DNA of 64,000 bases, taken from positions 1 to 64,000 of the IMG/VR virus record IMGVR_UViG_3300009528_000013; one strand, given 5' to 3'. Every line of letters starts with the position of its first letter. Positions within the stretch are counted from its first letter, which is position 1. This DNA is from a virus. Positions 1 to 64,000 of the stretch are shown piece after piece. The notes beneath the pieces were generated by a model that was not told where the DNA came from, made no database searches, and saw only the letters and a list, made by a program, of their open reading frames with translations. The position numbers and the translations under genes are program-made.

Positions 1-356
1 AGCATAATTTGTCCCAACCCGTAGCTCGGGTCCCGTGGGTTGATTCTATTTACTCGAAATGAGCTTTCGGCAAAGAAATGTCCGCAGATCAACGCGGTAT
101 CGAAGTTCGGAAGATACTCCTTAGAATACTTCAGAATCAGATCGGAAAGAAGTCCGGCTTTTCTTTCGTCAATGCCGTAACTTCCATAGCTCAGAATGTG
201 GGTTCTCAATGCTTTTAACTCTCGATCACGACAATCTCTCAAACTTGGAATTTCGAGAACCATCATCGGCTGAACGGTTTCAATCGGCGCTTCAACGTTC
301 AGAAGAAATATCCCAGAAAAGAAAAAAGCTCCAACAACAAGCTTTCGGAGTAGCAT
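1..356 (-). CDS. Lytic transglycosylase (SLT domain) with N-terminal hydrophobic anchor; truncated by window start
   Basis: Not in ORF track. Manual translation from ATG 356 (GGAG RBS): MLLRKLVVGAFFFSGIFLLNV...LICGHFFAESSFRVNRINPRDPSYGLGQIM. ESSF catalytic Glu and GLxQ motifs are typical of SLT. Confidence 0.75.
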   Translation of the reverse strand, partial: MLLRKLVVGAFFFSGIFLLNVEAPIETVQPMMVLEIPSLRDCRDRELKALRTHILSYGSYGIDERKAGLLSDLILKYSKEYLPNFDTALICGHFFAESSFRVNRINPRDPSYGLGQIM

Positions 357-404
357 AACTTTTCTCCATATCTTGAATTTTTCTGTCTTCTCGTTTCGTC
401 TTCC

Positions 405-704
405 TTAAACCGCCTTTCTCCGAATTAAGGTTTGCCTGGTATCGATTGACATCTTTTCCCAAAAACTGTCCATCGGCTCAATGACTTTTGAAAAGAACCT
501 TTCCCTTGTAGCGTCGTCGAGCTTATCAGGATGTTCAATGACCCACTTCAAACTCTCTTTGAATTTACGGTAGAGAGCAATGAAACGAGCCACCTCCTCT
601 TGCGGCAAGCCCAAACCGAAAAGTCCCCGCTGTGGCTCGCCTTTCTTTCTTTTATTTCTCAAGACGAAGGTCCCGTGCGGCTGATTACTTGGTTTCATCG
701 CCAT
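405..704 (-). CDS. hypothetical protein
   Basis: 99 aa ORF tightly packed in the minus-strand operon. Confidence 0.6.
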   Translation of the reverse strand: MAMKPSNQPHGTFVLRNKRKKGEPQRGLFGLGLPQEEVARFIALYRKFKESLKWVIEHPDKLDDATRERFFSKVIEPMDSFWEKMSIDTRQTLIRRKAV

Positions 705-1347
705 CTTTTAATATAACCTCCGCTTCGGGAATTTCAAGTTTATAGCGACGATATTCTGCAATCTTATCCTTCAGGTCGCCCAGTTCTTCTCTTGTCAATT
801 GCATTAGTGCCCGGAAACCCTCCTCTTCATCGAGTTCCGGTGTAGTAAGGAAGGTTCCGATTCGGTGAAGAATCTTGTCCCAGGATCCTACCATTCGTCC
901 CAGATTGGCCGGCGTCAGCATCCCACTCATAAACTCCAAATCAGCCATAACCCGCACCTGCCGGGAAAGCCGCAAGCCATCCGAAACCAAAATCAGGATT
1001 GCCTGGCGATTCAGATCATCGTCTGTGCTTCGTCCGGATAACGAGAAACTCTCGGAAACTTGCATCTCTTTCAAAGCGATTAGGTTCTGCGGCAATTTCT
1101 CCTTCAGGCTTCGAGCCTCCTCTTCATTCAGTCCATGCATTTGACAGACTTCTTCGAAAGACCGATCGGAAAGCAACCAATCTTTCAACAATGCCTTCTG
1201 AGCTTTTATCTCCAGTGTCGAACCATCAAACTCCAAGCCTTGATCCCAATAGCTTCGCTTCTTTGTGGTGACTGCCTTCGAAAACTTCTTTCCTTCCACT
1301 TTTGGAGTCCCGTCCGGAGTCTCCTCTTTCTTATTCGAAGTCTTCAA
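685..1347 (-). CDS. hypothetical protein, possible N-terminal helix-turn-helix
   Basis: 220 aa ORF overlapping neighbours; WLLSDRSFEEVCQMHGLNEEEARSL is HTH-like. Confidence 0.6.
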   Translation of the reverse strand: MKTSNKKEETPDGTPKVEGKKFSKAVTTKKRSYWDQGLEFDGSTLEIKAQKALLKDWLLSDRSFEEVCQMHGLNEEEARSLKEKLPQNLIALKEMQVSESFSLSGRSTDDDLNRQAILILVSDGLRLSRQVRVMADLEFMSGMLTPANLGRMVGSWDKILHRIGTFLTTPELDEEEGFRALMQLTREELGDLKDKIAEYRRYKLEIPEAEVILKDGDETK

Positions 1348-1543
1348 TATCCATCTCCAATTCTTCGAGATCGAGTTCCCCGTTATGGATAGCTGTCAAT
1401 AGTTCCAGCCTGATGAGACCATGAAGCAAACTTCGGACCGTGACCTTCTGACCAGTGCTTAGGGTCCGCTTTACGCAAAGAAGTTGCAACGCAGATCTCT
1501 CCTTCAAGCTTACCTTCGTCCAAATTCCTTTGTCTTGAGCCAT
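1331..1543 (-). CDS. small ribbon-helix-helix-like DNA-binding protein
   Basis: 70 aa; beta-strand (WTKVSLK) followed by two helices. Confidence 0.45.
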   Translation of the reverse strand: MAQDKGIWTKVSLKERSALQLLCVKRTLSTGQKVTVRSLLHGLIRLELLTAIHNGELDLEELEMDIEDFE

Positions 1544-1559
1544 CGGCTTTCCCTCTCAA

Positions 1560-1991
1560 TTAGATTTGATAAACACAAACTTTAATTTTTTCATTCTCCG
1601 GTTTTTCAACTCTCCAACGATGAACTAACAAGGAAGAAATTTGTTGATCGCTTTTGTAAAAAAGCCCTTCAAGAGCATTCTGGATCAGCGTCGCCACGTG
1701 ATCTAAATCCGGGATTGGATTTCCATCCGGGTTCATGAAATTCTCATCGTAGGCTTCGAAGATATTTAGGAGTAGTTCGACTTCTTGATTTCTCGGGACG
1801 GTTTCGAAAGGACTCGAAACAATCTCGGAGATTTTTACCAAAAGACGTTCAGTGAAATTCTTACATTCTGCGGTTAAAATCATTTTCCTGCCGAACGGTT
1901 TCAACTTCCAAGAGACCGCCCGCATCGGAACCTCGAATTCGCAGATTCTTTTCAAAATGATCTCCCTTCTAAAATAATCCTTTTTGGCCAT
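1560..1991 (-). CDS. rusA: RusA-like Holliday junction resolvase
   Basis: PDLDHVATLIQNALEGLFYKSDQQISSL aligns with the RusA signature DLDNxxKxxxDAL...DDxQV; adjacent to helicase. Confidence 0.7.
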   Translation of the reverse strand: MAKKDYFRREIILKRICEFEVPMRAVSWKLKPFGRKMILTAECKNFTERLLVKISEIVSSPFETVPRNQEVELLLNIFEAYDENFMNPDGNPIPDLDHVATLIQNALEGLFYKSDQQISSLLVHRWRVEKPENEKIKVCVYQI

Positions 1992-4566
1992 CGGTGAGAA
2001 GGCGTTGAGGACGCAGAATAACGTCCGAAAATTTCTTCTTAGTTTTCAGAATTGATAAGACGTAAGTATCAATCGAATCCGGAACGACGAAATCGATAAT
2101 TGTGGTCTTCTTCGTTTGGCCGAGGCGATCTATCCTTCCTTCGCATTGATTCCGATCTCCCCAGGAGAAGTTGGATTCCAGGAAAATTGCGACACTCGCC
2201 GCCGTTAAATCAAGTCCAAGATTTACAGTCGAAATCTGTCCGAGAAAAAGCTGTGAAGTCGGATCATCTTGAAATCTCCTGATCTCCGCAGCACGTTTCT
2301 TTCGGACGGCACCGTAAACAACGGACGGATTTAGTTTCTTTTTTGTAGCCCATTCTTGTACTTTCCGTAACGTATGAAGAAATTGAACAAATACCAAAAT
2401 CTTTGTCTCAGTACCCAGTACTTCTCGCTCCATGTAATCGGTGAATGTTTTGAACTTCGATGTGCCGATCTCAGTAGTCACACCATCGCCATTCGTGATA
2501 AAGCCGCTGTTGATCTGATGCAATCGAAGAAGTTGCGTCAAGACATTGGTCGCAACGATTCTTTCGGTCGTGGATAATTGCATCAAGAAATTTTCCTTCA
2601 TCGAATAATACGCCGCGCTTTCGTCTGCGGAAAGCTTAACGGTTCGAGTTTGATAGGTTTTTGGAGGCAGATCAAACAGATCCTTTCGCGGAAAGGTGAT
2701 CCCGGCCGAATAAAGTCTCTTTCGGAAGTGTTCGATATTTCTCGGTCCGATGAAGGCTTTTCCATCATATCCACCGAGCGTTGCATACATTGCTTTGTAA
2801 TCTGCATATCTGGTTCCGAACACAGAAGCATCAAGGAATTTATATTGCGAAAATATGTCAAGGATATTATTTGGAGTCGGAAGCCCGGTCAGGATCAGTT
2901 TATAGGAAGTCCGAGCAAATGCCCGATAGAAAGCCCATGTGAGTTTTATCCCCGGATTTTTGATCTTGGTCGAATTGGAAACGATGATTCCATTTGCAAG
3001 AATATAATTATGGTTATCTTTGACTTCGAGATCATAAACCCGACCCAATCGCTTTTTTGGATTTTTGAGGGGCCGGAAATTCTCGTCTTTGCGGTTCAAT
3101 TTGATTTGCTCGATTGATGGAACTGTCATACTTTCAGTTATAGAAAACTTTCCCTCATAAGGAGTTTTGTAGTCCATACATCGCGGAATGTAAGGCCGGA
3201 TTAAATTGAAAAATCGAGTCTGTGAATCAGCACGAATCGAAATACAAAGTTGATCTTTCCGAACTTTCGATGAAATTGTTTGAATCCCAAATCTATCTCG
3301 AAGCCAAATCTGAAGTTTTCGAACCTCCTGTGGAGAAAAACCTTGAGTATGAAGTTGGACGCGGTACCAAGAATAGATTTTAACTATTCCATTCATCAAT
3401 AGCTGAGTTTTTTTGACTTTGACTCTAGATCCATCATCGAGATACCAGAACGCTAGCGAAACTTCATCGGCTTCATTGAGAAGTTCAATTGGAACTATTT
3501 TTTTTCCGTTTGGGTAAAATAATTTTCTCCAGCTTTTCGAAGTCTCGGTTGGACTTAGAAAAAAGTAATTAGAACGTCCCCAATCATTTTGAGCAGTAGT
3601 TGTCTGATTTGCGAAGACCTGAAACAATTTCCTTTTGAGATCGAAATATTCTTTTTGTTTTTCAGAATGAACAAACCAAATTTGACCTAGAGTTTTGTGA
3701 ATTGAAGCATCTCCTAACATACAGCCAATCAGAACCTTTCTCTGAAAATCGGAAAAATCCGGCATTGCTTTGTAAATCGAATCTCCGATTTGAAGCTTCT
3801 TTGCACTTCGAATCCCTCTGGAAGAAAAGAATTTATGCGAAGCAGTACAGATCACCGAATATGATTTTGATTTATTTCCGAAGTGTAGTTTCACGAAAGC
3901 ATGAAATCTGGGCTTTCGAAAAACTTTTTTTACTGTTTTCAATTCAACTTGTTCAGTTTGAAAATTAAAACTCCGAACAAGATTGCCTGGTTTCAGATTA
4001 GAGATCCGTTTACTACCATCCGAAGTCTGAACCAATGTATCTCCGCTCAGACATTCGTCTGCGATGACCATATCAAACCCTTTTGCCCGAAATCCTTTTT
4101 CATAAATTCTCACACTTTCGTAGTGACAGACCAATATCTCAGGCGGTTCTTTAACCGCAAGAAGGGAACCGATTTTCTCAAGTCGATTCCCCTCCATGAT
4201 TTCGAATTTTAGATCGCTGTGCTTCTCCAACTCGAATTCCCAGGTACTTAGAACAGACAGCGGACAAACAATCAAAGCCCTCTTAACTTGGCCCTGCTCG
4301 ATCCGATACCGAAGAATGTCGATTGCTGCTTTAGTTTTGCCGCTGCCGATCGGCAAGAGTAAAGCTGCGCAGTCTCGTTTCAAACCAAATTTGAACGTAG
4401 CCAATTGGTGAGCAAGCGGCTTCGTATGAAACCAAGATAGGGGGACTGGAAGCCCTCTCGCAAACTCATCGTACCGCAACTCCATCAGGGTCCCTTTGTG
4501 GGCCTTCTGGAAAAGAGAAAGCTGAGTCGGACTTCCTGGCTGATTTTGCATAGAGTGAATCGACAT
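1969..4566 (-). CDS. SNF2-family (SF2) helicase interrupted by a LAGLIDADG intein
   Basis: Walker A PIGSGKT, LIVCPLSV, Walker B IADE[intein]STKIKN, LILTGLP, motif V NLGLDL, motif VI QCEGRIDRLGQ. Confidence 0.92.
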   Translation of the reverse strand: MSIHSMQNQPGSPTQLSLFQKAHKGTLMELRYDEFARGLPVPLSWFHTKPLAHQLATFKFGLKRDCAALLLPIGSGKTKAAIDILRYRIEQGQVKRALIVCPLSVLSTWEFELEKHSDLKFEIMEGNRLEKIGSLLAVKEPPEILVCHYESVRIYEKGFRAKGFDMVIADECLSGDTLVQTSDGSKRISNLKPGNLVRSFNFQTEQVELKTVKKVFRKPRFHAFVKLHFGNKSKSYSVICTASHKFFSSRGIRSAKKLQIGDSIYKAMPDFSDFQRKVLIGCMLGDASIHKTLGQIWFVHSEKQKEYFDLKRKLFQVFANQTTTAQNDWGRSNYFFLSPTETSKSWRKLFYPNGKKIVPIELLNEADEVSLAFWYLDDGSRVKVKKTQLLMNGIVKIYSWYRVQLHTQGFSPQEVRKLQIWLRDRFGIQTISSKVRKDQLCISIRADSQTRFFNLIRPYIPRCMDYKTPYEGKFSITESMTVPSIEQIKLNRKDENFRPLKNPKKRLGRVYDLEVKDNHNYILANGIIVSNSTKIKNPGIKLTWAFYRAFARTSYKLILTGLPTPNNILDIFSQYKFLDASVFGTRYADYKAMYATLGGYDGKAFIGPRNIEHFRKRLYSAGITFPRKDLFDLPPKTYQTRTVKLSADESAAYYSMKENFLMQLSTTERIVATNVLTQLLRLHQINSGFITNGDGVTTEIGTSKFKTFTDYMEREVLGTETKILVFVQFLHTLRKVQEWATKKKLNPSVVYGAVRKKRAAEIRRFQDDPTSQLFLGQISTVNLGLDLTAASVAIFLESNFSWGDRNQCEGRIDRLGQTKKTTIIDFVVPDSIDTYVLSILKTKKKFSDVILRPQRLLTDGQKGLF
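2974..4053 (-). mobile_element. Intein (360 aa) with LAGLIDADG homing endonuclease
   Basis: Starts CLSGDTLV (Cys codon 4051-4053), ends VYDLEVKDNHNYILANGIIVSN followed by Ser +1; two motifs LIGCMLGDASI and LAFWYLDDGS; inserted in Walker B. Confidence 0.93.
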
Positions 4567-4585
4567 TACGGTCGCGCTCCCTCTC

Positions 4586-5680
4586 TTACGAAACCGGAAT
4601 CGGGATCTGTTGAACGCCGCTGGCAGGGAAAATGTACCGCTGGAATTCGGGCCCGGGCATCACGGAAATCTCATTGGCGGTCCGTTCGAATTCGATCTGA
4701 CCTTCTGGCTCGTCTTCGTCCTGTGCCAAACGAGAGATCGCATTTCCAAGCCCCCACTGAGTCGCCTCGCCCTGTGCGATAAAATGATCAACGAGCGATG
4801 TCCGTTTGCTCTGGGACATCTTCAACTTCACACCAACAACCTCAAGCGCCGTCGCCGGCGACTCGATCCTTTGGAATGAGGCTTGACGAAAGGATGCGAA
4901 CCACTTCTCAAAGGTCTCCAAACGCAGCGTCGCTCGAATCACGTCCTTGATTTCGCTCCAGAAAACGTCGTCTTTCTTCTGAAGTGTCTCGTCTGACCAG
5001 AAATCGCCGATGCCTTTCCGCTCGCCGAGGTGAACCTGCCGAACGATCGTCTCGCCGATCATACCGTTCGTGCATACCAGTCGAATCACATAAGGTTCGA
5101 TCTTGAAACTCCCCGCGCCGACTTCGCTGTTTGAAAGGATCACACCCGGAACCACGCGATCATCTTCACGGATCTCCTGCTCGGAGTGAGGAAGAACAGC
5201 CTTGAGATAAAGATGCTGATCTGTCAGATCACACCGGACGATAGTGACTTCCTCTCCATATTGCTCGAACTCCTCTAAAGCGCAACAGAGAAAGTCGAAA
5301 TTGTCAAGCGGACGGTACCGGGCGCTCAGGATCGCCCGAACTTTGTTGTCCTGAATTCGGATCAACCTCCGCTCCTTTTCCCTCAGCCAAGCGTTCACAT
5401 TGTCGGCGAGCAGTTGCGCCTTGCCAGCTTCTTGAACCCTCTGGTAGTACTTGAACGGGATCCCGGTCTTCTCAGCGAGTTGGCGGTGCGCCCACTGGTT
5501 CAGTAGGAAATCCTCCTTGTTGCCGTTTGTTTGTATGACGAATTGAATATCCGTATCGGCCGGAGAGACCCAGATGTCCTCGCTATCGACCACGACATCC
5601 CTCGAAGTCTCTTTTCTCCGCTCCAATTGCTCAACCAACCGGCTCAAATCCAACCCCTTCATCGGTTCGATAGAATTCAT
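4586..5680 (-). CDS. DUF932-family phage/plasmid protein
   Basis: AHRQLAEKTGIP, VRAILSARYRPLDN, GVILSNSEVGAGS, RLVCTNGM patterns typical of DUF932. Confidence 0.75.
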   Translation of the reverse strand: MNSIEPMKGLDLSRLVEQLERRKETSRDVVVDSEDIWVSPADTDIQFVIQTNGNKEDFLLNQWAHRQLAEKTGIPFKYYQRVQEAGKAQLLADNVNAWLREKERRLIRIQDNKVRAILSARYRPLDNFDFLCCALEEFEQYGEEVTIVRCDLTDQHLYLKAVLPHSEQEIREDDRVVPGVILSNSEVGAGSFKIEPYVIRLVCTNGMIGETIVRQVHLGERKGIGDFWSDETLQKKDDVFWSEIKDVIRATLRLETFEKWFASFRQASFQRIESPATALEVVGVKLKMSQSKRTSLVDHFIAQGEATQWGLGNAISRLAQDEDEPEGQIEFERTANEISVMPGPEFQRYIFPASGVQQIPIPVS

Positions 5681-5719
5681 GACAGACTCCTTTCAGGTTA
5701 GAGTCAAAAGGAAAAGCGA

Positions 5720-5920
5720 TCAGCCTGCTCCTCCAAGTGCGACTTTCTCGACAATGACCCTCTCATCCTTCGCCGTCACCTTGACGGTATCACCGATTTC
5801 AAATCCGGCGTCTTCTAACCAGCGTCCCTGCAGACGAACGCGCGGATAAAATCGGCGAGGTTCTGCCGAGTTCGGTGAAGTCCGATCGACTGTTAAAGTC
5901 CGAAAAGAAATCCTGCTCAC
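5720..5920 (-). CDS. SymE-like (AbrB-fold) type I toxin-family protein
   Basis: PRVRLQGRWLEDAGFEIGDTVKV matches the SymE signature; has its own promoter upstream. Confidence 0.75.
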   Translation of the reverse strand: MSRISFRTLTVDRTSPNSAEPRRFYPRVRLQGRWLEDAGFEIGDTVKVTAKDERVIVEKVALGGAG

Positions 5921-6003
5921 TTCGCCCTCCGTTACTTAACCCTTTGAAATACCATAGTCTTTGTCCATAAAATCAAGAATATGCTTTAGTATCCATAAAC
6001 CCC

Positions 6004-6032
6004 AATATAACACATTCCTTTGTAAAATGCAA
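6004..6032 (-). promoter_or_regulatory. sigma70 promoter driving the symE-like/DUF932/helicase operon
   Basis: Minus strand TTGCAT-17 nt-TATATT in an AT-rich intergenic gap. Confidence 0.7.
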
Positions 6033-6061
6033 CAAAAAAGATGTCCAAGTGGGACAAGGAC

Positions 6062-6280
6062 TTATGACGTTTTTGGAAATTCATCTGTCTGACAAGAATT
6101 TCCCCGATCAACATCATCCTCTCGTTTGTTATCGGTCATTTCGAAGTCAATCTTAACATAGAAGAACCACAGACATAGGCACCAGAAATGAACGGTAGAT
6201 GCCTTAATCCGTTCCAATGATCTGTATCGCCACCATCCCTTTTGCGCCTCTTTGGGTTTCCATCCAATTTCTATTTCCAT
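6062..6280 (-). CDS. hypothetical protein
   Basis: Likely start at MEIEIGWK within track ORF 6062..6427. Confidence 0.45.
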   Translation of the reverse strand: MEIEIGWKPKEAQKGWWRYRSLERIKASTVHFWCLCLWFFYVKIDFEMTDNKREDDVDRGNSCQTDEFPKTS

Positions 6281-6311
6281 CAGCCTTCTCCACTTGCAAC
6301 GACAATTGAAT

Positions 6312-6764
6312 CTATTGTAATCCAAAATCTCGGTAGATGATGCGCTCAATTTGTATATTCTCTCTAACTTTAGCGAGGTTTTCCTTAAACGCAGTGTGAA
6401 ATCGCTGAAAAGCTTCTCTCGTAACATGTAATCTTTTGTTATAGCTTTCCAACGCTCGAAGAAATGGGCGAGGGGGCGACAGATCTAAGACCATACTGAT
6501 TCCATTGTTACCGTGCTTACCATTCCAATACATTAAAACTGGGGCAATTGCTCGAATATCACGTCTCCATCGTCTAAATGTTCTGCTGGCGAATTGACGG
6601 CCGGAGGCATACACTGTAACCAACAAATCCCCGCCTCTGTCTGAGAGACATATCTGTTTGCCGCCCATATTGAAGCATACACCGAAATGAGAACAGACAG
6701 CACCATCTGGAATCGGCATTCCCAACGCCTCGACGCGCAGTTTAATCTCATCGACCCAAGTCAT
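6312..6764 (-). CDS. hypothetical protein
   Basis: 150 aa, ATGA-coupled to upstream gene. Confidence 0.6.
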   Translation of the reverse strand: MTWVDEIKLRVEALGMPIPDGAVCSHFGVCFNMGGKQICLSDRGGDLLVTVYASGRQFASRTFRRWRRDIRAIAPVLMYWNGKHGNNGISMVLDLSPPRPFLRALESYNKRLHVTREAFQRFHTAFKENLAKVRENIQIERIIYRDFGLQ

Positions 6765-7210
6765 AGGTCCTCCTTCTTTCTTCGATCCTGTCTATCCTTA
6801 TCCATCTCGATCTTTAAGAGCTTGAGTCGCTCTAAAAGGCCAACCATAAACCGATCTCTTGTATCGACCTGATAAAAGAGGTCGGTCATTGCTGCGATGG
6901 CATCGGCAAAAAGCTTACCACGCTTCTCAGCCTCACCCATTTTGGATGAGTCTTGCTGTTCTATCTCGGGCGAACCTTGCTCCCCGAATCGTTCGTTCTC
7001 TTCCTGTATCAGGACCGTAACCGACATACCACATCCAACACAGCACTCATCGGTGGTCATAGCACAATCACCATCACGAGCCACACAGGGAGTCATGTCC
7101 GTTTTCTCACGAGGACATTGCCCCAGTATAATAGGATTTCCGAGCAGATACTCTGCTTTGGTTCCTGTGTGATTGAATACCAATTCCCTGAACTCATCTC
7201 CTATACTCAT
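6761..7210 (-). CDS. hypothetical Cys-rich protein
   Basis: 149 aa, CP..PCVARDG..C..CCVGC cluster, ATGA coupling. Confidence 0.6.
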   Translation of the reverse strand: MSIGDEFRELVFNHTGTKAEYLLGNPIILGQCPREKTDMTPCVARDGDCAMTTDECCVGCGMSVTVLIQEENERFGEQGSPEIEQQDSSKMGEAEKRGKLFADAIAAMTDLFYQVDTRDRFMVGLLERLKLLKIEMDKDRQDRRKKEDL

Positions 7211-7419
7211 GATTTACCCTCCAGAGCTTCGATTGTCCAATCTTCTATGATAACTTCCCCTGTCTTCCGTGTCGCTATGAGAGGTTCCGGTCCATCGTAA
7301 TCTTCCGGTCTCGTCTTCTTCATGAAAAAATTCAGGATATTCGCTATCTTGTTCGCGTACCTTTTGAGTAGCTGATCATACTTTTCTTGATCCATCTCGT
7401 TCTCCTGGCTGTCGTTCAT
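7207..7419 (-). CDS. hypothetical protein
   Basis: 70 aa, ATGA coupling. Confidence 0.55.
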   Translation of the reverse strand: MNDSQENEMDQEKYDQLLKRYANKIANILNFFMKKTRPEDYDGPEPLIATRKTGEVIIEDWTIEALEGKS

Positions 7420-7781
7420 AGCTTATGTTTATCGCATCTGTTATGTTCAGACATGTGAGGCCACAAGTAATCTATCGTAACCGCTGGTTCCACACATATC
7501 GAACATCGAAGGATTAAGCTACCCGGTGGGAGTTGACATTCGACTCCCAAGCCCCATTTATCTGAATCGTCTTTCTCCACGTAAGCAACTTTCCCCTTCG
7601 CAACTGTATAATCCTTGCAGAATTTAATCTGTATACCAGCCATCGCCCTTCCCCTTCTCTTTTGGACTGGAGAGACTGCAAGATTCTTCCTTTCCATCTG
7701 TATACCCCTCCCAACCAGGCCTCTTACATCCACTTGGCGGCTCATCTTCCCGCCTGTTCTTAAACTCTTCGTACCAGACAC
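7416..7781 (-). CDS. hypothetical protein, C-terminal Zn-binding motif
   Basis: CSIC...HMSEH; true start uncertain. Confidence 0.5.
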   Translation of the reverse strand: MSGTKSLRTGGKMSRQVDVRGLVGRGIQMERKNLAVSPVQKRRGRAMAGIQIKFCKDYTVAKGKVAYVEKDDSDKWGLGVECQLPPGSLILRCSICVEPAVTIDYLWPHMSEHNRCDKHKL

Positions 7782-7793
7782 ACTCTGAACATT

Positions 7794-7994
7794 TCATGGG
7801 TTCTTTCTTCGACGAGGTTTGTAAGTTTCAAGACAACGCTTGCGCCTGTCTACCCGCGTTTCTTCGTCGCAATGATAGAATAATGCACGACATTCCGGTC
7901 TGTCCAAAGGCCATTCGCAAAGAGCACACTGACGGCGCGATAGAAATCGTTTTTGATTACGACTTAGAGTTGCTAATTGCTCTTTCTCAGTCAT
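7794..7994 (-). CDS. hypothetical Cys-rich protein
   Basis: 66 aa, CALC..C..C. Confidence 0.5.
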   Translation of the reverse strand: MTEKEQLATLSRNQKRFLSRRQCALCEWPLDRPECRALFYHCDEETRVDRRKRCLETYKPRRRKNP

Positions 7995-8202
7995 CCCATT
8001 CGGCCTTCCTTTCTGGATCGCAAATGTGCCTCTTAAATCGCGGCTTCAGTATTTTGGTATCTTGAAATCCGAACTCGCGCCCGCATTCCCAACAACGAGC
8101 CTCCGCCCAACTGTTCATTCTACTGCCATCTGGCAGAGGATCTCCATCAGTATAGGCGATACTGAATTCTCTAACGATGCCGTCGTTACATTTCAACTTC
8201 AT
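7987..8202 (-). CDS. hypothetical Zn-finger protein
   Basis: 71 aa, CWECG...HIC. Confidence 0.55.
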   Translation of the reverse strand: MKLKCNDGIVREFSIAYTDGDPLPDGSRMNSWAEARCWECGREFGFQDTKILKPRFKRHICDPERKAEWDD

Positions 8203-8371
8203 GATTTCCGTTCCCTCACTCAGGGACGGTTCGGTAGGCTCATCACCGGATCATCAGTCTGGTTCCTGTACCCGGGTCCTACTATCGCACCGAGCCGGTC
8301 CCCTTACACCAGTTCAGGTTAGGGCTGTTGCGAGCAAACCGCCCCTGAGTTTTCAGTCAAGTTGCGCTGAT

Positions 8372-8698
8372 CTAAAACAGCATTCCCCGCAACTCTTTTT
8401 CGACGACCGCCACCCGTTCGATCATTCGCGCAACACAACCCGCAGTTTCTTCCATGAAATTCGCAAGAGGCGGGGTTGAGGGGTCGATCGGTTCTTCAGG
8501 CTTTCTGGCCTCTTTGCCTGCCACTTCATCTCTGAAGCACTCCAGGTCGAAGATAGCGTGGTCCAGATCTACCAGTCGCTGAAAGATTGCAGCATGCTTC
8601 ATCAACTCTTTCCCTATACTTTCTTCAGCTACCTCTTTCTTCGGTTCCAGTTCTACGGACATCGCTTCTCCTTTCTGATTTGGGAAGGGTGACTTCAC
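8372..8698 (-). CDS. hypothetical coiled-coil protein
   Basis: ORF with AGGAG RBS before internal Met (MSVELEP). Confidence 0.55.
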   Translation of the reverse strand: MKSPFPNQKGEAMSVELEPKKEVAEESIGKELMKHAAIFQRLVDLDHAIFDLECFRDEVAGKEARKPEEPIDPSTPPLANFMEETAGCVARMIERVAVVEKELRGMLF

Positions 8699-8710
8699 TG
8701 TGAGAAGGCG

Positions 8711-9121
8711 CTATGGGGTTGTTCGAGTCCGACAACCAGATCCAGTTCTTTCTTTGCCTTGCGTAGTTCTTCTTCCTCTTTCAGGAGTTTCGCTTTCGGC
8801 AATCCGTTGCTTTCCATCGTCATATCCTCCTTTCAAGGCGGCTTGGTCGGGTTCGGGCCGGCTCAAAAATTGCTTAACTTCGATAGCATTGAAAAAGACA
8901 ACTATCTCTCGACCATCAAAACTATCACGAACGATTTCTCCAACAGGGCCACCCTTGCATAGCCTGCGTGTATTCCTCTTTCCCCACTTGCCGGGGAGAA
9001 CGAGAGTAATCCCTGCATTTTCTTCTGGCATACCGACCGATTGGCGCAGAGCAATCGATGCGTTACATTTTTTGATAATTTCTTCCACGGTCATCCTATT
9101 CCTCCTCCTTTCTCCTGTCAA
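8711..9121 (-). CDS. hypothetical protein
   Basis: 136 aa ORF in operon. Confidence 0.5.
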   Translation of the reverse strand: MTGERRRNRMTVEEIIKKCNASIALRQSVGMPEENAGITLVLPGKWGKRNTRRLCKGGPVGEIVRDSFDGREIVVFFNAIEVKQFLSRPEPDQAALKGGYDDGKQRIAESETPERGRRTTQGKERTGSGCRTRTTP

Positions 9122-9149
9122 GGACGGCTTGGCCGATTACGAAACACAA

Positions 9150-9524
9150 TTATCTTACGATTGGCTTAATATGCACACGCCTATCATAGATCGAACAAAA
9201 ATGTTTCTGAGGATGCACACCCTCAACATATTCAAGGAGCGCCATGTTCGCTATGTCCACAAGCAACTCATCGTTGCCCGTCTCCCTATACTGCTTCGCG
9301 CGCTGTATGATCTCGGAAATCCTATCATACTGGGGCTTGGAAGCACTTCCTATCTTTCCATACCGCAATGCCCCTATGATAAGCCGGTTGCGCATCAACT
9401 GCTCAAAATCCGGCGACCACTCCGAACGCTCCAACAAGCCCAAATCAACACTACCTTCGGCAAAAATATCAGACAAACCAAGTTGATCCAGCAGATGCTT
9501 CCTAATATCGTCATGAATACTCAT
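9150..9524 (-). CDS. possible MazG-like all-alpha NTP pyrophosphohydrolase-related protein
   Basis: GALRYG and ELLVDIANMALLE resemble the ExxDxAN motif of MazG-like folds; family call tentative. Confidence 0.4.
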   Translation of the reverse strand: MSIHDDIRKHLLDQLGLSDIFAEGSVDLGLLERSEWSPDFEQLMRNRLIIGALRYGKIGSASKPQYDRISEIIQRAKQYRETGNDELLVDIANMALLEYVEGVHPQKHFCSIYDRRVHIKPIVR

Positions 9525-9565
9525 TCTTCCTTACCTTTTTTTTGGCTGTGGTTTCTTTGCCATCG

Positions 9566-9778
9566 TCACATCTTCCTCCTCAGAGACGGTGTCGGTTGGA
9601 CCTTCAAAATTCTGCGGCAAAGTGTAGAGCCGTTGAGTCGGTCATAACCCATCGTCATCGGACACCGATCCCCTGCTCTTAAATTGCAATTAAGCGGACG
9701 GTCTGTATCAAATTTATGACCGCGTGAGCATACGAATTTCATAGCCGTAAGAGTGGCCGCGGCAACGGGCCGAACCAC
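9566..9778 (-). CDS. small Zn-ribbon hypothetical protein
   Basis: CSRGH..C..CP..C. Confidence 0.45.
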   Translation of the reverse strand: MVRPVAAATLTAMKFVCSRGHKFDTDRPLNCNLRAGDRCPMTMGYDRLNGSTLCRRILKVQPTPSLRRKM

Positions 9779-10200
9779 CTACCTTTCATTTTCAATACTG
9801 ACTCGTATGAATAGAATCTGGTAAAGTTTGGGCTACAAATTTCTCCAAATAATCCGCTCCCCTTGGTCTCTGCTACTTGACAGATGAGGAATGTTCCTGG
9901 CTTACAACGCCCGTCAACGTAGTAGTATATACCCGGTTCCGTCGGAGGTTCTTCTCTTGGACTGATAAGCTCTTTCGTTGAAATTCCGAAAGGGTAGTTC
10001 TTCAGGTTGCTCTCCGGACCGTGATAGATCACAGATTCTGACTCTTCATCGTACCGCCACTGGCCGGGGAATAATTCATTCAGCCGTTCTGCCATCAGCC
10101 TACAAGACTCCGGAGTGAACATCACATAGTCAGACCTCATCACATTAGCTTTTTGGATCACTACTTCGATAGTTTTGTCAGACATTATTCTCATCTCCAT
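9739..10200 (-). CDS. hypothetical protein
   Basis: 153 aa; PPTEPGIYYY...WFGPL pattern seen in small phage proteins. Confidence 0.55.
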   Translation of the reverse strand: MEMRIMSDKTIEVVIQKANVMRSDYVMFTPESCRLMAERLNELFPGQWRYDEESESVIYHGPESNLKNYPFGISTKELISPREEPPTEPGIYYYVDGRCKPGTFLICQVAETKGSGLFGEICSPNFTRFYSYESVLKMKGRWFGPLPRPLLRL

Positions 10201-11173
10201 GTTTGTAGAATTTTCTCCAAACTGACCGATAGGTTTTCCGAACTACAAAATCGTCCCAAAATTCTCGATCCACATTTTTGGGAAGATCGCTCAACTCCGA
10301 TAGCCGTTCCAACTTATCCATCGTGGCTTCCAATGTCGGAGCAACTTCGGTCGTGTAGTCCAGTTCACCCCACTTAACCGATTTTAGATATTCAGCTAAC
10401 CTCAGAGGAAAGGTGATCGTCCCGTGTTCCAGGATTTCCTCTACCTCGAAGGCTGCACGAAGGGCATGGGAGATTGCCTTCCAGTCGATTCCCTTACTTT
10501 CTTTTGCAGCTTTAGCTCGTTCTCCGTAGTTCTCACAGAACTTTTCGAGTATAGAATAAGCATAACCGATCGATACCGTCTCTTGGATCTGGCGACCACA
10601 GACTTCATAGGTAGGCAATCCCATTTTGTCAGTCCCAAAAAAAATGTGTTCTCCTCCGGGGAGAAAACCCCATACTTCTTTCAGCCGCTTCTCGATGAAT
10701 CCCATCTCAATTTGAAGTTCAAGAAATTTCTTCGCCCGCTCCGCCGCCTCCAGCCTACTCCCTTTGATCCCATACTTGGCTGCCTGCTTGCGGGCATAGC
10801 CCACAAACGCCTTTAGGTTCTTGGTCAAAAAGCGATTGCGGTTAGCTACAATATCCTCCCATATTTGACTGGATTCCAAGATCATATCGTCTGGAGTGTA
10901 GAGCATATCGAGCGCAATGGTCTGTCCTTCGCAAGCCAGCTTGATGAAATAGTGAAAAGAATATATCTCGGTATCCACATCCCACGGCTGGTTCTTCCGT
11001 CCCTCGCCGGTCCTGGCGGTGGAAAAGGAAACATTCTTCGGGATCCTGCCCAACAATACCTGCTCTCCGGTCGGCATGAAGACTCCCTTATAGTCCATAT
11101 CGGAAAGCTCAGTATTTGTGCCGTAGAGATGACTCCCGAAAATCGTTTTGACAATGATATTCAGATTTTCCAT
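10178..11173 (-). CDS. RlaP-like / T4 NrdC.11-like Pol-beta superfamily nucleotidyltransferase
   Basis: FGSHLYGTNTELSDMDYKGVF (GS...DxD), GYARKQAAKY, WKAISHALR. Confidence 0.85.
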   Translation of the reverse strand: MENLNIIVKTIFGSHLYGTNTELSDMDYKGVFMPTGEQVLLGRIPKNVSFSTARTGEGRKNQPWDVDTEIYSFHYFIKLACEGQTIALDMLYTPDDMILESSQIWEDIVANRNRFLTKNLKAFVGYARKQAAKYGIKGSRLEAAERAKKFLELQIEMGFIEKRLKEVWGFLPGGEHIFFGTDKMGLPTYEVCGRQIQETVSIGYAYSILEKFCENYGERAKAAKESKGIDWKAISHALRAAFEVEEILEHGTITFPLRLAEYLKSVKWGELDYTTEVAPTLEATMDKLERLSELSDLPKNVDREFWDDFVVRKTYRSVWRKFYKHGDENNV

Positions 11174-11367
11174 TCCGCTTCTTCCAGCTTTGCCCTTGTC
11201 TTTGAGATCACAGCTTCAATTGCACAACTTGTACAGTGACCCGCTCGCGGTGGCTGTGCCCGTTTGAGAGGAGTCTTTTCTGTTGGCTTATTCCGCATCC
11301 AACCCCTGCATTCAGAACATTTCAAACGAACATCCCGTCTGCGAAACTCCTCAGTGCTCCAGGGCAC
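11161..11367 (-). CDS. small Zn-finger protein
   Basis: CSEC...CTSC. Confidence 0.5.
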   Translation of the reverse strand: MPWSTEEFRRRDVRLKCSECRGWMRNKPTEKTPLKRAQPPRAGHCTSCAIEAVISKTRAKLEEAEWKI

Positions 11368-11387
11368 GACATCCTCCTTTTTCTAAT

Positions 11388-11636
11388 TCAACAGGACTTC
11401 CTTTTAAGCCACTCTTTGCGTTCTTCATCATCCTCGTATCGTAATGCCGTAGTCAACAGATTTGGCTTGTTACCAGCAACACTATTGAGTCTCGGTAGAC
11501 CGTGATGACAATGATCGTGTAGATCGTCTATAATCTCCGATAAAAGATCTAAGACATCTTGTGCCTGTCCATCATCTTCTAACTTGGTCTTTAACCAGAT
11601 TAGAGATCTTTGCATGATGTCGAATGTGCTGCTCAT
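11388..11636 (-). CDS. hypothetical protein
   Basis: 82 aa, coupled. Confidence 0.55.
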   Translation of the reverse strand: MSSTFDIMQRSLIWLKTKLEDDGQAQDVLDLLSEIIDDLHDHCHHGLPRLNSVAGNKPNLLTTALRYEDDEERKEWLKRKSC

Positions 11637-11971
11637 ATTTCTCCTTCTTCAACTAAATGCGACTTAGCCGGAATAATTTGGCCGTCCTGGATCTGCCATC
11701 CAGAAGGGAATTGGTCTCTTATGTAACTGAAGACCACTTCTAAGTCCCTTAAATGTCCCACAAACTCAACTTCGGGAGGTTCTAAATAAGCAGCGGGATA
11801 ACGAACCACCACCAAATCTCCCGAATGGTAAATCTCCGCTTTTCCCTCCGGAGAAAATCCCCAACACCAGGGGGGACACTTTGCGTACTCTCGCGATTCT
11901 TTTGCCATCTCCTCTATCCCCCTACCTTGCTCGGCTCTGGACCGTAGTGGTGTGCTCCGAGAAAGATCCAT
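11633..11971 (-). CDS. hypothetical protein
   Basis: ORF in operon; start uncertain. Confidence 0.5.
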   Translation of the reverse strand: MDLSRSTPLRSRAEQGRGIEEMAKESREYAKCPPWCWGFSPEGKAEIYHSGDLVVVRYPAAYLEPPEVEFVGHLRDLEVVFSYIRDQFPSGWQIQDGQIIPAKSHLVEEGEI

Positions 11972-12372
11972 CGGGTATCGCCGAGCGGAGAACGTTCCCC
12001 GGTGACTCGGACAGTGATCTCAACGATTGCACCATCTCCCGGCACGCTCTCTAAATAGTTTTGGATTGGCCCCGTCCAATTGATCTCCTGGTCCGTCTTT
12101 TCGTCATGCAACATCCCGCAGTAGGGACGATGCCCCCCCGACCAGTAATCTCTTTTGAACCCGCGGATTACCAACCGGTCAATCTCTAATATCTCCAGGA
12201 CTTCTAACTTTATCCCCGGAGGAACCTTAATCGCCAACTTCAGACGAATTCTAAGGTCCGCATTATCTGGATCATGAGCCCGTATAGTCCCTGAACCAGT
12301 CTCCACCACTTTTCCAGAAAGATTGCGTAATTCATATCGGTAACTATATTCGATCATCGCATTTACCTCCAC
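11914..12372 (-). CDS. hypothetical protein
   Basis: 152 aa ORF in operon. Confidence 0.55.
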   Translation of the reverse strand: MEVNAMIEYSYRYELRNLSGKVVETGSGTIRAHDPDNADLRIRLKLAIKVPPGIKLEVLEILEIDRLVIRGFKRDYWSGGHRPYCGMLHDEKTDQEINWTGPIQNYLESVPGDGAIVEITVRVTGERSPLGDTRWIFLGAHHYGPEPSKVGG

Positions 12373-12692
12373 AATCCGAAGTGCTCAGCGACCTCCTGTA
12401 TCGAAGTTGCGGGAACAAAAAGACTGTCCCATCGACCCTTAGTCCCTCCGCAAGCCATCCATCCATGCTCTATCACATCGGAACAATGTCCTTGAGCGAT
12501 CGGAAGATGTTCGAGTCCCATCTTCTTGAGAATGGCTTTACTTCTGTCATCGACGTAGAAAGACTCGAATCCGGTAACTCCCCCTTTGACGATGCTGAGG
12601 ACGGCGCCCTCTAATTCAAAGGTTACTTCTACAGACGATTCCTTGCCTGTCGAACAGTTACCACGTATTGCTTGTACGACTATTTGTTCCAC
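12363..12692 (-). CDS. hypothetical protein
   Basis: 109 aa ORF in operon. Confidence 0.55.
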   Translation of the reverse strand: MEQIVVQAIRGNCSTGKESSVEVTFELEGAVLSIVKGGVTGFESFYVDDRSKAILKKMGLEHLPIAQGHCSDVIEHGWMACGGTKGRWDSLFVPATSIQEVAEHFGLWR

Positions 12693-12698
12693 GATTAT

Positions 12699-13292
12699 TT
12701 ATCTCCCGTCATTATGGATCATGTCCAAGTACGCATCGTGATTATCTCTCCAATCTCCTCTTTCTATATCTTTTCGTACTTGCTCTTTCCAGTGTATCGG
12801 ATTTCCTGTGAAACCTTCAATCCAGAAGTTAGCCCATAGCCACCACTCGGGAGCAATCAGCCAAGAGTATTTATCTGCCCTCTTCAGAAGTGATTGCGGG
12901 ACCCCACTCTTCTCGGTATGACCTGCAACAAGCTGATAACCCTTATCTCCGAATAAGAGACTTGCGATTCTGGCCCCTAAACGCCAGTGGTTATCTTTTG
13001 CCTTTGGATCTGATAAGTATTGAAGCCCAATATGCCCGATGTCGTGAAGAAGAATACATATAATTTCCCAGGGTTTCGGATATGTTCCGTATAATCTACG
13101 CCATGCCTTGAACACGTAGTAGCTGTGTATCGAAGAATGGCAACCAATTAGAACGCTCCGAGTTCCTTCCGTCATCACTCTTGCCCTTTCACGATGATCT
13201 TTCCGATCGCGGCCTCTGCTTTCAATCCACAGGCTTCGCACAAACGTAGAGACCGTTCCACCTTTTCGTCTCGTATCCAGGCTACTGCCCAC
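12699..13292 (-). CDS. HD-domain phosphohydrolase
   Basis: H..IHS...LLHDIGH...NHW...GH...ADK: H, HD, H, H, D arrangement. Confidence 0.75.
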   Translation of the reverse strand: MGSSLDTRRKGGTVSTFVRSLWIESRGRDRKDHRERARVMTEGTRSVLIGCHSSIHSYYVFKAWRRLYGTYPKPWEIICILLHDIGHIGLQYLSDPKAKDNHWRLGARIASLLFGDKGYQLVAGHTEKSGVPQSLLKRADKYSWLIAPEWWLWANFWIEGFTGNPIHWKEQVRKDIERGDWRDNHDAYLDMIHNDGR

Positions 13293-13459
13293 CGTTGCAC
13301 ACCTAATTTAGCAAAGCAGGCTGAGCACCGGCAAGTCTCGATGAGTTGCGGTACAGTAATCGGCCTACGCCAGACCACTCTTAGAACTTCAACTAGCTCC
13401 TGTTTCGTCGAAGGTTTTGTGATCGTAAACATGACACTCCTTCCGAAAGATCGGATCAT
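13175..13459 (-). CDS. hypothetical Zn-finger protein
   Basis: CSAC...CEAC. Confidence 0.5.
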   Translation of the reverse strand: MIRSFGRSVMFTITKPSTKQELVEVLRVVWRRPITVPQLIETCRCSACFAKLGVQRWAVAWIRDEKVERSLRLCEACGLKAEAAIGKIIVKGQE

Positions 13460-13480
13460 CTTTCTTTGCCGGATACCAGA

Positions 13481-13897
13481 TTATGCCGTCCGGCGTCTTC
13501 GGGTCGAACTTATTCCGTGTCTTCCCGCCCATTTCTCAATAGCCTCCGCAAACTCCTTTGAATGTTTCGGACAGTGATTGAGGACAAGCTCCGTTATCCC
13601 GGTCTTGACTTCAATTTTCCCCCACCCGGCGTCAATTTCCCTTTCTCCGATATGGAAAACAGACGCAGGACAGAAAGAGCACTTTTGCGATGCCCGTAAA
13701 ACCATAGTTTCTCGATCTCCCGATACTCGCTTGACATGGCCGTGATCTCTTCCGCAGCCAGGACACGGTACTTGTGTCCAAATTACCAGTGATTCCCCGT
13801 CCCTCACCATCTTAACGTTACTCCGATAGACAGCACCACAGCGACAATATACTGTATCGCTCGGAACTTCTTCAAAGACACTCCAATCAATGGTCAC
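13481..13897 (-). CDS. hypothetical Cys-rich protein
   Basis: CRCG, CPGC, CSFC, HCPKH. Confidence 0.55.
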   Translation of the reverse strand: MTIDWSVFEEVPSDTVYCRCGAVYRSNVKMVRDGESLVIWTQVPCPGCGRDHGHVKRVSGDRETMVLRASQKCSFCPASVFHIGEREIDAGWGKIEVKTGITELVLNHCPKHSKEFAEAIEKWAGRHGISSTRRRRTA

Positions 13898-13912
13898 TGT
13901 ATCCTCCTTCTA

Positions 13913-14653
13913 CTAACTCGCTTTTCGAAGTCTCGATAGATTCGGCTTCTTCCTAACTTCGGTAAACCTCGATAGCTCTTCGATAAGTTTCTGGATTTCC
14001 GACCAAGATGGCTCAGGTAGATGATGTCCTTTGGAATCCGCACCGATATTGACGAAATCCGGCGCGATTGCTTCCATCCACTTCACCATTACATCCAGAT
14101 CGAACTCCATGATCGGTTCTAGAGTTATCATTATGCTCAAGCCGACTTTCGATCCGGCTTTCGATACCAGTTCCATTGCCGAAGCTCGCTGTGGGAGACT
14201 TGGAGCGCTCGAAATACTTATGAAGCCCTCTTGTTCCGTGGGGAACAATCCAAGTGATCCTGACCGGACTGGCCGCGTCTGGTACCGATTCGTTTCAATC
14301 GTCGTACCGAGTGTGGTGCGCTCCGGGAACCGGCTCATGAACTCAAGAAAGCGGGCCGAATTCTTCGTCTGGAAAAGATACTGATTATCGAAGAGACGAC
14401 AGTACTTCAGGACCTGTAAGATCCAATCCGCAGAAATGCGATCTGCGAACATATCCGTTGAGCTTCCCAAAAAGATAAAGTTCCCCTGTCCCAGATCAGT
14501 TTTCATTTCCTTCGGAACGAGGCGAAAAATTCCCTGATTCGGGTGAACATAACAGTAAGCGCACTTGTGCGGGCACTGCCCTCGAATCGGATTCCAAGTA
14601 TCAGTGATCCAGGGATACATGTTCGACTTGCCGGACTGTTTGTTCATCGGCAT
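13913..14653 (-). CDS. DUF5131 / phage Gp37Gp68-family radical-SAM-like protein
   Basis: TWNPIRGQCPHKCAYCY (CxxxCxxC), FLGSSTDMF, YLFQTKN, GTTIETN, LEPI, VNIGADS. Confidence 0.85.
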   Translation of the reverse strand: MPMNKQSGKSNMYPWITDTWNPIRGQCPHKCAYCYVHPNQGIFRLVPKEMKTDLGQGNFIFLGSSTDMFADRISADWILQVLKYCRLFDNQYLFQTKNSARFLEFMSRFPERTTLGTTIETNRYQTRPVRSGSLGLFPTEQEGFISISSAPSLPQRASAMELVSKAGSKVGLSIMITLEPIMEFDLDVMVKWMEAIAPDFVNIGADSKGHHLPEPSWSEIQKLIEELSRFTEVRKKPNLSRLRKAS

Positions 14654-15314
14654 CTGGAATTCCCTCCGCTTTTAGTTTTTCGAGATCTGAGTACTCGAGT
14701 CGTTCTTCCCAGGAGAAATTTAGAACCCAGTCCCAAGGATCGGCATTCCATCCGTAACCCCGTTCTTGATTCAGAGCGTCCCAGGTTTCCCTGAATTCCC
14801 GACGATCACCGGAAGGAAAACCTTCACAAATGACACTGGCCTCACCGATCCCCTGAAGCTCCTCGACGCGCCGATTGGTCAATGTGAGATACGTCCGAGC
14901 CGCGAACCCAGGCATGAACCTCGAAGGCAGATACCTTCTTTTCCACTGCCAGATTACGTCCTCTCTCCCCTCGGGGGTCCCCGTTCTTCGAAGGACCGGC
15001 TCACCATCGCTTTCGTATCTGACCTCCTTCGATGGAAGTGGTCCTTGCACCAACGGCTCTCGAACCCAGAGCAAATCGCCGGGCTGATAAGTGCACAGAT
15101 TGAGCATTTCGCCTTCGGTATATCGCTTGCCTTTCCATCCCCAGACCAAGGCACAGTTAGCAAGCGGGGTATAAACCGGCTGTGGAACGACCACCCGGCG
15201 CGATTCCCCCTTCAGGCGCTCCCGGATCCTTCGCACCGAATCAACAGTCATCGGAATCGGTTTAATTCTCATCAGCATTCTTCCTTTCAGTTTGATACCG
15301 TATTTATCTGGCAA
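14601..15314 (-). CDS. ASCH/PUA-like phage protein
   Basis: RRVV.PQP, GDLLWVREP, PSRFMP..AAR..L.L...RVEELQ.I, F...W...N...W..DPW motifs. Confidence 0.6.
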   Translation of the reverse strand: MPDKYGIKLKGRMLMRIKPIPMTVDSVRRIRERLKGESRRVVVPQPVYTPLANCALVWGWKGKRYTEGEMLNLCTYQPGDLLWVREPLVQGPLPSKEVRYESDGEPVLRRTGTPEGREDVIWQWKRRYLPSRFMPGFAARTYLTLTNRRVEELQGIGEASVICEGFPSGDRREFRETWDALNQERGYGWNADPWDWVLNFSWEERLEYSDLEKLKAEGIPDADEQTVRQVEHVSLDH

Positions 15315-15585
15315 ACTTCTCTCGTGTCTGGAGTATCTTCTTGCGAATGTTTTCCGGAGTTACATCATCGATTGGCAATATCATCTCACTTTTAACAACA
15401 CCCGCATCATCGCAGAATAAACAAGATCTGGCGATTTGCCGATAACCCCCCGTTGGATTCCCCAATAGACCCCACCGCCCTGCTCTACGATCATTTGACG
15501 TTCGACTTCCTCCTCCATTGGTGTAAGCGCCTCTTTTGCCTCCATCCTTTCCTCTTCCCTTTATCGTTTTGGTTCAGCTATATAG

Positions 15586-15765
15586 CTACACGACAGTCGG
15601 AATCCACTCGTCGTTGTGAATCCGGACGAATGCCACGACACCCTCACAGTGATCGCAGTACATCTCGACCTCAACATAATCTTCGTTGATTCTTTGGATG
15701 TCGAAATTGCTGAAGCTATCGACTCTGGTGTGGCACTTCGGGCAGTATATCTTGATCTTCTCCAT
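15586..15765 (-). CDS. small Zn-ribbon protein (59 aa)
   Basis: Manual translation MEKIKIYCPKCH...YCDHCEG...; below track cutoff. Confidence 0.55.
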   Translation of the reverse strand: MEKIKIYCPKCHTRVDSFSNFDIQRINEDYVEVEMYCDHCEGVVAFVRIHNDEWIPTVV

Positions 15766-15788
15766 GTCTATCCACTTCCTTGTTCTTA

Positions 15789-16466
15789 TTAGCTAATTCT
15801 ACCTATGATCTCTCTCGGAATAATCCACGGCGTTGTATGCGTTCCAGATGGTGCTGAATCTACCCAATATACTTGGATTCCGACATCAAATTTAGCGCGA
15901 TAAAACGAGGCGGCAGAAAGAAGTCTCTCCGCTCTTGCTCGAATATCCATCCAACTCGATAGACTCCGAAGATGACGAGTATTTGAATTAGCAAAGCATG
16001 AGGCAAGAACCCTCCACTTCTGTTCCTTTAAGTCTCCGCACTGGCACCCTAAAAGCGCGACAGGACTTTCATCTGAGTACGCGAGAGGATTTCTACGACG
16101 GAAAGCCCGCAATAAGATTTTGGCATCCGGATCCTCTCCGGCCGAGTACACAAAAATCCCCAGAGAGTCTTCGAATGCCTTGATCCTCTCGTTTAACTGA
16201 TAAATCAGATTACCTCCAATCCGCCGCGGCTCTACCTGATTGAGAAAGATATTGACAGGACTGAGCGATTGAAAGCTATCTTCTCGGACTCGGACAACCT
16301 TGAGGCACTTCTGCATCCTAATCCTCCCACTCGTTAGCCAGCGTTGTGAGTTGTTCCCGGTAATCCTCTTCATCTTGTTCTCTCGATTCCCACAGGTCGA
16401 CATCTCGAAGATTCTCCCAGACTTCATCTCGAACCAAATCCGAGAGTACCGTCGGACCAGCCTCAC
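15789..16466 (-). CDS. hypothetical protein, paralog of 21438..21845
   Basis: C-terminal ~140 aa (GGNLIYQL...FEDSLGIFV...CQCGDLK...LSSWM...TTPWIIPRE) matches the paralog; N-terminal part of the track ORF may not be translated. Confidence 0.6.
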   Translation of the reverse strand: MRLVRRYSRIWFEMKSGRIFEMSTCGNRENKMKRITGNNSQRWLTSGRIRMQKCLKVVRVREDSFQSLSPVNIFLNQVEPRRIGGNLIYQLNERIKAFEDSLGIFVYSAGEDPDAKILLRAFRRRNPLAYSDESPVALLGCQCGDLKEQKWRVLASCFANSNTRHLRSLSSWMDIRARAERLLSAASFYRAKFDVGIQVYWVDSAPSGTHTTPWIIPREIIGRIS

Positions 16467-16471
16467 CCTCG

Positions 16472-16717
16472 TTAATCCTCCGCGATTCGGCCAAGATAGA
16501 ATCCGGGATAACGCTTTTTCTTCTCTTCTCGACTAAGAGGTTTCTGTGATTCTGTATTGCACTCCGGAACAGAAACCCCCGCGTCGTTCATTCTGATTTT
16601 GATCTCTGGTGCGGTGCACATTTCGTCGGAACAAAACTTGCAGTCGAGGTTATCGCATTTTACGATCATCGGCCATACCCTCCTGATCGTCTCTGCCCGG
16701 AACGGGCTGATCTCCAA
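16472..16717 (-). CDS. small Cys-rich protein (DUF1540-like pattern)
   Basis: KCDNLDCKFCSDEMCTAPEIKI; likely start MIVKC. Confidence 0.5.
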   Translation of the reverse strand: MEISPFRAETIRRVWPMIVKCDNLDCKFCSDEMCTAPEIKIRMNDAGVSVPECNTESQKPLSREEKKKRYPGFYLGRIAED

Positions 16718-16767
16718 AAGGTGGTTGTAACTGCTGACAGCCTGCGGCGAGCCAGTAGAGGAACTGC

Positions 16768-16942
16768 GCCAGCCGATTTCTATTCGATGGATCCGCTTCC
16801 AACCAAAAGCTACAGAATTACGGTTGAATCAAAAGAGTTTCAATCCTTGTTTTAATGGATAGGTATCTAAACCAGTCGAATCGTCGGTAACGACTGTGAT
16901 GTTGAGGTTTCAATCCTTGTTTTGATGGATCGGTTCCGATAG
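16768..16942 (-). CRISPR. Mini CRISPR array: 3 repeats (36 nt; middle one intact, outer ones half-degenerate) and 2 spacers (34 and 33 nt); no cas genes in window
   Basis: Minus-strand repeats: 16942-16907 CTATCGGAACCGATCCATCAAAACAAGGATTGAAAC; 16872-16837 GTTTAGATACCTATCCATTAAAACAAGGATTGAAAC; 16803-16768 GTTGGAAGCGGATCCATCGAATAGAAATCGGCTGGC (degenerate). ATTGAAAC 3' end and ATCC/GGAT stem are typical of type I/III repeats. Confidence 0.8.
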
Positions 16943-16956
16943 TTTATCTACCAATT

Positions 16957-17088
16957 CTATCCCCTTTCTTTCGATCCGACCGGTCCTCTCGGAGGCGCAT
17001 CGGGTCGCTTGCAGACGAAGACGAGACCTGCAGTCGCACTGAGAATTATGAAACTCAGAATGATCCCTGTAATCCAACTACCGGACAT
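16957..17088 (-). CDS. small single-pass membrane protein (43 aa)
   Basis: Manual translation MSGSWITGIILSFIILSATAGLVFVCKRPDAPPRGPVGSKERG with GGAG RBS. Confidence 0.6.
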   Translation of the reverse strand: MSGSWITGIILSFIILSATAGLVFVCKRPDAPPRGPVGSKERG

Positions 17089-17098
17089 GGTATTCTCC

Positions 17099-17311
17099 TT
17101 AGAGTTGCCACACGTTTCCGTATCTGACTTTTACGAGTTCCGCACCGAATCCCTTTCGGTTCATCACTGAAGCAACCAGATCAGCTTCGCTCCTTGCCAT
17201 CCTCGTAGCGGCTACCGGGTCGGATGTCAATTCTGGCGTATTGTCCACCCCAGTAAACTTTATGAAGTATCCTGCTCCACTTCTTACGATACGATCCTTC
17301 TTCAGAGTCAT
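17099..17311 (-). CDS. hypothetical protein
   Basis: 70 aa with GGAG RBS. Confidence 0.55.
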   Translation of the reverse strand: MTLKKDRIVRSGAGYFIKFTGVDNTPELTSDPVAATRMARSEADLVASVMNRKGFGAELVKVRYGNVWQL

Positions 17312-17320
17312 AGCATTCTC

Positions 17321-17683
17321 CTACTCCTTATACCGAATAAATTTATAGTACCAATCCCGCTGTCCAGTATCACCGAAGGAAAAAAAGTCAAAGCGCTTAG
17401 CAGTCAACTCAAAGATAGCAACCCTACCGCTCTGCATATCAACTTCGACTTCTTCTCCATCTCCATCCCGCGTACCTCTTCCGATGTTGACGATCTGATC
17501 ACGGAAACAGCAGCGGTGCTCGAAATCAAGATGACTCGTATCAGTCTTTTTTCTTCTCAGCGTACCGATGTTCCTCGCAACGCTGACCCACAGGCTCGAC
17601 AATTTTTTCAAGATAACCCCACTCTCCAGTCTCTTCGTCAATTTCCCATTCGATCCGTATGTACTGAAACGCATATTTTGCAA
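17321..17683 (-). CDS. hypothetical protein
   Basis: Track ORF; real start probably ~80 aa from the C-terminus. Confidence 0.4.
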   Translation of the reverse strand: MQNMRFSTYGSNGKLTKRLESGVILKKLSSLWVSVARNIGTLRRKKTDTSHLDFEHRCCFRDQIVNIGRGTRDGDGEEVEVDMQSGRVAIFELTAKRFDFFSFGDTGQRDWYYKFIRYKE

Positions 17684-17777
17684 GCTTTCCGCATATATTA
17701 CAAGTCAACATCGGGCTCTCTCCTTTGCTTCGCCTGCCAATCCCATTTTTAAATACTTCTTCCAGTAATCCGGCCAA
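17541..17777 (-). CDS. small Zn-binding hypothetical protein
   Basis: CNICG...CEEH; likely start MLTCNIC. Confidence 0.45.
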   Translation of the reverse strand: MAGLLEEVFKNGIGRRSKGESPMLTCNICGKLAKYAFQYIRIEWEIDEETGEWGYLEKIVEPVGQRCEEHRYAEKKKD

Positions 17778-18040
17778 GTCTGCTTGATCTTCCCTGCATT
17801 CTGGGGATCTGCTCTATCGAGAGCTTTCCCCAAGCACTGGACGAAAGAACCCCCGAATTTTATCATAGCAGATGCGACCATAAGGGCTTCTTCAAGATTA
17901 GAGAGACCCACTAGTCCTCTTTCCTTCGGTTTTATGCTCCTCAATACGATCTCATGTGCGTCAAGGATACCAAACGGTTGCCGTTCTTTATCCACTGGAA
18001 CCCGCTCTCCGCTCATCGAATCTCCTTTTGCCTTGAGCAA
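17705..18040 (-). CDS. hypothetical protein
   Basis: FGGSFVQCLGKALDRADPQNAGKIKQTWPDYW is a recurrent small phage-protein pattern. Confidence 0.55.
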   Translation of the reverse strand: MLKAKGDSMSGERVPVDKERQPFGILDAHEIVLRSIKPKERGLVGLSNLEEALMVASAMIKFGGSFVQCLGKALDRADPQNAGKIKQTWPDYWKKYLKMGLAGEAKERARC

Positions 18041-18629
18041 TAATCCTCTTGGCTTTCTCTATCATCTTTTTCCGTTGTTCCCCGGGCAAACCTGCAAAAA
18101 CCGCAGACTCTACCATTTCCTCTAATGCCTCCAACAACTCAGCGATAAGGCAGACATCTGCGCCAAGCTTTTCGTCTTTCCCCTTCTCTCCGATGACCTG
18201 TTGAATTCGTTCCCGCAGAAGAGATCGAATCATCAAGGACCGAGTTGCTTCCGGCGTCTCTTCGGCCATTCGATTTATCTGGTCAATCATCGTTCTGGGC
18301 ATAAACAATGTTATCGATCTTGCTTCAATAATCAAAGGTTCTCCGCCATCCCAAGTTCGATTGCGATAAGGGCTTCCATCTGGATTGACCGTTTTTAGAA
18401 TGACAGAAGGATAAAATTGAGCCATCAATTCTACTTTCGGTCGAATACTGTGAAATGCTTGCTTTGTTCCAACAACTTCATAGAAAATATCTTCGCTCGA
18501 AACATAAAAATCAGGCTGATACGTAGTCGATCCCAGCCGAAATCTCTTAGATTCATATTCCCAGTCCAATCCTTTCGAGTCCAAAAAATCTGCGAAGATT
18601 CTTTCACACGGGAACATCTTCTTCGGCAT
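17988..18629 (-). CDS. PD-(D/E)XK-fold domain (T7 endonuclease I-like) fused to ribbon-helix-helix domain
   Basis: WEYESKRF...YQPDFYV...FYEVVG (canonical Lys replaced by Val); ITLFMPRTMIDQINRMAE...TRSLMIRSLLRE is RHH-like. Confidence 0.65.
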   Translation of the reverse strand: MPKKMFPCERIFADFLDSKGLDWEYESKRFRLGSTTYQPDFYVSSEDIFYEVVGTKQAFHSIRPKVELMAQFYPSVILKTVNPDGSPYRNRTWDGGEPLIIEARSITLFMPRTMIDQINRMAEETPEATRSLMIRSLLRERIQQVIGEKGKDEKLGADVCLIAELLEALEEMVESAVFAGLPGEQRKKMIEKAKRIIAQGKRRFDERRAGSSG

Positions 18630-18828
18630 TGATCTTCACCTTTCCTTCGGAAGACATTCTCCCTGGAATTGAAAAGTCTCCGATGACATCTTCGGAACCT
18701 TCGGATCTGGAACGAAAAATGTCCAGAACCCGCCGAACCAATTCAGACAAAGAAATACCCTTCAATTCCGCCGTATCCCTTACCCAAACGAATAAAGGAT
18801 CTGAGATAAAAATCTGGATTTTTCGCAT
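18604..18828 (-). CDS. CopG/ribbon-helix-helix transcriptional regulator
   Basis: MRKIQIFISDPLFVWVRDTAELKGISLSELVRRVLD; first gene after a consensus promoter. Confidence 0.8.
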   Translation of the reverse strand: MRKIQIFISDPLFVWVRDTAELKGISLSELVRRVLDIFRSRSEGSEDVIGDFSIPGRMSSEGKVKINAEEDVPV

Positions 18829-18885
18829 CTGTTAAAACCTCCTGATTTTTGTTATATTCCATTTATACCCCGTTTATGTTCCTTA

Positions 18886-18914
18886 AGTATAACACTTTTT
18901 CAAAGCAAAGTCAA
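18886..18914 (-). promoter_or_regulatory. strong sigma70 promoter
   Basis: Minus strand TTGACT-17 nt-TATACT. Confidence 0.85.
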
Positions 18915-19059
18915 GCATTTTTTCTCAAGACATAAGCACAAGGAACACAACAACTTGGAGGCTCTTCCAAAAGGCCGCGATCAAAAATTTAAGGATGGAA
19001 TCGCTAATATAAAGGGGGTCAATGACTTAACAACTCCACCCCATTAGAATTGACGCAGA

Positions 19060-19524
19060 TCAAAAAAAGCTCATCTGAGGATCCCGCTCGGCCTTCTCAA
19101 CCTCTTTCTTCAGAATCCGCATGGCATCGAGAACCGGGTGTACGATCTCTCCTCCCCGCTTCCGATAGATCATCGCTCGGAGATCTTTCAACTCATGCGC
19201 CTCCCAATCGGTCAGGCCTCGCTCTAAGGCTTCGATCATCATCGGGGGAAGCTCAACACCGGACTGCTCTCTCCGCATCACCTTCGCTCCAATATGAAAA
19301 TAGATCTGGGAGTGCTCGGCCGACATCGGAGCACGGAGACTTGCCGTATAAAGGTAAGCGCAGATTTCCGCATCGCCGACTTTCGGAACCTCATCGTCTT
19401 CGCAAGTCAAACCCACGAGTCCGAGTACCAGTCGTTCCTTCTTGATCGCTTCCAACAGCCACTCAGGAAGCGTGTCGGCCCAACCCAAGTCACCGACAAC
19501 CAATCTGTTCTCCTTCTCTTTCAC
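19060..19524 (-). CDS. hypothetical protein
   Basis: 154 aa, AGGAG RBS. Confidence 0.65.
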   Translation of the reverse strand: MKEKENRLVVGDLGWADTLPEWLLEAIKKERLVLGLVGLTCEDDEVPKVGDAEICAYLYTASLRAPMSAEHSQIYFHIGAKVMRREQSGVELPPMMIEALERGLTDWEAHELKDLRAMIYRKRGGEIVHPVLDAMRILKKEVEKAERDPQMSFF

Positions 19525-19573
19525 GAGGTCTCCTTTCGTATTAAATAGACCTGGTATGCAAATGACATTTCTC

Positions 19574-20089
19574 CTATCCCCCGTGGTCGGGAATAATAAG
19601 GCTGGTTTTCACGCCGTCCTCCTTGCAGATCCAGATCACCGACTTCCGGAGCCAGTACTTCACCAAGAGCAACGGCTTATCCTGCCACAACTCCATCCGC
19701 TTCCCAGTCTCACTCCACTTGAAGAACTGATTGTCGGTCTTGGCAACGGTATCACCGTTCAACAATGTGATCCGAGTGATTCGTGACATTCGATCCCCTG
19801 CGAGTCTTGCCCTTCGCAAGATCTCTTCCAAGACCTCGAATTCTCGAATGATAGGCAACATAGCTTTCGCCCAGGATGGATCAGCTAACAGATCCGTCCG
19901 ACCCCTATACTCCTTCACTACCGGCCGTAGATCTTCGATGTCGGTCTTAACCAGAGAAATCAGAAAATCCCGATGGTCTAAACGATCTGGCTCGGCTGCC
20001 AGGAGACTGACGACTTTACCAAGTTGCCGCTCGGCGTACTCCGTCAACTCCTCGGTCGACAATTCAGTTACTGGTTTTTCAATTCCCAT
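19574..20089 (-). CDS. hypothetical protein
   Basis: 171 aa ORF in operon. Confidence 0.6.
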   Translation of the reverse strand: MGIEKPVTELSTEELTEYAERQLGKVVSLLAAEPDRLDHRDFLISLVKTDIEDLRPVVKEYRGRTDLLADPSWAKAMLPIIREFEVLEEILRRARLAGDRMSRITRITLLNGDTVAKTDNQFFKWSETGKRMELWQDKPLLLVKYWLRKSVIWICKEDGVKTSLIIPDHGG

Positions 20090-20100
20090 AGTCTTTTCCT

Positions 20101-20511
20101 TTACCTTTTCTTGATCCCCTGAAGGATGTTCTTACGCATTTTCGACAGGCTCAGTAACTGCCGATCAAACTTCACAATCTTATTGCTCAGATCAATCAGC
20201 ATCTTCATCTCATCGTCCGACGCCTTTCGAACAATCTCCTCCCCGCCGACGAAACCCGGAGCAAACTCCCGAGTAAAGATTACGTCATCGCTTGGCTTTG
20301 TTGCTTCTTCCGTATCTCCTTCGGGAAGAGTTTGCCGCGATATGAACTTCTGATATTCACACGCCGCTCTCCGAAGGTCCGTAATCAGACCCTCGATCTC
20401 ATCCACATCAATAGTGGCCGTCCATCCCTCATCATCATAAATACCGATCGTATCAGATCGTTCGGTACCGTCGAGCCATCCGTATTGAATTTCCATCGTT
20501 GCCTCCTCCAT
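20101..20511 (-). CDS. hypothetical protein
   Basis: 136 aa ORF in operon. Confidence 0.6.
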   Translation of the reverse strand: MEEATMEIQYGWLDGTERSDTIGIYDDEGWTATIDVDEIEGLITDLRRAACEYQKFISRQTLPEGDTEEATKPSDDVIFTREFAPGFVGGEEIVRKASDDEMKMLIDLSNKIVKFDRQLLSLSKMRKNILQGIKKR

Positions 20512-21434
20512 TATCCAATCTGATCTCCGATTTCGCCTTTCTCTAATTTCTCAAATACTGCTGCCTTCTCTTTCAGCTTGGCTTTCAACTGAGAGTGCTT
20601 CTCGAATTGAAAGGTAATCGTCTTATGCGCTCCCGGCTCGATTCGAGAAGTCTCCGATTGAGTCTCCTTCTCAACGTAGAAATCTAATCGATAGGGCCTG
20701 AGGAAGCTGAGGTCTGTCCGCGATTCGAGAGAGTAAATGAAATAAGCTCGAACCTTTCGGATTACTCCACCCTGAATCGCTTCCTCTTCGTAGAGGATTC
20801 TGGCCTTAGCACCTTCTGGCCAGATCAAGGTCATCGAAGGCTTCCACTCCCATCGTTGCGCTTCCTTCAACCATCCGGCGTGTTTTCGCAGCCATCGCCT
20901 CTCGGCAATCAATGCCTTCTCGTCAGGCGACAGTCTGAGTTCTTCTTCTCGCTCTTCGGATACCGGCTGGAAATCCAGACTCTTGCCCTCAATCACCACA
21001 GTAGTCTCCGCCTCCTCTTTCTTCGGCACCTTCGGAGCGACGGCCGGAGCAACGATCGTCGCTTCAGCTTCTTCTGAACGCTCCCCCTCTCCGCCGAACT
21101 TGTCCATGACCAAAATCTCAAGGAGTTCTGACGGCGAGCGCCGCTGGCTTCTTCCGGCTTCGAGTAGAAGACGTTTCACTTTGGGTTTCAAAAAGAACAG
21201 CGAGACCTCAAGCTCTCCGGAATGGGACAAACTCCGCTGGAATCGCTCTGTGTTCTTTTGACGATCCCAGACATCACGGAGTTCTTTTCGTAGGCCGACC
21301 TCGCGCGATACTCCGATCGCTCTGTAAATCAGCCAGTCCCAACTGATCCCCTCCTCCTCTCGAATCCTTTGAGCCTCCTCCCAAGCCTTCAGGCCCAACG
21401 AGATTTTCTTCCGTTCCAATCTATTCTCCTCCAT
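20511..21434 (-). CDS. hypothetical protein with possible RHH-like segments
   Basis: 307 aa; SLFFLKPKVKRLLLEAGRSQRRSPSELLEIL is RHH-like. Confidence 0.6.
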   Translation of the reverse strand: MEENRLERKKISLGLKAWEEAQRIREEEGISWDWLIYRAIGVSREVGLRKELRDVWDRQKNTERFQRSLSHSGELEVSLFFLKPKVKRLLLEAGRSQRRSPSELLEILVMDKFGGEGERSEEAEATIVAPAVAPKVPKKEEAETTVVIEGKSLDFQPVSEEREEELRLSPDEKALIAERRWLRKHAGWLKEAQRWEWKPSMTLIWPEGAKARILYEEEAIQGGVIRKVRAYFIYSLESRTDLSFLRPYRLDFYVEKETQSETSRIEPGAHKTITFQFEKHSQLKAKLKEKAAVFEKLEKGEIGDQIG

Positions 21435-21437
21435 TAG

Positions 21438-21845
21438 TTACAACGTGGTTCTGCATAGAACCTCTCTCGGAATGACCCACGGGGTCGTATATGATCCGAC
21501 AGGAGTTTGACTCACCGGCCTCGATAGAACGGCACTTACATAGCCGACATCGGGGAGATGCCGCGATACCACCGCTCGGAGTTCCATCCAACTCGACAGC
21601 TTCAGAAATTGATGGGTCTCTTGACGAGGATCGTTCGGCTCTCGCATTCTCCACGCCTGCGCTTTTAATTCTCCGCATTCACACCTCAGAAGAACAACGG
21701 GACGTAGGGAATTAAAAGCGTTCAGCAGAAGCGCGGGATTTTGGGACCATCCCCACCCCGGATCAGTCGGAAAAACAAAGATTCCCAGAGAGTCCTCGAA
21801 AGCGTCCGTCCTCTGATCCAACTGATAGATCAGACCGCCCCCCAC
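21438..21845 (-). CDS. hypothetical protein, paralog of 15789..16466
   Basis: GGGLIYQL...FEDSLGIFV...CECGELK...LSSWM...TTPWVIPRE. Confidence 0.65.
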   Translation of the reverse strand: MGGGLIYQLDQRTDAFEDSLGIFVFPTDPGWGWSQNPALLLNAFNSLRPVVLLRCECGELKAQAWRMREPNDPRQETHQFLKLSSWMELRAVVSRHLPDVGYVSAVLSRPVSQTPVGSYTTPWVIPREVLCRTTL

Positions 21846-21944
21846 TCGCCGTCCCTCTCCTCTCGAAATAGCCCCCCGAGAAAAATGCTGATTGGACTAA
21901 CCGACCAAAATTTGTTTTCTCTGATACGAACGACCTTATAGCAT

Positions 21945-22439
21945 TCATTCATATTCAGAATCCTCCTCTCGATTGAAACTTTCCCAGTCGCTTTCTTCGG
22001 CAAAGCTGAAATAATCCGGTATGCCGATGATCAGATGATCCAGTATCTGGATGCCCAACAGCTTCCCCGCCTTCCTTAGCCGGTTGGTGGAGTTTCGATC
22101 CGCATCCGACGGTGTGATGTTGCCGGACGGATGCACATGAATTAGAAGAATACTGGTACAGTTTGCTAAGATCGCCGCCTGGAAAACCTCCCGGGGTTCG
22201 ATGAAGCTCCGGTCGATTGTTCCTCTGGAAATTTCCTGCATCCCCACGATGCAATGATTTGTATTGAGGAAAACCACGTAAAAAGTTTCCACGGTCTCCG
22301 CTCTTAAAAAGGCGAAATGCTTTACCACCGACTCAGGGCTGGTGAACTGCTGATCGTATCCTGGCCGATCCTCTCGAATGAGTTGAACCCGCCAACGCGG
22401 TATGGCTGTTTCGGACATCTTTCCCTCTCTTTCAGTCAT
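21945..22439 (-). CDS. RadC-like JAB/MPN domain protein
   Basis: ETFYVVFLN...GTIDRSFIEPREVF...IHVHPSGNITPSDAD...LLGIQILDHLII. Confidence 0.9.
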   Translation of the reverse strand: MTEREGKMSETAIPRWRVQLIREDRPGYDQQFTSPESVVKHFAFLRAETVETFYVVFLNTNHCIVGMQEISRGTIDRSFIEPREVFQAAILANCTSILLIHVHPSGNITPSDADRNSTNRLRKAGKLLGIQILDHLIIGIPDYFSFAEESDWESFNREEDSEYE

Positions 22440-22665
22440 GTTTCAAATCCGCAGTTGGAAACCAATACCGATCCCTCGACACAGGCACTGACACAACCTC
22501 CGCCTCAAGAGCCACACCGGTATCCCAATTATAAACTTCATCGCCACACTCCGTACAGACCACAATCGGGCACCGCTTCCCCTCTGCCTGACACGCCTCG
22601 CAATCCAAATCCCGACAGAGCGTTTTCTGTCGGCACCTTCCACAGAACATCCGGTAATACATCAC
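22432..22665 (-). CDS. small Cys-rich Zn-finger protein
   Basis: CGRC, CEAC, CTEC. Confidence 0.55.
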   Translation of the reverse strand: MMYYRMFCGRCRQKTLCRDLDCEACQAEGKRCPIVVCTECGDEVYNWDTGVALEAEVVSVPVSRDRYWFPTADLKHD

Positions 22666-23147
22666 GCCTCCTTAGATCCTTCGCCGAAGTGAGGAACCTG
22701 GGAAAATTCCAGTTCATAATGCCAGGACCCAAGACTCAACTCACGAAAAGGTAGTTTTTCGAGATACCCCTGCTCTTCGCACCAAACTAAGGCTTTCGGA
22801 AATTCCTGATACAGGCCCTCCTGAAAATCCGGATCCTCCGGCTGCTTCGGGTGCAACCGCCGGTACTCTCTTTGCAACTCTGCCGGGTCGATCTCACGTA
22901 AAGCTTTGCAACATGCGACCACCTCGTAATCTTCCATCGTCCCAACTGAAACTACGAAGATGGCGCCCTTCGGAATTTTTTCCGCCTGCGTTGTTTCAGC
23001 CATCACCCTTTCCCTTCTGAGAGTGGGACTTTGTGCCCCAGGCGATTCTTCCCCGACTTCCGGATCTCCCTCCCTCCGCAGTTTGCCGTGTCCAGGCGGT
23101 CGCAGTCCCGACAGGCTAACCGACCACTCATCTGTACCGATAGACAT
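22662..23147 (-). CDS. hypothetical protein
   Basis: Likely start MAETTQ. Confidence 0.5.
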   Translation of the reverse strand: MSIGTDEWSVSLSGLRPPGHGKLRREGDPEVGEESPGAQSPTLRRERVMAETTQAEKIPKGAIFVVSVGTMEDYEVVACCKALREIDPAELQREYRRLHPKQPEDPDFQEGLYQEFPKALVWCEEQGYLEKLPFRELSLGSWHYELEFSQVPHFGEGSKEA

Positions 23148-23229
23148 TCTGCTGTCAGACTTCCAGGGGGAAGGGTGAAACAGGTGCTTCTGATTCTTGA
23201 TCTCATGTCCAAACGCCTCCTTCCTTCAG

Positions 23230-23559
23230 CTATCCTTGCATCTCTTCCGCCTCAGCAATCGCCTCCCGGATGTCAGTTCCATCGAGACAAGTCTTCTCAA
23301 AACCGGCCCGCTCAATCTTCTCAACCAGGTCTTTTGCGGCTTGGAGAAGTCGGGACTCGATCCACTCTTCGCCCTCCCAAAGGGAATCTTCCGGTTCTCC
23401 GACTCGGTCGATTGTTCTCGTAGGTAAGGTATCAAAATCCCGGACCCGAACCTCGACCCCACGCGGACATTCAACGTGCTGAACTCTTCCGTTTCTCACT
23501 TCGACTAAGACAGTCTTCATCGCTTGATCCTCCTTAACCAAAGCCACCAAAGCCACCAT
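23230..23559 (-). CDS. hypothetical protein
   Basis: MKTVLVEVRNGRVQHV..P.GVEVRVRDFD pattern; similar N-terminus to 25887..26195. Confidence 0.55.
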   Translation of the reverse strand: MVALVALVKEDQAMKTVLVEVRNGRVQHVECPRGVEVRVRDFDTLPTRTIDRVGEPEDSLWEGEEWIESRLLQAAKDLVEKIERAGFEKTCLDGTDIREAIAEAEEMQG

Positions 23560-23722
23560 CTTCGTTTCTTCCGCTTTTCGTCTTTCTTCTTTTTTTCCTT
23601 GTGTCTACGCACCGAGTCGAAGACCATTTGCCTAAACTGAGGATTAACTCCTTCCTTCTTTGCGGCCTCGATAAATCTCGTTGCGATTTTCATCGCTTGG
23701 TCCTCTTTCGGTTTCGAGTTCG

Positions 23723-24094
23723 CTACCCAGACGATTTCTCCGCTTGCTTCTTGAGACCCTCCCTGTTGTAGTCTTTCGACCGCTCGATCACACAGAGTAT
23801 TCTCCAGGTATGCTTCGCCTCCTGAATCAATTCCACGAATCGCCTTTGTTCTTCCGCTGCCGCATCCTGTAGGCGATCGAAGTCGTTTTCCGCGACTTCG
23901 GCTTGAATCGAAATGCCCGATTGGCCCTCCATTACATGAGCGCGACCGCTGGACGTGAAGTACGGCATCTTTTCGGCCAACGCTCTGCCCAGAGCCATCT
24001 CAGTCGCTCCGTCAACTTTCGGATCCAACTCCACCCTCGCAGTGATCGTACCGCCTCGAACTTCTACGTCGGTAAACTTCATCGGTCCTCTCAT
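23723..24094 (-). CDS. hypothetical protein
   Basis: 123 aa ORF. Confidence 0.55.
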   Translation of the reverse strand: MRGPMKFTDVEVRGGTITARVELDPKVDGATEMALGRALAEKMPYFTSSGRAHVMEGQSGISIQAEVAENDFDRLQDAAAEEQRRFVELIQEAKHTWRILCVIERSKDYNREGLKKQAEKSSG

Positions 24095-24128
24095 CTGAAC
24101 GCTCCTTTCGGTTTTCCAGACCGGTGAT

Positions 24129-24398
24129 CTATCTCACTCTTATCTCAACTCGATCGCCGGCTTGTGCGGATTGCAACCGAACAATATCTTCCGCCACAAA
24201 CCAACGCTGCATCCCGAAGACCTTTGGAAAACTATATCGCTTGCCCGTGGCCGACTCGACGGGCCTTCGAAGCCCTAATTCCTCGCACTTCGCCCTTAGT
24301 CTTCCCGTCTCGTCCTCGAAGAACTCGAAGGTTAAGACCGAAGGTTTCCTTTTGTTAATCACTGTCGTACCTCCCTCCGGTACTCTTCGCGGGATCAA
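24129..24398 (-). CDS. hypothetical protein
   Basis: 89 aa ORF. Confidence 0.5.
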   Translation of the reverse strand: MIPRRVPEGGTTVINKRKPSVLTFEFFEDETGRLRAKCEELGLRRPVESATGKRYSFPKVFGMQRWFVAEDIVRLQSAQAGDRVEIRVR

Positions 24399-24430
24399 AT
24401 GTGTCTCGCACGATTTCTCTCTGGTCTATC

Positions 24431-25108
24431 TCACGACGCAACATCCTCAACATCGGTTTGCTCTTCTTCGGCTGCCCGGGCCTCCAGAAGCATCGCTTTG
24501 GCAGTCATCTGATAGTCTGCCTCCGTCATTTCCGGTCGGATACCTCCTAAGCCCCAGGCCCCTCGATGGTCGGTATCGTACTGGTTGTCTCCACTCCAAA
24601 CTGTCCAGTCTCCATCGACCAGTTGAAGCCGAATTTCCAGATAGAGTCCGTCCTCATCATCTTCCGTCGAATCAGGATACTCGAACCCTTCTGGAAAAAG
24701 AAACGATCCGAGAGATGTAAGCCGTTCGGCGATCGCTTCGGCCATCTTACTGTCCTTATCCTTTCGATCAGCTATTTCTTGTGCAACTCGTTCAGCCATA
24801 TACCAGACCAGCAAATCCCACAACTGAGGGCTGCCCCAAACGATTTTGGCACCGTTGAGCCCGGCGATCAACTCCAGCGGATGACTCAGACCCAATCTCT
24901 CCGCGTCTTCGCTCAGTGCTTCCCAGATCTCTTCCTCGAACTCTTCGTACAACTCCGTGGTCTCCACGTGAGTCATCATCCCGGAAAACCCACCGACGCC
25001 ACCGCATTCTAAGAGACCTTCGCAAGTAATCTCGAAGGCTGTCCCGTACTGCCGCTCCATCCAGTCTCTGAAACTCTGAGTCGGCTTTCGAGTTTCGATC
25101 ATCTGCAT
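24431..25108 (-). CDS. acidic hypothetical protein (two domains)
   Basis: 225 aa, Asp/Glu-rich, GGAGGTGA RBS. Confidence 0.65.
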   Translation of the reverse strand: MQMIETRKPTQSFRDWMERQYGTAFEITCEGLLECGGVGGFSGMMTHVETTELYEEFEEEIWEALSEDAERLGLSHPLELIAGLNGAKIVWGSPQLWDLLVWYMAERVAQEIADRKDKDSKMAEAIAERLTSLGSFLFPEGFEYPDSTEDDEDGLYLEIRLQLVDGDWTVWSGDNQYDTDHRGAWGLGGIRPEMTEADYQMTAKAMLLEARAAEEEQTDVEDVAS

Positions 25109-25142
25109 AACGCAATCACCTCCTTCCCGCGTTCCGACTTAT

Positions 25143-25418
25143 CTAACCTCTCTGGAAATCAACCATCGCTGAGGTGATCTCGCTCTCCAACGCCTTTTCG
25201 AACAACGCATCCCAGACGGCTTCTTTCAGATCTTCAGGCTCAGTGGAAACGATACTCCAGTGAGTTTGACCACTGCTTATTTCGTATGACTCGCAAACGA
25301 AACAGTGGACCACCTCCGCCTCCAACTTGCCACTGCGATCGGTCTCTATCTCAACCTTTAGTGCATAAAACTTCTTGTTTCCCGTCTCCTTGCACTCAAG
25401 AACCTCGAACTGTGACAT
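25143..25418 (-). CDS. hypothetical protein, paralog of 25452..25682
   Basis: F.VLE.....K.FYALKVEI.....V..C.VCE.YE.......IVS.EP. Confidence 0.65.
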   Translation of the reverse strand: MSQFEVLECKETGNKKFYALKVEIETDRSGKLEAEVVHCFVCESYEISSGQTHWSIVSTEPEDLKEAVWDALFEKALESEITSAMVDFQRG

Positions 25419-25451
25419 CCGCGCTCAACTCCTTTCTGTAAATCTCTACGA

Positions 25452-25682
25452 TTACATCGTATCGATGATCTGATCCTCCATCGATTTGATCGCCTCCTCC
25501 ATTTCTCCGGGCTCGACGGAAACGATCTCACAGGTAGTGCTGTCCGAATTGAACTCATAATTCTCGCAGACAACGCAATCGGCGACGGCAAAGGCTCCGC
25601 CACCGTATCCGATCTCGATTCTCAAAGCAAAGTACCTCGTCGACGATGTCTGCTCGTTTTCAAGAATTGTAAACTTCAACAT
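25452..25682 (-). CDS. hypothetical protein, paralog of 25143..25418
   Basis: Start refined to MLKFTILENE (ATG 25682). Confidence 0.6.
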   Translation of the reverse strand: MLKFTILENEQTSSTRYFALRIEIGYGGGAFAVADCVVCENYEFNSDSTTCEIVSVEPGEMEEAIKSMEDQIIDTM

Positions 25683-25686
25683 CTCC

Positions 25687-25890
25687 TCATCCCTTTCTGT
25701 AAATCTTGACCACGACAGGATGACTCCACTCGTAGTGGATCTCATCGTGGTCCAGATCGTGTTCTTTGCAATACCGGAAGACGTACTCCTCGACTGCCTC
25801 TCCAAGCATACCCAGATCCATCTGAACAATGTCGTCGATGTCGAGCGCTTCTCCGTGGATTAGTTCTCGCTTCATCACGGTCCCTCTCAC
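25687..25890 (-). CDS. acidic hypothetical protein
   Basis: 67 aa, coupled. Confidence 0.5.
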   Translation of the reverse strand: MRGTVMKRELIHGEALDIDDIVQMDLGMLGEAVEEYVFRYCKEHDLDHDEIHYEWSHPVVVKIYRKG

Positions 25891-26195
25891 CTTTCATTTT
25901 CGACTTTGATCCACGCCCCTTCTTGGACTGCTTGTTCCGCTCGTTTCATAATGTCGTTGACATACCGACGATTCCGATCCGAAGAGATTGCAGAAGATAA
26001 GATCGCAGGCCAGACATTCAGTTCAGCCGTATCTCCGAGCGTCGTTACAAACGGCCCGGACTCGTCTTCTGGATCGGGAGATTCTTGGCCATCGTAATTC
26101 ACTACGATCACCTGCACCTCAATGCCGCAACTGATCACGCTCTGAACGCAACCGCCCTCGATCTCAACGATCACCTTCGTTGGTTCGCTCATCAC
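25887..26195 (-). CDS. hypothetical protein
   Basis: KVIVEIEGGCVQSV...VIVVNYD pattern. Confidence 0.6.
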   Translation of the reverse strand: MMSEPTKVIVEIEGGCVQSVISCGIEVQVIVVNYDGQESPDPEDESGPFVTTLGDTAELNVWPAILSSAISSDRNRRYVNDIMKRAEQAVQEGAWIKVENER

Positions 26196-26514
26196 TCTTT
26201 TTCTCCTTTCGATACCTTACCCAGGCATCGGCCAGCCGATCCATATCATCGGTACTGATGTGCATCCCGCCGTTCAACAGTATCCCGCGCCTACAAGATA
26301 TGGGATCGAAATATACCGTCTCAGTCATAGTGGTGTGTTCAAGACGAAGTACACCGATCTGAAACGTGCCGTTGCGTCCGGTACAAACGGAATCTTCTCG
26401 CAGGCTATCAATGCGGATTCGTCTGATCATTGTCTCACCCCCTCTCAACTGCCGCCTCTCGATGGCCGAGACGATCCCAGAGAGATCTGCATAATTCCTC
26501 TTCATCTTCCTCAC
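26164..26514 (-). CDS. hypothetical protein, paralog of 26435..26854
   Basis: GRNGTF...F.PIS...G..LNGG..I..DDMDRLADAW; likely start MIRRIRI. Confidence 0.6.
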   Translation of the reverse strand: MRKMKRNYADLSGIVSAIERRQLRGGETMIRRIRIDSLREDSVCTGRNGTFQIGVLRLEHTTMTETVYFDPISCRRGILLNGGMHISTDDMDRLADAWVRYRKEKKSDERTNEGDR

Positions 26515-26854
26515 TCATGAAAACAGGATGGAAGAAGTGACCCGTATCCTCTAACACCGCCTTCTTGAACTCCTCATACGTTCTGATCTCGCTTCCTTCT
26601 GCTTCGTCAGACCTCGCCCCTATCTTTCCAAGCCAGGCCTTTGCCAATCGGGTCATGTCCTCGAAGCCGATACGGAACCCGGCGTTCAACCTCACGCCCT
26701 GCGCTCTCGAAATGAATTCAAAAACGACGAACTCGCACTGGTTCGTCCAGGCGATCATCGTCTGGATGCCGAAACTCCCATTCCGTCCGACAGTCCACGA
26801 CCCGTCCTTTAGATCAGTTACTTTGACTTCGATCTCTCGTGCCACGTCGTTCAC
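26435..26854 (-). CDS. hypothetical protein, paralog of 26164..26514
   Basis: GRNGSF...FEFIS..QGVRLNAG..I..EDMTRLAKAW. Confidence 0.6.
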   Translation of the reverse strand: MNDVAREIEVKVTDLKDGSWTVGRNGSFGIQTMIAWTNQCEFVVFEFISRAQGVRLNAGFRIGFEDMTRLAKAWLGKIGARSDEAEGSEIRTYEEFKKAVLEDTGHFFHPVFMSEEDEEELCRSLWDRLGHREAAVERG

Positions 26855-27066
26855 CTCCTCTCAATTGCAGGAATCCCCTGATTGATTCTATCATGCATCC
26901 CTTCGCGAAACTGACGACAAATCTCTGTCCCTGTAACAGGCCACCAAGTCGTCAGTCCATGCCTGAACATCTCTGTGGGATGCTCCTTCGCCAGCTTAAT
27001 CGCTCGCACATAGTCTCTCAATGATACTTTCTTCCCCACTGCCGATAACGTAATAAATCGCATCAT
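26851..27066 (-). CDS. hypothetical protein
   Basis: 71 aa preceded by start-associated sequence variant AGGAGTGAAAACCGATG. Confidence 0.6.
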   Translation of the reverse strand: MMRFITLSAVGKKVSLRDYVRAIKLAKEHPTEMFRHGLTTWWPVTGTEICRQFREGMHDRINQGIPAIERR

Positions 27067-27083
27067 CGGTTTTCACTCCTTTC

Positions 27084-27314
27084 TTAGTATCTACCCCCAA
27101 CCAAACTGACCGACAATACCTCCGATCCGGCTGACTTCAGATTCTCCCATCGCTCCGGCGAAGGATCTCGTCTTACGTCGGGATGGTCGCACTTCTGCCA
27201 GCCAAACTCCGGCTGCTCATCTCTGAGCGGGTTATGCTCGCAGCGACAGCATTTACGATGATCGACGAATTCTCCGTCTGCCGGGCAACTGTCCAAAATG
27301 CACTCGATCTTCAT
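27084..27314 (-). CDS. small Cys-rich protein
   Basis: C...CP...CCRCEH...CDHP. Confidence 0.5.
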   Translation of the reverse strand: MKIECILDSCPADGEFVDHRKCCRCEHNPLRDEQPEFGWQKCDHPDVRRDPSPERWENLKSAGSEVLSVSLVGGRY

Positions 27315-27336
27315 CGGCGATCTCCTTCCGAACGGT

Positions 27337-27717
27337 TCACGCGGCCATCATCAGAATTGCCCTTTGCTCCAACCCTGCTCGATGAGCTACCTCCGCAGCG
27401 AGTTCTGCGACAAATTCTTCAGTCACCAAAAATATCGCATTGGGATTGCTTTCCCGGGCGAACTTCACTGCGGCAACTTCACCAGAGACTTTCAGCACAT
27501 TCACGATGTCCTTGATCTCCCGAAAGCCGTAGCCGTCGAACTCGGTATCCCAACACTCACGCCCGCCACAAAACAGATTGAGATCACCAACGCTCATCAG
27601 CGGAGCTTCGTTGTCGTCGGAGTCCGGCCCCATCTCGACAAGCTCGACCACACCGTCTATCGCCGCACGACATCTCGAACAGAGCCAGGGGTAGTCCTTT
27701 CCTGTCAGGTATTCCAT
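27337..27717 (-). CDS. hypothetical protein
   Basis: 126 aa, GGAG RBS. Confidence 0.55.
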   Translation of the reverse strand: MEYLTGKDYPWLCSRCRAAIDGVVELVEMGPDSDDNEAPLMSVGDLNLFCGGRECWDTEFDGYGFREIKDIVNVLKVSGEVAAVKFARESNPNAIFLVTEEFVAELAAEVAHRAGLEQRAILMMAA

Positions 27718-27738
27718 TGTCTTCTCCTCTTCTTTTTT

Positions 27739-28155
27739 TTAGGAGGCATCTAACGCTTCCTCGATAGCCGTCCTGACCACCTCAGACGAGCAGGACAAAC
27801 CCGACTCGATTCCCTTCTGAACGTTGTGCCAGAAGTCTTCAGGCAAGTCCATCGTGTTCAGATCAATTCCTAACTCGTCACGGGCTGTACCCCGAACGTC
27901 ATCGCGCCCCAACATATAAACTCGATCCACGTAGTCCTGGAGACCAAGACGCTTCCATACTTCCCAATATGCTTCCTCTCTGATTCCTCCGATGGTCATC
28001 GGAGCACCATCAACCCAAATCTGTCGAGGCGCGTCTGGATAGTGATGGTTCACCAGCGCCTCGATCGCTTCCCGGAACTCCTCATAGTCACGCATTATCG
28101 AGCTCACTCCCTTCTTCTTTGCTTGCTCGTTCTTGGAGTATCTTATCGAGTTCAT
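27739..28155 (-). CDS. acidic hypothetical protein
   Basis: Likely start MRDYEEF. Confidence 0.55.
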   Translation of the reverse strand: MNSIRYSKNEQAKKKGVSSIMRDYEEFREAIEALVNHHYPDAPRQIWVDGAPMTIGGIREEAYWEVWKRLGLQDYVDRVYMLGRDDVRGTARDELGIDLNTMDLPEDFWHNVQKGIESGLSCSSEVVRTAIEEALDAS

Positions 28156-28369
28156 CGGTTAAGCGGTAGGCTGCCTCCCGGATGATCGAAGCCTCCTGCG
28201 GATTCAGTTGGATCATCGCCGCAATCTTCAGATCGGCAAGCGTGCAGACCCGCTCCCAGTCCCTTCCCGTCCTGTCCATCTCCGCCTGCATGTAGTCCAG
28301 TAGTTCCTGGATTATCTTCCCCCGCTTTACCTCAGCTCGAATCCTGCGTTCTCTTCTTGAGATTTTCAT
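28088..28369 (-). CDS. hypothetical protein
   Basis: 93 aa. Confidence 0.5.
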   Translation of the reverse strand: MKISRRERRIRAEVKRGKIIQELLDYMQAEMDRTGRDWERVCTLADLKIAAMIQLNPQEASIIREAAYRLTDELDKILQERASKEEGSELDNA

Positions 28370-28414
28370 CGGAACCTCTCTGATCTCTGTCGATGAGGAC
28401 AGAGCATCAGACCT

Positions 28415-28846
28415 TTATGCCGTTTTCCAATCGTTCACCATGTTTGCCAGATCATACAAGTCGTCAGAAGTGCAGGAAAGCAAACGCATGAACTTTCTTG
28501 CTGTCTTCTGGCAAGCCTTGTGGGTACGGATTACTACACTTACTTTTGTGTACCCATATTCAGAAGCAAACTCGTCAATGTCCATCAGTCCAACCGTAGC
28601 GTCACCAAGTAGCATGGAGAGCAGGTCCATCTTCTGCGGCGCCTTGTTGGCGATGTTGTTCCAGAAGTCGAAGCGGCTACTGTGATTCGCAAAACGGAAT
28701 ATCAGAACCCAGTGTGGCCGCCAATCGTCCGACCAGGGACAAGGCTTCTCATCCAACTGCTTGGCTTGAAACTTGATACCCTCGATAGTCACCTTCGCAT
28801 CCTGTTCGTTCATCGCCCTGATCCTCCCTATAATTTGAGATCGCAC
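28415..28846 (-). CDS. hypothetical protein
   Basis: 143 aa; DIDEFASEYGY pattern recurrent in phage early proteins. Confidence 0.6.
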   Translation of the reverse strand: MRSQIIGRIRAMNEQDAKVTIEGIKFQAKQLDEKPCPWSDDWRPHWVLIFRFANHSSRFDFWNNIANKAPQKMDLLSMLLGDATVGLMDIDEFASEYGYTKVSVVIRTHKACQKTARKFMRLLSCTSDDLYDLANMVNDWKTA

Positions 28847-29063
28847 CGGCTCACGAACTTAGGTGGCACAGTTTGCACAATACCGCCTCGTAACTCAGAC
28901 GGTTACTCTCTTACCGTCAATAACCACTATCCTCTCCCCTATCTTCTTTGACTGATACGAAATCTCCATCCGGATCCCGCAACTGCTACAGTGAATCGGA
29001 GTGGCCTTCTGAATCAGCCCTATCCCATCGTCCAGCATACTTTTTAAAGACATCACTTCCCCC

Positions 29064-29480
29064 TCATGATTTATCCTTCTCGGTACCAGCAGTGCAGCCC
29101 AGATAGTCATTGATCTTCGAACATAGTCCATCCATCGCCTCGCAGGTCTCCCTCGAAATATGTTTCCCCGAGCCAATCGCATCTGTACATTGCGTCAACA
29201 CATCGAGGACCTGTATCAGCAGTTCCTTGGTCTGAATTACTTCCAGACCGGGAAGCCCCTTTAGGACTTCTTTCATTTCTTGATCCTGATCCTTTCCGGT
29301 TTCCATTCGTATCACCATCCTTTCCATCAGAGGCCATTGTAGCCCAGAAATACCTCGACCCTCGAAATCAGATCCTCCAGTGTCTCGATAGTCTTCTCCG
29401 AAGCATGCATACCCGGGCGCTCCGCATCCAGACTGCGCTCCAGTGCTTCGATGGCTCCGATCAATCGTGCCCCTGTCCAA
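29064..29480 (-). CDS. hypothetical protein
   Basis: Likely start at MVIRMETG/METGKD. Confidence 0.4.
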   Translation of the reverse strand: MDRGTIDRSHRSTGAQSGCGAPGYACFGEDYRDTGGSDFEGRGISGLQWPLMERMVIRMETGKDQDQEMKEVLKGLPGLEVIQTKELLIQVLDVLTQCTDAIGSGKHISRETCEAMDGLCSKINDYLGCTAGTEKDKS

Positions 29481-29740
29481 GCTATATCGATCTCCAAGAC
29501 TTCTCTCTTCTGTTCGATTGCCATCTGATCGTCGGACTCATCGAGAGTCCAACCGCAAGTATCGCATTCTACTTTGGAGATCGGAATCGTTCTCCCAAAG
29601 ATCATCGTCTGTCCGATAAACTTGTTGTGGAGACGACCTCCGCATCGATTGCATCCCATCGGCCATCCGAAAGAGCAATCAGGACAATTCGGATCTCCGA
29701 CCTCGTGCTCTTTTCCAAGACTCGATAATAGTTTTTTCAC
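29327..29740 (-). CDS. hypothetical Zn-finger protein
   Basis: CPDC, CNRC, CDTC; C-terminus resembles 29064..29480. Confidence 0.55.
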   Translation of the reverse strand: MKKLLSSLGKEHEVGDPNCPDCSFGWPMGCNRCGGRLHNKFIGQTMIFGRTIPISKVECDTCGWTLDESDDQMAIEQKREVLEIDIAWTGARLIGAIEALERSLDAERPGMHASEKTIETLEDLISRVEVFLGYNGL

Positions 29741-30240
29741 GACCGACTCCGAACCTCCAGCCCAAACTTCTCTCCGACCTTGGGCGTGACATCATCGAGA
29801 GATACCGCGACCTCTCCCATCCCGATATACCTTCTCCCGCAATTGATCCAATCGATTGCCTTGCAAGAAGCATCTACGATCAGATCTGCAGACGGAAGAA
29901 GCTCGGAAGCTTTGACCATCTCACACGCCAGACGTACCACCCGCTCGGTCGTAGAAATATCGTCTGCCATACGGTCACAGACGAAACCCTCCCGCCTAAT
30001 CCGACCCTCCGGTGACAACCTCTGGGACGTTGCGGATTGACTCGGATTCGGGGTCCACCAATACCCCTTCCAGGTTCCGTACTCCGCCATCCGCTGGTAG
30101 GCTTCTCTTTTATCTTGCGAAGTAGGCAACAAAGCACTATTGTACTCGAGCTTGTACTTCTTCTTCATCGGCTCCCTCCGCTTGCTTTCCGACCCTCGCA
30201 ATCTCACGCTTGATCTTGACCAGTTTACAGTGTTCCTCAA
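29737..30240 (-). CDS. hypothetical protein
   Basis: Likely start MKKKYKLEY. Confidence 0.5.
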   Translation of the reverse strand: MRNTVNWSRSSVRLRGSESKRREPMKKKYKLEYNSALLPTSQDKREAYQRMAEYGTWKGYWWTPNPSQSATSQRLSPEGRIRREGFVCDRMADDISTTERVVRLACEMVKASELLPSADLIVDASCKAIDWINCGRRYIGMGEVAVSLDDVTPKVGEKFGLEVRSRS

Positions 30241-30499
30241 CCGCCTTTCTCAACCTCTCCCTGCAGGCCGTGATGTGTTCCCGCGCGGCGTCCACCAGAT
30301 AGTCCAACGCCTCTTCCGAAGTACCGAAGCAATTATACTTCTCCTTCGAGATCCGCGCTGGTAGAGACCGCCATCCCAAGAGCTTCTCCTCCTTCGATCT
30401 TCGCCCTATGATGAAGCTCTTCTCCGTCTCCTTTTCGACCTCGACCTTGGAAAGATTGGCCCTGCCATATCTAAAACTGGCTACAAAGATCTTGCTCAT
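30137..30499 (-). CDS. hypothetical protein
   Basis: 120 aa; KVEVEKETEKS pattern. Confidence 0.55.
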   Translation of the reverse strand: MSKIFVASFRYGRANLSKVEVEKETEKSFIIGRRSKEEKLLGWRSLPARISKEKYNCFGTSEEALDYLVDAAREHITACRERLRKAVEEHCKLVKIKREIARVGKQAEGADEEEVQARVQ

Positions 30500-30682
30500 G
30501 TGTTCACCCCTTTCAAACGATTAGCAGAAGTTTTTTCGGGGCTTCCAGGACTTAGAACCTCTGCACTGCCCCCCGACCCCCGCAGGGCGGGGGTCGCCAG
30601 TCCTTCTCTGTTATCTCAGCGGTTTCATAGAACCTCCTTTCTTTGGGTTATCCACAGCTCTTCCCATTCGCATCAATCCGAT

Positions 30683-31144
30683 CTATATCTCTTCGGAGGG
30701 GTCTCCCCTTGCAAGGAGATCGTCTCCTGCCTCAGTGCGCTGGTAAGAGGCTGCAAGCGCCAAGTGTTCTAAGACCTCCGGCCTCTCGATCTTTCTCACG
30801 GCATCTGGCACGGGCTCCTGGATTGTTCTGCTGACCGAGATGTAATTCCTCTTATCGGTACGGTAGATCTGGACCTCGAGGGTTCGACCTCCGCCAAGTT
30901 CAGTTCGAGTGCCCATCAGTAAATCTGACTTGTCGGTGTCGAACCTCGCCAACTCGCCATCACCATGCCGGAATCTGTGCACCATAGGTTTCACCTCCTT
31001 ATCCTTTCTATTTCCCCTCTCGCAAAAAAACCGGGCAATCTCTTCCAACCTCGCCTTCTGGTTCTGGTTCATCCCACGTGGGATCACCACCGCTGGCAAA
31101 CTCTCGTCGAGGTTAATCTCTGCCGTGTGATAGGGGCACGGCAA
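30683..31144 (-). CDS. hypothetical protein(s)
   Basis: Internal strong RBS AGGAGGTGA before MVHRFRH suggests an internal start. Confidence 0.5.
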   Translation of the reverse strand: MPCPYHTAEINLDESLPAVVIPRGMNQNQKARLEEIARFFCERGNRKDKEVKPMVHRFRHGDGELARFDTDKSDLLMGTRTELGGGRTLEVQIYRTDKRNYISVSRTIQEPVPDAVRKIERPEVLEHLALAASYQRTEAGDDLLARGDPSEEI

Positions 31145-31367
31145 GGGATAGCCGCACTCTATCTCCGGAACATCTTTGTCCGGCTTCTTGCAGTACAGAG
31201 TCTCGGTTTTTATTCTCCCCCCGCTCCTTCTTCTCCCGATACTTCATAAGGCATAAAGGACATGTCAGCACAATGAACTCCAGACAGATCTTCCGTAACT
31301 GTTCGTCCACAGAAACAGTCCAGTGGTGCATTCATCTTCTGACATTCCGGCTCGTCGCAATGTGCAA

Positions 31368-31682
31368 TCACACCATGCGGAAACTGTTTTCCGCATTCAG
31401 GACAGTGGACCGAATCACTACCGCAGACCGGACACTTGCGGGGATTTTCGGAAGTTCGGTACCGCAGGTCCGTCCGAAGAGCTTCCCCGCCCGGGTCGGG
31501 TACCTGTTCTCGAAAGCCTCACACAGCACTTCGTAAAAGTCCGGGTCCCGATCTACAACCCCGATCAACGCTTCGAGACACGACGGCCCCAACCGGCTCA
31601 CCAATATCGAAACGACTTGTTTCAAATCGGGCTCCCCGGGAGAAAGCGTCAACCCTTCTTCCTCTTTCTCAAGATCGTCCAT
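31368..31682 (-). CDS. hypothetical protein, first gene after tandem promoters
   Basis: 104 aa, AAGGGAG RBS. Confidence 0.55.
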   Translation of the reverse strand: MDDLEKEEEGLTLSPGEPDLKQVVSILVSRLGPSCLEALIGVVDRDPDFYEVLCEAFENRYPTRAGKLFGRTCGTELPKIPASVRSAVVIRSTVLNAENSFRMV

Positions 31683-31779
31683 TTCAGTGCTCCCTTCTTC
31701 TGAAGTGATCGTTGCAAGCTTCTGTCTCCAAGTTGGAAGCCGGACTACAGCCCGCGGCCTCCGATTGATTTATGCCTTT

Positions 31780-31808
31780 AATATAAGGATATATGTCCAC
31801 AAAATCAA
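31780..31808 (-). promoter_or_regulatory. sigma70 promoter (downstream member of tandem pair)
   Basis: Minus strand TTGATT-17 nt-TATATT. Confidence 0.6.
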
Positions 31809-31827
31809 GTACTTTCTTTTCCTTTAT

Positions 31828-31856
31828 ATTATATTGTGCGCCAAAGACTTATGCAA
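31828..31856 (-). promoter_or_regulatory. sigma70 promoter (upstream member of tandem pair)
   Basis: Minus strand TTGCAT-17 nt-TATAAT. Confidence 0.8.
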
Positions 31857-31963
31857 AAAGCACCGGCGTAACAAGTCCAAATTCATCTGAAGCCCCTTTC
31901 TATCAGAACGATACCCGAAGACCGACGACCGAACAATCCCGGCCGCCGGCCTTCCTCGACGGT

Positions 31964-32416
31964 CTATTCGACAGGCACCGGCATCACGATCCCGTAGCTT
32001 CGCCCCGTGATCTTTAGATGACTGACGTTCAGATCGTCCCTCAGATTCGAGTACCGATCCTTGAGGTATCTGAGCGCAAACCATCTGACCTGCATGTGGT
32101 GTACCCAGTCGCCGTCAACTACAACGTCTACGCTGAAATCGGCCCGGTAGTCCACCGTCTCGATGTGAACAATCTTTCGTAGCTCGGGCATCGGTCTTGC
32201 TTTCATGTCTGGCAATGGCATCTTCGGTCTCCCTTCCTTCAGGCCTATAGTCGGCATTGTTCTTTCCTCCTGGTCGGTTCGGGAACTGGAAGCCAGCCCT
32301 CGGTGCAATGAGGACACGGCTGCCAGTCGATCGCACCGGACTTCTTCTTTCCGGCAGCGACCTCGTTCGTTCCGTCGCAGACCGTGCAGATCAACGCTTC
32401 CCATCCGTGATCCCAT
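31964..32416 (-). CDS. hypothetical protein
   Basis: Real start probably MPTIG or MPLPDM (C-terminal ~95 aa). Confidence 0.45.
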   Translation of the reverse strand: MGSRMGSVDLHGLRRNERGRCRKEEVRCDRLAAVSSLHRGLASSSRTDQEERTMPTIGLKEGRPKMPLPDMKARPMPELRKIVHIETVDYRADFSVDVVVDGDWVHHMQVRWFALRYLKDRYSNLRDDLNVSHLKITGRSYGIVMPVPVE

Positions 32417-32655
32417 GAGATATGGTTTCGGAGAGGTGCATGGATGTGAACGCAGACCCGGGTGAAGTTGATGATACGGAATCCTCGTTGCTGCAAGAGC
32501 CCGAGGAATGCGGACAGACTTCGACCGGACTTTCTACCGATCTGGATCTCCGAGTCGAAGTCTCCGGTAAGCTGAACCTTGAAGCCGTCTTCCTTTGCGG
32601 CTTTGCTGAGATACTGTCTTGCTGTCACGTTCAATTCAATCGCCTCCTTTCCCAA
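32245..32655 (-). CDS. hypothetical Zn-finger protein
   Basis: CTVC...CPHC; GGAG RBS. Confidence 0.5.
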   Translation of the reverse strand: MGKEAIELNVTARQYLSKAAKEDGFKVQLTGDFDSEIQIGRKSGRSLSAFLGLLQQRGFRIINFTRVCVHIHAPLRNHISWDHGWEALICTVCDGTNEVAAGKKKSGAIDWQPCPHCTEGWLPVPEPTRRKEQCRL

Positions 32656-32811
32656 ATCTACTTTACTGATCCCGCCTCTCGCAATCGGAGTACCCGAGCT
32701 TTCTCCTGGAGGTACTCGAGTTGAGATGCGGTGACTCTTCTGACTCCCCGCTTCCCGGTGTTCTTTCTCTTCGGGCCTCCAATCGACTTCAGCTTCGCAG
32801 TCGTTGCTTCA

Positions 32812-33255
32812 TCAAGCAGGTCTTCGATTTTCACAGCGAGCTATCGCCTCCTTTCCAATTACCCAGAATACAGCCGGCCGATTTCTAGCCAACCACTTTT
32901 CTGCATCTTCTGGATCTACGTGACATTCATATCCGACGAACTCTCTACCATGACTCATTACTGCCAGGTGCGCAAACATCTCCGTAACGCCCTCGTGGGA
33001 ATAGTCTGCTGCCATATCTGCCGCAAGATAGTCAGCCGGATAATCGCCTCCGTACTCACATCTCGCCAACTCCAGAAGCTCTTCCCTCGATGCACTCTCA
33101 AACCAGGGCGTCGCATCGAAAGAGACTTCGACTGCATAATCGTCGGAATGACACTCTGCCTTTATCAATCTGATCGCCTCCTCTCGGTTGTTTCTGATCT
33201 TTGGACATGAAGAGGGGCCTCGCGGTTGAGCCCCTCCCCCGCAACGGATTCCCAC
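32812..33255 (-). CDS. conserved-looking hypothetical protein
   Basis: VSFDATPWF...CEYGGDYPAD...GYECHVD..AEKWL pattern. Confidence 0.6.
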   Translation of the reverse strand: MGIRCGGGAQPRGPSSCPKIRNNREEAIRLIKAECHSDDYAVEVSFDATPWFESASREELLELARCEYGGDYPADYLAADMAADYSHEGVTEMFAHLAVMSHGREFVGYECHVDPEDAEKWLARNRPAVFWVIGKEAIARCENRRPA

Positions 33256-33271
33256 CGTCTCCTAAGTCCTT

Positions 33272-33544
33272 CTATCCGGTCGCCACACCGCACTTCTTAC
33301 AATCGGTAAAGTAGTGCTTCACGCTGGCGCCCATCGAAAGGCCGTCGAGATGCTTCGTCGTTGTTCCCTTCCAGACGAACGACATCCGCTGCTTGGCGAT
33401 CTCCCCGCAGGTTACGCAGACTGTCGGGTACTCGAGGACGATCAGCGTCCCCTCCTGAAAACCTCCATCAGGAACCAAACAGGGCGCTCTCGCCCGCCCC
33501 CGATCCGCTGCTTTCTTGATCAGCTTCAGATTTTGCGTGTTCAT
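33272..33544 (-). CDS. small Zn-finger protein
   Basis: CVTC...CKKC. Confidence 0.55.
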   Translation of the reverse strand: MNTQNLKLIKKAADRGRARAPCLVPDGGFQEGTLIVLEYPTVCVTCGEIAKQRMSFVWKGTTTKHLDGLSMGASVKHYFTDCKKCGVATG

Positions 33545-33894
33545 AGTTCCCCCCTCCTTTCCGACCTCGAGCTTTCTGGAAACTGGACCCTGAATATAAA
33601 TCCAGTACCATCGTCGGCGTTGTCGTCGTAAGTCACTCCGTCGTCGGCTTCTTCCTCTCCATCTCCCTCTTCATCCTCATCCCCACACTCTTCCCGAACA
33701 AAGTCTGCATACGGGTCAAGCTCATCGCTCAAATCCGGCAAGTCTGCACCATACCTGAAACTTCGTTCGATACCCGCAATCTCCTGAGCTAAGTCGGGCA
33801 CCGGGTTCACCTCCTTTCGAGACCGTCTTTTCACCTCACCGGAGCATTGAAACCCGATGGAAGTGAAAGCCCATATCGAATGCAACACTGACAA
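33541..33894 (-). CDS. very acidic hypothetical protein
   Basis: Likely start near VNPVPDL; D/E-rich (possible DNA mimic). Confidence 0.4.
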   Translation of the reverse strand: MSVLHSIWAFTSIGFQCSGEVKRRSRKEVNPVPDLAQEIAGIERSFRYGADLPDLSDELDPYADFVREECGDEDEEGDGEEEADDGVTYDDNADDGTGFIFRVQFPESSRSERRGEL

Positions 33895-34237
33895 GCTCCT
33901 CTTCGGACTTCGCTTCCTCTATCCGATCCTCGAATCCCCTGGACAGGCTCTCGGACCCGACAACCGCATCCACAACCCCGAGCTTCGCCCGAAGCGCTCT
34001 CTTCATCGGCTCTCGCTCTTTCTCTTTCTCTGCCCGTCGAGCATACATCTCTTTGACGTACTCGTCGATCTCCTGATGGGTCACTCCTGCTCGGGATAGC
34101 GCATACACGAGCCTCTCTTCGGCCTCGCGGCAGAGTGTTGCCGCCGAGCAGACGTGCCCCTGAATCAGACGGGCTCCTGCATCCTGAACCCGCGAGCAAG
34201 CGCCCTGCAGTACGTTCACGATGTCTTTGTTTAGCAT
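33836..34237 (-). CDS. hypothetical protein, family A paralog 1
   Basis: Start refined to MLNKDIVNVLQGAC (ATG 34237) after start-associated sequence. Confidence 0.7.
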   Translation of the reverse strand: MLNKDIVNVLQGACSRVQDAGARLIQGHVCSAATLCREAEERLVYALSRAGVTHQEIDEYVKEMYARRAEKEKEREPMKRALRAKLGVVDAVVGSESLSRGFEDRIEEAKSEEELVSVAFDMGFHFHRVSMLR

Positions 34238-34437
34238 CGGTCTACTAACCTCCTCTCGTCTGCCTCTTCTTCTATTTGCCACTTTCCACACATCGCACAG
34301 TGCCCATCTCCCAGATACTGGAAGAACGTAACTTCTCCGACGTGCCCGCAATGAATGCACCTCAGTGGTTCAAGTGTACACTCCGCATTGATCACATCCT
34401 GCACTGTATAGGATTTTCTATCCGCCACCCGGCTCAC
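34231..34437 (-). CDS. small Zn-ribbon protein
   Basis: CIHCG...CAMCG. Confidence 0.55.
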   Translation of the reverse strand: MSRVADRKSYTVQDVINAECTLEPLRCIHCGHVGEVTFFQYLGDGHCAMCGKWQIEEEADERRLVDRC

Positions 34438-34850
34438 CTCCCCCCTTTCAGAGTTTCCTTTTCCCGATCCCTGGATCTTGCCGAAAGCTGGAAACCCATG
34501 TCGAATGTAATGCCGACCAGATCCTCAACGTCCTTCGCCTCTGTTATCCGATTCTCAAACATATCGGTCAGATCCGGGGCCACTGCAAATACGACCCCGA
34601 GCTTCGTCAGCATTGCTCTCTTGAACCACCAGAGATCTTCCAGATCCTGTCGAGCGCCCAACTCTCTGATATACTCGGCGACCTCTCCTGAATCTACTTC
34701 TGGTCGGCTCCCAACGTACACAAGCCTTTCATCGGCTTCCCGACAGTTCATAGATGCAGAACGTGCGTGGCCTCGCGCTATACACTTATTCGCTTCCCAA
34801 ATCCGTGCACAAGCTCCCTGCAGTACGCCCTTGTTCTCTTTACTAAGCAT
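34434..34850 (-). CDS. hypothetical protein, family A paralog 2
   Basis: MLSKENKGVLQGACARI...CREADERL...KRAM..KLGVV...FENRI.EAK..E.LV..FDMGF aligns with 33836..34237. Confidence 0.7.
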   Translation of the reverse strand: MLSKENKGVLQGACARIWEANKCIARGHARSASMNCREADERLVYVGSRPEVDSGEVAEYIRELGARQDLEDLWWFKRAMLTKLGVVFAVAPDLTDMFENRITEAKDVEDLVGITFDMGFQLSARSRDREKETLKGGR

Positions 34851-34892
34851 CGGTCTGTCACCTCCTCTCGTTGTCGTTCTGTTTCTGTTTCA

Positions 34893-34955
34893 TCTCGCTA
34901 ACAGAGCCGGTGGCGTGCGGCCCCGTTTTCATCGTTACCGAATCATCGGGCGAGA
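34893..34955 (-). ncRNA. Type I hammerhead ribozyme HHR-A (variant core CCGAUGA); predicted cut after UUA between 34899 and 34898
   Basis: Minus strand: UCUCGC CCGAUGA UUCG-GUAA-CGAU GAA AACGGGGCCG-CACGCCAC-CGGCUCUGUU A GCGAGA; stems I, II and III all pair. Confidence 0.82.
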
Positions 34956-34957
34956 AC

Positions 34958-35284
34958 TCAGACTACGTTCGGCCAACTCAGCAGTTGTTCCTCAGTCAGC
35001 TTCCCATAATACTCGGACTTCAGCAAGCGCCACTTCTTCTCTCCGTTCACCAGCCACTGAACCTCCAGGCGAAGCTTCTGCTTTCCAAACTTCATCCGAA
35101 GATTTCGCTTCCCAAGAGGCATCTCCTTCTTCAGATGACCCCAGCGATCTATTCGCCAGCCCTCAATAAGCGGATTTAGGAGCCACTCTTTAATCCGGTT
35201 CTTCTTGCGCTCGATCTTCAGGCTATGGTCCGTTCTCGGATGTCGGTTGACTTTCTCCATCCGGCGTATCATTTCCCTGTCCAT
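34958..35284 (-). CDS. hypothetical protein, family B paralog 1
   Basis: KEWLLN...DRWGHLKK...KFGKQ..RLE.QW...SEYYGKLTEEQLLSWPNVV. Confidence 0.7.
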   Translation of the reverse strand: MDREMIRRMEKVNRHPRTDHSLKIERKKNRIKEWLLNPLIEGWRIDRWGHLKKEMPLGKRNLRMKFGKQKLRLEVQWLVNGEKKWRLLKSEYYGKLTEEQLLSWPNVV

Positions 35285-35299
35285 CGGTCTGTTCACCTC

Positions 35300-35713
35300 C
35301 TATCTCGCCATACACTCCTTCACGTAGTCGTTGACCTCGATGATATCTACTTCTTCCCGACTGATCACGTACCCGATCCTCCCCTCCGCTTCCCGGCAAC
35401 ACTGCGACGCTGTGTGTGCCCGACCCCGAATCAAACTCCGCTTCGCCTCACAGATTCCCGCACAAGCAGAATCCAGAATGCGCTTGTTCTCTTTGCTGAG
35501 CATCGGTCTGTTCACCTCCTTCGCCGCCTTATAAGATTCTTTCCACAATTCGACTATCTCATACAACTCCCCATGCGTCAGACCAAACTGTTCACGGCAA
35601 GCAGAATACGCAAAAACCATATCGCTGCCCGCTGCCCGATCCAGAAAGTCCTGGGGTGTCTCACACTCTCTCGCCAGTCTCTGTAATCTCTGAAGCTCCG
35701 GTATCTGTTTCAT
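35300..35713 (-). CDS. hypothetical protein; C-terminal 67 aa (ATG 35503) is family A paralog 3
   Basis: Internal start-associated sequence AGGAGGTGAACAGACCGATG in frame. Confidence 0.6.
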   Translation of the reverse strand: MKQIPELQRLQRLARECETPQDFLDRAAGSDMVFAYSACREQFGLTHGELYEIVELWKESYKAAKEVNRPMLSKENKRILDSACAGICEAKRSLIRGRAHTASQCCREAEGRIGYVISREEVDIIEVNDYVKECMAR

Positions 35714-35731
35714 CTTGCCACCCTTTCAAAA

Positions 35732-35944
35732 CTACGGCCCGCATCCCTCCGCCCTGTCTGCACACCCGTTGCACTGATACCCCTGTTTCACATCCTTGAG
35801 CGTCAGAACATCCTCGTCCCCGCACGTCGGACAAGGATAGATACGAGGATTATCTGAGGTCGCAGCACGCAGCGCAGACCGTCCGTCCGGGTCGGCGAAG
35901 TCAATCGCAAACTCGTCTTCGTCTCTTTCTTCGTCGTAATACAC
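35732..35944 (-). CDS. small Zn-finger hypothetical protein
   Basis: GRSALRAAT..NPR.YPCPTC...GYQC..CAD. Confidence 0.65.
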   Translation of the reverse strand: MYYDEERDEDEFAIDFADPDGRSALRAATSDNPRIYPCPTCGDEDVLTLKDVKQGYQCNGCADRAEGCGP

Positions 35945-35984
35945 GGGCTTTCACCTCCTCTTTCTTTTTCTCTCGATTCCAGAT

Positions 35985-36524
35985 CTACTCATCGGATTCC
36001 GAATCATCACACTTCCAGAATCCGTAATCCGCCCCGTCTCCAGGACTCGCCCCGAAGTAATATCCCTCCGGAGCAATGGCGTCGAGCGCATCGAATAGAC
36101 CCCGAAGGACCCAACGCTTGCTCTCTTCGTTGCCTCCGGATTCCACTATTTCTACGAATTCTAACTCACGCCCTTCGGCCTCTTCAGGCTTTACTTCGGC
36201 AAGTGCCGCGATAAACTTCGGGATCAGATCGTCGGCGAGCATCGTTCCCTCGCTGACCGTTCCCCTAATGCTGGTCTCCGGCCTCTCGATCTCTTCGACC
36301 TCGTGCTTCTCTGCGAAGTCCAGTTCCCGAATGTTCACGGCGATCCTTTTGAGATCATTCATAGGTTTCTCCAGATCTGTCCGTACTTCTCTGAGACTCG
36401 GAAGCACTTGCTCAGCGACATCCAAGGAAACCGTCCTGCTCCGCATATCGAGTTCTTCGATCAGTTCTCCGATCCGCGACTTGGCGCTTCTCAGCGTCTG
36501 TATGGTGACGACCATAGGTATCAC
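35985..36524 (-). CDS. acidic hypothetical protein
   Basis: GTVSEGT..DDLIP.F...LFDALD..APEGYYFG..PGDGADYGFW pattern. Confidence 0.65.
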   Translation of the reverse strand: MIPMVVTIQTLRSAKSRIGELIEELDMRSRTVSLDVAEQVLPSLREVRTDLEKPMNDLKRIAVNIRELDFAEKHEVEEIERPETSIRGTVSEGTMLADDLIPKFIAALAEVKPEEAEGRELEFVEIVESGGNEESKRWVLRGLFDALDAIAPEGYYFGASPGDGADYGFWKCDDSESDE

Positions 36525-36616
36525 CTCCCTTCGATCTCGTTCTCTTCTTTCATCTCACGACCCAGGCCAGTGGCGTATGACCCAGGTTTCATCCTGTCGG
36601 AATCGTCAGGTGAGAT

Positions 36617-36907
36617 CTACTTAATGAACAACTGTTCTACTCCGTAGATTCCCCAGATCTCGTGCCGGTCGTCCTTAAAAGCCGTATGCCAGAGCAATCG
36701 GCCTCGGACTTTGATCAGCATCATAAACGATGTCCCGAGTCGAGCGGAACTGAAAACTGCGTCCACGTGAGTCCAACCGAGGATGTCGAAATCTCCGCTT
36801 TCGACATCTAATTGCTTGACATCGCTGACCGTAGCGATCTGAATCTGGCTGGCGATCTTCTTGTTCAGAGTCAAGACTTCGACCTTGATAATCTGTTCTC
36901 GCTTCAT
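36617..36907 (-). CDS. hypothetical protein
   Basis: 96 aa after start-associated sequence. Confidence 0.65.
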   Translation of the reverse strand: MKREQIIKVEVLTLNKKIASQIQIATVSDVKQLDVESGDFDILGWTHVDAVFSSARLGTSFMMLIKVRGRLLWHTAFKDDRHEIWGIYGVEQLFIK

Positions 36908-36949
36908 CGGTCTGTCACCTCCCCTCCTTCGGAATCTTCAGGCGAGACT

Positions 36950-37204
36950 TCAATACACCAGCGCTTCTGCAGCATACACCAAGTTCGCCAAGTCGAGCGC
37001 ATCCATCTGGAATTGATCAGCGACCCGGTTCATACGACGGATGAACCTTTCTGCCCGTTCCTGATTGATCGCATGGAACGAGACGAACGGAAGCTGGCCG
37101 CCGCCGAATCCTCTTTCTGGCCTACTCAGTCGGTGGTCGACCGACCTATCGGTTTTGTCGTGATCTCCGAGATGGCTCGTGAACGTCTTCAGTTCGATTG
37201 TCAT
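36950..37204 (-). CDS. hypothetical protein
   Basis: Start refined to MTIELK after start-associated sequence. Confidence 0.6.
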   Translation of the reverse strand: MTIELKTFTSHLGDHDKTDRSVDHRLSRPERGFGGGQLPFVSFHAINQERAERFIRRMNRVADQFQMDALDLANLVYAAEALVY

Positions 37205-37288
37205 CGGTTTGTTCACCACCTTTCTCTTGTTGTCCTATGCCTGTTTAACCTGTTTTCTCAGGAGACGGGCACGGGCCCGTCTGCACAC

Positions 37289-37603
37289 TCAGACAACGTT
37301 CGGCCAACTCAGAAGCTGCTCTTCGGTCAACTTCCCGTAGTACTCCGATCTGACCCGGTGCCATACTTTCTTGTCGGACTCCCACCACTGTTTCTCCAGA
37401 CGGACAACCTGCTTTCCAAACTTCAATCGGAATTTCCACCGTCCATCGTCGGTCGTCTTCTGAAGATGGCCGAAGCGATCTTCCGACCAGCCATTGGCAT
37501 TCAGTAGCCATTCCTTGACCAGCTTCTGTTTCCGCAACGCCAACTTTTTTCTGGGTGCCGTCGGTCGGTAAGGTTCCACTATGCGTATCAGGCCTCTGTC
37601 CAT
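37289..37603 (-). CDS. hypothetical protein, family B paralog 2
   Basis: Identical C-terminus SEYYGKLTEEQLLSWPNVV to 34958..35284. Confidence 0.7.
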   Translation of the reverse strand: MDRGLIRIVEPYRPTAPRKKLALRKQKLVKEWLLNANGWSEDRFGHLQKTTDDGRWKFRLKFGKQVVRLEKQWWESDKKVWHRVRSEYYGKLTEEQLLSWPNVV

Positions 37604-37638
37604 CGGTTCGCCTCCTCTCCGTTGACCGCCCTGAACGC

Positions 37639-37839
37639 TCACTCGACATTCAACTCTAACAAACCATCGACCTCTACCTTCAACTTAAACCGGAACCCGA
37701 GTTCGCCATCCTTGCGATCTATCGTGATCTTCTCAACTGCTCTATCAAGATCACCGAACTCTTCTTCGACCGCCTCGATTGCTTTGGATAACTCCTCGGT
37801 CAGACGATGTGCGAAAAAAATGCTCTTCTCTTTTGTCAC
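37639..37839 (-). CDS. hypothetical protein
   Basis: 66 aa, GGAGGTGA RBS. Confidence 0.55.
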   Translation of the reverse strand: MTKEKSIFFAHRLTEELSKAIEAVEEEFGDLDRAVEKITIDRKDGELGFRFKLKVEVDGLLELNVE

Positions 37840-37845
37840 CCGCCT

Positions 37846-38136
37846 TCACCTCCCTTCTGCCGATCGCCTCATTCGGTCAATCATCTCGACGTTTTTGTCC
37901 CGGAGATATTCGGAGATTTTTCTCCGAGCAACGTCAAGCTCATCCTGAGCATCTCGCAACGAAGCCAGCGCCTTGTATGAGAAGTCTCCCCTAAACCACT
38001 GTCGAGCATCGAGGACGTGACCGATCGCCTCCCGCATACTCCTGTCAACGGGCGTACCCCCCTCCACAGATTTCGCCATAGACTTTGCCATAGACTTTGC
38101 CATAGACTTTGCCATAGACTTTGCCATAGACTTCAC
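37846..38136 (-). CDS. hypothetical protein with N-terminal MAKS repeats
   Basis: GGAGGTGA RBS; 12-bp tandem repeat encodes (MAKS)x5. Confidence 0.6.
   Translation of the reverse strand: MKSMAKSMAKSMAKSMAKSMAKSVEGGTPVDRSMREAIGHVLDARQWFRGDFSYKALASLRDAQDELDVARRKISEYLRDKNVEMIDRMRRSAEGR
38069..38133 (+). repeat. 12-bp tandem repeat GACTTTGCCATA x~5
   Basis: Directly visible. Confidence 0.95.
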
Positions 38137-38169
38137 CTCCCTTCGGTCTGTTGTAACTTACAACGTTTT

Positions 38170-38870
38170 TCATGGGAGTCATGAACAGACCTAAACCCCT
38201 ATGAAAATACTGTGATGTGGATCCGATTTTGAAAACGTAACTTCCGAAAGATCACACCAGAAAGACAAACGCCGAAAGTCTGACCTGTTTCCACTAACCC
38301 CTTGACCCAGAATGTCCTGAACGATTTTCAAGCCCCTCCGAAGAGAAGAAAGAAAGACCGAAAATCCGGATCCTTATCGCATTGATTCTATTGAAGTTAA
38401 GTGCGTTTATGACTCCCACTTTTCTGCCCTTTCAATACTTAGGTTCCAAGAACCCGGACCCTTATCACATTGTTTTTTAAGGCGCTTAGGTGCAGTTATG
38501 ACTCCCACCAAAACTGTCGTAAGTCGAAAAAGGGCGGTTTTTTCGACCCCTCATCGCATTGTTTTTTAAGGAGCTTAGGTGCAGTTATGACTCCCATTTA
38601 TTTACACACACAGCACCCCCCTCTCTCTAAGTTTTTACTTTTCCCCCCTCTGTCAAAAAAACAAGTACTTGGTTCCTTGTTACCCCCTTCTCAGACCCCA
38701 GACCCATAGAATAGTACTAGCTCAGAAATAGTCTATCCGTAGATAATATCTTTCTATATCAGTACGCTTAGTGTACTATATGTTATGTGTGTTCCTATAT
38801 GTGTGTGTATGTTTATGACTCCCATAAATACACTTAACTCCTTTATTTACAATGCGATAAGGGTTCGGCT
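38170..38870. repeat. Iteron-like repeat region, putative replication origin
   Basis: Three 47-48 bp direct repeats at 38372, 38460 and 38549 (CCTYATCRCATTG...TTATGACTCCCA); further TTATGACTCCCA at 38813; inverted copies at 38173 and 38820-38862; AT-rich tract 38700-38830; no long ORF. Confidence 0.6.
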
Positions 38871-39143
38871 TTTCCTGGGGGATTGTGCCTAACTTGTTGT
38901 TTTCCTTGACATTACGGAAGAAAGTCGGCAACCGAATCGGAGAGAATCGGAGAGCACCACTCGGTCGATTACCAGATTCTGGTCTCTCAAACCCCCTGGG
39001 ATTCTCTTGAACAGCGTCCTCCGATCTGAGAAGACGGTTCTCTCCCCTATGTTTTCTTTTCTAAGCCCTTTTCTTGTGTTTGAAAGCCCCCCCCAAAGGG
39101 AAAAAGGGTCCCCAATCTGTTAGAAATCTATTGGTTCTCTTGC

Positions 39144-39209
39144 ATCTCACGACCCTGGCCAGTGGAGTTTGGCCGTGGGTTTCGTCCTATTGGACTCATC
39201 GGGCGAGAC
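39144..39209 (-). ncRNA. Type I hammerhead ribozyme HHR-B (variant core CCGAUGA); predicted cut after GUC between 39151 and 39150
   Basis: Minus strand: GUCUCGC CCGAUGA GUCC-AAUA-GGAC GAA ACCC-AC-GGCCA-AACUCCAC-UGGCC-A-GGGU C GUGAGAU; canonical stem II and GUC triplet. Confidence 0.88.
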
Positions 39210-39373
39210 TACGGCAAGCTTGCTCGGATATGAAGTCTCGATTCAGCTTCTTCGGTTGCCCGTCTCAGTCTGTCTAAGCCAACCTCCCTTCGCCGATCAT
39301 CGGTAAGCTTTTGCCTCATCCTGTAGACGCCGTGCAGGCGCCGGTCGAGTTCCGAAGAGCTCATCTCGATCAT
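39209..39373 (-). CDS. small hypothetical protein (54 aa)
   Basis: Manual translation MIEMSSSELDRR...IRASLP with AAGGAG RBS; stop codon abuts HHR-B. Confidence 0.5.
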   Translation of the reverse strand: MIEMSSSELDRRLHGVYRMRQKLTDDRRREVGLDRLRRATEEAESRLHIRASLP

Positions 39374-39490
39374 CTCCTTATGGCAATCTGGGTTGAATTT
39401 TCAGCGCCGCTCGGATCCTGAGTACCCGGCGTACACGCTTCAGACGCTTTCGCTGTGCAATCTTTTCTTTCACGGACATCGCCTCTCCTT

Positions 39491-39685
39491 TCACAGAACG
39501 TTCAGATGCGCAACGAAGCAACTGAACCCACCCCGTACTTCCTGAAGCTTCAACTGGAGCTCGTCCAGATACGCCGTCTCCCTCTTCTCGACAATCTTCT
39601 CCTGTTGTTCGTCGATCTCTGCGACCGACTTTGTAATCGCGGCTACGTCGTGGTACATCAGTTCGACCGATTGTTCTATTGTCAT
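39491..39685 (-). CDS. small coiled-coil hypothetical protein
   Basis: 64 aa, GGGGGGTGA RBS. Confidence 0.55.
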   Translation of the reverse strand: MTIEQSVELMYHDVAAITKSVAEIDEQQEKIVEKRETAYLDELQLKLQEVRGGFSCFVAHLNVL

Positions 39686-39765
39686 CTAATCACCCCCCGC
39701 TCCTTCTGTCTCCTTTTATTCTTCGACGGTTCTGACTATTGCCTGGTATTCCCTCCTACCTCGGA

Positions 39766-39951
39766 CTATGATTTCTGTCCGATGGCTTTTGCCTGTTTGC
39801 GTGTGGCGTAGATCCCCTCCTCTTTTCCGTTGACATATAATCGGATTCGAGAATTGAGGGACTTCCCCAGGGATACTATTTTGTACTTGTTTCCCTGGGA
39901 GTTTATCCATGCCCCTATGAAAAGTTCACGATTCTCAGTCTGCTTTGCCAT
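39766..39951 (-). CDS. small hypothetical protein
   Basis: 61 aa, GGAG RBS. Confidence 0.5.
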   Translation of the reverse strand: MAKQTENRELFIGAWINSQGNKYKIVSLGKSLNSRIRLYVNGKEEGIYATRKQAKAIGQKS

Positions 39952-39975
39952 CGTTCTCCATTCTCCATTCTCCTT

Positions 39976-40437
39976 TCACTCTTCGACGGTCCCGGTCACT
40001 GTCCCCTTTGCACCGCACTTCGGGCAGGGGTCGAGCTCGAACGATTTGTAGATCCATCCGCACTCCAGGCACTCGATCATCATCCTCGCCTTCAGACCGC
40101 CACGGGACCGGCAGTATCGGGTTGCACCGAGACGTTCTCTTTCTTCCTGGAACGTATATCCGTGTCCGGTGTGGGGATTTGCGATATGGATGATCTCGTG
40201 TTTCAGGACTTCTCCGAGCTCGTGATTCCAACCGAACTCGTCGAAGTAATGTCCTGAGATGGTCAGCAAGAAGCGGTCGTCTTTCCGAAACCATCGAACT
40301 TTCGCCGCCACTCTTCTCAGTCGCTCCGAGATCTGAATCTCTACATTTCCCACTTTCAGGTAGGGGTAGCACTCATCCCGAACATCTGAAAGCATCTCCC
40401 AGATCTCATCGGGCGTCGGTCGTTTTCTGAACGGCAT
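39976..40437 (-). CDS. SprT-like zinc metalloprotease with C-terminal Zn ribbon
   Basis: VLKHEIIH (HExxH), GHG..F, CLECG...CPKCG; start refined to MPFRK. Confidence 0.85.
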   Translation of the reverse strand: MPFRKRPTPDEIWEMLSDVRDECYPYLKVGNVEIQISERLRRVAAKVRWFRKDDRFLLTISGHYFDEFGWNHELGEVLKHEIIHIANPHTGHGYTFQEERERLGATRYCRSRGGLKARMMIECLECGWIYKSFELDPCPKCGAKGTVTGTVEE

Positions 40438-40478
40438 TGGTCTATTCACCACCTTTCATTTGCTATTGTGATCTGTTA

Positions 40479-40541
40479 TCTCGCTAACGGAGTCGGTGGA
40501 GTACGACCCCATTTTCATCCTTTTGGAATCATCGGGCGAGA
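40479..40541 (-). ncRNA. Type I hammerhead ribozyme HHR-C (variant core CCGAUGA); predicted cut after UUA between 40485 and 40484
   Basis: Minus strand: UCUCGC CCGAUGA UUCC-AAAA-GGAU GAA AAUGGGGUCG-UACUCCAC-CGACUCCGUU A GCGAGA; compensatory changes versus HHR-A in stems II and III. Confidence 0.82.
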
Positions 40542-40729
40542 ATGATCTGTCGGTGTGCTTCGATCAGTTCGAGTCCGGCGACCGCTTCCTTCGCTACTAT
40601 CATTGCCGATCGGTACACATCTTTCTCCGGATCAGCAATGCCCTCTTTGGCATAATTGGCCCCCTCCTGAAGACGCTCGATTGCTTCGATCAGAAGAAGT
40701 TTATCCGATTTTTCCATTTCGCTCACCAC
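40529..40729 (-). CDS. small helical hypothetical protein
   Basis: 66 aa; its TGA stop is the UGA of the HHR-C core. Confidence 0.6.
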   Translation of the reverse strand: MVSEMEKSDKLLLIEAIERLQEGANYAKEGIADPEKDVYRSAMIVAKEAVAGLELIEAHRQIILAR

Positions 40730-40834
40730 CTTTCAGATCAAGCATTTCTTTGGGCTTTCTTTAAGTTATCTTTTAGGAGTATTTTAACATACCAATTTGG
40801 AAAGTCCAAAAAGCCCAAGTCTTCCTTGTCAACC

Positions 40835-40992
40835 CCCTTGTGTGCATCCCCAAGTCCATCCCCTTGCCCCTTGTGTGCATCCCCAAGTCCATCCCCTTGC
40901 CCCTTGTGTGCATCCCCAAGTCCATCCCCTTGCCCCTTGTGTGCATCCCCTTGCTCCTTGTGTGCATCCCCAAGTCCATCCCCTTGCCCCTT
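40835..40992 (+). repeat. 33-bp tandem repeat array (CCCCTTGTGTGCATCCCCAAGTCCATCCCCTTG), about 4.5 units with one shortened
   Basis: Directly visible; a 30-bp duplication follows at ~41012-41072. Confidence 0.9.
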
Positions 40993-41179
40993 GTCCTTTG
41001 TCCTTTTGTCCGATGTGTGCTTGTTCATGTTCTTTTGTCCGATGTGTGCTTGTTCATGTTCTTTTGTCCGATTGTGTCCTTTTGGAATTACATCTACAAA
41101 AGACCGATTTTTGGCATAAATGCAAACAGGACAAGGTATTGCTACCTTGTCCTGTTGCAACAAAGCCCCTCGACCGATG

Positions 41180-41626
41180 TTACTCGGTCAACTCAAAGGC
41201 TTTGATTTTTCCCTGCTTCAACATCCGATCCAGTACCCGCTTGGCGGAGTCATCCTTCGTTGGAAATTCAAACTTGTCACAAGCTTCTTGACAAGACTGA
41301 TACTCGACGCCGTCGACGGTGCAGGGCTTTGAACGCCCACCATTGCTATTATCATTGCTGGTGGCGGACTTGGCTTTGCTCGGGTACGTGACACGTGTTG
41401 TCGGGTTCTGAAGTTTTCCCTCGGTGTTCTTGGTAACTTCCACAACTATCCGAACAGCATGCCCGAAGCCCTTTACCGTAGCCTTGAGAGCCTTGAGTTC
41501 ATCGGAGTTTTCCAATCCACTCTTGGCCCCCTCGAAAGCCTTTGCTTCGCGCTTCTCCTCGATCAGATCTATCTCTTCGATCGAGAAACCCAAAGCAGCA
41601 GCCTTTTTCCTGTCGATGCTTTCCAT
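41180..41626 (-). CDS. putative DNA-binding protein with C-terminal NUMOD1-like HTH; first gene of the leftward arm
   Basis: Start MESIDRKK after GGGAGGTGA RBS; KPCTVDGVEYQSCQEACDKF is NUMOD1-like. Confidence 0.6.
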   Translation of the reverse strand: MESIDRKKAAALGFSIEEIDLIEEKREAKAFEGAKSGLENSDELKALKATVKGFGHAVRIVVEVTKNTEGKLQNPTTRVTYPSKAKSATSNDNSNGGRSKPCTVDGVEYQSCQEACDKFEFPTKDDSAKRVLDRMLKQGKIKAFELTE

Positions 41627-41886
41627 TGTGTTGTCACCTCCCCTCTGTGTGGGATGTTTGGCAGTCGGACATAAGCCCGAAAGCCTTGTATTTGCTTTTG
41701 TGTTACACCTCACACATAAGCAAATGGCGTGCCAAGTCCTGGGACTGCTGCCCTAAGCCCTTGCGGGCGGTGAAGATAAAAGTTTATGTATGCCAAAGCT
41801 CCCTCGACCGATGCTTGCTGATTAGGCTCAAATGAACCAAAGCGGCGGCTGCTTTGCACCACTTGGCTGTAATGCACCGGGCAATA

Positions 41887-41991
41887 TGCAAGGGGATGGA
41901 TGCAAGGGGATGGATGCAAGGGGATGGATGCAAGGGGATGGATGCAAGGGGATGGATGCAAGGGGATGGATGCAAGGGGATGGATGCAAGG
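41887..41991 (+). repeat. 14-bp tandem repeat TGCAAGGGGATGGA x7.5
   Basis: Directly visible. Confidence 0.95.
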
Positions 41992-42009
41992 CAGGAAAGC
42001 AAAGGACAC

Positions 42010-42087
42010 TTGAAGCTTGAAGCTTGAAGCTTTATGCCTATACTTGTAACTTGTAACTTGTAACTTGTAACTTGTAACTTGTAACTT
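42010..42087 (+). repeat. 7-bp microsatellites (TTGAAGC x3, CTTGTAA x6)
   Basis: Directly visible. Confidence 0.9.
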
Positions 42088-42390
42088 ATGCTTTGCACCT
42101 TGACAAGACACACTTGGCCTATGCCGTTGTGTGTGATGGACTTAGAGCAGGATTGTCTGACAAGTGGAAAGGGGAAGATACAGAAGGAATGGCGTAACCG
42201 GATGGCAGACAGGCGTTTGTGAAAATGTAAAACAATTTGAGATGGAGATGGCATTAGAGAAAAAAATCCTATGTCCGGCAAAAAACTTTCATTGAAAAAT
42301 ATACAGAGATAATAGGTTATGATTCATCGGCTTACGGATAGCGTTCGTCGTATATTTTGGGGCAGAAATAATTTTTTGGAAAAAAAGTAC

Positions 42391-42419
42391 TTGACAGGGG
42401 GGTGATGTGCGCATATTTT
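42391..42419 (+). promoter_or_regulatory. sigma70 promoter for the rightward arm
   Basis: TTGACA-17 nt-TATTTT with upstream A/T tracts. Confidence 0.7.
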
Positions 42420-42462
42420 AGGGGCTGTGGTCACGGGTTGGGGGGGGGGCGAGATACTGTTT

Positions 42463-42555
42463 CTGTCATTCACACCGCTTCGACACGTTTCACTCGTAGT
42501 ACCTGGGCGGGTTTCGATTTCGCCCTGTCATTCACACCGCTTCGAATACGTTTCA
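42463..42555 (+). repeat. Pair of 30/31-nt direct repeats separated by a 32-nt hairpin-forming spacer
   Basis: CTGTCATTCACACCGCTTCGACACGTTTCA (42463-42492) and CTGTCATTCACACCGCTTCGAATACGTTTCA (42525-42555). Confidence 0.85.
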
Positions 42556-42683
42556 TTTCCGGTTGGGGTCGTTGTGAGGCCAAAAGGCGTAGCTTGCGAT
42601 GAAACCGCTGGAAAGCTTACGCTCCCCCGACCCTGACTGCATTGGGACACTGTTTCTGTATTTGGATAATTGCGGGAGGTACT

Positions 42684-42851
42684 ATGTGGGTGATTGCGGC
42701 AAAGAATTGTTATTGTCATACTTGCGGAAGGGAATTTCATCACATGGGAATTGCGTGTCACCGAGCAATGCACAGAGATCGAAAAGAGGATTGTCGGATA
42801 ACGTACACTCGTAGCGATACTTATATTCATACATTTTCGACCAGAATTTAG
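42684..42851 (+). CDS. small C2H2-type zinc-finger protein (55 aa)
   Basis: GGAGGT RBS; CHTC...HRAMH. Confidence 0.6.
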   Translation: MWVIAAKNCYCHTCGREFHHMGIACHRAMHRDRKEDCRITYTRSDTYIHTFSTRI

Positions 42852-43191
42852 ACGGCATCGAGTTTCGATCTTGGGTCAAGAGGGCGGTCGGGGGCGTCTC
42901 GGTAATATATGGCATCAAATACCGTTAGGTTTCATTTTCATCGAAGACAGTGAGTGCGACCGGCCTGTGACGAGACTGCCGGATGGCGATCGTGGTTAAG
43001 GCTACAATCGAAGTGGGGTTTCAATCCTCTGATCGTCTTCTTGACCTGGGTAATTGGGAGGAGTGGTAAGGAATTGGCGACGGACACCGAGGAATTGATC
43101 GAGGTTACTGTGGAGACGGATCGGGAAGTATTGATCGGGGTGGCGGTGGAGACGGATCGGGAAGTATTGATCGGGGTAGAGGTATAGCGCT

Positions 43192-43557
43192 ATGATCCCC
43201 GCCCGGCGCTATACCTCTACGGAGGGACTGATGGCGACGATATACTTGATACAGGGTGAGCAGAAAGTTTTGAGATTTGAGGTAACGGACGGTGCAGGGC
43301 AGGAGGTGGACTTGACGGGAGTGGGATTGGCGTTAAAGATTGTTCAGGCGGAGGATTTGACAACGGTGATGTGTGAGAAGGTGACGGGGGATTTCGACGT
43401 AACGCAGAAGGCTCGGGGGATAGTGAAGTGCACGTTGACATCGGCGGATTTGGCGACGGCGGGGAATTGGTTGGGGCAACTGAAGATGACGTTTGTGGAT
43501 GCGACGATTGACAAGAGTGTGCGATTTGATTTAGTGGTAGAGACGGCGATAGCTTGA
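43192..43557 (+). CDS. BppU N-terminal-like Ig-fold virion protein
   Basis: LRFEVTD..GQEVDLTG...A.GIVKCTLTSADLATAG...QLKMTF pattern; likely start MATIYL. Confidence 0.6.
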   Translation: MIPARRYTSTEGLMATIYLIQGEQKVLRFEVTDGAGQEVDLTGVGLALKIVQAEDLTTVMCEKVTGDFDVTQKARGIVKCTLTSADLATAGNWLGQLKMTFVDATIDKSVRFDLVVETAIA

Positions 43558-43575
43558 GAGGGCTATCGTTTTTTT
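43547..43575 (+). terminator. intrinsic terminator
   Basis: CGATAGC-TTGAGAGG-GCTATCG followed by T7. Confidence 0.8.
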
Positions 43576-43727
43576 ATTTAGGGTGATCGAAGATGCTGAC
43601 AATTAAATTGAGAAAGCGGTCGAGGGGGAGAGAATTCTGAGGGCTCCCGGCATTTTTGGCGACAATTTAATATCGGGAAGGGCCGGGTAACTCTTCGCAA
43701 TCGCGTCTGGTCGGCTGTGTTGTTGAC

Positions 43728-44120
43728 GTGGCTTTTGGTTCGGAGGATTTGATGTGGACAGCTATCGGCGAGGGATATAATCCGCCACCTGTGGCGAGGG
43801 TAAAGAAGCCGCGGCCGACGCCGGCGTCTCCGCCTAAGAGCGGGCAACCGGCAGATCCGGGGAGGTGTGAAAAGTGTGGAAACTCGCTGAGTATCCCGCG
43901 TCATTGTGATCTATGTGGATATGAAGGAATGGGTGTATTATTGGGTGGGAGTCTTCCTTCTTACAATATGCTCTGCTTGAAAGAGGATGGTAGCCATCCT
44001 CCTTTTCCATTTGAACTCTGGGGTTTTATCGCGTTTATAGTAAGAAGTGAAACTGATTTAGAGCAAGCTATAATTGAGAATAACGCTGAGGAAGAACGAA
44101 GACGAATTGCGAGAATTTAG
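43728..44120 (+). CDS. hypothetical Zn-finger protein immediately upstream of terminase
   Basis: CEKCG...CDLCG; not recognisable as TerS. Confidence 0.5.
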   Translation: MAFGSEDLMWTAIGEGYNPPPVARVKKPRPTPASPPKSGQPADPGRCEKCGNSLSIPRHCDLCGYEGMGVLLGGSLPSYNMLCLKEDGSHPPFPFELWGFIAFIVRSETDLEQAIIENNAEEERRRIARI

Positions 44121-44135
44121 GGATGAGGGAATGGG

Positions 44136-45668
44136 GTGGACTTGAAACGGTTACAGACATCGGATATAGCGGACGTGGTGGAGGATTTGGGGACGGTACT
44201 CGAGGTGCGGGATGCGGTGGATCGCGGGGACTGGGAATTTTTGTATCGGGTGATCTTCGGATACCAGGTAGAGGCTTTTCATCGGAAGTGGGTAAACTTT
44301 CAGAATCGGAATCGGTTTACGGTGATAGCTGGACCTCGAGGTTTTGGGAAGACGATCACTTGTACGAAGGGGTTTGTATTGACGAAGAGCGTAGAGAGTC
44401 GGGAGCGGCGGGTATTGTTGGTGGGAAAGACGTTGCCCCAGTCGCGGAAGGTACAGCGGGAGATTCGTTTACAGTTACAGCGCAACGAGACGATGAAAGT
44501 TTTCGGACCGTTTTTCGATGAGGGCAGCACGGATACGGGAACGGAATTGATCTTTGCGGGTCGGCGGAGTTTGGATTCCGAGCCGAACGTCTCTTGTATC
44601 GGGATCGGTTCATCGAAGATTGGCGGTCATTACGATACGATTTTGTGTGAGGATTTGGTGGATGCTTCGAACTGCAGTGGGCGGAACGCGGAGCTACTGA
44701 GGGGTTGGGTATTGGAGGAACTGATGGGGATGTTGTTACCGGACGGGGAGATGCACTTCGTTCAATCGCGGTATGGGCCGGCGGACTTATGGGTAGATTT
44801 ACGGCGCACGGGGATCTTTGAGATGTTACAGACTGCGGCGCTGGTGGACGATCGAGGGGAGCCGAGCTTAAATGGTCAGTCTATTTGGGAAGCGATGATT
44901 TCGACGGAGGAGTTGAGACGACGGCTCAAGGTGATGGGCACACCATTTTTTCTGGCACAGTATCAGCAGGACCCGTCGGCGTTGGGACGGATGGGACAGA
45001 TACGATTTCGGGAGAGTGCGGTAGCGAAGAAGCGGTTGGGAGAGTTGGAAGTCCCTCCGATGGAGAAGATATGCGGGGTAGATTTGGGGGCATCGTTGGG
45101 CAAGGTAGGAGCGCGCACGGTATTCACGGTAGCGGGGAAACTGGAATCCGAGGGGACTGAGGCGCATCGATCTTGGTTACTGGACATCCGGGCGGGGGAA
45201 TGGGAGTTGGACGAGATCGGGCAGGTATTCAACGAGATAGATTTGAAGTGGGGACCGGATTTGAAATTCAGGTGTGAGGCGAACGGGGTGCAGCTTCTGA
45301 TAGCAAATGCACAGGGGGTGACGCACGAAGTAGAGCCGGTGCACGTTTTTGAATCTCGACCGAAGAGGAGACAGCGCCTGGCGATGAAATTCAATTCCGG
45401 TGCGGTGGGATACGTGGAGGGCTTAGAGGATGAGATGGAGGAATTTTGGGAGTGGCCGGATTGGTATCGGGAGGACGTTTTGGATTCGGCTGACTTGGCG
45501 CTCGGAGGATTGGATGAGCCTACCGGGGGCGACTTCGATTCGATGACTGCGGAAGGAGAATTCAGAGGCACAGAGCCGAGAGCGCGGGAGGTGCTGCTTG
45601 AGCTATTACGGGAGCGGAATACAACGGTTGGCAAGGGTCCAAGGAGGGCTCGACTGCAGCTTGCGTAA
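44136..45668 (+). CDS. terL: terminase large subunit
   Basis: Walker A AGPRGFGKT, GGHYDTILCEDLVD, FLAQYQQDP, nuclease ICGVDLG and EDVLDSA. Confidence 0.92.
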   Translation: MDLKRLQTSDIADVVEDLGTVLEVRDAVDRGDWEFLYRVIFGYQVEAFHRKWVNFQNRNRFTVIAGPRGFGKTITCTKGFVLTKSVESRERRVLLVGKTLPQSRKVQREIRLQLQRNETMKVFGPFFDEGSTDTGTELIFAGRRSLDSEPNVSCIGIGSSKIGGHYDTILCEDLVDASNCSGRNAELLRGWVLEELMGMLLPDGEMHFVQSRYGPADLWVDLRRTGIFEMLQTAALVDDRGEPSLNGQSIWEAMISTEELRRRLKVMGTPFFLAQYQQDPSALGRMGQIRFRESAVAKKRLGELEVPPMEKICGVDLGASLGKVGARTVFTVAGKLESEGTEAHRSWLLDIRAGEWELDEIGQVFNEIDLKWGPDLKFRCEANGVQLLIANAQGVTHEVEPVHVFESRPKRRQRLAMKFNSGAVGYVEGLEDEMEEFWEWPDWYREDVLDSADLALGGLDEPTGGDFDSMTAEGEFRGTEPRAREVLLELLRERNTTVGKGPRRARLQLA

Positions 45669-45800
45669 ATGATTTGAAGGGGATTGAGGTTGTGGAAACG
45701 CTCGTGGGATCGAACGCCTGGCAGTGGATGCAACTTGGGTCTGCGGTGAGGTGAGATCCATTTCCATATTTCAATCCCCTTCGACGGGACAGGTTCAGAT

Positions 45801-46055
45801 ATGAAGAAAACAGTTCGGGTTACTCAGATCATTGAAGTTGAAATAGACGAAACGAAATTCGATGATGAGTTCCTGGAGGAATTCCGTAAATCTTTTTATC
45901 CATTCCATACGATTGAAGGGCACATAGGGCACTTAGCTCAGATGTATGCGCGCGGTCTGATCGCTGATGGAAACTTCATCGAGGGTTATGGGAAGCCGGA
46001 AGAGACGGGCATCAAATTCAAACTTGCTGATTTCGAAGTGGAGATCGTCGAATAA
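45801..46055 (+). CDS. acidic hypothetical protein
   Basis: 84 aa between terL and portal. Confidence 0.6.
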   Translation: MKKTVRVTQIIEVEIDETKFDDEFLEEFRKSFYPFHTIEGHIGHLAQMYARGLIADGNFIEGYGKPEETGIKFKLADFEVEIVE

Positions 46056-46057
46056 GT

Positions 46058-47443
46058 GTGACGAGAGGAGCACGGCGAATGCCCTTTAGAGTAAATCCTG
46101 CTATGGAAACTTCTCAAGCTTTGACGGTTAAAGCGCAGGATATCCGGAGCGAGATGATGGATCGGAAGGAGCGGGAGGGGGAGGATTACAGTTCCGGTAT
46201 GGATATGATCGCGCCCGGGCGGCGAGATTCCAGATACGTGAAGGGGCGTGATACCACCTACGATGACTACGCCTTCCCGGAGTGGCAGCCGAGAACGGGC
46301 CGGCTGTCTTATGCGATGCTTCGGAAGATTTACGAGAGATCTTCTTACGTTCGGCCGTGTGTGGATGCACTGGTTCGATCGGTCTCATCGTTGCCATGGG
46401 TCGTCCGTCCATTCAGGGGTGGTGACGAGAAGAATGCGAGCGCGGTGAGGGAGTTTCTGCGGGACCCGAACTCGAACGAGGAGAGTCTACGTAAAATCTT
46501 TGGACAAGTTTTGACCGACGTGATGGTGATTGACGAAGGGATCATCGAAAAAATCAAATCGTTGGACGGCACGCTTTTGGAGATAATGGCTCGGGATGGC
46601 GCGACTTTTATTCCGATCAAGGATGTGCACGGTATTCTCTATGGGTACGTTCAGAAGATGGAGCCGTATGACCTCGTAAAGTTTACTAAAGATGAAGTGA
46701 TGTACTTCGAGCTTTATCCGACTACGTGGACGGCTTATGGACTTCCGATCATTGAGACCATCGTCAATGAGATCGCATCGCTGATGTTCTCCGTGCAATG
46801 GATCGCCGACTCGTTCACAGAGGATAAGATCCCACCGGGAATTTTGGTATTGGATCACATTGCGAAGGACGCTTACGAGCGAGCCAAAGCCGAATTTCAG
46901 AGCGGAGAGGATAGTCAGTTTACTGTCAAGCTATTTCGGAACGTCGGTAAGGCGGAGTGGATTGAACTCAAGCGTGCCAATGCAGATATGCAATTGGCCG
47001 AGTTGAATATACAAGTCGAGCGCATCGTCTACCGAAATTTTGGATTGCAGCCGTTTGAGATGGGGGTCACGACCGAGATCAACCGGGCGACCGCAGAGAT
47101 GGCGCTGAAAGTCTCGCAATCGCGGGTCTTCAAGCCATTGATTCAGATGGTAAACTATGCGATGAACCTGAGTCTCGTTCACCCGGTCTTTTCGGACGTA
47201 TACTTCAAGCTGATTCCGATGGACTTGGGGGATCCATTGTCGCGGGCCCAGACGATTTCGAGCTACGTGAAGCAGGAAATCATAACGAAAGAGGAAGCGC
47301 GTTGGTTGATCGAGGACGAATTTTTTGTCGAGGGGGGCTTGAGTGGAACGGAGAGCGACTTCAAATCTGCGAAGGGGGAACTGAGTGATGAACGAGACCG
47401 ACATGGAGAGGAGCGAGACGAAAGTCGAGAAGACGGGGACTGA
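46058..47443 (+). CDS. portal protein (HK97-like)
   Basis: VRPCVDALVRSVSSLPW, FLRDPN, YGLPIIE, PPGIL, NFGLQPFEMG, ITKEEARW; follows terL. Confidence 0.9.
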   Translation: MTRGARRMPFRVNPAMETSQALTVKAQDIRSEMMDRKEREGEDYSSGMDMIAPGRRDSRYVKGRDTTYDDYAFPEWQPRTGRLSYAMLRKIYERSSYVRPCVDALVRSVSSLPWVVRPFRGGDEKNASAVREFLRDPNSNEESLRKIFGQVLTDVMVIDEGIIEKIKSLDGTLLEIMARDGATFIPIKDVHGILYGYVQKMEPYDLVKFTKDEVMYFELYPTTWTAYGLPIIETIVNEIASLMFSVQWIADSFTEDKIPPGILVLDHIAKDAYERAKAEFQSGEDSQFTVKLFRNVGKAEWIELKRANADMQLAELNIQVERIVYRNFGLQPFEMGVTTEINRATAEMALKVSQSRVFKPLIQMVNYAMNLSLVHPVFSDVYFKLIPMDLGDPLSRAQTISSYVKQEIITKEEARWLIEDEFFVEGGLSGTESDFKSAKGELSDERDRHGEERDESREDGD

Positions 47444-48152
47444 GAGATTGACTTGCGTGGTTTACGATGTCGAGATCGCAAAGGAAGTTCGTACCGTTGA
47501 ACGAGGATGGGATGACCCGGGAGGGATGGGTTTTGCTTCGGCGGTCGCCTACGACTTCAAGACCGATCGGTATCATTTTTTCCTGCACGAAGCGGGAAAG
47601 GCCGGTCTGCTGAATCTTCTGCGAGACCGCGTGGTGGTGACGTTCAACGGTGTCAAGTTCGACAGCAGAGTCGTCCTGGGGAATCACCGCGTCGCTGATT
47701 TTGTGTCCGATGGAATGGTTTTGATCTCTGGGACTCGGGTCTTCTGCGAGCCGTCGCTCAAAGGAGGCGAAGTCTTGAATACGATGCGGACGGCCGAGTG
47801 GATTGAGTTGGATCTTCTGCTGAGGTACGTCCAATCGCGGTTCGGTTGTGCTTCGGTTATGGAAGCGGAAGAGTTACTGGGAGATAAGACGATCTACGAT
47901 GGAACATTCGGCCTGGACGGATTGGCCGAAGGGACTCTGGGTCTGAAGAAGATCGGATACGGATCGAAAGCCCCGCTGTTGTATCAGCAGGAAAGATATG
48001 ATGAGCTTTTGAGCTATAATCTGCACGATGTCAGATTGACCCGGAAGCTGCTGGAACAAGCCCGAAATTCGGGCGGTATTTTGACCGATAGCGCGAGGCG
48101 AAGCGTTCGAATTGATTTAGGGAGGTTCTGGACATGGGAGAGAAACGGCTGA
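47385..48152 (+). CDS. DEDD/RNase H-like 3'-5' exonuclease (YprB-like)
   Basis: VVYDVEI, TFNGVKFD, LDLL, LDGLAEGTLG, YNLHDVRLT. Confidence 0.8.
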   Translation: MMNETDMERSETKVEKTGTERLTCVVYDVEIAKEVRTVERGWDDPGGMGFASAVAYDFKTDRYHFFLHEAGKAGLLNLLRDRVVVTFNGVKFDSRVVLGNHRVADFVSDGMVLISGTRVFCEPSLKGGEVLNTMRTAEWIELDLLLRYVQSRFGCASVMEAEELLGDKTIYDGTFGLDGLAEGTLGLKKIGYGSKAPLLYQQERYDELLSYNLHDVRLTRKLLEQARNSGGILTDSARRSVRIDLGRFWTWERNG

Positions 48153-48769
48153 AGGTGTTCTTTGATTCTGAGTTTACCGGGTTGCATCAGCAGACAACCC
48201 TGGTGAGTATCGGCCTGATCGCGGAGACCGATGAGACGTTCTACGCCGAGTTTATCGGTTGGGATCAGAGGGCTCTGAAAAATAAGTGGTTCAAGAAGAA
48301 CGTCTTTGAGCATTTGCTCTACGATCACACATTTACAGTGCGCGGCTTTCCCGATGAGGTGCGGACCAGGAACAATCCGCAGCACATTAAAGCCAACTTG
48401 GGCCAATGGTTCAAGGTTCTCCTCGATCGGCATAGTGCAGTAAAGATCGAACTCTGGTCGGACTGTCTGGCATACGATTGGGTCCTTTTTTGCGAGCTTT
48501 GGGGCGGTGCGCTGAAGGTTCCTGATGAGATTTACTACATCCCCTTCGATCTGTGTACGCTCCTCTGGATAGTTGGAGAAGATACGGACGTGAATCGGGA
48601 AGCGTTCGCCGGACTTTTCTCTTCCAAAGCGGACAAGCACAATGCGCTCTGGGATGCGCGGGTGATCCGGAAGTGTTATAGAAATTGCACTTTGAAAGCC
48701 CCCGATTTCAATCGTGGGGATGAAGAAGTGCTGGCCGAAGGCCATTCTCACAGATCAACTCAAGTATAA
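48134..48769 (+). CDS. Rv2179c/DUF5051-like 3'-5' exoribonuclease; C-terminus replaced by an inserted element
   Basis: FFDSEFTGL, LVSIGL, FYAE, AYDWVLF, HNALWDAR; last ~29 codons come from the IS200/IS605 insert. Confidence 0.8.
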   Translation: MGEKRLKVFFDSEFTGLHQQTTLVSIGLIAETDETFYAEFIGWDQRALKNKWFKKNVFEHLLYDHTFTVRGFPDEVRTRNNPQHIKANLGQWFKVLLDRHSAVKIELWSDCLAYDWVLFCELWGGALKVPDEIYYIPFDLCTLLWIVGEDTDVNREAFAGLFSSKADKHNALWDARVIRKCYRNCTLKAPDFNRGDEEVLAEGHSHRSTQV

Positions 48770-48954
48770 GTGAGAGCTTGAGGGCATACAGGCAGTTTAG
48801 GTCTGTGAAAGGAATATGCACAAAGTACCTCCCGGAGGTAGGTGTCTCTTGGAGTAGTGGCTGTTTGGCACAGCCCTCGGTAGTTGCATGGAACTAGGTT
48901 CTTTGCGATGACCGCCCGATAATCCCCCCGGCTTCAGTCGTGGGGGAGTGTCAA
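48680..48954 (+). mobile_element. Non-autonomous IS200/IS605-family element (PATE-like, 275 nt), possibly retaining an omegaRNA
   Basis: Left end: TTAT target at 48676-79, AAAG at +16..+19, hairpin CCCCCGATTTCAATCGTGGGG. Right end: TAAT at -35..-32, hairpin CCCCCCGGCTTCAGTCGTGGGGG, terminal TCAA. No tnpA/tnpB ORF inside. Confidence 0.8.
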
Positions 48955-48986
48955 GCCCGTTCCTTTCCCGATAAGGACATAGGCAG

Positions 48987-49544
48987 ATGCATGAATCTTG
49001 TCTTGCATTCGGAATGAGGTGTTTGGGTCGAGAAGAGATTGAGGGGAAAAGTGTCCTCGAGGTCGGCTCTTACGACATAAACGGCAGCTTCCGTCCTCGA
49101 ATTAAATCTTTTGGCCCGAGCGAATACATCGGAATAGATTTGATGAGTGGGCCGAGGGTCGATCTGGTTCTTTCGGCGGAGAGGGTCATAGAGCATTTCG
49201 GAGAGAATCGATTTGATGTCGTGCTCTCTACCGAAGTTCTTGAGCACGTAAGGGACTGGAAGAAGGTTATTTCGAACATTAAACGGGTTTGTAAACCGCG
49301 AGGGATGATTCTAATTACAACGCGATCTCTTGGTTTTCCCCACCATACTGCTCCTTTCGATTTCTGGCGATACGAACTATCCGATATGGAGCATATTTTC
49401 TCCGATTGCGAGATACAGCTATTACGAAAAGATCCTCAGGTCCCGGGGGTTTTTCTCAAGGCGTGGAAGCCCGATCCGTTCTCCGAAGTTGATTTATCCG
49501 ACTATGAAGTGTTCGGTCCGATAGATCCGCTGAACGGGGAGTGA
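48987..49544 (+). CDS. class I SAM-dependent methyltransferase
   Basis: VLEVGSYDING, YIGID, FDVVLSTEVLEHV, DFWRY. Confidence 0.85.
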   Translation: MHESCLAFGMRCLGREEIEGKSVLEVGSYDINGSFRPRIKSFGPSEYIGIDLMSGPRVDLVLSAERVIEHFGENRFDVVLSTEVLEHVRDWKKVISNIKRVCKPRGMILITTRSLGFPHHTAPFDFWRYELSDMEHIFSDCEIQLLRKDPQVPGVFLKAWKPDPFSEVDLSDYEVFGPIDPLNGE

Positions 49545-49580
49545 GTAAGGCGCGTAATAAATTAGAAAGTGAGGTACTGA

Positions 49581-50441
49581 ATGGGCGATGAACCGATTTT
49601 TGGGCTGATGATGATCGCTTCGACCGATGAGACGTACATCGAGCAGAGTCTGACGCCGTTCTTGGAATCGGAGCGTATTGTTGAGATCAACGTGCTGCTT
49701 TCTCAGGGGCATTACTTCTGCGGCAGAGAGATCACGCCTGACAGAACCGAGGAGATCTTAGAAGGCCTGAAGTGTCCGAAGTTGAAGATCACGAAGGAAG
49801 AGTACCCGAGTGAGGCGTTCGTGAGAAATCTGGGGATGAGTCTGTTCCAGGAGAGCGACATGATCTTGGTTTTCGACCCGGATGAGATCATCTTGCCGCC
49901 AATGCTGGACAAAGCTATGGATTGGATCGAAGTACATCCCTACCAGCTTTATTCGATGACATTTACCGGGTACTGGAAAGACGTGAACCATCAGCTTGTG
50001 ATCAAGCATCCGACGGGCGTGGTCGCTGTGAGTCGGGATGTCCATTTCGACGAGGGGCGAATTGCCCGGGGCTGGAGAGAGATAAACATTCCTGCGCATG
50101 AAGTCCATTTCCATCATTTCGGATTGGCGCTTCCGCCAGAAGCGCAACTTGAAAAATGCCGACGAGTACCCCTTCATCCACTCTGGTACGAGCGAATTTG
50201 GAAGGGTTGGATCCCGGGAATGGAGAACCTTCACCCAATAGTCCCGGACGCTTGGCCAGGAGTCGCTGAAGTTGAGCCGGATCCGGCTTTGATTAAGTAC
50301 CTGGCACAGTTCGAGGCTAAGAAAAAAAAAGTCGTCGAGGTTGAGATAGAGGAGAAGGTAACAACAGATGAAGGAACTGAGCCCAAGCGCAGCAGTAAAT
50401 CTGGGAGGGCTACTGGTCGGGGACACGCTCAGAGTGGCTAA
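49581..50441 (+). CDS. glycosyltransferase family 2-like protein
   Basis: RNLGM...ILVFDPDE (DxD), FHHFG. Confidence 0.7.
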   Translation: MGDEPIFGLMMIASTDETYIEQSLTPFLESERIVEINVLLSQGHYFCGREITPDRTEEILEGLKCPKLKITKEEYPSEAFVRNLGMSLFQESDMILVFDPDEIILPPMLDKAMDWIEVHPYQLYSMTFTGYWKDVNHQLVIKHPTGVVAVSRDVHFDEGRIARGWREINIPAHEVHFHHFGLALPPEAQLEKCRRVPLHPLWYERIWKGWIPGMENLHPIVPDAWPGVAEVEPDPALIKYLAQFEAKKKKVVEVEIEEKVTTDEGTEPKRSSKSGRATGRGHAQSG

Positions 50442-51150
50442 GTTTTTGAAGACCGCACGGCAATTTCTTGCGCCGAATGAGGGGATGGTAGCATTTTGCG
50501 ACGACTGGAATGCAGGAGTCGTGGATCTCTTTATACGATCTTCGGATATCCCGATCTCAGAATCGGCGGTTTTTCCTTTTGCGGAGATCCTGAATCGTGC
50601 GGGAAGAAAACAGAGATCGCGTGATTGGGACGGTGACGTTGAGCTTTTCCGGGTCGACCCAGAAGTGGAAAAGGCCGGATATCCTTTCGACAGAGTTTTT
50701 TACCCGATCTTGCCGGATCTCCACGACGATCTGACAGAATTTGAAATTGCCTTCGCGCATACACCGGAAGTCGATCTCCCCGAAAAATTCATCGCGGTTC
50801 ATCCGTCTTCGGTCTCGAAACGAAAGGAAATTCCGGCTTTGTTTGCGGCGGAGTTTCCGTTTCCAGTTGTGAACGTTGGGGGAAAAGACGAAAGAACAGT
50901 TCGGGATGCTCAGGTTGAGAATGGCCGGCCTCTGTGGGAGACCGCTTGGATCTTGAAGCAGGCGGTGGCGACGGTCGGGATTTGTTCATCGATCACGCAG
51001 TTGGCGGCTCAGATCGGGTGTCGAACGGTGATGTGTCATTACGAAGAATGGTGTTTCAAGTTTCTCGGTGTCCGAGATCTCGGTGGCAGAGATCTCTTGA
51101 ATCCAGGCAGAATTCAAATTGAGCAAATGGTTGAAGTCGCAGTTGGATAA
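50368..51150 (+). CDS. glycosyltransferase family 9-like (heptosyltransferase-type GT-B)
   Basis: LVGDTL, FIAVHP, VVNVGG, LWETAWILKQA..VGICSSITQLAAQIG. Confidence 0.7.
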   Translation: MKELSPSAAVNLGGLLVGDTLRVAKFLKTARQFLAPNEGMVAFCDDWNAGVVDLFIRSSDIPISESAVFPFAEILNRAGRKQRSRDWDGDVELFRVDPEVEKAGYPFDRVFYPILPDLHDDLTEFEIAFAHTPEVDLPEKFIAVHPSSVSKRKEIPALFAAEFPFPVVNVGGKDERTVRDAQVENGRPLWETAWILKQAVATVGICSSITQLAAQIGCRTVMCHYEEWCFKFLGVRDLGGRDLLNPGRIQIEQMVEVAVG

Positions 51151-51159
51151 AGGAAATCG

Positions 51160-51417
51160 ATGCTATTAGCTCTTCAGATCGTAGCGGGTGCCGTTCTCAC
51201 ACTGTTACTCGTTCTGCTTGGATTTCTGTCGAGGAGAATTTCGCAGAATGAAAAGCGGATTCATGAGATCGAAAAGGTTATCGCAAAACTTTCAAATGAT
51301 GTTCAGCATCGGCTGACTGGAGTTGAGACCGATCTGAAATGGATCAAGAAGGAGCAGGAAACTCAGAGTAAGACACTGCAAAGGATTGAAGATTTTGTCA
51401 GAAAGGAAGGAGACTGA
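51160..51417 (+). CDS. small membrane protein with coiled coil (holin/XhlA-like)
   Basis: One TM helix followed by heptad repeats; AAGGA RBS. Confidence 0.55.
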   Translation: MLLALQIVAGAVLTLLLVLLGFLSRRISQNEKRIHEIEKVIAKLSNDVQHRLTGVETDLKWIKKEQETQSKTLQRIEDFVRKEGD

Positions 51418-51764
51418 TGATTGCGAAAGAGATCAGGACGACAATCTTGGGTTTGATGGGTGAGGTATTGGATCTCCTGCGAATTAGTCCGCTGGACGAT
51501 CGGCAGGTGGACCAGATCAAGACTACGCTCAAGAACACCGTAAATCGAGAGCTGGTTCGGCTTCTGGAGAACCTCGAAGCGCAGAAGGTGATCAAAAAGT
51601 GTGAATGTCTGGAGAAGCTGTTGGCCGAAAGGGATCCGAAAGAGCGACGTAGGCTTTTCGGAGTCCGGGATGCCTGCGAAAAATGTGAGGGATCGGGCTA
51701 CATCGATATAAAGAAGCCGGTCCCGAAGAGGAAGAGTGCGGAACATGCAGAATCTAAATCTTGA
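51417..51764 (+). CDS. hypothetical protein
   Basis: 115 aa; CECL...CEKC. Confidence 0.6.
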   Translation: MIAKEIRTTILGLMGEVLDLLRISPLDDRQVDQIKTTLKNTVNRELVRLLENLEAQKVIKKCECLEKLLAERDPKERRRLFGVRDACEKCEGSGYIDIKKPVPKRKSAEHAESKS

Positions 51765-52887
51765 AATCGAGAAGATCAAGGACATTTCGGACTACGATCC
51801 AGATGGAACAAAAGACTGGGCGGCATTGAAGCCAGACGGAACAAAAGACTGGGCGGCATTGAAGGATGATGCCCGGATTTGTGCGGGATGGTACGCCACA
51901 TTCTTGGACCCGGACAAAGAGATCAAGTTCAGTGAGGTGGAGATTGTCGCTGTCGCCGTCAAGGTTTACAAGGAGATTGCGCGGTGTAAGAAGCTCGATC
52001 CAGAAGAATATAAGTATACCGTGAATCCCGATGAGATGAAATCGGCGGCGAAGAAGCTCTGGGAGAGGGTAGCGAAGGAACTGAGTAAGACTGAGATCGA
52101 GATTCTACTCAAGGAGGCCGAAGAGAATGCCAAAGTCGATAAGGAACAAGGAAAAGGTCAGAAAGAGACAACGGAAGAAGAAGAGAAGGACGATGAGTAC
52201 GCTGAAGTGAAGCCATCGGGCGATAAGAAGGGACGAGAGGTCACCGTTGAGGAAGTCCTGGAAAAGTTCGAATCGTTCCTATTGAGGAAGCCGTTTCTCT
52301 ATTTGGTCGGTGGTCTGGCTAACAATGGCAAAACAACCGGAGACATCGATATTTTGGTCAAAGCGGAAGAGGATTTACCGGACTCGTTCAGGATCCCATT
52401 GGAGTTTAGAATCTATCGGATGTTTGCACCGGAGGATCGACCTCGCGTCCATATTTTATATGATCTCTATCAGGGTCCGTTCACTACGCACTACGAGTTA
52501 GCGGATTTGAAAGTCGATAATCACGAGGAATTTGTTCGGGTCGAAATGAGTAGAGATTTGGAAGAGGAGAAGGAGGACAAAGACGGAGTTCTCTCGGAGA
52601 TTGAGAAGAGTCTGGGCGAAGAAGGGTTTCCAGAAGAGTTTGTGGAGAAGGCGCGATTTCATTTGGAAATTCAAAAAGCCGAGTTTGGATTGGCCGGGAA
52701 AGAGGGCGTGGCCGCGAATCGTGAAGCGAAACAATCGATGCGTCAAGACCGGGTTGTGATGAATAGAAGATTCTATCCGCAGAAGACCTCAGTTTCGGCG
52801 ATGATGGCATATCGAGTCCAGGAGACGTATTCGGTTTCACAGACGTTGGATTACTTGCAGAAATTATATGAACGAGGAATTCGATGA
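51736..52887 (+). CDS. multi-domain head-module protein with Pol-beta/MNT-type nucleotidyltransferase domain; C-terminus resembles a ligase N-terminal segment
   Basis: YLVGGLANNGKTTGDIDILV (GG...DxD); 33-bp duplication at 51799-51864; C-terminal RFYPQK. Confidence 0.7.
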   Translation: MRNMQNLNLEIEKIKDISDYDPDGTKDWAALKPDGTKDWAALKDDARICAGWYATFLDPDKEIKFSEVEIVAVAVKVYKEIARCKKLDPEEYKYTVNPDEMKSAAKKLWERVAKELSKTEIEILLKEAEENAKVDKEQGKGQKETTEEEEKDDEYAEVKPSGDKKGREVTVEEVLEKFESFLLRKPFLYLVGGLANNGKTTGDIDILVKAEEDLPDSFRIPLEFRIYRMFAPEDRPRVHILYDLYQGPFTTHYELADLKVDNHEEFVRVEMSRDLEEEKEDKDGVLSEIEKSLGEEGFPEEFVEKARFHLEIQKAEFGLAGKEGVAANREAKQSMRQDRVVMNRRFYPQKTSVSAMMAYRVQETYSVSQTLDYLQKLYERGIR

Positions 52888-54305
52888 ATTTTGAAAAGGA
52901 CGAAGATTTTGTGCTCAAGTCCGGAGCGATCCCGCAAGTAGCGATCGAGAAGAAGTACGATGGGATCGTCCTGGTGACTTTTTGTTCTGGGGACAAAGTT
53001 AAGATCTTTACGGACAGCGGCAAGTGGGTTGAGAGCAGTCTTCCGGATCTTGTCGACGAGGTTCCAAAAATAAGGGACCGCGTTAAGAATTTCTGTTTGA
53101 TTGGAGAAATGGAATACTGGGTTGGTGGAAAGCATCGTCCCAGAGAAGAGATGGCGGCGCTCCTGCATAAAAAGGAAGTCATCACCAGGAAGACGATTAC
53201 CTATAATGTCTTTGACTGTCTATATTACGACCGGGACATCCATAAGCTCACGAAGAGAGAGCGCCGGGAATTCTTGGAGAAATTCGCGTTTCCGCAATCG
53301 ACGATGGGCGTACCAAGTGAAAGTTTGATTCTCAATCTGACGCCTTCGCTGTATTGTGAGACGCTGAAAGAAGCCGAGTCTGCCCTCCAGAAGTGTCTGA
53401 AGGCCCCTGGTTCAGAAGGCGCGATGATCAAACTTCTCGATACCGCTAGCTCGGGATATAGTATGTCAGGCATGACTTCTGGGGTCTTCAAGCAGAAAAA
53501 GTTCGCCGAAGTTCACTGTCTTGTCGGTCAGGTAAATTCGACGAAGGTTGGGCCGGACACTTTCAATTACGAATTGTATTTGCGATTCCGGCCGTCGGAT
53601 AAGGTTGATCCGAAACGGGTGAAGGAAATCAAAGGCAAGGAATACGTCTACGTCGGACGTAGTTACAATACCAACATCAAGGCTCAGATCGGAACGGTTT
53701 TGACGATGAAGTTTCATACTATGAATTTGTACCACGACGATGAATCAGGTTTCAATCGCCTTCATTTATATGAGCCGATAGTCGTTGAAATTTGGGTTGA
53801 AAAAAAGGAGCCGGATTATTTTTCGATTGCAATTAAGATCGGTCAGACTGTCAATTTGTTAATCGAGAAAGCTTTCACGAAGGCGATGGATTTGTTGTGG
53901 AGAGTGCCCCCCGAAGAAATGAAAAACTGGGTCCCCGGCTATCGCCGGAGCGCAGAATTCGATAGTGGTGTTCTTAAAATGGAGACTGTGCCGGATGAGC
54001 TACGCAAAGGGCGATTTGTCTGGTTTGTCACCGATGAGCCCGAGATAGATGTTGAAAAAATGAATAAGCAACTTAGCATTGAGAAGATGAAGCACCCCTT
54101 TCCGAAGCTCACCAACAAAAAGGTCTCCGATCTTGAGGAGGGCGAGGGTACGTATCCGCGAAAAGGTGGAAGATTACGGGGCGTTAGCGTCGGCAGAGAT
54201 GAGGATGGGTACTACGTTTTCACACATCGGTCGCGATCGAAATCGTATCCTTCTGTGAAAGATATTCCCGATAGGGTGGTTCAGCAGGTCGAATCCACTG
54301 GTTAA
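52884..54305 (+). CDS. ATP-dependent DNA ligase-like protein
   Basis: Motif I EKKYDG, III LIGEME, IIIa YNVFDCLY, RERREFL, IV EGAMIK, V KQKK, OB-like C-terminus. Confidence 0.85.
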   Translation: MNFEKDEDFVLKSGAIPQVAIEKKYDGIVLVTFCSGDKVKIFTDSGKWVESSLPDLVDEVPKIRDRVKNFCLIGEMEYWVGGKHRPREEMAALLHKKEVITRKTITYNVFDCLYYDRDIHKLTKRERREFLEKFAFPQSTMGVPSESLILNLTPSLYCETLKEAESALQKCLKAPGSEGAMIKLLDTASSGYSMSGMTSGVFKQKKFAEVHCLVGQVNSTKVGPDTFNYELYLRFRPSDKVDPKRVKEIKGKEYVYVGRSYNTNIKAQIGTVLTMKFHTMNLYHDDESGFNRLHLYEPIVVEIWVEKKEPDYFSIAIKIGQTVNLLIEKAFTKAMDLLWRVPPEEMKNWVPGYRRSAEFDSGVLKMETVPDELRKGRFVWFVTDEPEIDVEKMNKQLSIEKMKHPFPKLTNKKVSDLEEGEGTYPRKGGRLRGVSVGRDEDGYYVFTHRSRSKSYPSVKDIPDRVVQQVESTG

Positions 54306-54314
54306 GGAGAAGAG

Positions 54315-57300
54315 ATGGGGAGAGTCAAATATCGAGCCAAAATTCTGAAAATCGAGGGGGACAATGTTCACTTCTCCATTCCAACTGAAGTTTTCGCACG
54401 GACAATTCCCGACTTCGAAGGTTTCGATCTAGCTGACCCCTTAACGCTGAAGGCCGATTTTCTTGACATCGAGAAGATATTCTATTTGGGAAGCAAGGGG
54501 AGACTAAAGAATCAATTTGCGAAATTGGTTCCGGAGGATGTCAAAACAATTTTCGATCCAATGTGTGGGACTGCTCTGTTTTTAGCGGAGATGGCGAAGC
54601 AAGGAAAGAGGATCATTGCAAACGATTACTCGACGGCGCCTTTTTATACCGCCCGGGCGATGTTTTTGAAAAATAAGCCGAACGAAGAAGAGTTCAAAGC
54701 ATTTCTTAAATCTGTAAATGAAGTCGAGGGGTACTATTTTCAAAATGCAAAAAAACTCTTTCCAATCCTGGCTGGTAGGAAGCATGCTCAGAAGTTTATA
54801 GATGGATATATCCTTCGGGCGAGGGAGGCGAAGTTTGGACATTACTATCTTGGAGTGTTGTCTGCCTGCCTCTTGAATTGGTTTGGGTCGTTTGGCGGAC
54901 CGTATCGAAAATGGAGTTTTGCAGAATTCAAATCCAAGCTCGGATTTTACGCGAAGCAACTACGTTCTTTCGAAATCGAGGGGACAGTTACCAATTTAGA
55001 CGCCTTGACGATGGAGATTCCCTCGGTCGATATGATTTACTTCGATCCACCGTACTCGGAAAAACTGTTCAAGTACATCACAAAGTTTGGAAAGTTGAAT
55101 GCGATTCTACTTCAGAAGGATTGGGATAAGAAAGAAGTTACCCAGGATCAGGTACAGGCGCTTGCTGAAAAGTTGGCCGGGCATTGCAAATATCTCTTTG
55201 TTTCGACTAGTCCCGCCTGTCCGATCAAATGGAAAGCGCTTTTTGAAAGAACGAAGCGCCAGGCCAGTCAGAAACGCTTCGCTCTGACTGGTTCCGGAGC
55301 AATCGCAGCCAGCTTACCATCAGCACAGCAGAACAAAAGAAGAATGTCGGAGATCCTCTGGGTCTCCGTTCGGAAGTCGGAGGGAGAGGAACAAGAAAAA
55401 GCAGAGATTGAAAAAGCGAAAGCCGATCCCTTTAGCGTTTACCCCGACGAGAGCGGGGACTACAGTTATATGATGCACACTCACGCGAGAGGGCGATCGG
55501 TCCACGCGGATTTGCGAATTCAAAGCCTGGGAAAGGAGTTCTTGGTCGGATGGACCCTAATGATTCAAAGAGAAGGTGCGATCAAAGAACCGATTCTCTC
55601 GATGGGCGATTTGAGAAAGATCAATGCCGATTCTACGAAATACTACAAAATCAATTTGCAGACGGGCGAGTGGGCGGAGAGAGAGAAGAAAAGTACGAAA
55701 CCAGGAACGACAGTTCGAGTCGAATTGGTTGCGACTCGCAAATCTCCGGAACCGAAAAGTTGGATGACATTTGAAGGTGTCGTTAAACCAGGAGTCCTCG
55801 GAGCGACGAAGGAATTTCCCGGGGTATTTGTTATTGTCGATCGGGGGAAGGCGGAGTACCTTTCGCAAAAGCCGTGGCTCCACGAATATTTTTTTGATGG
55901 GAAGGTTCTTAAGAAGGGACGATTCTTTTTCCGTCAGCTTCGAGCCTGGAAGACGAAAAAATCTGATGATGAGCCCGATCAACAGGAGATTCTCGGCAGC
56001 GAAGTGTTGTGGAATCACATAGCGGATCTGAACAGCCGGGCTTTTGCAGTTTTGAAGGGTGAGGGAATGACCGATGAGGAGATCCGGCAATGGATCGAAC
56101 CGCAATTGATTGAGGTCATGAAAGAAATGGGTCTGCCCGCGGAATCGGAAGTTTCAGTCGATGATCCGATGGATAGGGGACTGAAAGAAGAAGATATTCT
56201 GAAAGCTTTCGTCATTCCGCCCGGCAAGGAAGAAGGTCTGGGTCCAGAGCTCGGGTGGCTTTGTATCAATCCCGACGATCAGATTCCTTACGTCCTTTCG
56301 AACCGAGCCATCGAGCAGGGTTTCCTTCCACCGCCGACCATTAGTGCGCTTCCGAAGCATTGGAGAAAACACGTTAAGACGGAAGAAGAGTATTGGACGG
56401 TGAAGGATAAGCCGAAGGCATTCGAAATGCGAAAGGTTTTGGTCAAAAGATGGAAAGAGGAAGGGATCCTGAGTAAAGCTCAGAAGGGGGACCGGGATCC
56501 TTTTGGGAAATCTGTCGAGAAGGAAGCGCCGGTCGAGGTTCTCTGGGTCGGGTCGAGAAGAGACGAATGGGAAGCAATCGAGAAAGCTCGTCATCGCCAT
56601 GACACGTGTATGGAATGCTCTCATAAGCCGGTACTCGAGATTATCTGGGCAAATGGTCACGGGCACGCTTGGTTCTGCTGGCCTTGCTTTGTGAAGTGGC
56701 TTGGGAAGGAGACCAATCCGTGGTCCGGAAAAGGCGATGACGTTGATTATGTGAAGCTCGTCAAAGACGGCGAGGCAGCGAAAAAATTTGCCGACAATCG
56801 GAATCCGAACATTAAAGAGCAACTGGCGGAGTATTTTGCGAGTGAAGAGATCAAAGGTGCTGCTAAAGAGTTTGAAGTTTTTCTTGAACGACTTAAATCC
56901 GAGAAGGATTCCAAACCCGAGTCTGTCGGAGTTTCGAAAGCTGCCGTGACCGAATTTCGATTCACGTATCAGTTTTGGAAGGGTCCGAAGGTTGTCCGGG
57001 AGGGTCCGACACGTGAAAGATTCTTGCTCTGGATCAAAACCGGAGAAAAGTACTTGATTTTTAAGCTGAATGATAATATATTAGAGGCTGACGAGACTGG
57101 CGGAATGATTCGGGAAGATAATTGGGGCAATGAAGAGTACCGGAAGACTGGCTATGTCAAGCCCGGGACTCCCCTGAATCCGACGACGGATACTCCATCG
57201 TTCATTCGACTTTTGGGTTCTGGGAAAGCGATTATGCTGATCGACAAGCCTGAGTTGAAAAAGATTCAGTTTAAGGGCAAGAAACTGAAAGGAGTGTTTC

Positions 57301-57368
57301 TCTTTAAGCGTGCGGAGGATCATTGGTACGTCGAGAGAACGCCAGCAGAGCCTGGCGGTGAGACTTGA
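54315..57368 (+). CDS. polyprotein: N6-adenine DNA methyltransferase + LigD-type 3'-phosphoesterase + Zn finger + degenerate second phosphoesterase-like domain
   Basis: YLGSK, DPMCGT, IANDYS, YFDPPY (Dam/D12-like); MHTHARGRSVHADLR...FEGVVKPG...IVDRG (PE); CMEC...CWPC; second PE-like fold from 56940. Confidence 0.75.
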   Translation: MGRVKYRAKILKIEGDNVHFSIPTEVFARTIPDFEGFDLADPLTLKADFLDIEKIFYLGSKGRLKNQFAKLVPEDVKTIFDPMCGTALFLAEMAKQGKRIIANDYSTAPFYTARAMFLKNKPNEEEFKAFLKSVNEVEGYYFQNAKKLFPILAGRKHAQKFIDGYILRAREAKFGHYYLGVLSACLLNWFGSFGGPYRKWSFAEFKSKLGFYAKQLRSFEIEGTVTNLDALTMEIPSVDMIYFDPPYSEKLFKYITKFGKLNAILLQKDWDKKEVTQDQVQALAEKLAGHCKYLFVSTSPACPIKWKALFERTKRQASQKRFALTGSGAIAASLPSAQQNKRRMSEILWVSVRKSEGEEQEKAEIEKAKADPFSVYPDESGDYSYMMHTHARGRSVHADLRIQSLGKEFLVGWTLMIQREGAIKEPILSMGDLRKINADSTKYYKINLQTGEWAEREKKSTKPGTTVRVELVATRKSPEPKSWMTFEGVVKPGVLGATKEFPGVFVIVDRGKAEYLSQKPWLHEYFFDGKVLKKGRFFFRQLRAWKTKKSDDEPDQQEILGSEVLWNHIADLNSRAFAVLKGEGMTDEEIRQWIEPQLIEVMKEMGLPAESEVSVDDPMDRGLKEEDILKAFVIPPGKEEGLGPELGWLCINPDDQIPYVLSNRAIEQGFLPPPTISALPKHWRKHVKTEEEYWTVKDKPKAFEMRKVLVKRWKEEGILSKAQKGDRDPFGKSVEKEAPVEVLWVGSRRDEWEAIEKARHRHDTCMECSHKPVLEIIWANGHGHAWFCWPCFVKWLGKETNPWSGKGDDVDYVKLVKDGEAAKKFADNRNPNIKEQLAEYFASEEIKGAAKEFEVFLERLKSEKDSKPESVGVSKAAVTEFRFTYQFWKGPKVVREGPTRERFLLWIKTGEKYLIFKLNDNILEADETGGMIREDNWGNEEYRKTGYVKPGTPLNPTTDTPSFIRLLGSGKAIMLIDKPELKKIQFKGKKLKGVFLFKRAEDHWYVERTPAEPGGET

Positions 57369-57381
57369 GGAGGTTTTGAGA

Positions 57382-58803
57382 GTGGACAAGAAGCTGATTC
57401 AGAAAAACTTATCGTTTAAGGACCCGATTCAGAAGGACCACTACAAGGAGTACGAAAAAGAAGGAAAGTGGTACGTCGAAGCCCTTGCTTCGACCGATGA
57501 AATCGACAGTGAAAACTTTAGGATGACTAAGCCTGCTTTGGAGGACTTGGTTAGGGATGCTCGCGTCTTAACCACTGTTCTCCATAATCATCTGAAAGAT
57601 GAAGAGATCGGAGCAATCGAGGAGGCAAAGGTCGTCTTGGTTCAAAAAGAACCGGAGATTTGGGGTGCATGGCTTAAAATTCTGATTTCGAAGACTGTTC
57701 CTGATATCTGGCAGAAGATCAAAGAGAAGGTTCTGAATAAGCTTTCGATCAAGGGGATAGCTGAGTCGCGCTCGACGCAGGACAAACGCCGAGGGATTAT
57801 CGAGGAGGCAATTGCTTACGAAGGTGCCGAGGTCTCGATAGTTTCAGTCCCGACGCTGAAGACTGCTGAAATCCTGTCTTACTATGTCGAGAAAATGAAG
57901 AGGAACGGAGGAGGACTTCCAATGGAAATCAAGGATCTGGAGAAGATCGGCTTAGGTCCTGCGAAAGAGGCGATCCGGGATCTGCTTGGGCTCACGGCAG
58001 AGGATGAGCAATGGGGCAATATCGAGAAGATCATGGATCTGATCGAGGTCGAGGTCAAGAAAGACGAGGGCGGTGGCGAGGAGGAGGTTGAGAACGACCT
58101 GAAGAGTCAGATCGGGAAGGTTCTGACTGCCCTGAAGAATCTGCGTGGCCAAGTGGAAGGGGGTACCCAGAAGCTCGTTGACGACGTGATCGCCTTGGTC
58201 GAAGCTGTGGAAACAAAATATCCTGCCCCACAGCAGAAGTCGAAAGAGGAAGAGGACGCTGTGAGGATAGCCGCGGAGAAGGCCATAAAGGATGCAAAGG
58301 ACGCCGCACTTCAGAAGTCCAGGGAGATCGCTGCGGGGATGACAGAAGGCCTGGAGAAGCAAATCGCCGATCTTCCCGAAGCAGATCGTGGCCCTCTCAC
58401 TGCTGTTCTCAATACGCTGAAGGAGCTTTCAAAAGCGGTTGAGAAGGGAGAGGGAGAGAAGAAGGAGAAGGGGAAAGGGGGGGAGGAGAAGAAAAAGTCC
58501 ACCGACGAGGTCGTCAATGCCATCGAGGAGACTCTGCAGGAGGTTCAAAAGAGCGTTAAGGACGCCGCCTCCCAGATCGAGAGCGATCGGCTCGTTGAGA
58601 TGGCCGAGCAGGTGGTCACAATGAAGACGGAAGTGGAAAAACTTTCGCAAGTAATGTCAAAGCTTCCCATTCGAAAGGGTTTGACGAGAGAAGGGGAGCG
58701 GCGAGATCAGGAGAAGAAGCCTTTCACCGAGGATAAGGCGTATCAGGACTTGGAGCCTCGGGATAAGCTCGGGTTCCTGTTTGGGAAGTTGGAGGGGAAG
58801 TAG
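57382..58803 (+). CDS. HK97-type prohead protease fused to acidic coiled-coil scaffolding domain
   Basis: EALAST..D, VLHNH...IG, KLSIKG, EVSIVSVP; start refined to GTG 57382 after AGGAGG. Confidence 0.85.
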   Translation: MDKKLIQKNLSFKDPIQKDHYKEYEKEGKWYVEALASTDEIDSENFRMTKPALEDLVRDARVLTTVLHNHLKDEEIGAIEEAKVVLVQKEPEIWGAWLKILISKTVPDIWQKIKEKVLNKLSIKGIAESRSTQDKRRGIIEEAIAYEGAEVSIVSVPTLKTAEILSYYVEKMKRNGGGLPMEIKDLEKIGLGPAKEAIRDLLGLTAEDEQWGNIEKIMDLIEVEVKKDEGGGEEEVENDLKSQIGKVLTALKNLRGQVEGGTQKLVDDVIALVEAVETKYPAPQQKSKEEEDAVRIAAEKAIKDAKDAALQKSREIAAGMTEGLEKQIADLPEADRGPLTAVLNTLKELSKAVEKGEGEKKEKGKGGEEKKKSTDEVVNAIEETLQEVQKSVKDAASQIESDRLVEMAEQVVTMKTEVEKLSQVMSKLPIRKGLTREGERRDQEKKPFTEDKAYQDLEPRDKLGFLFGKLEGK

Positions 58804-58878
58804 CGCGGATATGCGTTTCTCCCCGTCAGTCAGTTATTTTCAGAAGTAACTCACAACAATCGATAGGAGTCTGGTGAG

Positions 58879-60024
58879 ATGGATCAGATCGAGAAAGCGT
58901 TGAAGTTAAGCGATGTCGATGTCTTGGTTCCAAAAGAGATCGACAGGGTGATCCAACACCTGGCAACATTCGACAATCCGATTCGCGCGAACATGCCCAG
59001 ACGGACAGGTTCGGGCAAATCCTGGATTCTCGTGCAGAGGACTCCTGCTACTGACAATAAGATTGCCTTCTACAGCCCCGATACGAAGACATTTACCACC
59101 GGCGGAAAGGGCACCTACGCCGATCAGGAATTCACGTATCGGACCATTGGCGTCAACGGTGAGATCATGCGTACCGCAGTTCTCGCCACCAAGGATCAGC
59201 TTGATCTGAAGACCGAGGAGATTGAACAGAGGATTCTGGAGTTCAAGAACAAGGAAGAGTGGTGCATGATCTGGGCGAAGCATTTCGCGGCTCCGAACGA
59301 GAATTACGAGTACGACGGGATCGACACGTTGATCACCGACGCTCGGACTCTTCGGATAGCGAATACCGCGGTCGGGGCGGCACTCACTCTCGCCAAGATG
59401 GATGAGTTCATCGACAAGTGCGCACCGTTTAAGCCGAAGATGCTGATTATGTCGTTGGCTGCTCGGCGTCAGTTGTCGAGCGCACTTCAGCCGCAGCAGA
59501 TGTTCCTGGACATGATGGACGTGAAGGGCGGATTCCGGGTACCCTCGTACCTCGAAATTCCGATCTTTACCTCTTCGAATGTCCCGGATACGATCGGTCT
59601 CAATGCTGATGGGTACGCCGCGCAACGGTTGGTGTCAACCTACGTCTCCGGGACTCAGTTCACCATTGTCGGTGATGTGAGTCTGGACTATAAGGTTGGG
59701 GCCACGGTCAACATGGATTGCGGGGCAGACGGCATCATCGCCGCTACCATCTCGGTTGTCTCTTATTCATCGCCGAATACGACGGTGACTATCAGCGCGT
59801 CACTCGCAACGACCAATCTGTTGACCACGATCATCACCGGATCTACGACGACTCTCTTCGCGCTTAACTGGGATTTTCTGTGGGTCGGTGAGCGCCAGAA
59901 GCTGACGTATGAAGAGATCAAGCTTTCGAGTCAGTACACGAGTTTCGACATCTTCGAGGACGTTACCGTCGTGTTGTCGAATCCTCTGCCTCAAGCCAAG
60001 CTGACCGGAGTTAAGATCGGCTAA
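58879..60024 (+). CDS. major capsid protein (HK97 fold) with inserted beta-rich domain
   Basis: Position after protease/scaffold; LVPKEID, IRANMPRR, KEEWCMIW, YDGI, TLAKMDE, GIP-equivalent LEIPIFTS. Confidence 0.85.
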   Translation: MDQIEKALKLSDVDVLVPKEIDRVIQHLATFDNPIRANMPRRTGSGKSWILVQRTPATDNKIAFYSPDTKTFTTGGKGTYADQEFTYRTIGVNGEIMRTAVLATKDQLDLKTEEIEQRILEFKNKEEWCMIWAKHFAAPNENYEYDGIDTLITDARTLRIANTAVGAALTLAKMDEFIDKCAPFKPKMLIMSLAARRQLSSALQPQQMFLDMMDVKGGFRVPSYLEIPIFTSSNVPDTIGLNADGYAAQRLVSTYVSGTQFTIVGDVSLDYKVGATVNMDCGADGIIAATISVVSYSSPNTTVTISASLATTNLLTTIITGSTTTLFALNWDFLWVGERQKLTYEEIKLSSQYTSFDIFEDVTVVLSNPLPQAKLTGVKIG

Positions 60025-60045
60025 GCGCAGGTCCTGAATTTTACT

Positions 60046-60090
60046 GAAGAGACGTTTTGGAAGACGAAACTTCTACGAGTCTCTTCTTTG
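60046..60090 (+). terminator. hairpin after MCP, probable terminator or attenuator
   Basis: GAAGAGAC...GTCTCTTC followed by TTTG. Confidence 0.45.
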
Positions 60091-60103
60091 TGGAGGATTT
60101 GAG

Positions 60104-60577
60104 ATGAGAATGTATTCTGAGAAGTTTTCAAAGATCGCCTGGTTTCAGATTTGGACTTACGATGAAGTCGTAACTGTCGAGAAAGGTTATGCCAAGGTTA
60201 CTCATCCGAATTCGATCATCGCTCTGAAAACGCCTCGGAAGGGGAGTTTCGTGGAAGTGCCGGAAGTACCGGAAGTCCTGCCGGACGCTGAAAACACCGA
60301 AGTTGAGACGGCTGAGACCGAGACGATTGAAGTCGAGACGGCTGAGACCGAGACGGCTGAAGTCGAGACGATTGAAGTCGAGACGATTGAAGTCGAGACG
60401 GCTGAAGGGGAGACGCCAAGTCCCATGACATTTGAGTTGGATGAGTCGCCCGAAGAGAAAAGTGATGATCAGAGTCAAGCCGAACCTCCGACCGAGGAGA
60501 CCGCCTTGACCGTAGAGGATGTCGAGGTACTGGTAACGAGGTCGGGACGCCCCGGGCGAAAGAAAAGGAAGAGGTAA
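60104..60577 (+). CDS. acidic head-associated hypothetical protein with ETAE/ETIEV repeats
   Basis: Low-complexity E/T repeats at ~60295-60405; basic C-terminus. Confidence 0.65.
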   Translation: MRMYSEKFSKIAWFQIWTYDEVVTVEKGYAKVTHPNSIIALKTPRKGSFVEVPEVPEVLPDAENTEVETAETETIEVETAETETAEVETIEVETIEVETAEGETPSPMTFELDESPEEKSDDQSQAEPPTEETALTVEDVEVLVTRSGRPGRKKRKR

Positions 60578-60589
60578 GCGGAGGCGGTA

Positions 60590-61123
60590 ATGGCGATTGT
60601 ATCTCTTGAAGAGGTCATTCAATTCCTAAATATGACAGAGAGCTTCAAATTGACGATGGTTACTGAAGCGATCAATGAACTGATCCCAGATCTTTGCGGA
60701 AGAGTTTTCGATTTAGCTACTTACACCGAGAAAATCTTCTTGCGCTTTCCGAATCTCGTTCTACGTCTCAGTAACTATCCGGTTGTTTCCATAACATCTT
60801 TGACGAATAAGGCCGGAACTACTGTCACACCACTCGATGAAGATCTTGCGGCGGGACTGGTGATGTTGCAAACGGACTACTGGGATGGTATTAGTTCCGA
60901 TGCGACTATTCCGACAGATATTTTCGACATAACATATCCTGCGGGGTATACTACTATCCCAAAGATGTTGAAGATCGCTGCCTTTGCCATTATCGAAGAT
61001 CGGATGGAGATCGGCGATACCAGCATCACGAAACAGAAATTGGACGATCGTTCCTTCGAGCGTAAGCGTGCATTGCCTCCGCTCGCCATAGAGATTTTGG
61101 TACGGTACGGCATGGTGATTTGA
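60590..61123 (+). CDS. head-tail connector (gp6/gp15-like adaptor)
   Basis: VSLEEV..FL, L.NYPV.SITSL, ITYPAGY..IP..LK.AA, LPP....IL.RY. Confidence 0.75.
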   Translation: MAIVSLEEVIQFLNMTESFKLTMVTEAINELIPDLCGRVFDLATYTEKIFLRFPNLVLRLSNYPVVSITSLTNKAGTTVTPLDEDLAAGLVMLQTDYWDGISSDATIPTDIFDITYPAGYTTIPKMLKIAAFAIIEDRMEIGDTSITKQKLDDRSFERKRALPPLAIEILVRYGMVI

Positions 61124-61124
61124 A

Positions 61125-61712
61125 ATGCTGAAGCCCTTTTTTAAGACAAAGATCACGCTTCTCCATCGCCGCTTCGAAATTTACGACGGCCCAGTCCAAA
61201 GCACCCTCCCATTTTCAGCGATACCAGCCGGTTCTTGTCTTGCCTTCACGTTGTCAGAAGCGAAGACCTTGACATTCGATATAACCGGAAAAAAGAATTC
61301 GACACCTGTTTCCGAATCGGTTGCCCTCACAGCAGAAGTTGAGAACCGGGGCTTCCAGCTATTCGATACCTTAGATTCGATTGCAGCGACTGGCGATTTG
61401 GGTGGAAACGTTAAAGTATATCCTTTGCGGGGAGATGGTTCTCCGGCCACCGGATCCGAAACCGGAGAAGATATTTTGGTGGATAAGTCTGCCGATCCTT
61501 ATACAATTTCCGTCGAGGTCCCGGGCGAAGCCCGCGCGCTACGTCAACGGTTTAAGTATTTTTTTCCAAATAGGGATGATATTGTAGAGGGACTTGAATT
61601 TTTAGATAGTGGAGTGAAATATAAAGTTGAATCGGTTGTTCCGATCAGGGGCTTTCCGAATTTCGTTTCGCATTTGAAAGTGGTGGTCAGCCGGGAACCT
61701 TACGAACTCTGA
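61125..61712 (+). CDS. neck protein, C-terminal head-closure-like domain
   Basis: Follows adaptor; KYKVESV.P...HLKVV. Confidence 0.55.
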   Translation: MLKPFFKTKITLLHRRFEIYDGPVQSTLPFSAIPAGSCLAFTLSEAKTLTFDITGKKNSTPVSESVALTAEVENRGFQLFDTLDSIAATGDLGGNVKVYPLRGDGSPATGSETGEDILVDKSADPYTISVEVPGEARALRQRFKYFFPNRDDIVEGLEFLDSGVKYKVESVVPIRGFPNFVSHLKVVVSREPYEL

Positions 61713-61715
61713 GGT

Positions 61716-63980
61716 GTGAAATTGAAAATTGATATTTTGGTTCCAACGAGAAATGGTCTGAGCGATTCTGTGCAGATGTTCGATTCTTTACAGAGGACAA
61801 CCAGCCGGTACCGTTTAACCATAATTGATTCGGAGAGTTCAGACGGAACTCCAGAGTTCTTTGAAAGCCAGAGTATCCGGGTTCTGAGAGTTCGTGACCG
61901 AGGTTTCGGGCACGCCATAAACACGGGTCTGGAAATAGTTGAAAGCAATGTTTTTGTTCTTTTGAACAATGATATAGTTCTTACCGAAGGGTGGCTCGAA
62001 GGCTTGCTCGATACGAAAGAACGAGCCGGGAAGAGCGTTGGTTTTGTGGGTCCGGTAAGCAATTACGCCAAGAATCATCAGAAGGTCGTGGTACCTGAGA
62101 GGGGGGCGCTCGAAGACTTTTCGAGAAAGCACCGGTCGGAACATGCTGGCATGATTACAGAAATCGGAACTCTCGGATTTTTCTGCACCCTGCTTGATTC
62201 TGAGATGATCAATGAGGTCGGAGAGCTTGAAGAGTGGGGGCCGGGTGGTTTCGAGGACGATGACTATCAAATTCGGGCGTGGGAAAAAGGCTGGAAAACG
62301 TTACTGAACAAAGAGGTCTTCATTTTTCACCGCGGAGGGCAGACCTTTCAGCGGGAATTTGGAGGTCAAGAACGGGTCTTTGATAACCGATTTCGGTACT
62401 ACGAAAAGCATTACCGGCCGGAGCCGAAGATCGTTGCAATTTACCGGGTGCATAATGACAGAGATAATTTCATTGATTCCTTAGAACAGACTTCGAAGCA
62501 AGTTGATGTGATTTACGTTTTCGATGATCGGTCCGACCCTCCGTTACGTGAGATTATTCAACATTTTCCAAAAATCAAGAGGTACTACTACAAGGAGCCG
62601 GACCAGGGATTCGATGAATACGCAGATCGGATGGTCCTGTTGGGGTGGTTGGAAGGATGTGGTTGCGATTGGGCATTGGCTTTGGACTCCGACGAGCAGC
62701 TTGAAGGATATGTTACCTTTCAAAAGCTCCACGACCTCGTTCGAGTTCCAGATCCCTCAATTCGGCAGATTATTTTTCCTGAGATCACCTTCTGGAATCG
62801 TACCCATTATCGGAATGACGGTCTCTGGGCCGATATGACGAGAGGAAAACTTTTCCGTATCGGGCCAGAAATGAGTTTGAGCCGACACGGAAACAGACAG
62901 TCCTTGCCAGGGCTACACTGTTCATCGTTCCCCTTGTACCCGGAGGATTGCCGAAGAGGTACTACTCTTCGAGTTTTGCATTACGGATACAATTCGGAAG
63001 AACAGCGGGAAAGGAAGTTTGAATTTTACCAGGATGGAGACCAAGAGAAGAATGTCAATTGGATCGGTGCTCCTGACTACTCGCATCTCCGCGATGAGAG
63101 TCGGATGCTTCTCGTAAAATATGTACCGGGAGTACACGCCTCTCTGAACATCTTAGCTAGACTGGAGGATTTAGCCGATCTCTCCGAAGTGCTACTCGAA
63201 TCTTGGGGAGCGTTTCAACAACGATTGATTTATCTCGATCGGGATCCAGAGTTTTTTGTCGAACCCGATCATCGGAGCCCAATTCTTCCCGACATCGATC
63301 AACTTAAAAAGCTTTTCCAGGTCGAAGTAATCTTCGGGAAATGCAAAGACTTTTCGGCTAAGCGAAATCTTCTTCTTTCGCAGTCGCAAGAAGATTGGGT
63401 TTTTTCTCTCGATACGGATGAACGATTTGAGGGCTGGCCGATCCTTCGAAAGTTGCTCGACTTTCCTACGGATGCCTGGATGTTTTGGGTCCAGAATCTT
63501 AGAAAGGACGGGCGGCATACGATTACCGAGCGTGTGCGGCTGTTTCATTTAGATAATCGGGTTCGTTGGTCGGGAGCGATTCATGAGCATATCGAAGTAT
63601 CGGGAGCGGTCTCAGTTTCGCCCGTGGGAATTGTGCATCTGGGCTTTCTCAAAGAGGAAGAATTTCTTCAAGAAAAACTGCGAGACTACGAGGCAAAGAT
63701 TCGTTCCGAATTAGAAAAAACTCCGAATGATCCGATCCTGCTTTTTTCATTGGCTCTTCATCTCCGAGAGAAGGGAGAAGACGGAGTAGTCGAGTTGTTG
63801 AGAAAAGCAATTCGGCTTGATCCGAAATTTGTTCAGGCAAGAACAGAATTGGGTTTGATTCTTCTTCGAGAGTCCCGGGATCACATTTCTTCAGCGGTGG
63901 ACATTATGCCGGATTCTTATCCTCTGAAACAAAGCTACCAGACCTTACTTGGGAGCGTCAATGATTTCACTCAGGATTAA
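61716..63980 (+). CDS. multi-domain glycosyltransferase family 2 protein with C-terminal TPR
   Basis: ILVPTRN, IIDSES, N.G, LLNND, GGFEDDD; second GT-A domain (FDDRS, LDSDE); third (FSAKRN, LDTDE, IHE, HLG); TPR-like end. Confidence 0.85.
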   Translation: MKLKIDILVPTRNGLSDSVQMFDSLQRTTSRYRLTIIDSESSDGTPEFFESQSIRVLRVRDRGFGHAINTGLEIVESNVFVLLNNDIVLTEGWLEGLLDTKERAGKSVGFVGPVSNYAKNHQKVVVPERGALEDFSRKHRSEHAGMITEIGTLGFFCTLLDSEMINEVGELEEWGPGGFEDDDYQIRAWEKGWKTLLNKEVFIFHRGGQTFQREFGGQERVFDNRFRYYEKHYRPEPKIVAIYRVHNDRDNFIDSLEQTSKQVDVIYVFDDRSDPPLREIIQHFPKIKRYYYKEPDQGFDEYADRMVLLGWLEGCGCDWALALDSDEQLEGYVTFQKLHDLVRVPDPSIRQIIFPEITFWNRTHYRNDGLWADMTRGKLFRIGPEMSLSRHGNRQSLPGLHCSSFPLYPEDCRRGTTLRVLHYGYNSEEQRERKFEFYQDGDQEKNVNWIGAPDYSHLRDESRMLLVKYVPGVHASLNILARLEDLADLSEVLLESWGAFQQRLIYLDRDPEFFVEPDHRSPILPDIDQLKKLFQVEVIFGKCKDFSAKRNLLLSQSQEDWVFSLDTDERFEGWPILRKLLDFPTDAWMFWVQNLRKDGRHTITERVRLFHLDNRVRWSGAIHEHIEVSGAVSVSPVGIVHLGFLKEEEFLQEKLRDYEAKIRSELEKTPNDPILLFSLALHLREKGEDGVVELLRKAIRLDPKFVQARTELGLILLRESRDHISSAVDIMPDSYPLKQSYQTLLGSVNDFTQD

Positions 63981-64000
63981 AGATCGTGCAACGCCCTATC

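Follow-up and report, generated by a model that had tools for sequence, protein, structure and literature searches.

A split module of DNA ligase, nucleotidyltransferase and LigD-type phosphoesterase domains in the head-gene region of an uncultured tailed virus

Results

Three neighbouring genes of an uncultured tailed virus, ORF1 (51736-52887), ORF2 (52884-54305) and ORF3 (54315-57368), represent, spread over three genes, a head-module polyprotein that is widespread in viruses and in many of them ends in a capsid-maturation protease. They encode a minimal Pol-beta-type nucleotidyltransferase (NTase), an ATP-dependent DNA ligase, a Dam-like DNA methyltransferase and two domains of the LigD-type 3'-phosphoesterase (PE) family. 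On comparative grounds we lean, if only slightly, towards the reading that these enzymes would be loaded into the capsid and delivered together with the viral DNA, which we regard as the best explanation of the locus.

The genes were found in a window of 64,000 nucleotides taken from a virus record of 117,770 bp (~118 kb) that is 87% complete (IMG/VR IMGVR_UViG_3300009528_000013). At the DNA level, no match to the complete window was found among GenBank phages, and a viral structure library returned one match which carried no name. ORF1 to ORF3 are part of a late block with tight translational coupling; this block and all features described below lie on the + strand. The upstream boundary of the block is a portal protein gene (46058..47443; Pfam Phage_portal, E=7.4e-24; phrog_12, E=2.4e-36), and the downstream boundary, behind ORF4, is a major capsid protein gene (58879..60024) matched by NCBIfam NF033394 with E=1.3e-11, a score under the cut-off of this model. 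The late block also encodes a DEDD 3'-5' exonuclease of the Rv2179c-like type (48134..48769; Pfam PF16473, E=2.5e-6), a class I SAM methyltransferase and glycosyltransferases, which have no obvious role in the head. The exonuclease is probably an accessory of the module, because a relative (P0026) fuses the same exonuclease to an NTase-like domain. A known capsid-anchoring domain, MuF included, was not found in this genome, which counts against a loading of the enzymes into the capsid.

ORF4 (57382..58803) encodes a putative XkdF-like prohead protease (residues 26-131) followed by a charged, helical, scaffold-like C-terminus. Translation probably starts at the GTG at 57382, downstream of a GGAGG at 57369. 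Comparison with Pfam Peptidase_S78_2 (PF14550) revealed a partial match of 18.7 bits (cut-off 24), and NF045541 matched with E=7e-8, far under its curated cut-off; that the assignment stays under both cut-offs likewise counts against the capsid reading. ORF4 was also recognised, with E=1.6e-6, by an HMM made from protease tails found in relatives; with the GTG at 57310 as start the match covers residues 50-155, equivalent to residues 26-131 from 57382, and conserved Asp, His and Ser positions are aligned. The placement of the enzymes between a portal and a prohead protease, proposed earlier from the sequence-only reading, found support in profile searches on both sides. Proteases of the XkdF-like type are held to process head proteins (PMC7824862; PMC5512222). 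The motif [ILVM]xK[AS] occurs 12 times in ORF1 to ORF3, where 5.1 occurrences are expected, and mostly at domain boundaries; in ORF3, linkers with [ILV]xK/[AS] lie at residues 365, 628, 719, 755 and 873. A programmed frameshift between ORF3 and ORF4 was rejected: the shift would have to be +1, and ORF4 is provided with a separate GGAGG and GTG start.

ORF1 begins with a helical domain (51736..52185; AlphaFold helices, pLDDT 77-91) which was found again in 19 fused relatives and gave no specific fold match in searches where it was not folded alone. The following domain (52198..52521) carries the NTase motif GG-x9-DID at residues 192-205 (52309-52350) and a third aspartate, D243 (52462-52464). 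The AlphaFold model of residues 160-257 (pLDDT 75-83) has a topology that fits the beta-alpha-beta-alpha-beta-beta core, and the sole matches covering the domain were the minimal NTases 1wot, 7ae2_B, 1no5 and 8xeh with Z 6.0-6.3 and 86-90 aligned residues. Motif and fold together identify this domain as a minimal Pol-beta-type NTase, for which the fold provides moderate support, in agreement with the assignment made from sequence alone. Its G[GS]..DxD motif is conserved in 51 of 57 relatives. Pfam and PHROGs searches yielded nothing usable for ORF1, and a single-sequence search against the PDB produced noise. The C-terminal segment of ORF1 (52666..52887) was assigned to the ligase as the N-terminal piece of its adenylation domain, because it is continuous with the ligase in the fused relatives P0014-P0017; the ligase gene is thus split. 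At the junction, ORF1 and ORF2 overlap by ATGA and a GAGGA Shine-Dalgarno sequence is present. The possibility of a programmed frameshift was rejected here as well, given the ATGA overlap, the separate Shine-Dalgarno sequence and the absence of a slippery site.

The core of the ATP-dependent DNA ligase is encoded by ORF2 (52884..53873), which matched Pfam PF01068 (DNA_ligase_A_M) with E=3.1e-15 and 56.9 bits (cut-off 26.2). Motif I, KYDG, is located at residues 24-27 (52953-52964), and motifs III, IIIa, IV and V were also located; these findings bear out the earlier call of an ATP-dependent ligase with a KxDG motif, which is kept in 70 of 75 family members. With regard to an OB domain, residues 200-330 could be aligned with the part of relatives that follows the adenylation domain, and no clear motif VI was seen in ORF2. 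The search against the PDB returned archaeal ligases (down to E=8.5e-7), and NCBIfam dnl1 and NHEJ ligase models matched as well. The C-terminal region (53874..54302), which is rare among relatives, matched phrog_3666 of unknown function (E=4e-14, residues 415-473) and showed no specific fold match in searches where the region was not folded alone.

ORF2 is the sole ligase in the 87%-complete record, where a second ATP- or NAD-dependent ligase was not found; it could therefore be a replication or recombination enzyme. This finding speaks for an explanation which we consider unlikely, namely that the enzymes are ordinary late enzymes of the cytoplasm, acting in replication, recombination, concatemer processing or pre-packaging methylation, while the protease fusions of relatives would only serve polyprotein expression and the protease would free the enzymes in the cytoplasm. 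It gains from the non-head enzymes of the late block described above (exonuclease, class I SAM methyltransferase, glycosyltransferases) and from the separation of the enzyme genes from the protease in this window, the latter being also an observation that counts against the capsid reading. However, a replicative ligase may be missed in a record that is 87% complete, and the protease is of the type held to process head proteins (PMC7824862; PMC5512222).

ORF3 starts with a Dam-like (D12 class) N6-adenine DNA methyltransferase domain (54315..55379), which matched Pfam PF02086 with E=9.2e-15 and 55.5 bits (cut-off 22) and TIGR00571 dam with E=1.4e-6. Both motifs, FDPMCG at residues 80-85 and DPPY at residues 244-247, are present, so that the Dam-like adenine methylase proposed before was confirmed. 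GATC, a candidate target site, occurs 1033 times in the genome. Between the two PE domains lie a domain termed mid (56175..56519) and a Zn-binding module recognised by its motifs HRH..CMEC..HGH..CWPC (56565..56819). The mid domain was modelled with pLDDT 95-98 and adjoins PE1 in all relatives (160 of 160 PE1-bearing proteins); Pfam and PHROGs gave nothing usable for it, and PDB fold searches with the whole model revealed no specific match. The Zn module, found in 29 relatives, showed weak matches to B-box/RING-like folds (Z 3.4-4.3). A single-sequence PDB search with ORF3 produced noise.

The first PE domain, PE1 (55410..55958), contains an insert of ~40 residues and was identified by motif, profile and hhalign comparisons. 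The motif HTHARGRSVHADLR at ORF3 residues 388-401 keeps H390, H397, D399 and R401, which is the H..H..D.R pattern noted in the first inspection, and HxDxR occurs in 142 of 146 family members. When the PE1 family profile was compared with the whole PDB, LigD-PE chains were the only matches (3p43, E=9e-5), and hhalign of the PE1 and PE2 family alignments gave a probability of 94.8% with E=5e-8. Canonical PE enzymes depend on six active-site residues: Mn is bound by two His and an Asp, phosphate by an Arg and a His, and the sixth residue is a Tyr (PMC3082917). According to the profile alignment, the positions of the second phosphate-binding His and of the Tyr are taken in PE1 by E479 and W483. 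As PE1 lacks the essential phosphate-binding His, its chemistry may therefore differ from that of the canonical enzymes.

The second domain, PE2 (56925..57365), is a canonical PE beta-barrel identified by its fold. Its model (ORF3 residues 878-1011) superposed on 3p43 with Z 14.7 and an rmsd of 1.9 Å over 117 of 124 residues, and on 3p4h with Z 14.1; the best unrelated match reached Z 4.4, and the top 7 Foldseek hits were all PE structures with a probability of 1.0. Structure comparison matched the PE2 model with PE structures and the NTase model with minimal NTases. Inspection of the active site showed that PE2 in this window has 0 of the 6 essential PE residues and lacks the catalytic His, Asp and Arg, in agreement with its degenerate appearance in the sequence-only reading; the presence of two LigD-PE-like domains held, PE2 by fold and PE1 by profile and by homology to PE2. 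Pfam and PHROGs yielded nothing usable for the PE regions. The window's protein did not match Pfam LigD_N (PF13298) even at E=10, and a relative (P0136) reached 24.8 bits against this model (cut-off 31.1). Neighbours in the ESM Atlas were viral LigD_N clusters with a score of 0.76, which we take as a lead only. With PE1 and PE2, the family defines a divergent, duplicated branch of PE domains in which the phosphate-binding site is altered and the mid domain is obligate.

The family comprises 986 cluster representatives at 50% identity clustering, usually in the order NTase-ligase-PE1-mid-PE2. Closest to the proteins described here are P0005 and P0006, and giant fusions are represented by P0014 and P0016, with relatives reaching 2241 residues. 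Among the 160 PE1-bearing proteins of the sample, 93 carry the ligase and 57 the NTase on the same polypeptide, and because ligase, NTase and PE1 are fused in one polypeptide among relatives, we regard these parts as functionally linked. Of 30 sampled relatives, 13 matched Peptidase_S78_2, the best with E=3e-30, and 13 matched PHROGs of head maturation proteases. A phmmer search for portal fusions found none among 175 family proteins. Names of cluster members were uninformative, one cluster being named only 'hypothetical protein', and we found no description of the family in the searched literature on LigD, phosphoesterase or ligase in combination with capsid, portal or prohead protease.

The same 30 sampled relatives carry additional domains, most commonly D12 (15/30) and C5 (3/30) DNA methylases, besides 2H phosphoesterase (4/30), NUDIX (2/30) and, in one case, UDG domains. 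The 2H phosphoesterase and NUDIX domains suggest RNA repair as a different function, in which tRNAs and mRNAs of host or phage that were cut by host anticodon nucleases or other RNase defences would be healed and resealed as by T4 Pnkp and Rnl1. Also in favour are a HAD-phosphatase-like DLDGT motif, seen by eye in P0016, and the closest folds of the NTase, which are MNT antitoxins, AMPylators of HEPN toxins. LigD PE is active on ribonucleotide 3' ends as well. On the other side, ORF2 matches DNA ligase families and not RNA ligase families, and DNA methylases, together with the one UDG, prevail among the added domains. PE enzymes were characterised on DNA primer-templates, although resection of 3'-ribonucleotides was described in the same work (PMC3082917). 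We consider RNA repair improbable, and equally improbable the accompanying role of the NTase, which would restore 3' ends or AMPylate HEPN-type RNases.

A survey of IMG/VR yielded 92 confirmed loci, all obtained with one narrow pattern, of which 87 are unique. The XkdF-like domain is fused at the C-terminus in 28 of these 87 loci, encoded by the next gene in 16 and located farther downstream in 3; another 16/87 left no downstream room to judge, and in 24 of the 71 loci with room the domain was not seen, which counts against the capsid reading. Annotated upstream families in these loci were portal, terminase and MuF-like minor head proteins, while downstream families were major head proteins, virion structural proteins and other head proteases. 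Separate annotation of four loci, namely this window, L001, L005 and that of the archaeal virus ANMV-1 from methane-seep sediment, showed the module flanked by portal or minor head genes on one side and by protease or capsid genes on the other. L005 was the one true locus of a metagenome scan that otherwise detected mostly ordinary cellular ligases. The PE domains of L001 are joined to a head protease from another family (phrog_976, E=2.7e-28), which has no BLASTP similarity to ORF4. The position of the module is kept across several different portal, protease and capsid families, a constancy that one would hardly expect of a cytoplasmic replication enzyme. The earlier idea of enzymes belonging to the head module hence gained strong comparative support from the position in four loci, the fusions (28/87) and the neighbouring protease genes (16/87), while packaging and injection remain the favoured interpretation and a role against restriction or CRISPR cuts a conjecture of that earlier reading.

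Discussion

From these comparisons we infer loading into the capsid, ejection, substrates and purpose of the enzymes, and the following sequence of events can be proposed. The enzymes would be made late, alongside the head proteins, and would enter the procapsid together with, or via, the protease-scaffold protein ORF4, whose protease might cut them at domain linkers. Retained in the capsid, they would leave it with the DNA at infection, a step for which large folded enzymes must unfold in order to pass the tail, which counts against this proposal. In the cell, the Dam-like methylase would modify the incoming genome, PE1 would depend on Mn to strip 3'-phosphate or other groups that block the 3' end, the minimal NTase would add a nucleotide to the 3'-OH, and the ligase, possibly pre-adenylated at loading, would seal nicks or join ends. 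The purpose might be to rescue the DNA from cuts by host nucleases, to repair damage acquired in the virion or to circularise the genome, and the data do not choose among them.

The evidence linking the enzymes to the capsid would also fit enzymes that work inside the particle, in nick sealing, end cleaning or methylation during or after packaging and in genome upkeep, so that ejection would not be required. The occurrence of the module in ANMV-1 can be seen in favour, as particles in methane-seep sediment and similar habitats may need to survive for long. But the reactions of ligase, NTase and methylase consume ATP, NTPs and SAM, none of which is known to be supplied inside capsids, and a pre-adenylated ligase could perform one turnover only. 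Activity inside the particle thus seems a poor candidate in comparison with delivery into the cell.

The module resembles bacterial LigD and the archaeal stand-alone PE enzymes (3n9b, 3p43, 3p4h, 5dmp; PMC3082917) in that a ligase, a 3'-end healer of the PE fold and a nucleotide adder form a functional unit, in many relatives on a single polypeptide. PE2 superposes on CkoPE with Z 14.7, and at the Mn/phosphate site of PE1 two His as well as the Asp and the Arg are retained. In contrast to LigD, the module has a minimal Pol-beta-type NTase instead of an AEP primase-polymerase, and neither an AEP-type polymerase (PF21686) nor Ku (PF02735) was matched in the whole 117.8-kb, 87%-complete record, which extends to this record the absence of Ku first claimed for the window. 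Further differences are the duplicated PE domain with the invariant mid domain between the copies, the insert in PE1 and its Glu and Trp in place of the essential phosphate-binding His and Tyr. LigD_N also misses the window's protein. The genes are moreover part of a viral head module, and fusions to a head protease are frequent. The LigD-like character claimed at first therefore stands for function only, given the NTase that is not an AEP polymerase, the absence of Ku and the replaced His of PE1. The Ku of the mycobacteriophages Corndog and Omega recruits host LigD to circularise the genome. These phages likewise rely on end-joining chemistry at entry, but they bring Ku and borrow LigD from the host, whereas the virus described here brings LigD-like enzymes and has no Ku.

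A second group for comparison, and a precedent for the proposed loading, are the polyvalent proteins of phages and conjugative elements, which are predicted to be packaged into capsids and delivered with the DNA, have an assemblin-like peptidase, where there is one, always at the C-terminus and include the packaged methylase DarB of phage P1 (Iyer et al. 2017, PMC5512222). Their genes are neighbours of portal and terminase genes, several enzymes are joined in each protein, and a DNA adenine methylase is a common cargo (PMC5512222). ORF3 has this layout, with methylase, PE1, Zn module and PE2 in one polypeptide, a portal gene upstream and protease and capsid genes downstream. The survey of polyvalent proteins never mentions LigD or PE domains, and ligases appear in it only in the statement that RNA ligases never accompany the 2H domains of polyvalent proteins (PMC5512222). 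Unlike DarB, which is an EcoKI/TaqI-like methylase-SF2 helicase pair, the methylase found here is D12/Dam-like and has no helicase; moreover, a MuF anchor was not found in this genome, and the set is split over three genes and a separate protease. The proposed logic of prohead loading, trimming by the head protease, injection and early action is also that of the internal proteins and Alt of phage T4 (PMC5512222). Their sequences are not related to those of the module, and here the enzymes would be targeted by being fused to, or associated with, the protease-scaffold protein and not by a short targeting peptide.

Should the enzymes indeed travel inside the capsid, the virus would be the first whose particle carries its own DNA ligation and end-healing machinery, and a cargo class would be added to the injected RNA polymerases, ADP-ribosyltransferases, anti-restriction proteins and methylases. 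One can speculate further, with considerably more doubt than confidence, that many bacterial and archaeal tailed viruses, notably those of sediment and subsurface, carry a self-contained DNA break-repair machine in their capsids. Its parts, as tentatively conceived, would be a 3'-end cleaner, an adder of one nucleotide, a pre-adenylated ligase and, in some cases, a methylase. It is conceivable, though doubtful, that they are loaded as N-terminal extension of, or partner to, the head protease; a similarly tentative suggestion is that on entry they mend nicks and breaks which the packaged genome acquired while the particle persisted for long outside cells, or circularise the genome without host NHEJ. 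Such a machine, if real, would represent a virion-borne repair pathway based on PE domains of a new, duplicated branch of their superfamily.

The family spans bacterial and archaeal viruses and several lineages of head genes, and it is a source of compact ligase, PE and NTase units for enzyme work. For annotation, the module marks the head region of a genome and helps to correct records such as that of ANMV-1, in which all of the module is labelled as ligase only.

Enzyme genes within the head gene cluster

The source record of the window is a linear IMG/VR virus sequence of 117,770 bp with an estimated completeness of 87%, and from about 42 kb onward the genes of the window are read from the plus strand. 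The enzymes are encoded by three tightly coupled plus-strand genes, namely orf1 (51736-52887, 383 aa), orf2 (52884-54305, 473 aa) and orf3 (54315-57368, 1017 aa). Upstream of them lies an HK97-type portal gene (46058-47443, plus strand; Pfam Phage_portal, E=7e-24). A GGAGG sequence stands directly after the stop codon of orf3, and 8 nt behind it the GTG at 57382 is the probable start of orf4 on the same strand. The XkdF-like domain of ORF4 matched Pfam S78_2 below the cut-off (E=0.002), the NCBIfam model 'prohead protease/major capsid protein fusion' with E=7e-8 and a hidden Markov model made from the protease tails of relatives with E=1.6e-6, the Asp, His and Ser positions being aligned; outside this domain, ORF4 consists of a long helical stretch which is charged and of scaffold type. 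The next gene scores as a major capsid protein (58879-60024, plus strand; E=1.3e-11). The sequence-only reading had placed the enzymes inside a head-assembly module, and because of these flanking portal, protease-like and capsid genes this setting is real. A gene for a DEDD 3'-5' exonuclease of Rv2179c-like type (48134-48769) was observed between the portal gene and the enzyme genes; it may be a member of the same kit, since one relative (P0026) fuses an exonuclease of this type to the nucleotidyltransferase (NTase) domain.

Ligase, methylase and nucleotidyltransferase domains

The ATP-dependent ligase with a KxDG motif assigned earlier to ORF2 was recovered by profile search: residues 18-196 matched Pfam DNA_ligase_A_M above the cut-off (E=3e-15), and KYDG as well as motifs III, IIIa, IV and V were located. 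Further matches were obtained with archaeal and eukaryotic DNA ligases in the PDB and with the dnl1 and NHEJ-ligase NCBIfam models. ORF2 carries an extra C-terminal region (residues 331-473, window 53874-54302) which is rare among relatives of the module, and its last 60 residues matched phrog_3666, a family of unknown function, with E=4e-14. Similarly, the proposed Dam-like adenine methyltransferase was found in residues 57-265 of ORF3, which matched the D12 (Dam) class above the cut-off (E=9e-15) and contain FDPMCG and DPPY motifs. With 1033 sites (observed/expected 0.92), GATC occurs more often in the whole record than any other 4-base palindrome, and CTAG (0.24), CATG (0.57) and CGCG (0.63) are avoided. 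These counts fit, without proving, a protection of GATC, for example by the Dam-like methylase.

ORF1 gave no match in Pfam. It carries GG-x9-DID and a third Asp which is conserved in most homologues, and the AlphaFold model of residues 160-257 (pLDDT 75-83) shows a beta-alpha-beta-alpha-beta-beta core. The only structures covering this domain were minimal nucleotidyltransferases (MNT antitoxins, 1wot and 1no5), with Z values of 6.0-6.3 and Foldseek probabilities of 0.8-0.9. Motif and predicted fold together give moderate, not strong, support for a minimal NTase, in line with the Pol-beta-type domain suggested from sequence.

Two phosphoesterase domains of LigD type

Pfam LigD_N did not detect the phosphoesterase (PE) domains of the window. 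A profile built from 50 family members and compared with the whole PDB matched LigD-PE chains only (3p43, E=9e-5; 3p4h, E=1e-3; then 3n9b, 2lj6 and 5dmp). Residues 360-1017 of ORF3 were modelled (658 residues, mean pLDDT 77.7), both PE barrels and the mid domain between them reaching values near 90 or above. The top seven Foldseek matches of this model were all LigD PE structures with a probability of 1.0, followed by a next match at 0.14. PE2 superimposed on 3p43 with Z 14.7 and an rmsd of 1.9 Å over 117 of 124 residues, unrelated folds reaching Z 4.4 at most, and hhalign identified PE1, which has an insert of about 40 residues, and PE2 as homologous (94.8%, E=5e-8, 118 columns). ORF3 thus contains the two LigD-PE-like domains expected from the first reading.

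Six residues are essential in PE enzymes, namely two His and an Asp binding Mn, an Arg and a His binding phosphate, and a Tyr (PMC3082917). PE1 retains H390, H397, D399 and R401, which is the H..H..D.R pattern originally noticed; in the profile alignment the second His corresponds to E479 and the Tyr to W483, both inside a family-wide RK..P..W motif. PE2 of the window has none of the six residues, and the description 'degenerate' is therefore right. Across the family, HxDxR is conserved in 142 of 146 PE1 domains and in only 21 of 114 PE2 domains; the ligase KxDG (70/75) and the NTase motif (51/57) are likewise conserved. PE2 of one member matched Pfam LigD_N with E=2.5e-5. In several relatives, among them P0013 and P0136, PE1 is interrupted by an intein that carries LAGLIDADG or Hint domains; such inteins are among the additions that Pfam reported for 30 large family members. 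In P0013 the intein follows directly after a conserved RG.AEYG strand, at a point equivalent to about residue 516 of ORF3 (window ~55860). The interruption of PE1 is in keeping with an important enzymatic function of this domain.

Between the mid domain and PE2, a His/Cys-rich Zn module was observed (ORF3 residues 751-835, window 56565-56819) whose similarity to B-box or RING fingers is weak (Z 3.4-4.3). Its position varies across 29 relatives, and in the small NTase-ligase proteins P0030 and P0031 it is N-terminal.

A conserved multidomain family

A HMMER scan with ORF3 residues 360-1017 against 1.84 billion representative proteins matched 986 clusters with E<=1e-3, of which 250 had E<=1e-30; giant, multidomain proteins prevail among them. 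In a domain map of the best 150 hits and the relatives found earlier, all 160 PE1-bearing proteins contained the mid domain and 124 of them PE2; a ligase was present in the same polypeptide in 93/160 and an NTase in 57/160, and the D12 methylase and the Zn module occurred in 22 and 29 proteins, respectively. As the usual order in relatives is NTase, ligase, optional extras and PE1-mid-PE2, the window carries this conserved unit in a form divided over three genes.

The split divides the ligase adenylation domain between ORF1 and ORF2 (window 52666-52964). The final ~70 residues of ORF1 (FYPxK...) correspond to a strand which, in the fused relatives P0014-P0017, is continued directly by motif I; in ORF2, 23 residues precede KYDG. 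The two genes overlap by ATGA, and the junction has its own Shine-Dalgarno sequence, GAGGA. The closest relatives, P0021-P0023, also split the ligase. Features specific to the window are the distribution over three genes, the gene boundary within the ligase domain, the methylase heading the PE protein and the separate protease-scaffold gene.

Among the 30 large members, Pfam identified as extras D12 methylases (15), C5 methylases (3), 2H phosphoesterases (4) and NUDIX domains (2), as well as one each of UDG, AdoMet decarboxylase, AAA and a metallo-beta-lactamase fold. In some relatives, 2H and NUDIX domains would suit a kit repairing RNA, but the ligase is of DNA type and DNA methylases are frequent in relatives, and we consider RNA repair improbable.

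Association with head proteases and capsid genes

Pfam detected an XkdF prohead protease domain as part of the protein itself in 13 of the 30 large members (best E=3e-30), and PHROGs assigned the same 13 as head maturation proteases. In about 50 of the 160 proteins, PE2 is followed immediately by a tail of 120-160 residues, and the consensus of these tails is an XkdF-like protease. IMG/VR was searched for a codon pattern that encodes a conserved part of the mid domain; 92 of 96 matches were true family members, 87 of them unique. At these 87 loci, the XkdF-like domain is fused (28), encoded by the adjacent downstream gene (16) or further downstream (3), and 16 loci end too early to be judged. 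At the remaining 24 it was not seen, but head proteases of other families occur among the genes downstream of the module. Annotated PHROG families of the nearest upstream genes were portal proteins, large terminases and MuF-like minor head or head-morphogenesis proteins, and those downstream were major head proteins, a virion structural protein family and head proteases.

Four individually annotated loci, the window, L001, L005 and the archaeal ANME-1 virus ANMV-1 (L003, GenBank KP703175), agreed in gene order, with head genes of differing families. In L001 the portal is of Mu type, a single protein holds two copies of the NTase as well as the ligase, and PE1-mid-PE2 forms a fusion protein with a phrog_976 head protease (E=2.7e-28); scaffold and capsid genes come next. 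In the same locus, a small phospholipase A2-like ORF (6201-6647; Pfam PF09056, E=6e-5, below cut-off) lies between portal and module, and a C-terminal extension of the portal weakly matches minor head and DNA pilot proteins. L005 shows the order terminase, a 458-aa gene, module, protease and capsid. In the 1913-5800 region of L003, the ANMV-1 gene labelled 'ATP-dependent DNA ligase' encodes a complete NTase-ligase-PE1-mid-PE2 protein, and the gene labelled 'MutT-like phage hydrolase' scores as a portal (phrog_146, E=2e-30); the deposited annotation looks wrong or incomplete here.

Relation to known systems and possible function

By pairing a ligase with PE end-healing and nucleotide addition, the set of the window works like LigD, yet it is not a LigD: the record holds no detectable AEP polymerase, there are two PE copies with an obligate mid domain between them, one of the essential PE residues is replaced, and the PE domains remain below the Pfam LigD_N threshold. 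Ku, already missed in the window, was not found in the whole 117,770-bp record (87% complete) either. The set fits the concept of polyvalent proteins, whose survey mentions no LigD, PE or DNA ligase cargo, in contrast to the set described here, and states that RNA ligases never occur with the 2H domains of such proteins (Iyer et al. 2017). [quoted passage not shown] 2017); XkdF-family peptidases are taken as head-processing enzymes (PMC7824862). No MuF anchor was found in the genome of the window, and our literature search, of incomplete coverage, retrieved no account of head gene clusters that contain a ligase-PE module. We class the module as putative capsid-associated polyvalent effectors of a known type, new in their LigD-like cargo and protease anchor.

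Sequence and gene order are best explained, with somewhat better than even confidence, by enzymes which are head cargo delivered from the capsid with the DNA. They would be produced alongside the head proteins and would enter the procapsid either together with the protease-scaffold protein or by its agency. Cleavage at the linkers might then separate them, and at infection they would leave together with the DNA, methylate it and mend its breaks or ends by healing and sealing. The main rival, that they are cytoplasmic late enzymes, is rather unlikely; in its favour, ORF2 is the only ligase in the record and other enzymes without an obvious head role are encoded in the same block. There is a small chance that the enzymes act inside the capsid without ejection. 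For enzymes delivered as cargo, candidate cut sites of the head protease may be seen in the motif [ILVM]xK[AS], with modest support: it occurs 12 times in ORF1-3 where 5.1 were expected from shuffles, mostly at domain boundaries, including residues 289, 303 and 312 of ORF1, 327 of ORF2, and 352, 365, 628, 719, 755 and 873 of ORF3. These sites are well conserved among close relatives and unevenly so among distant ones.
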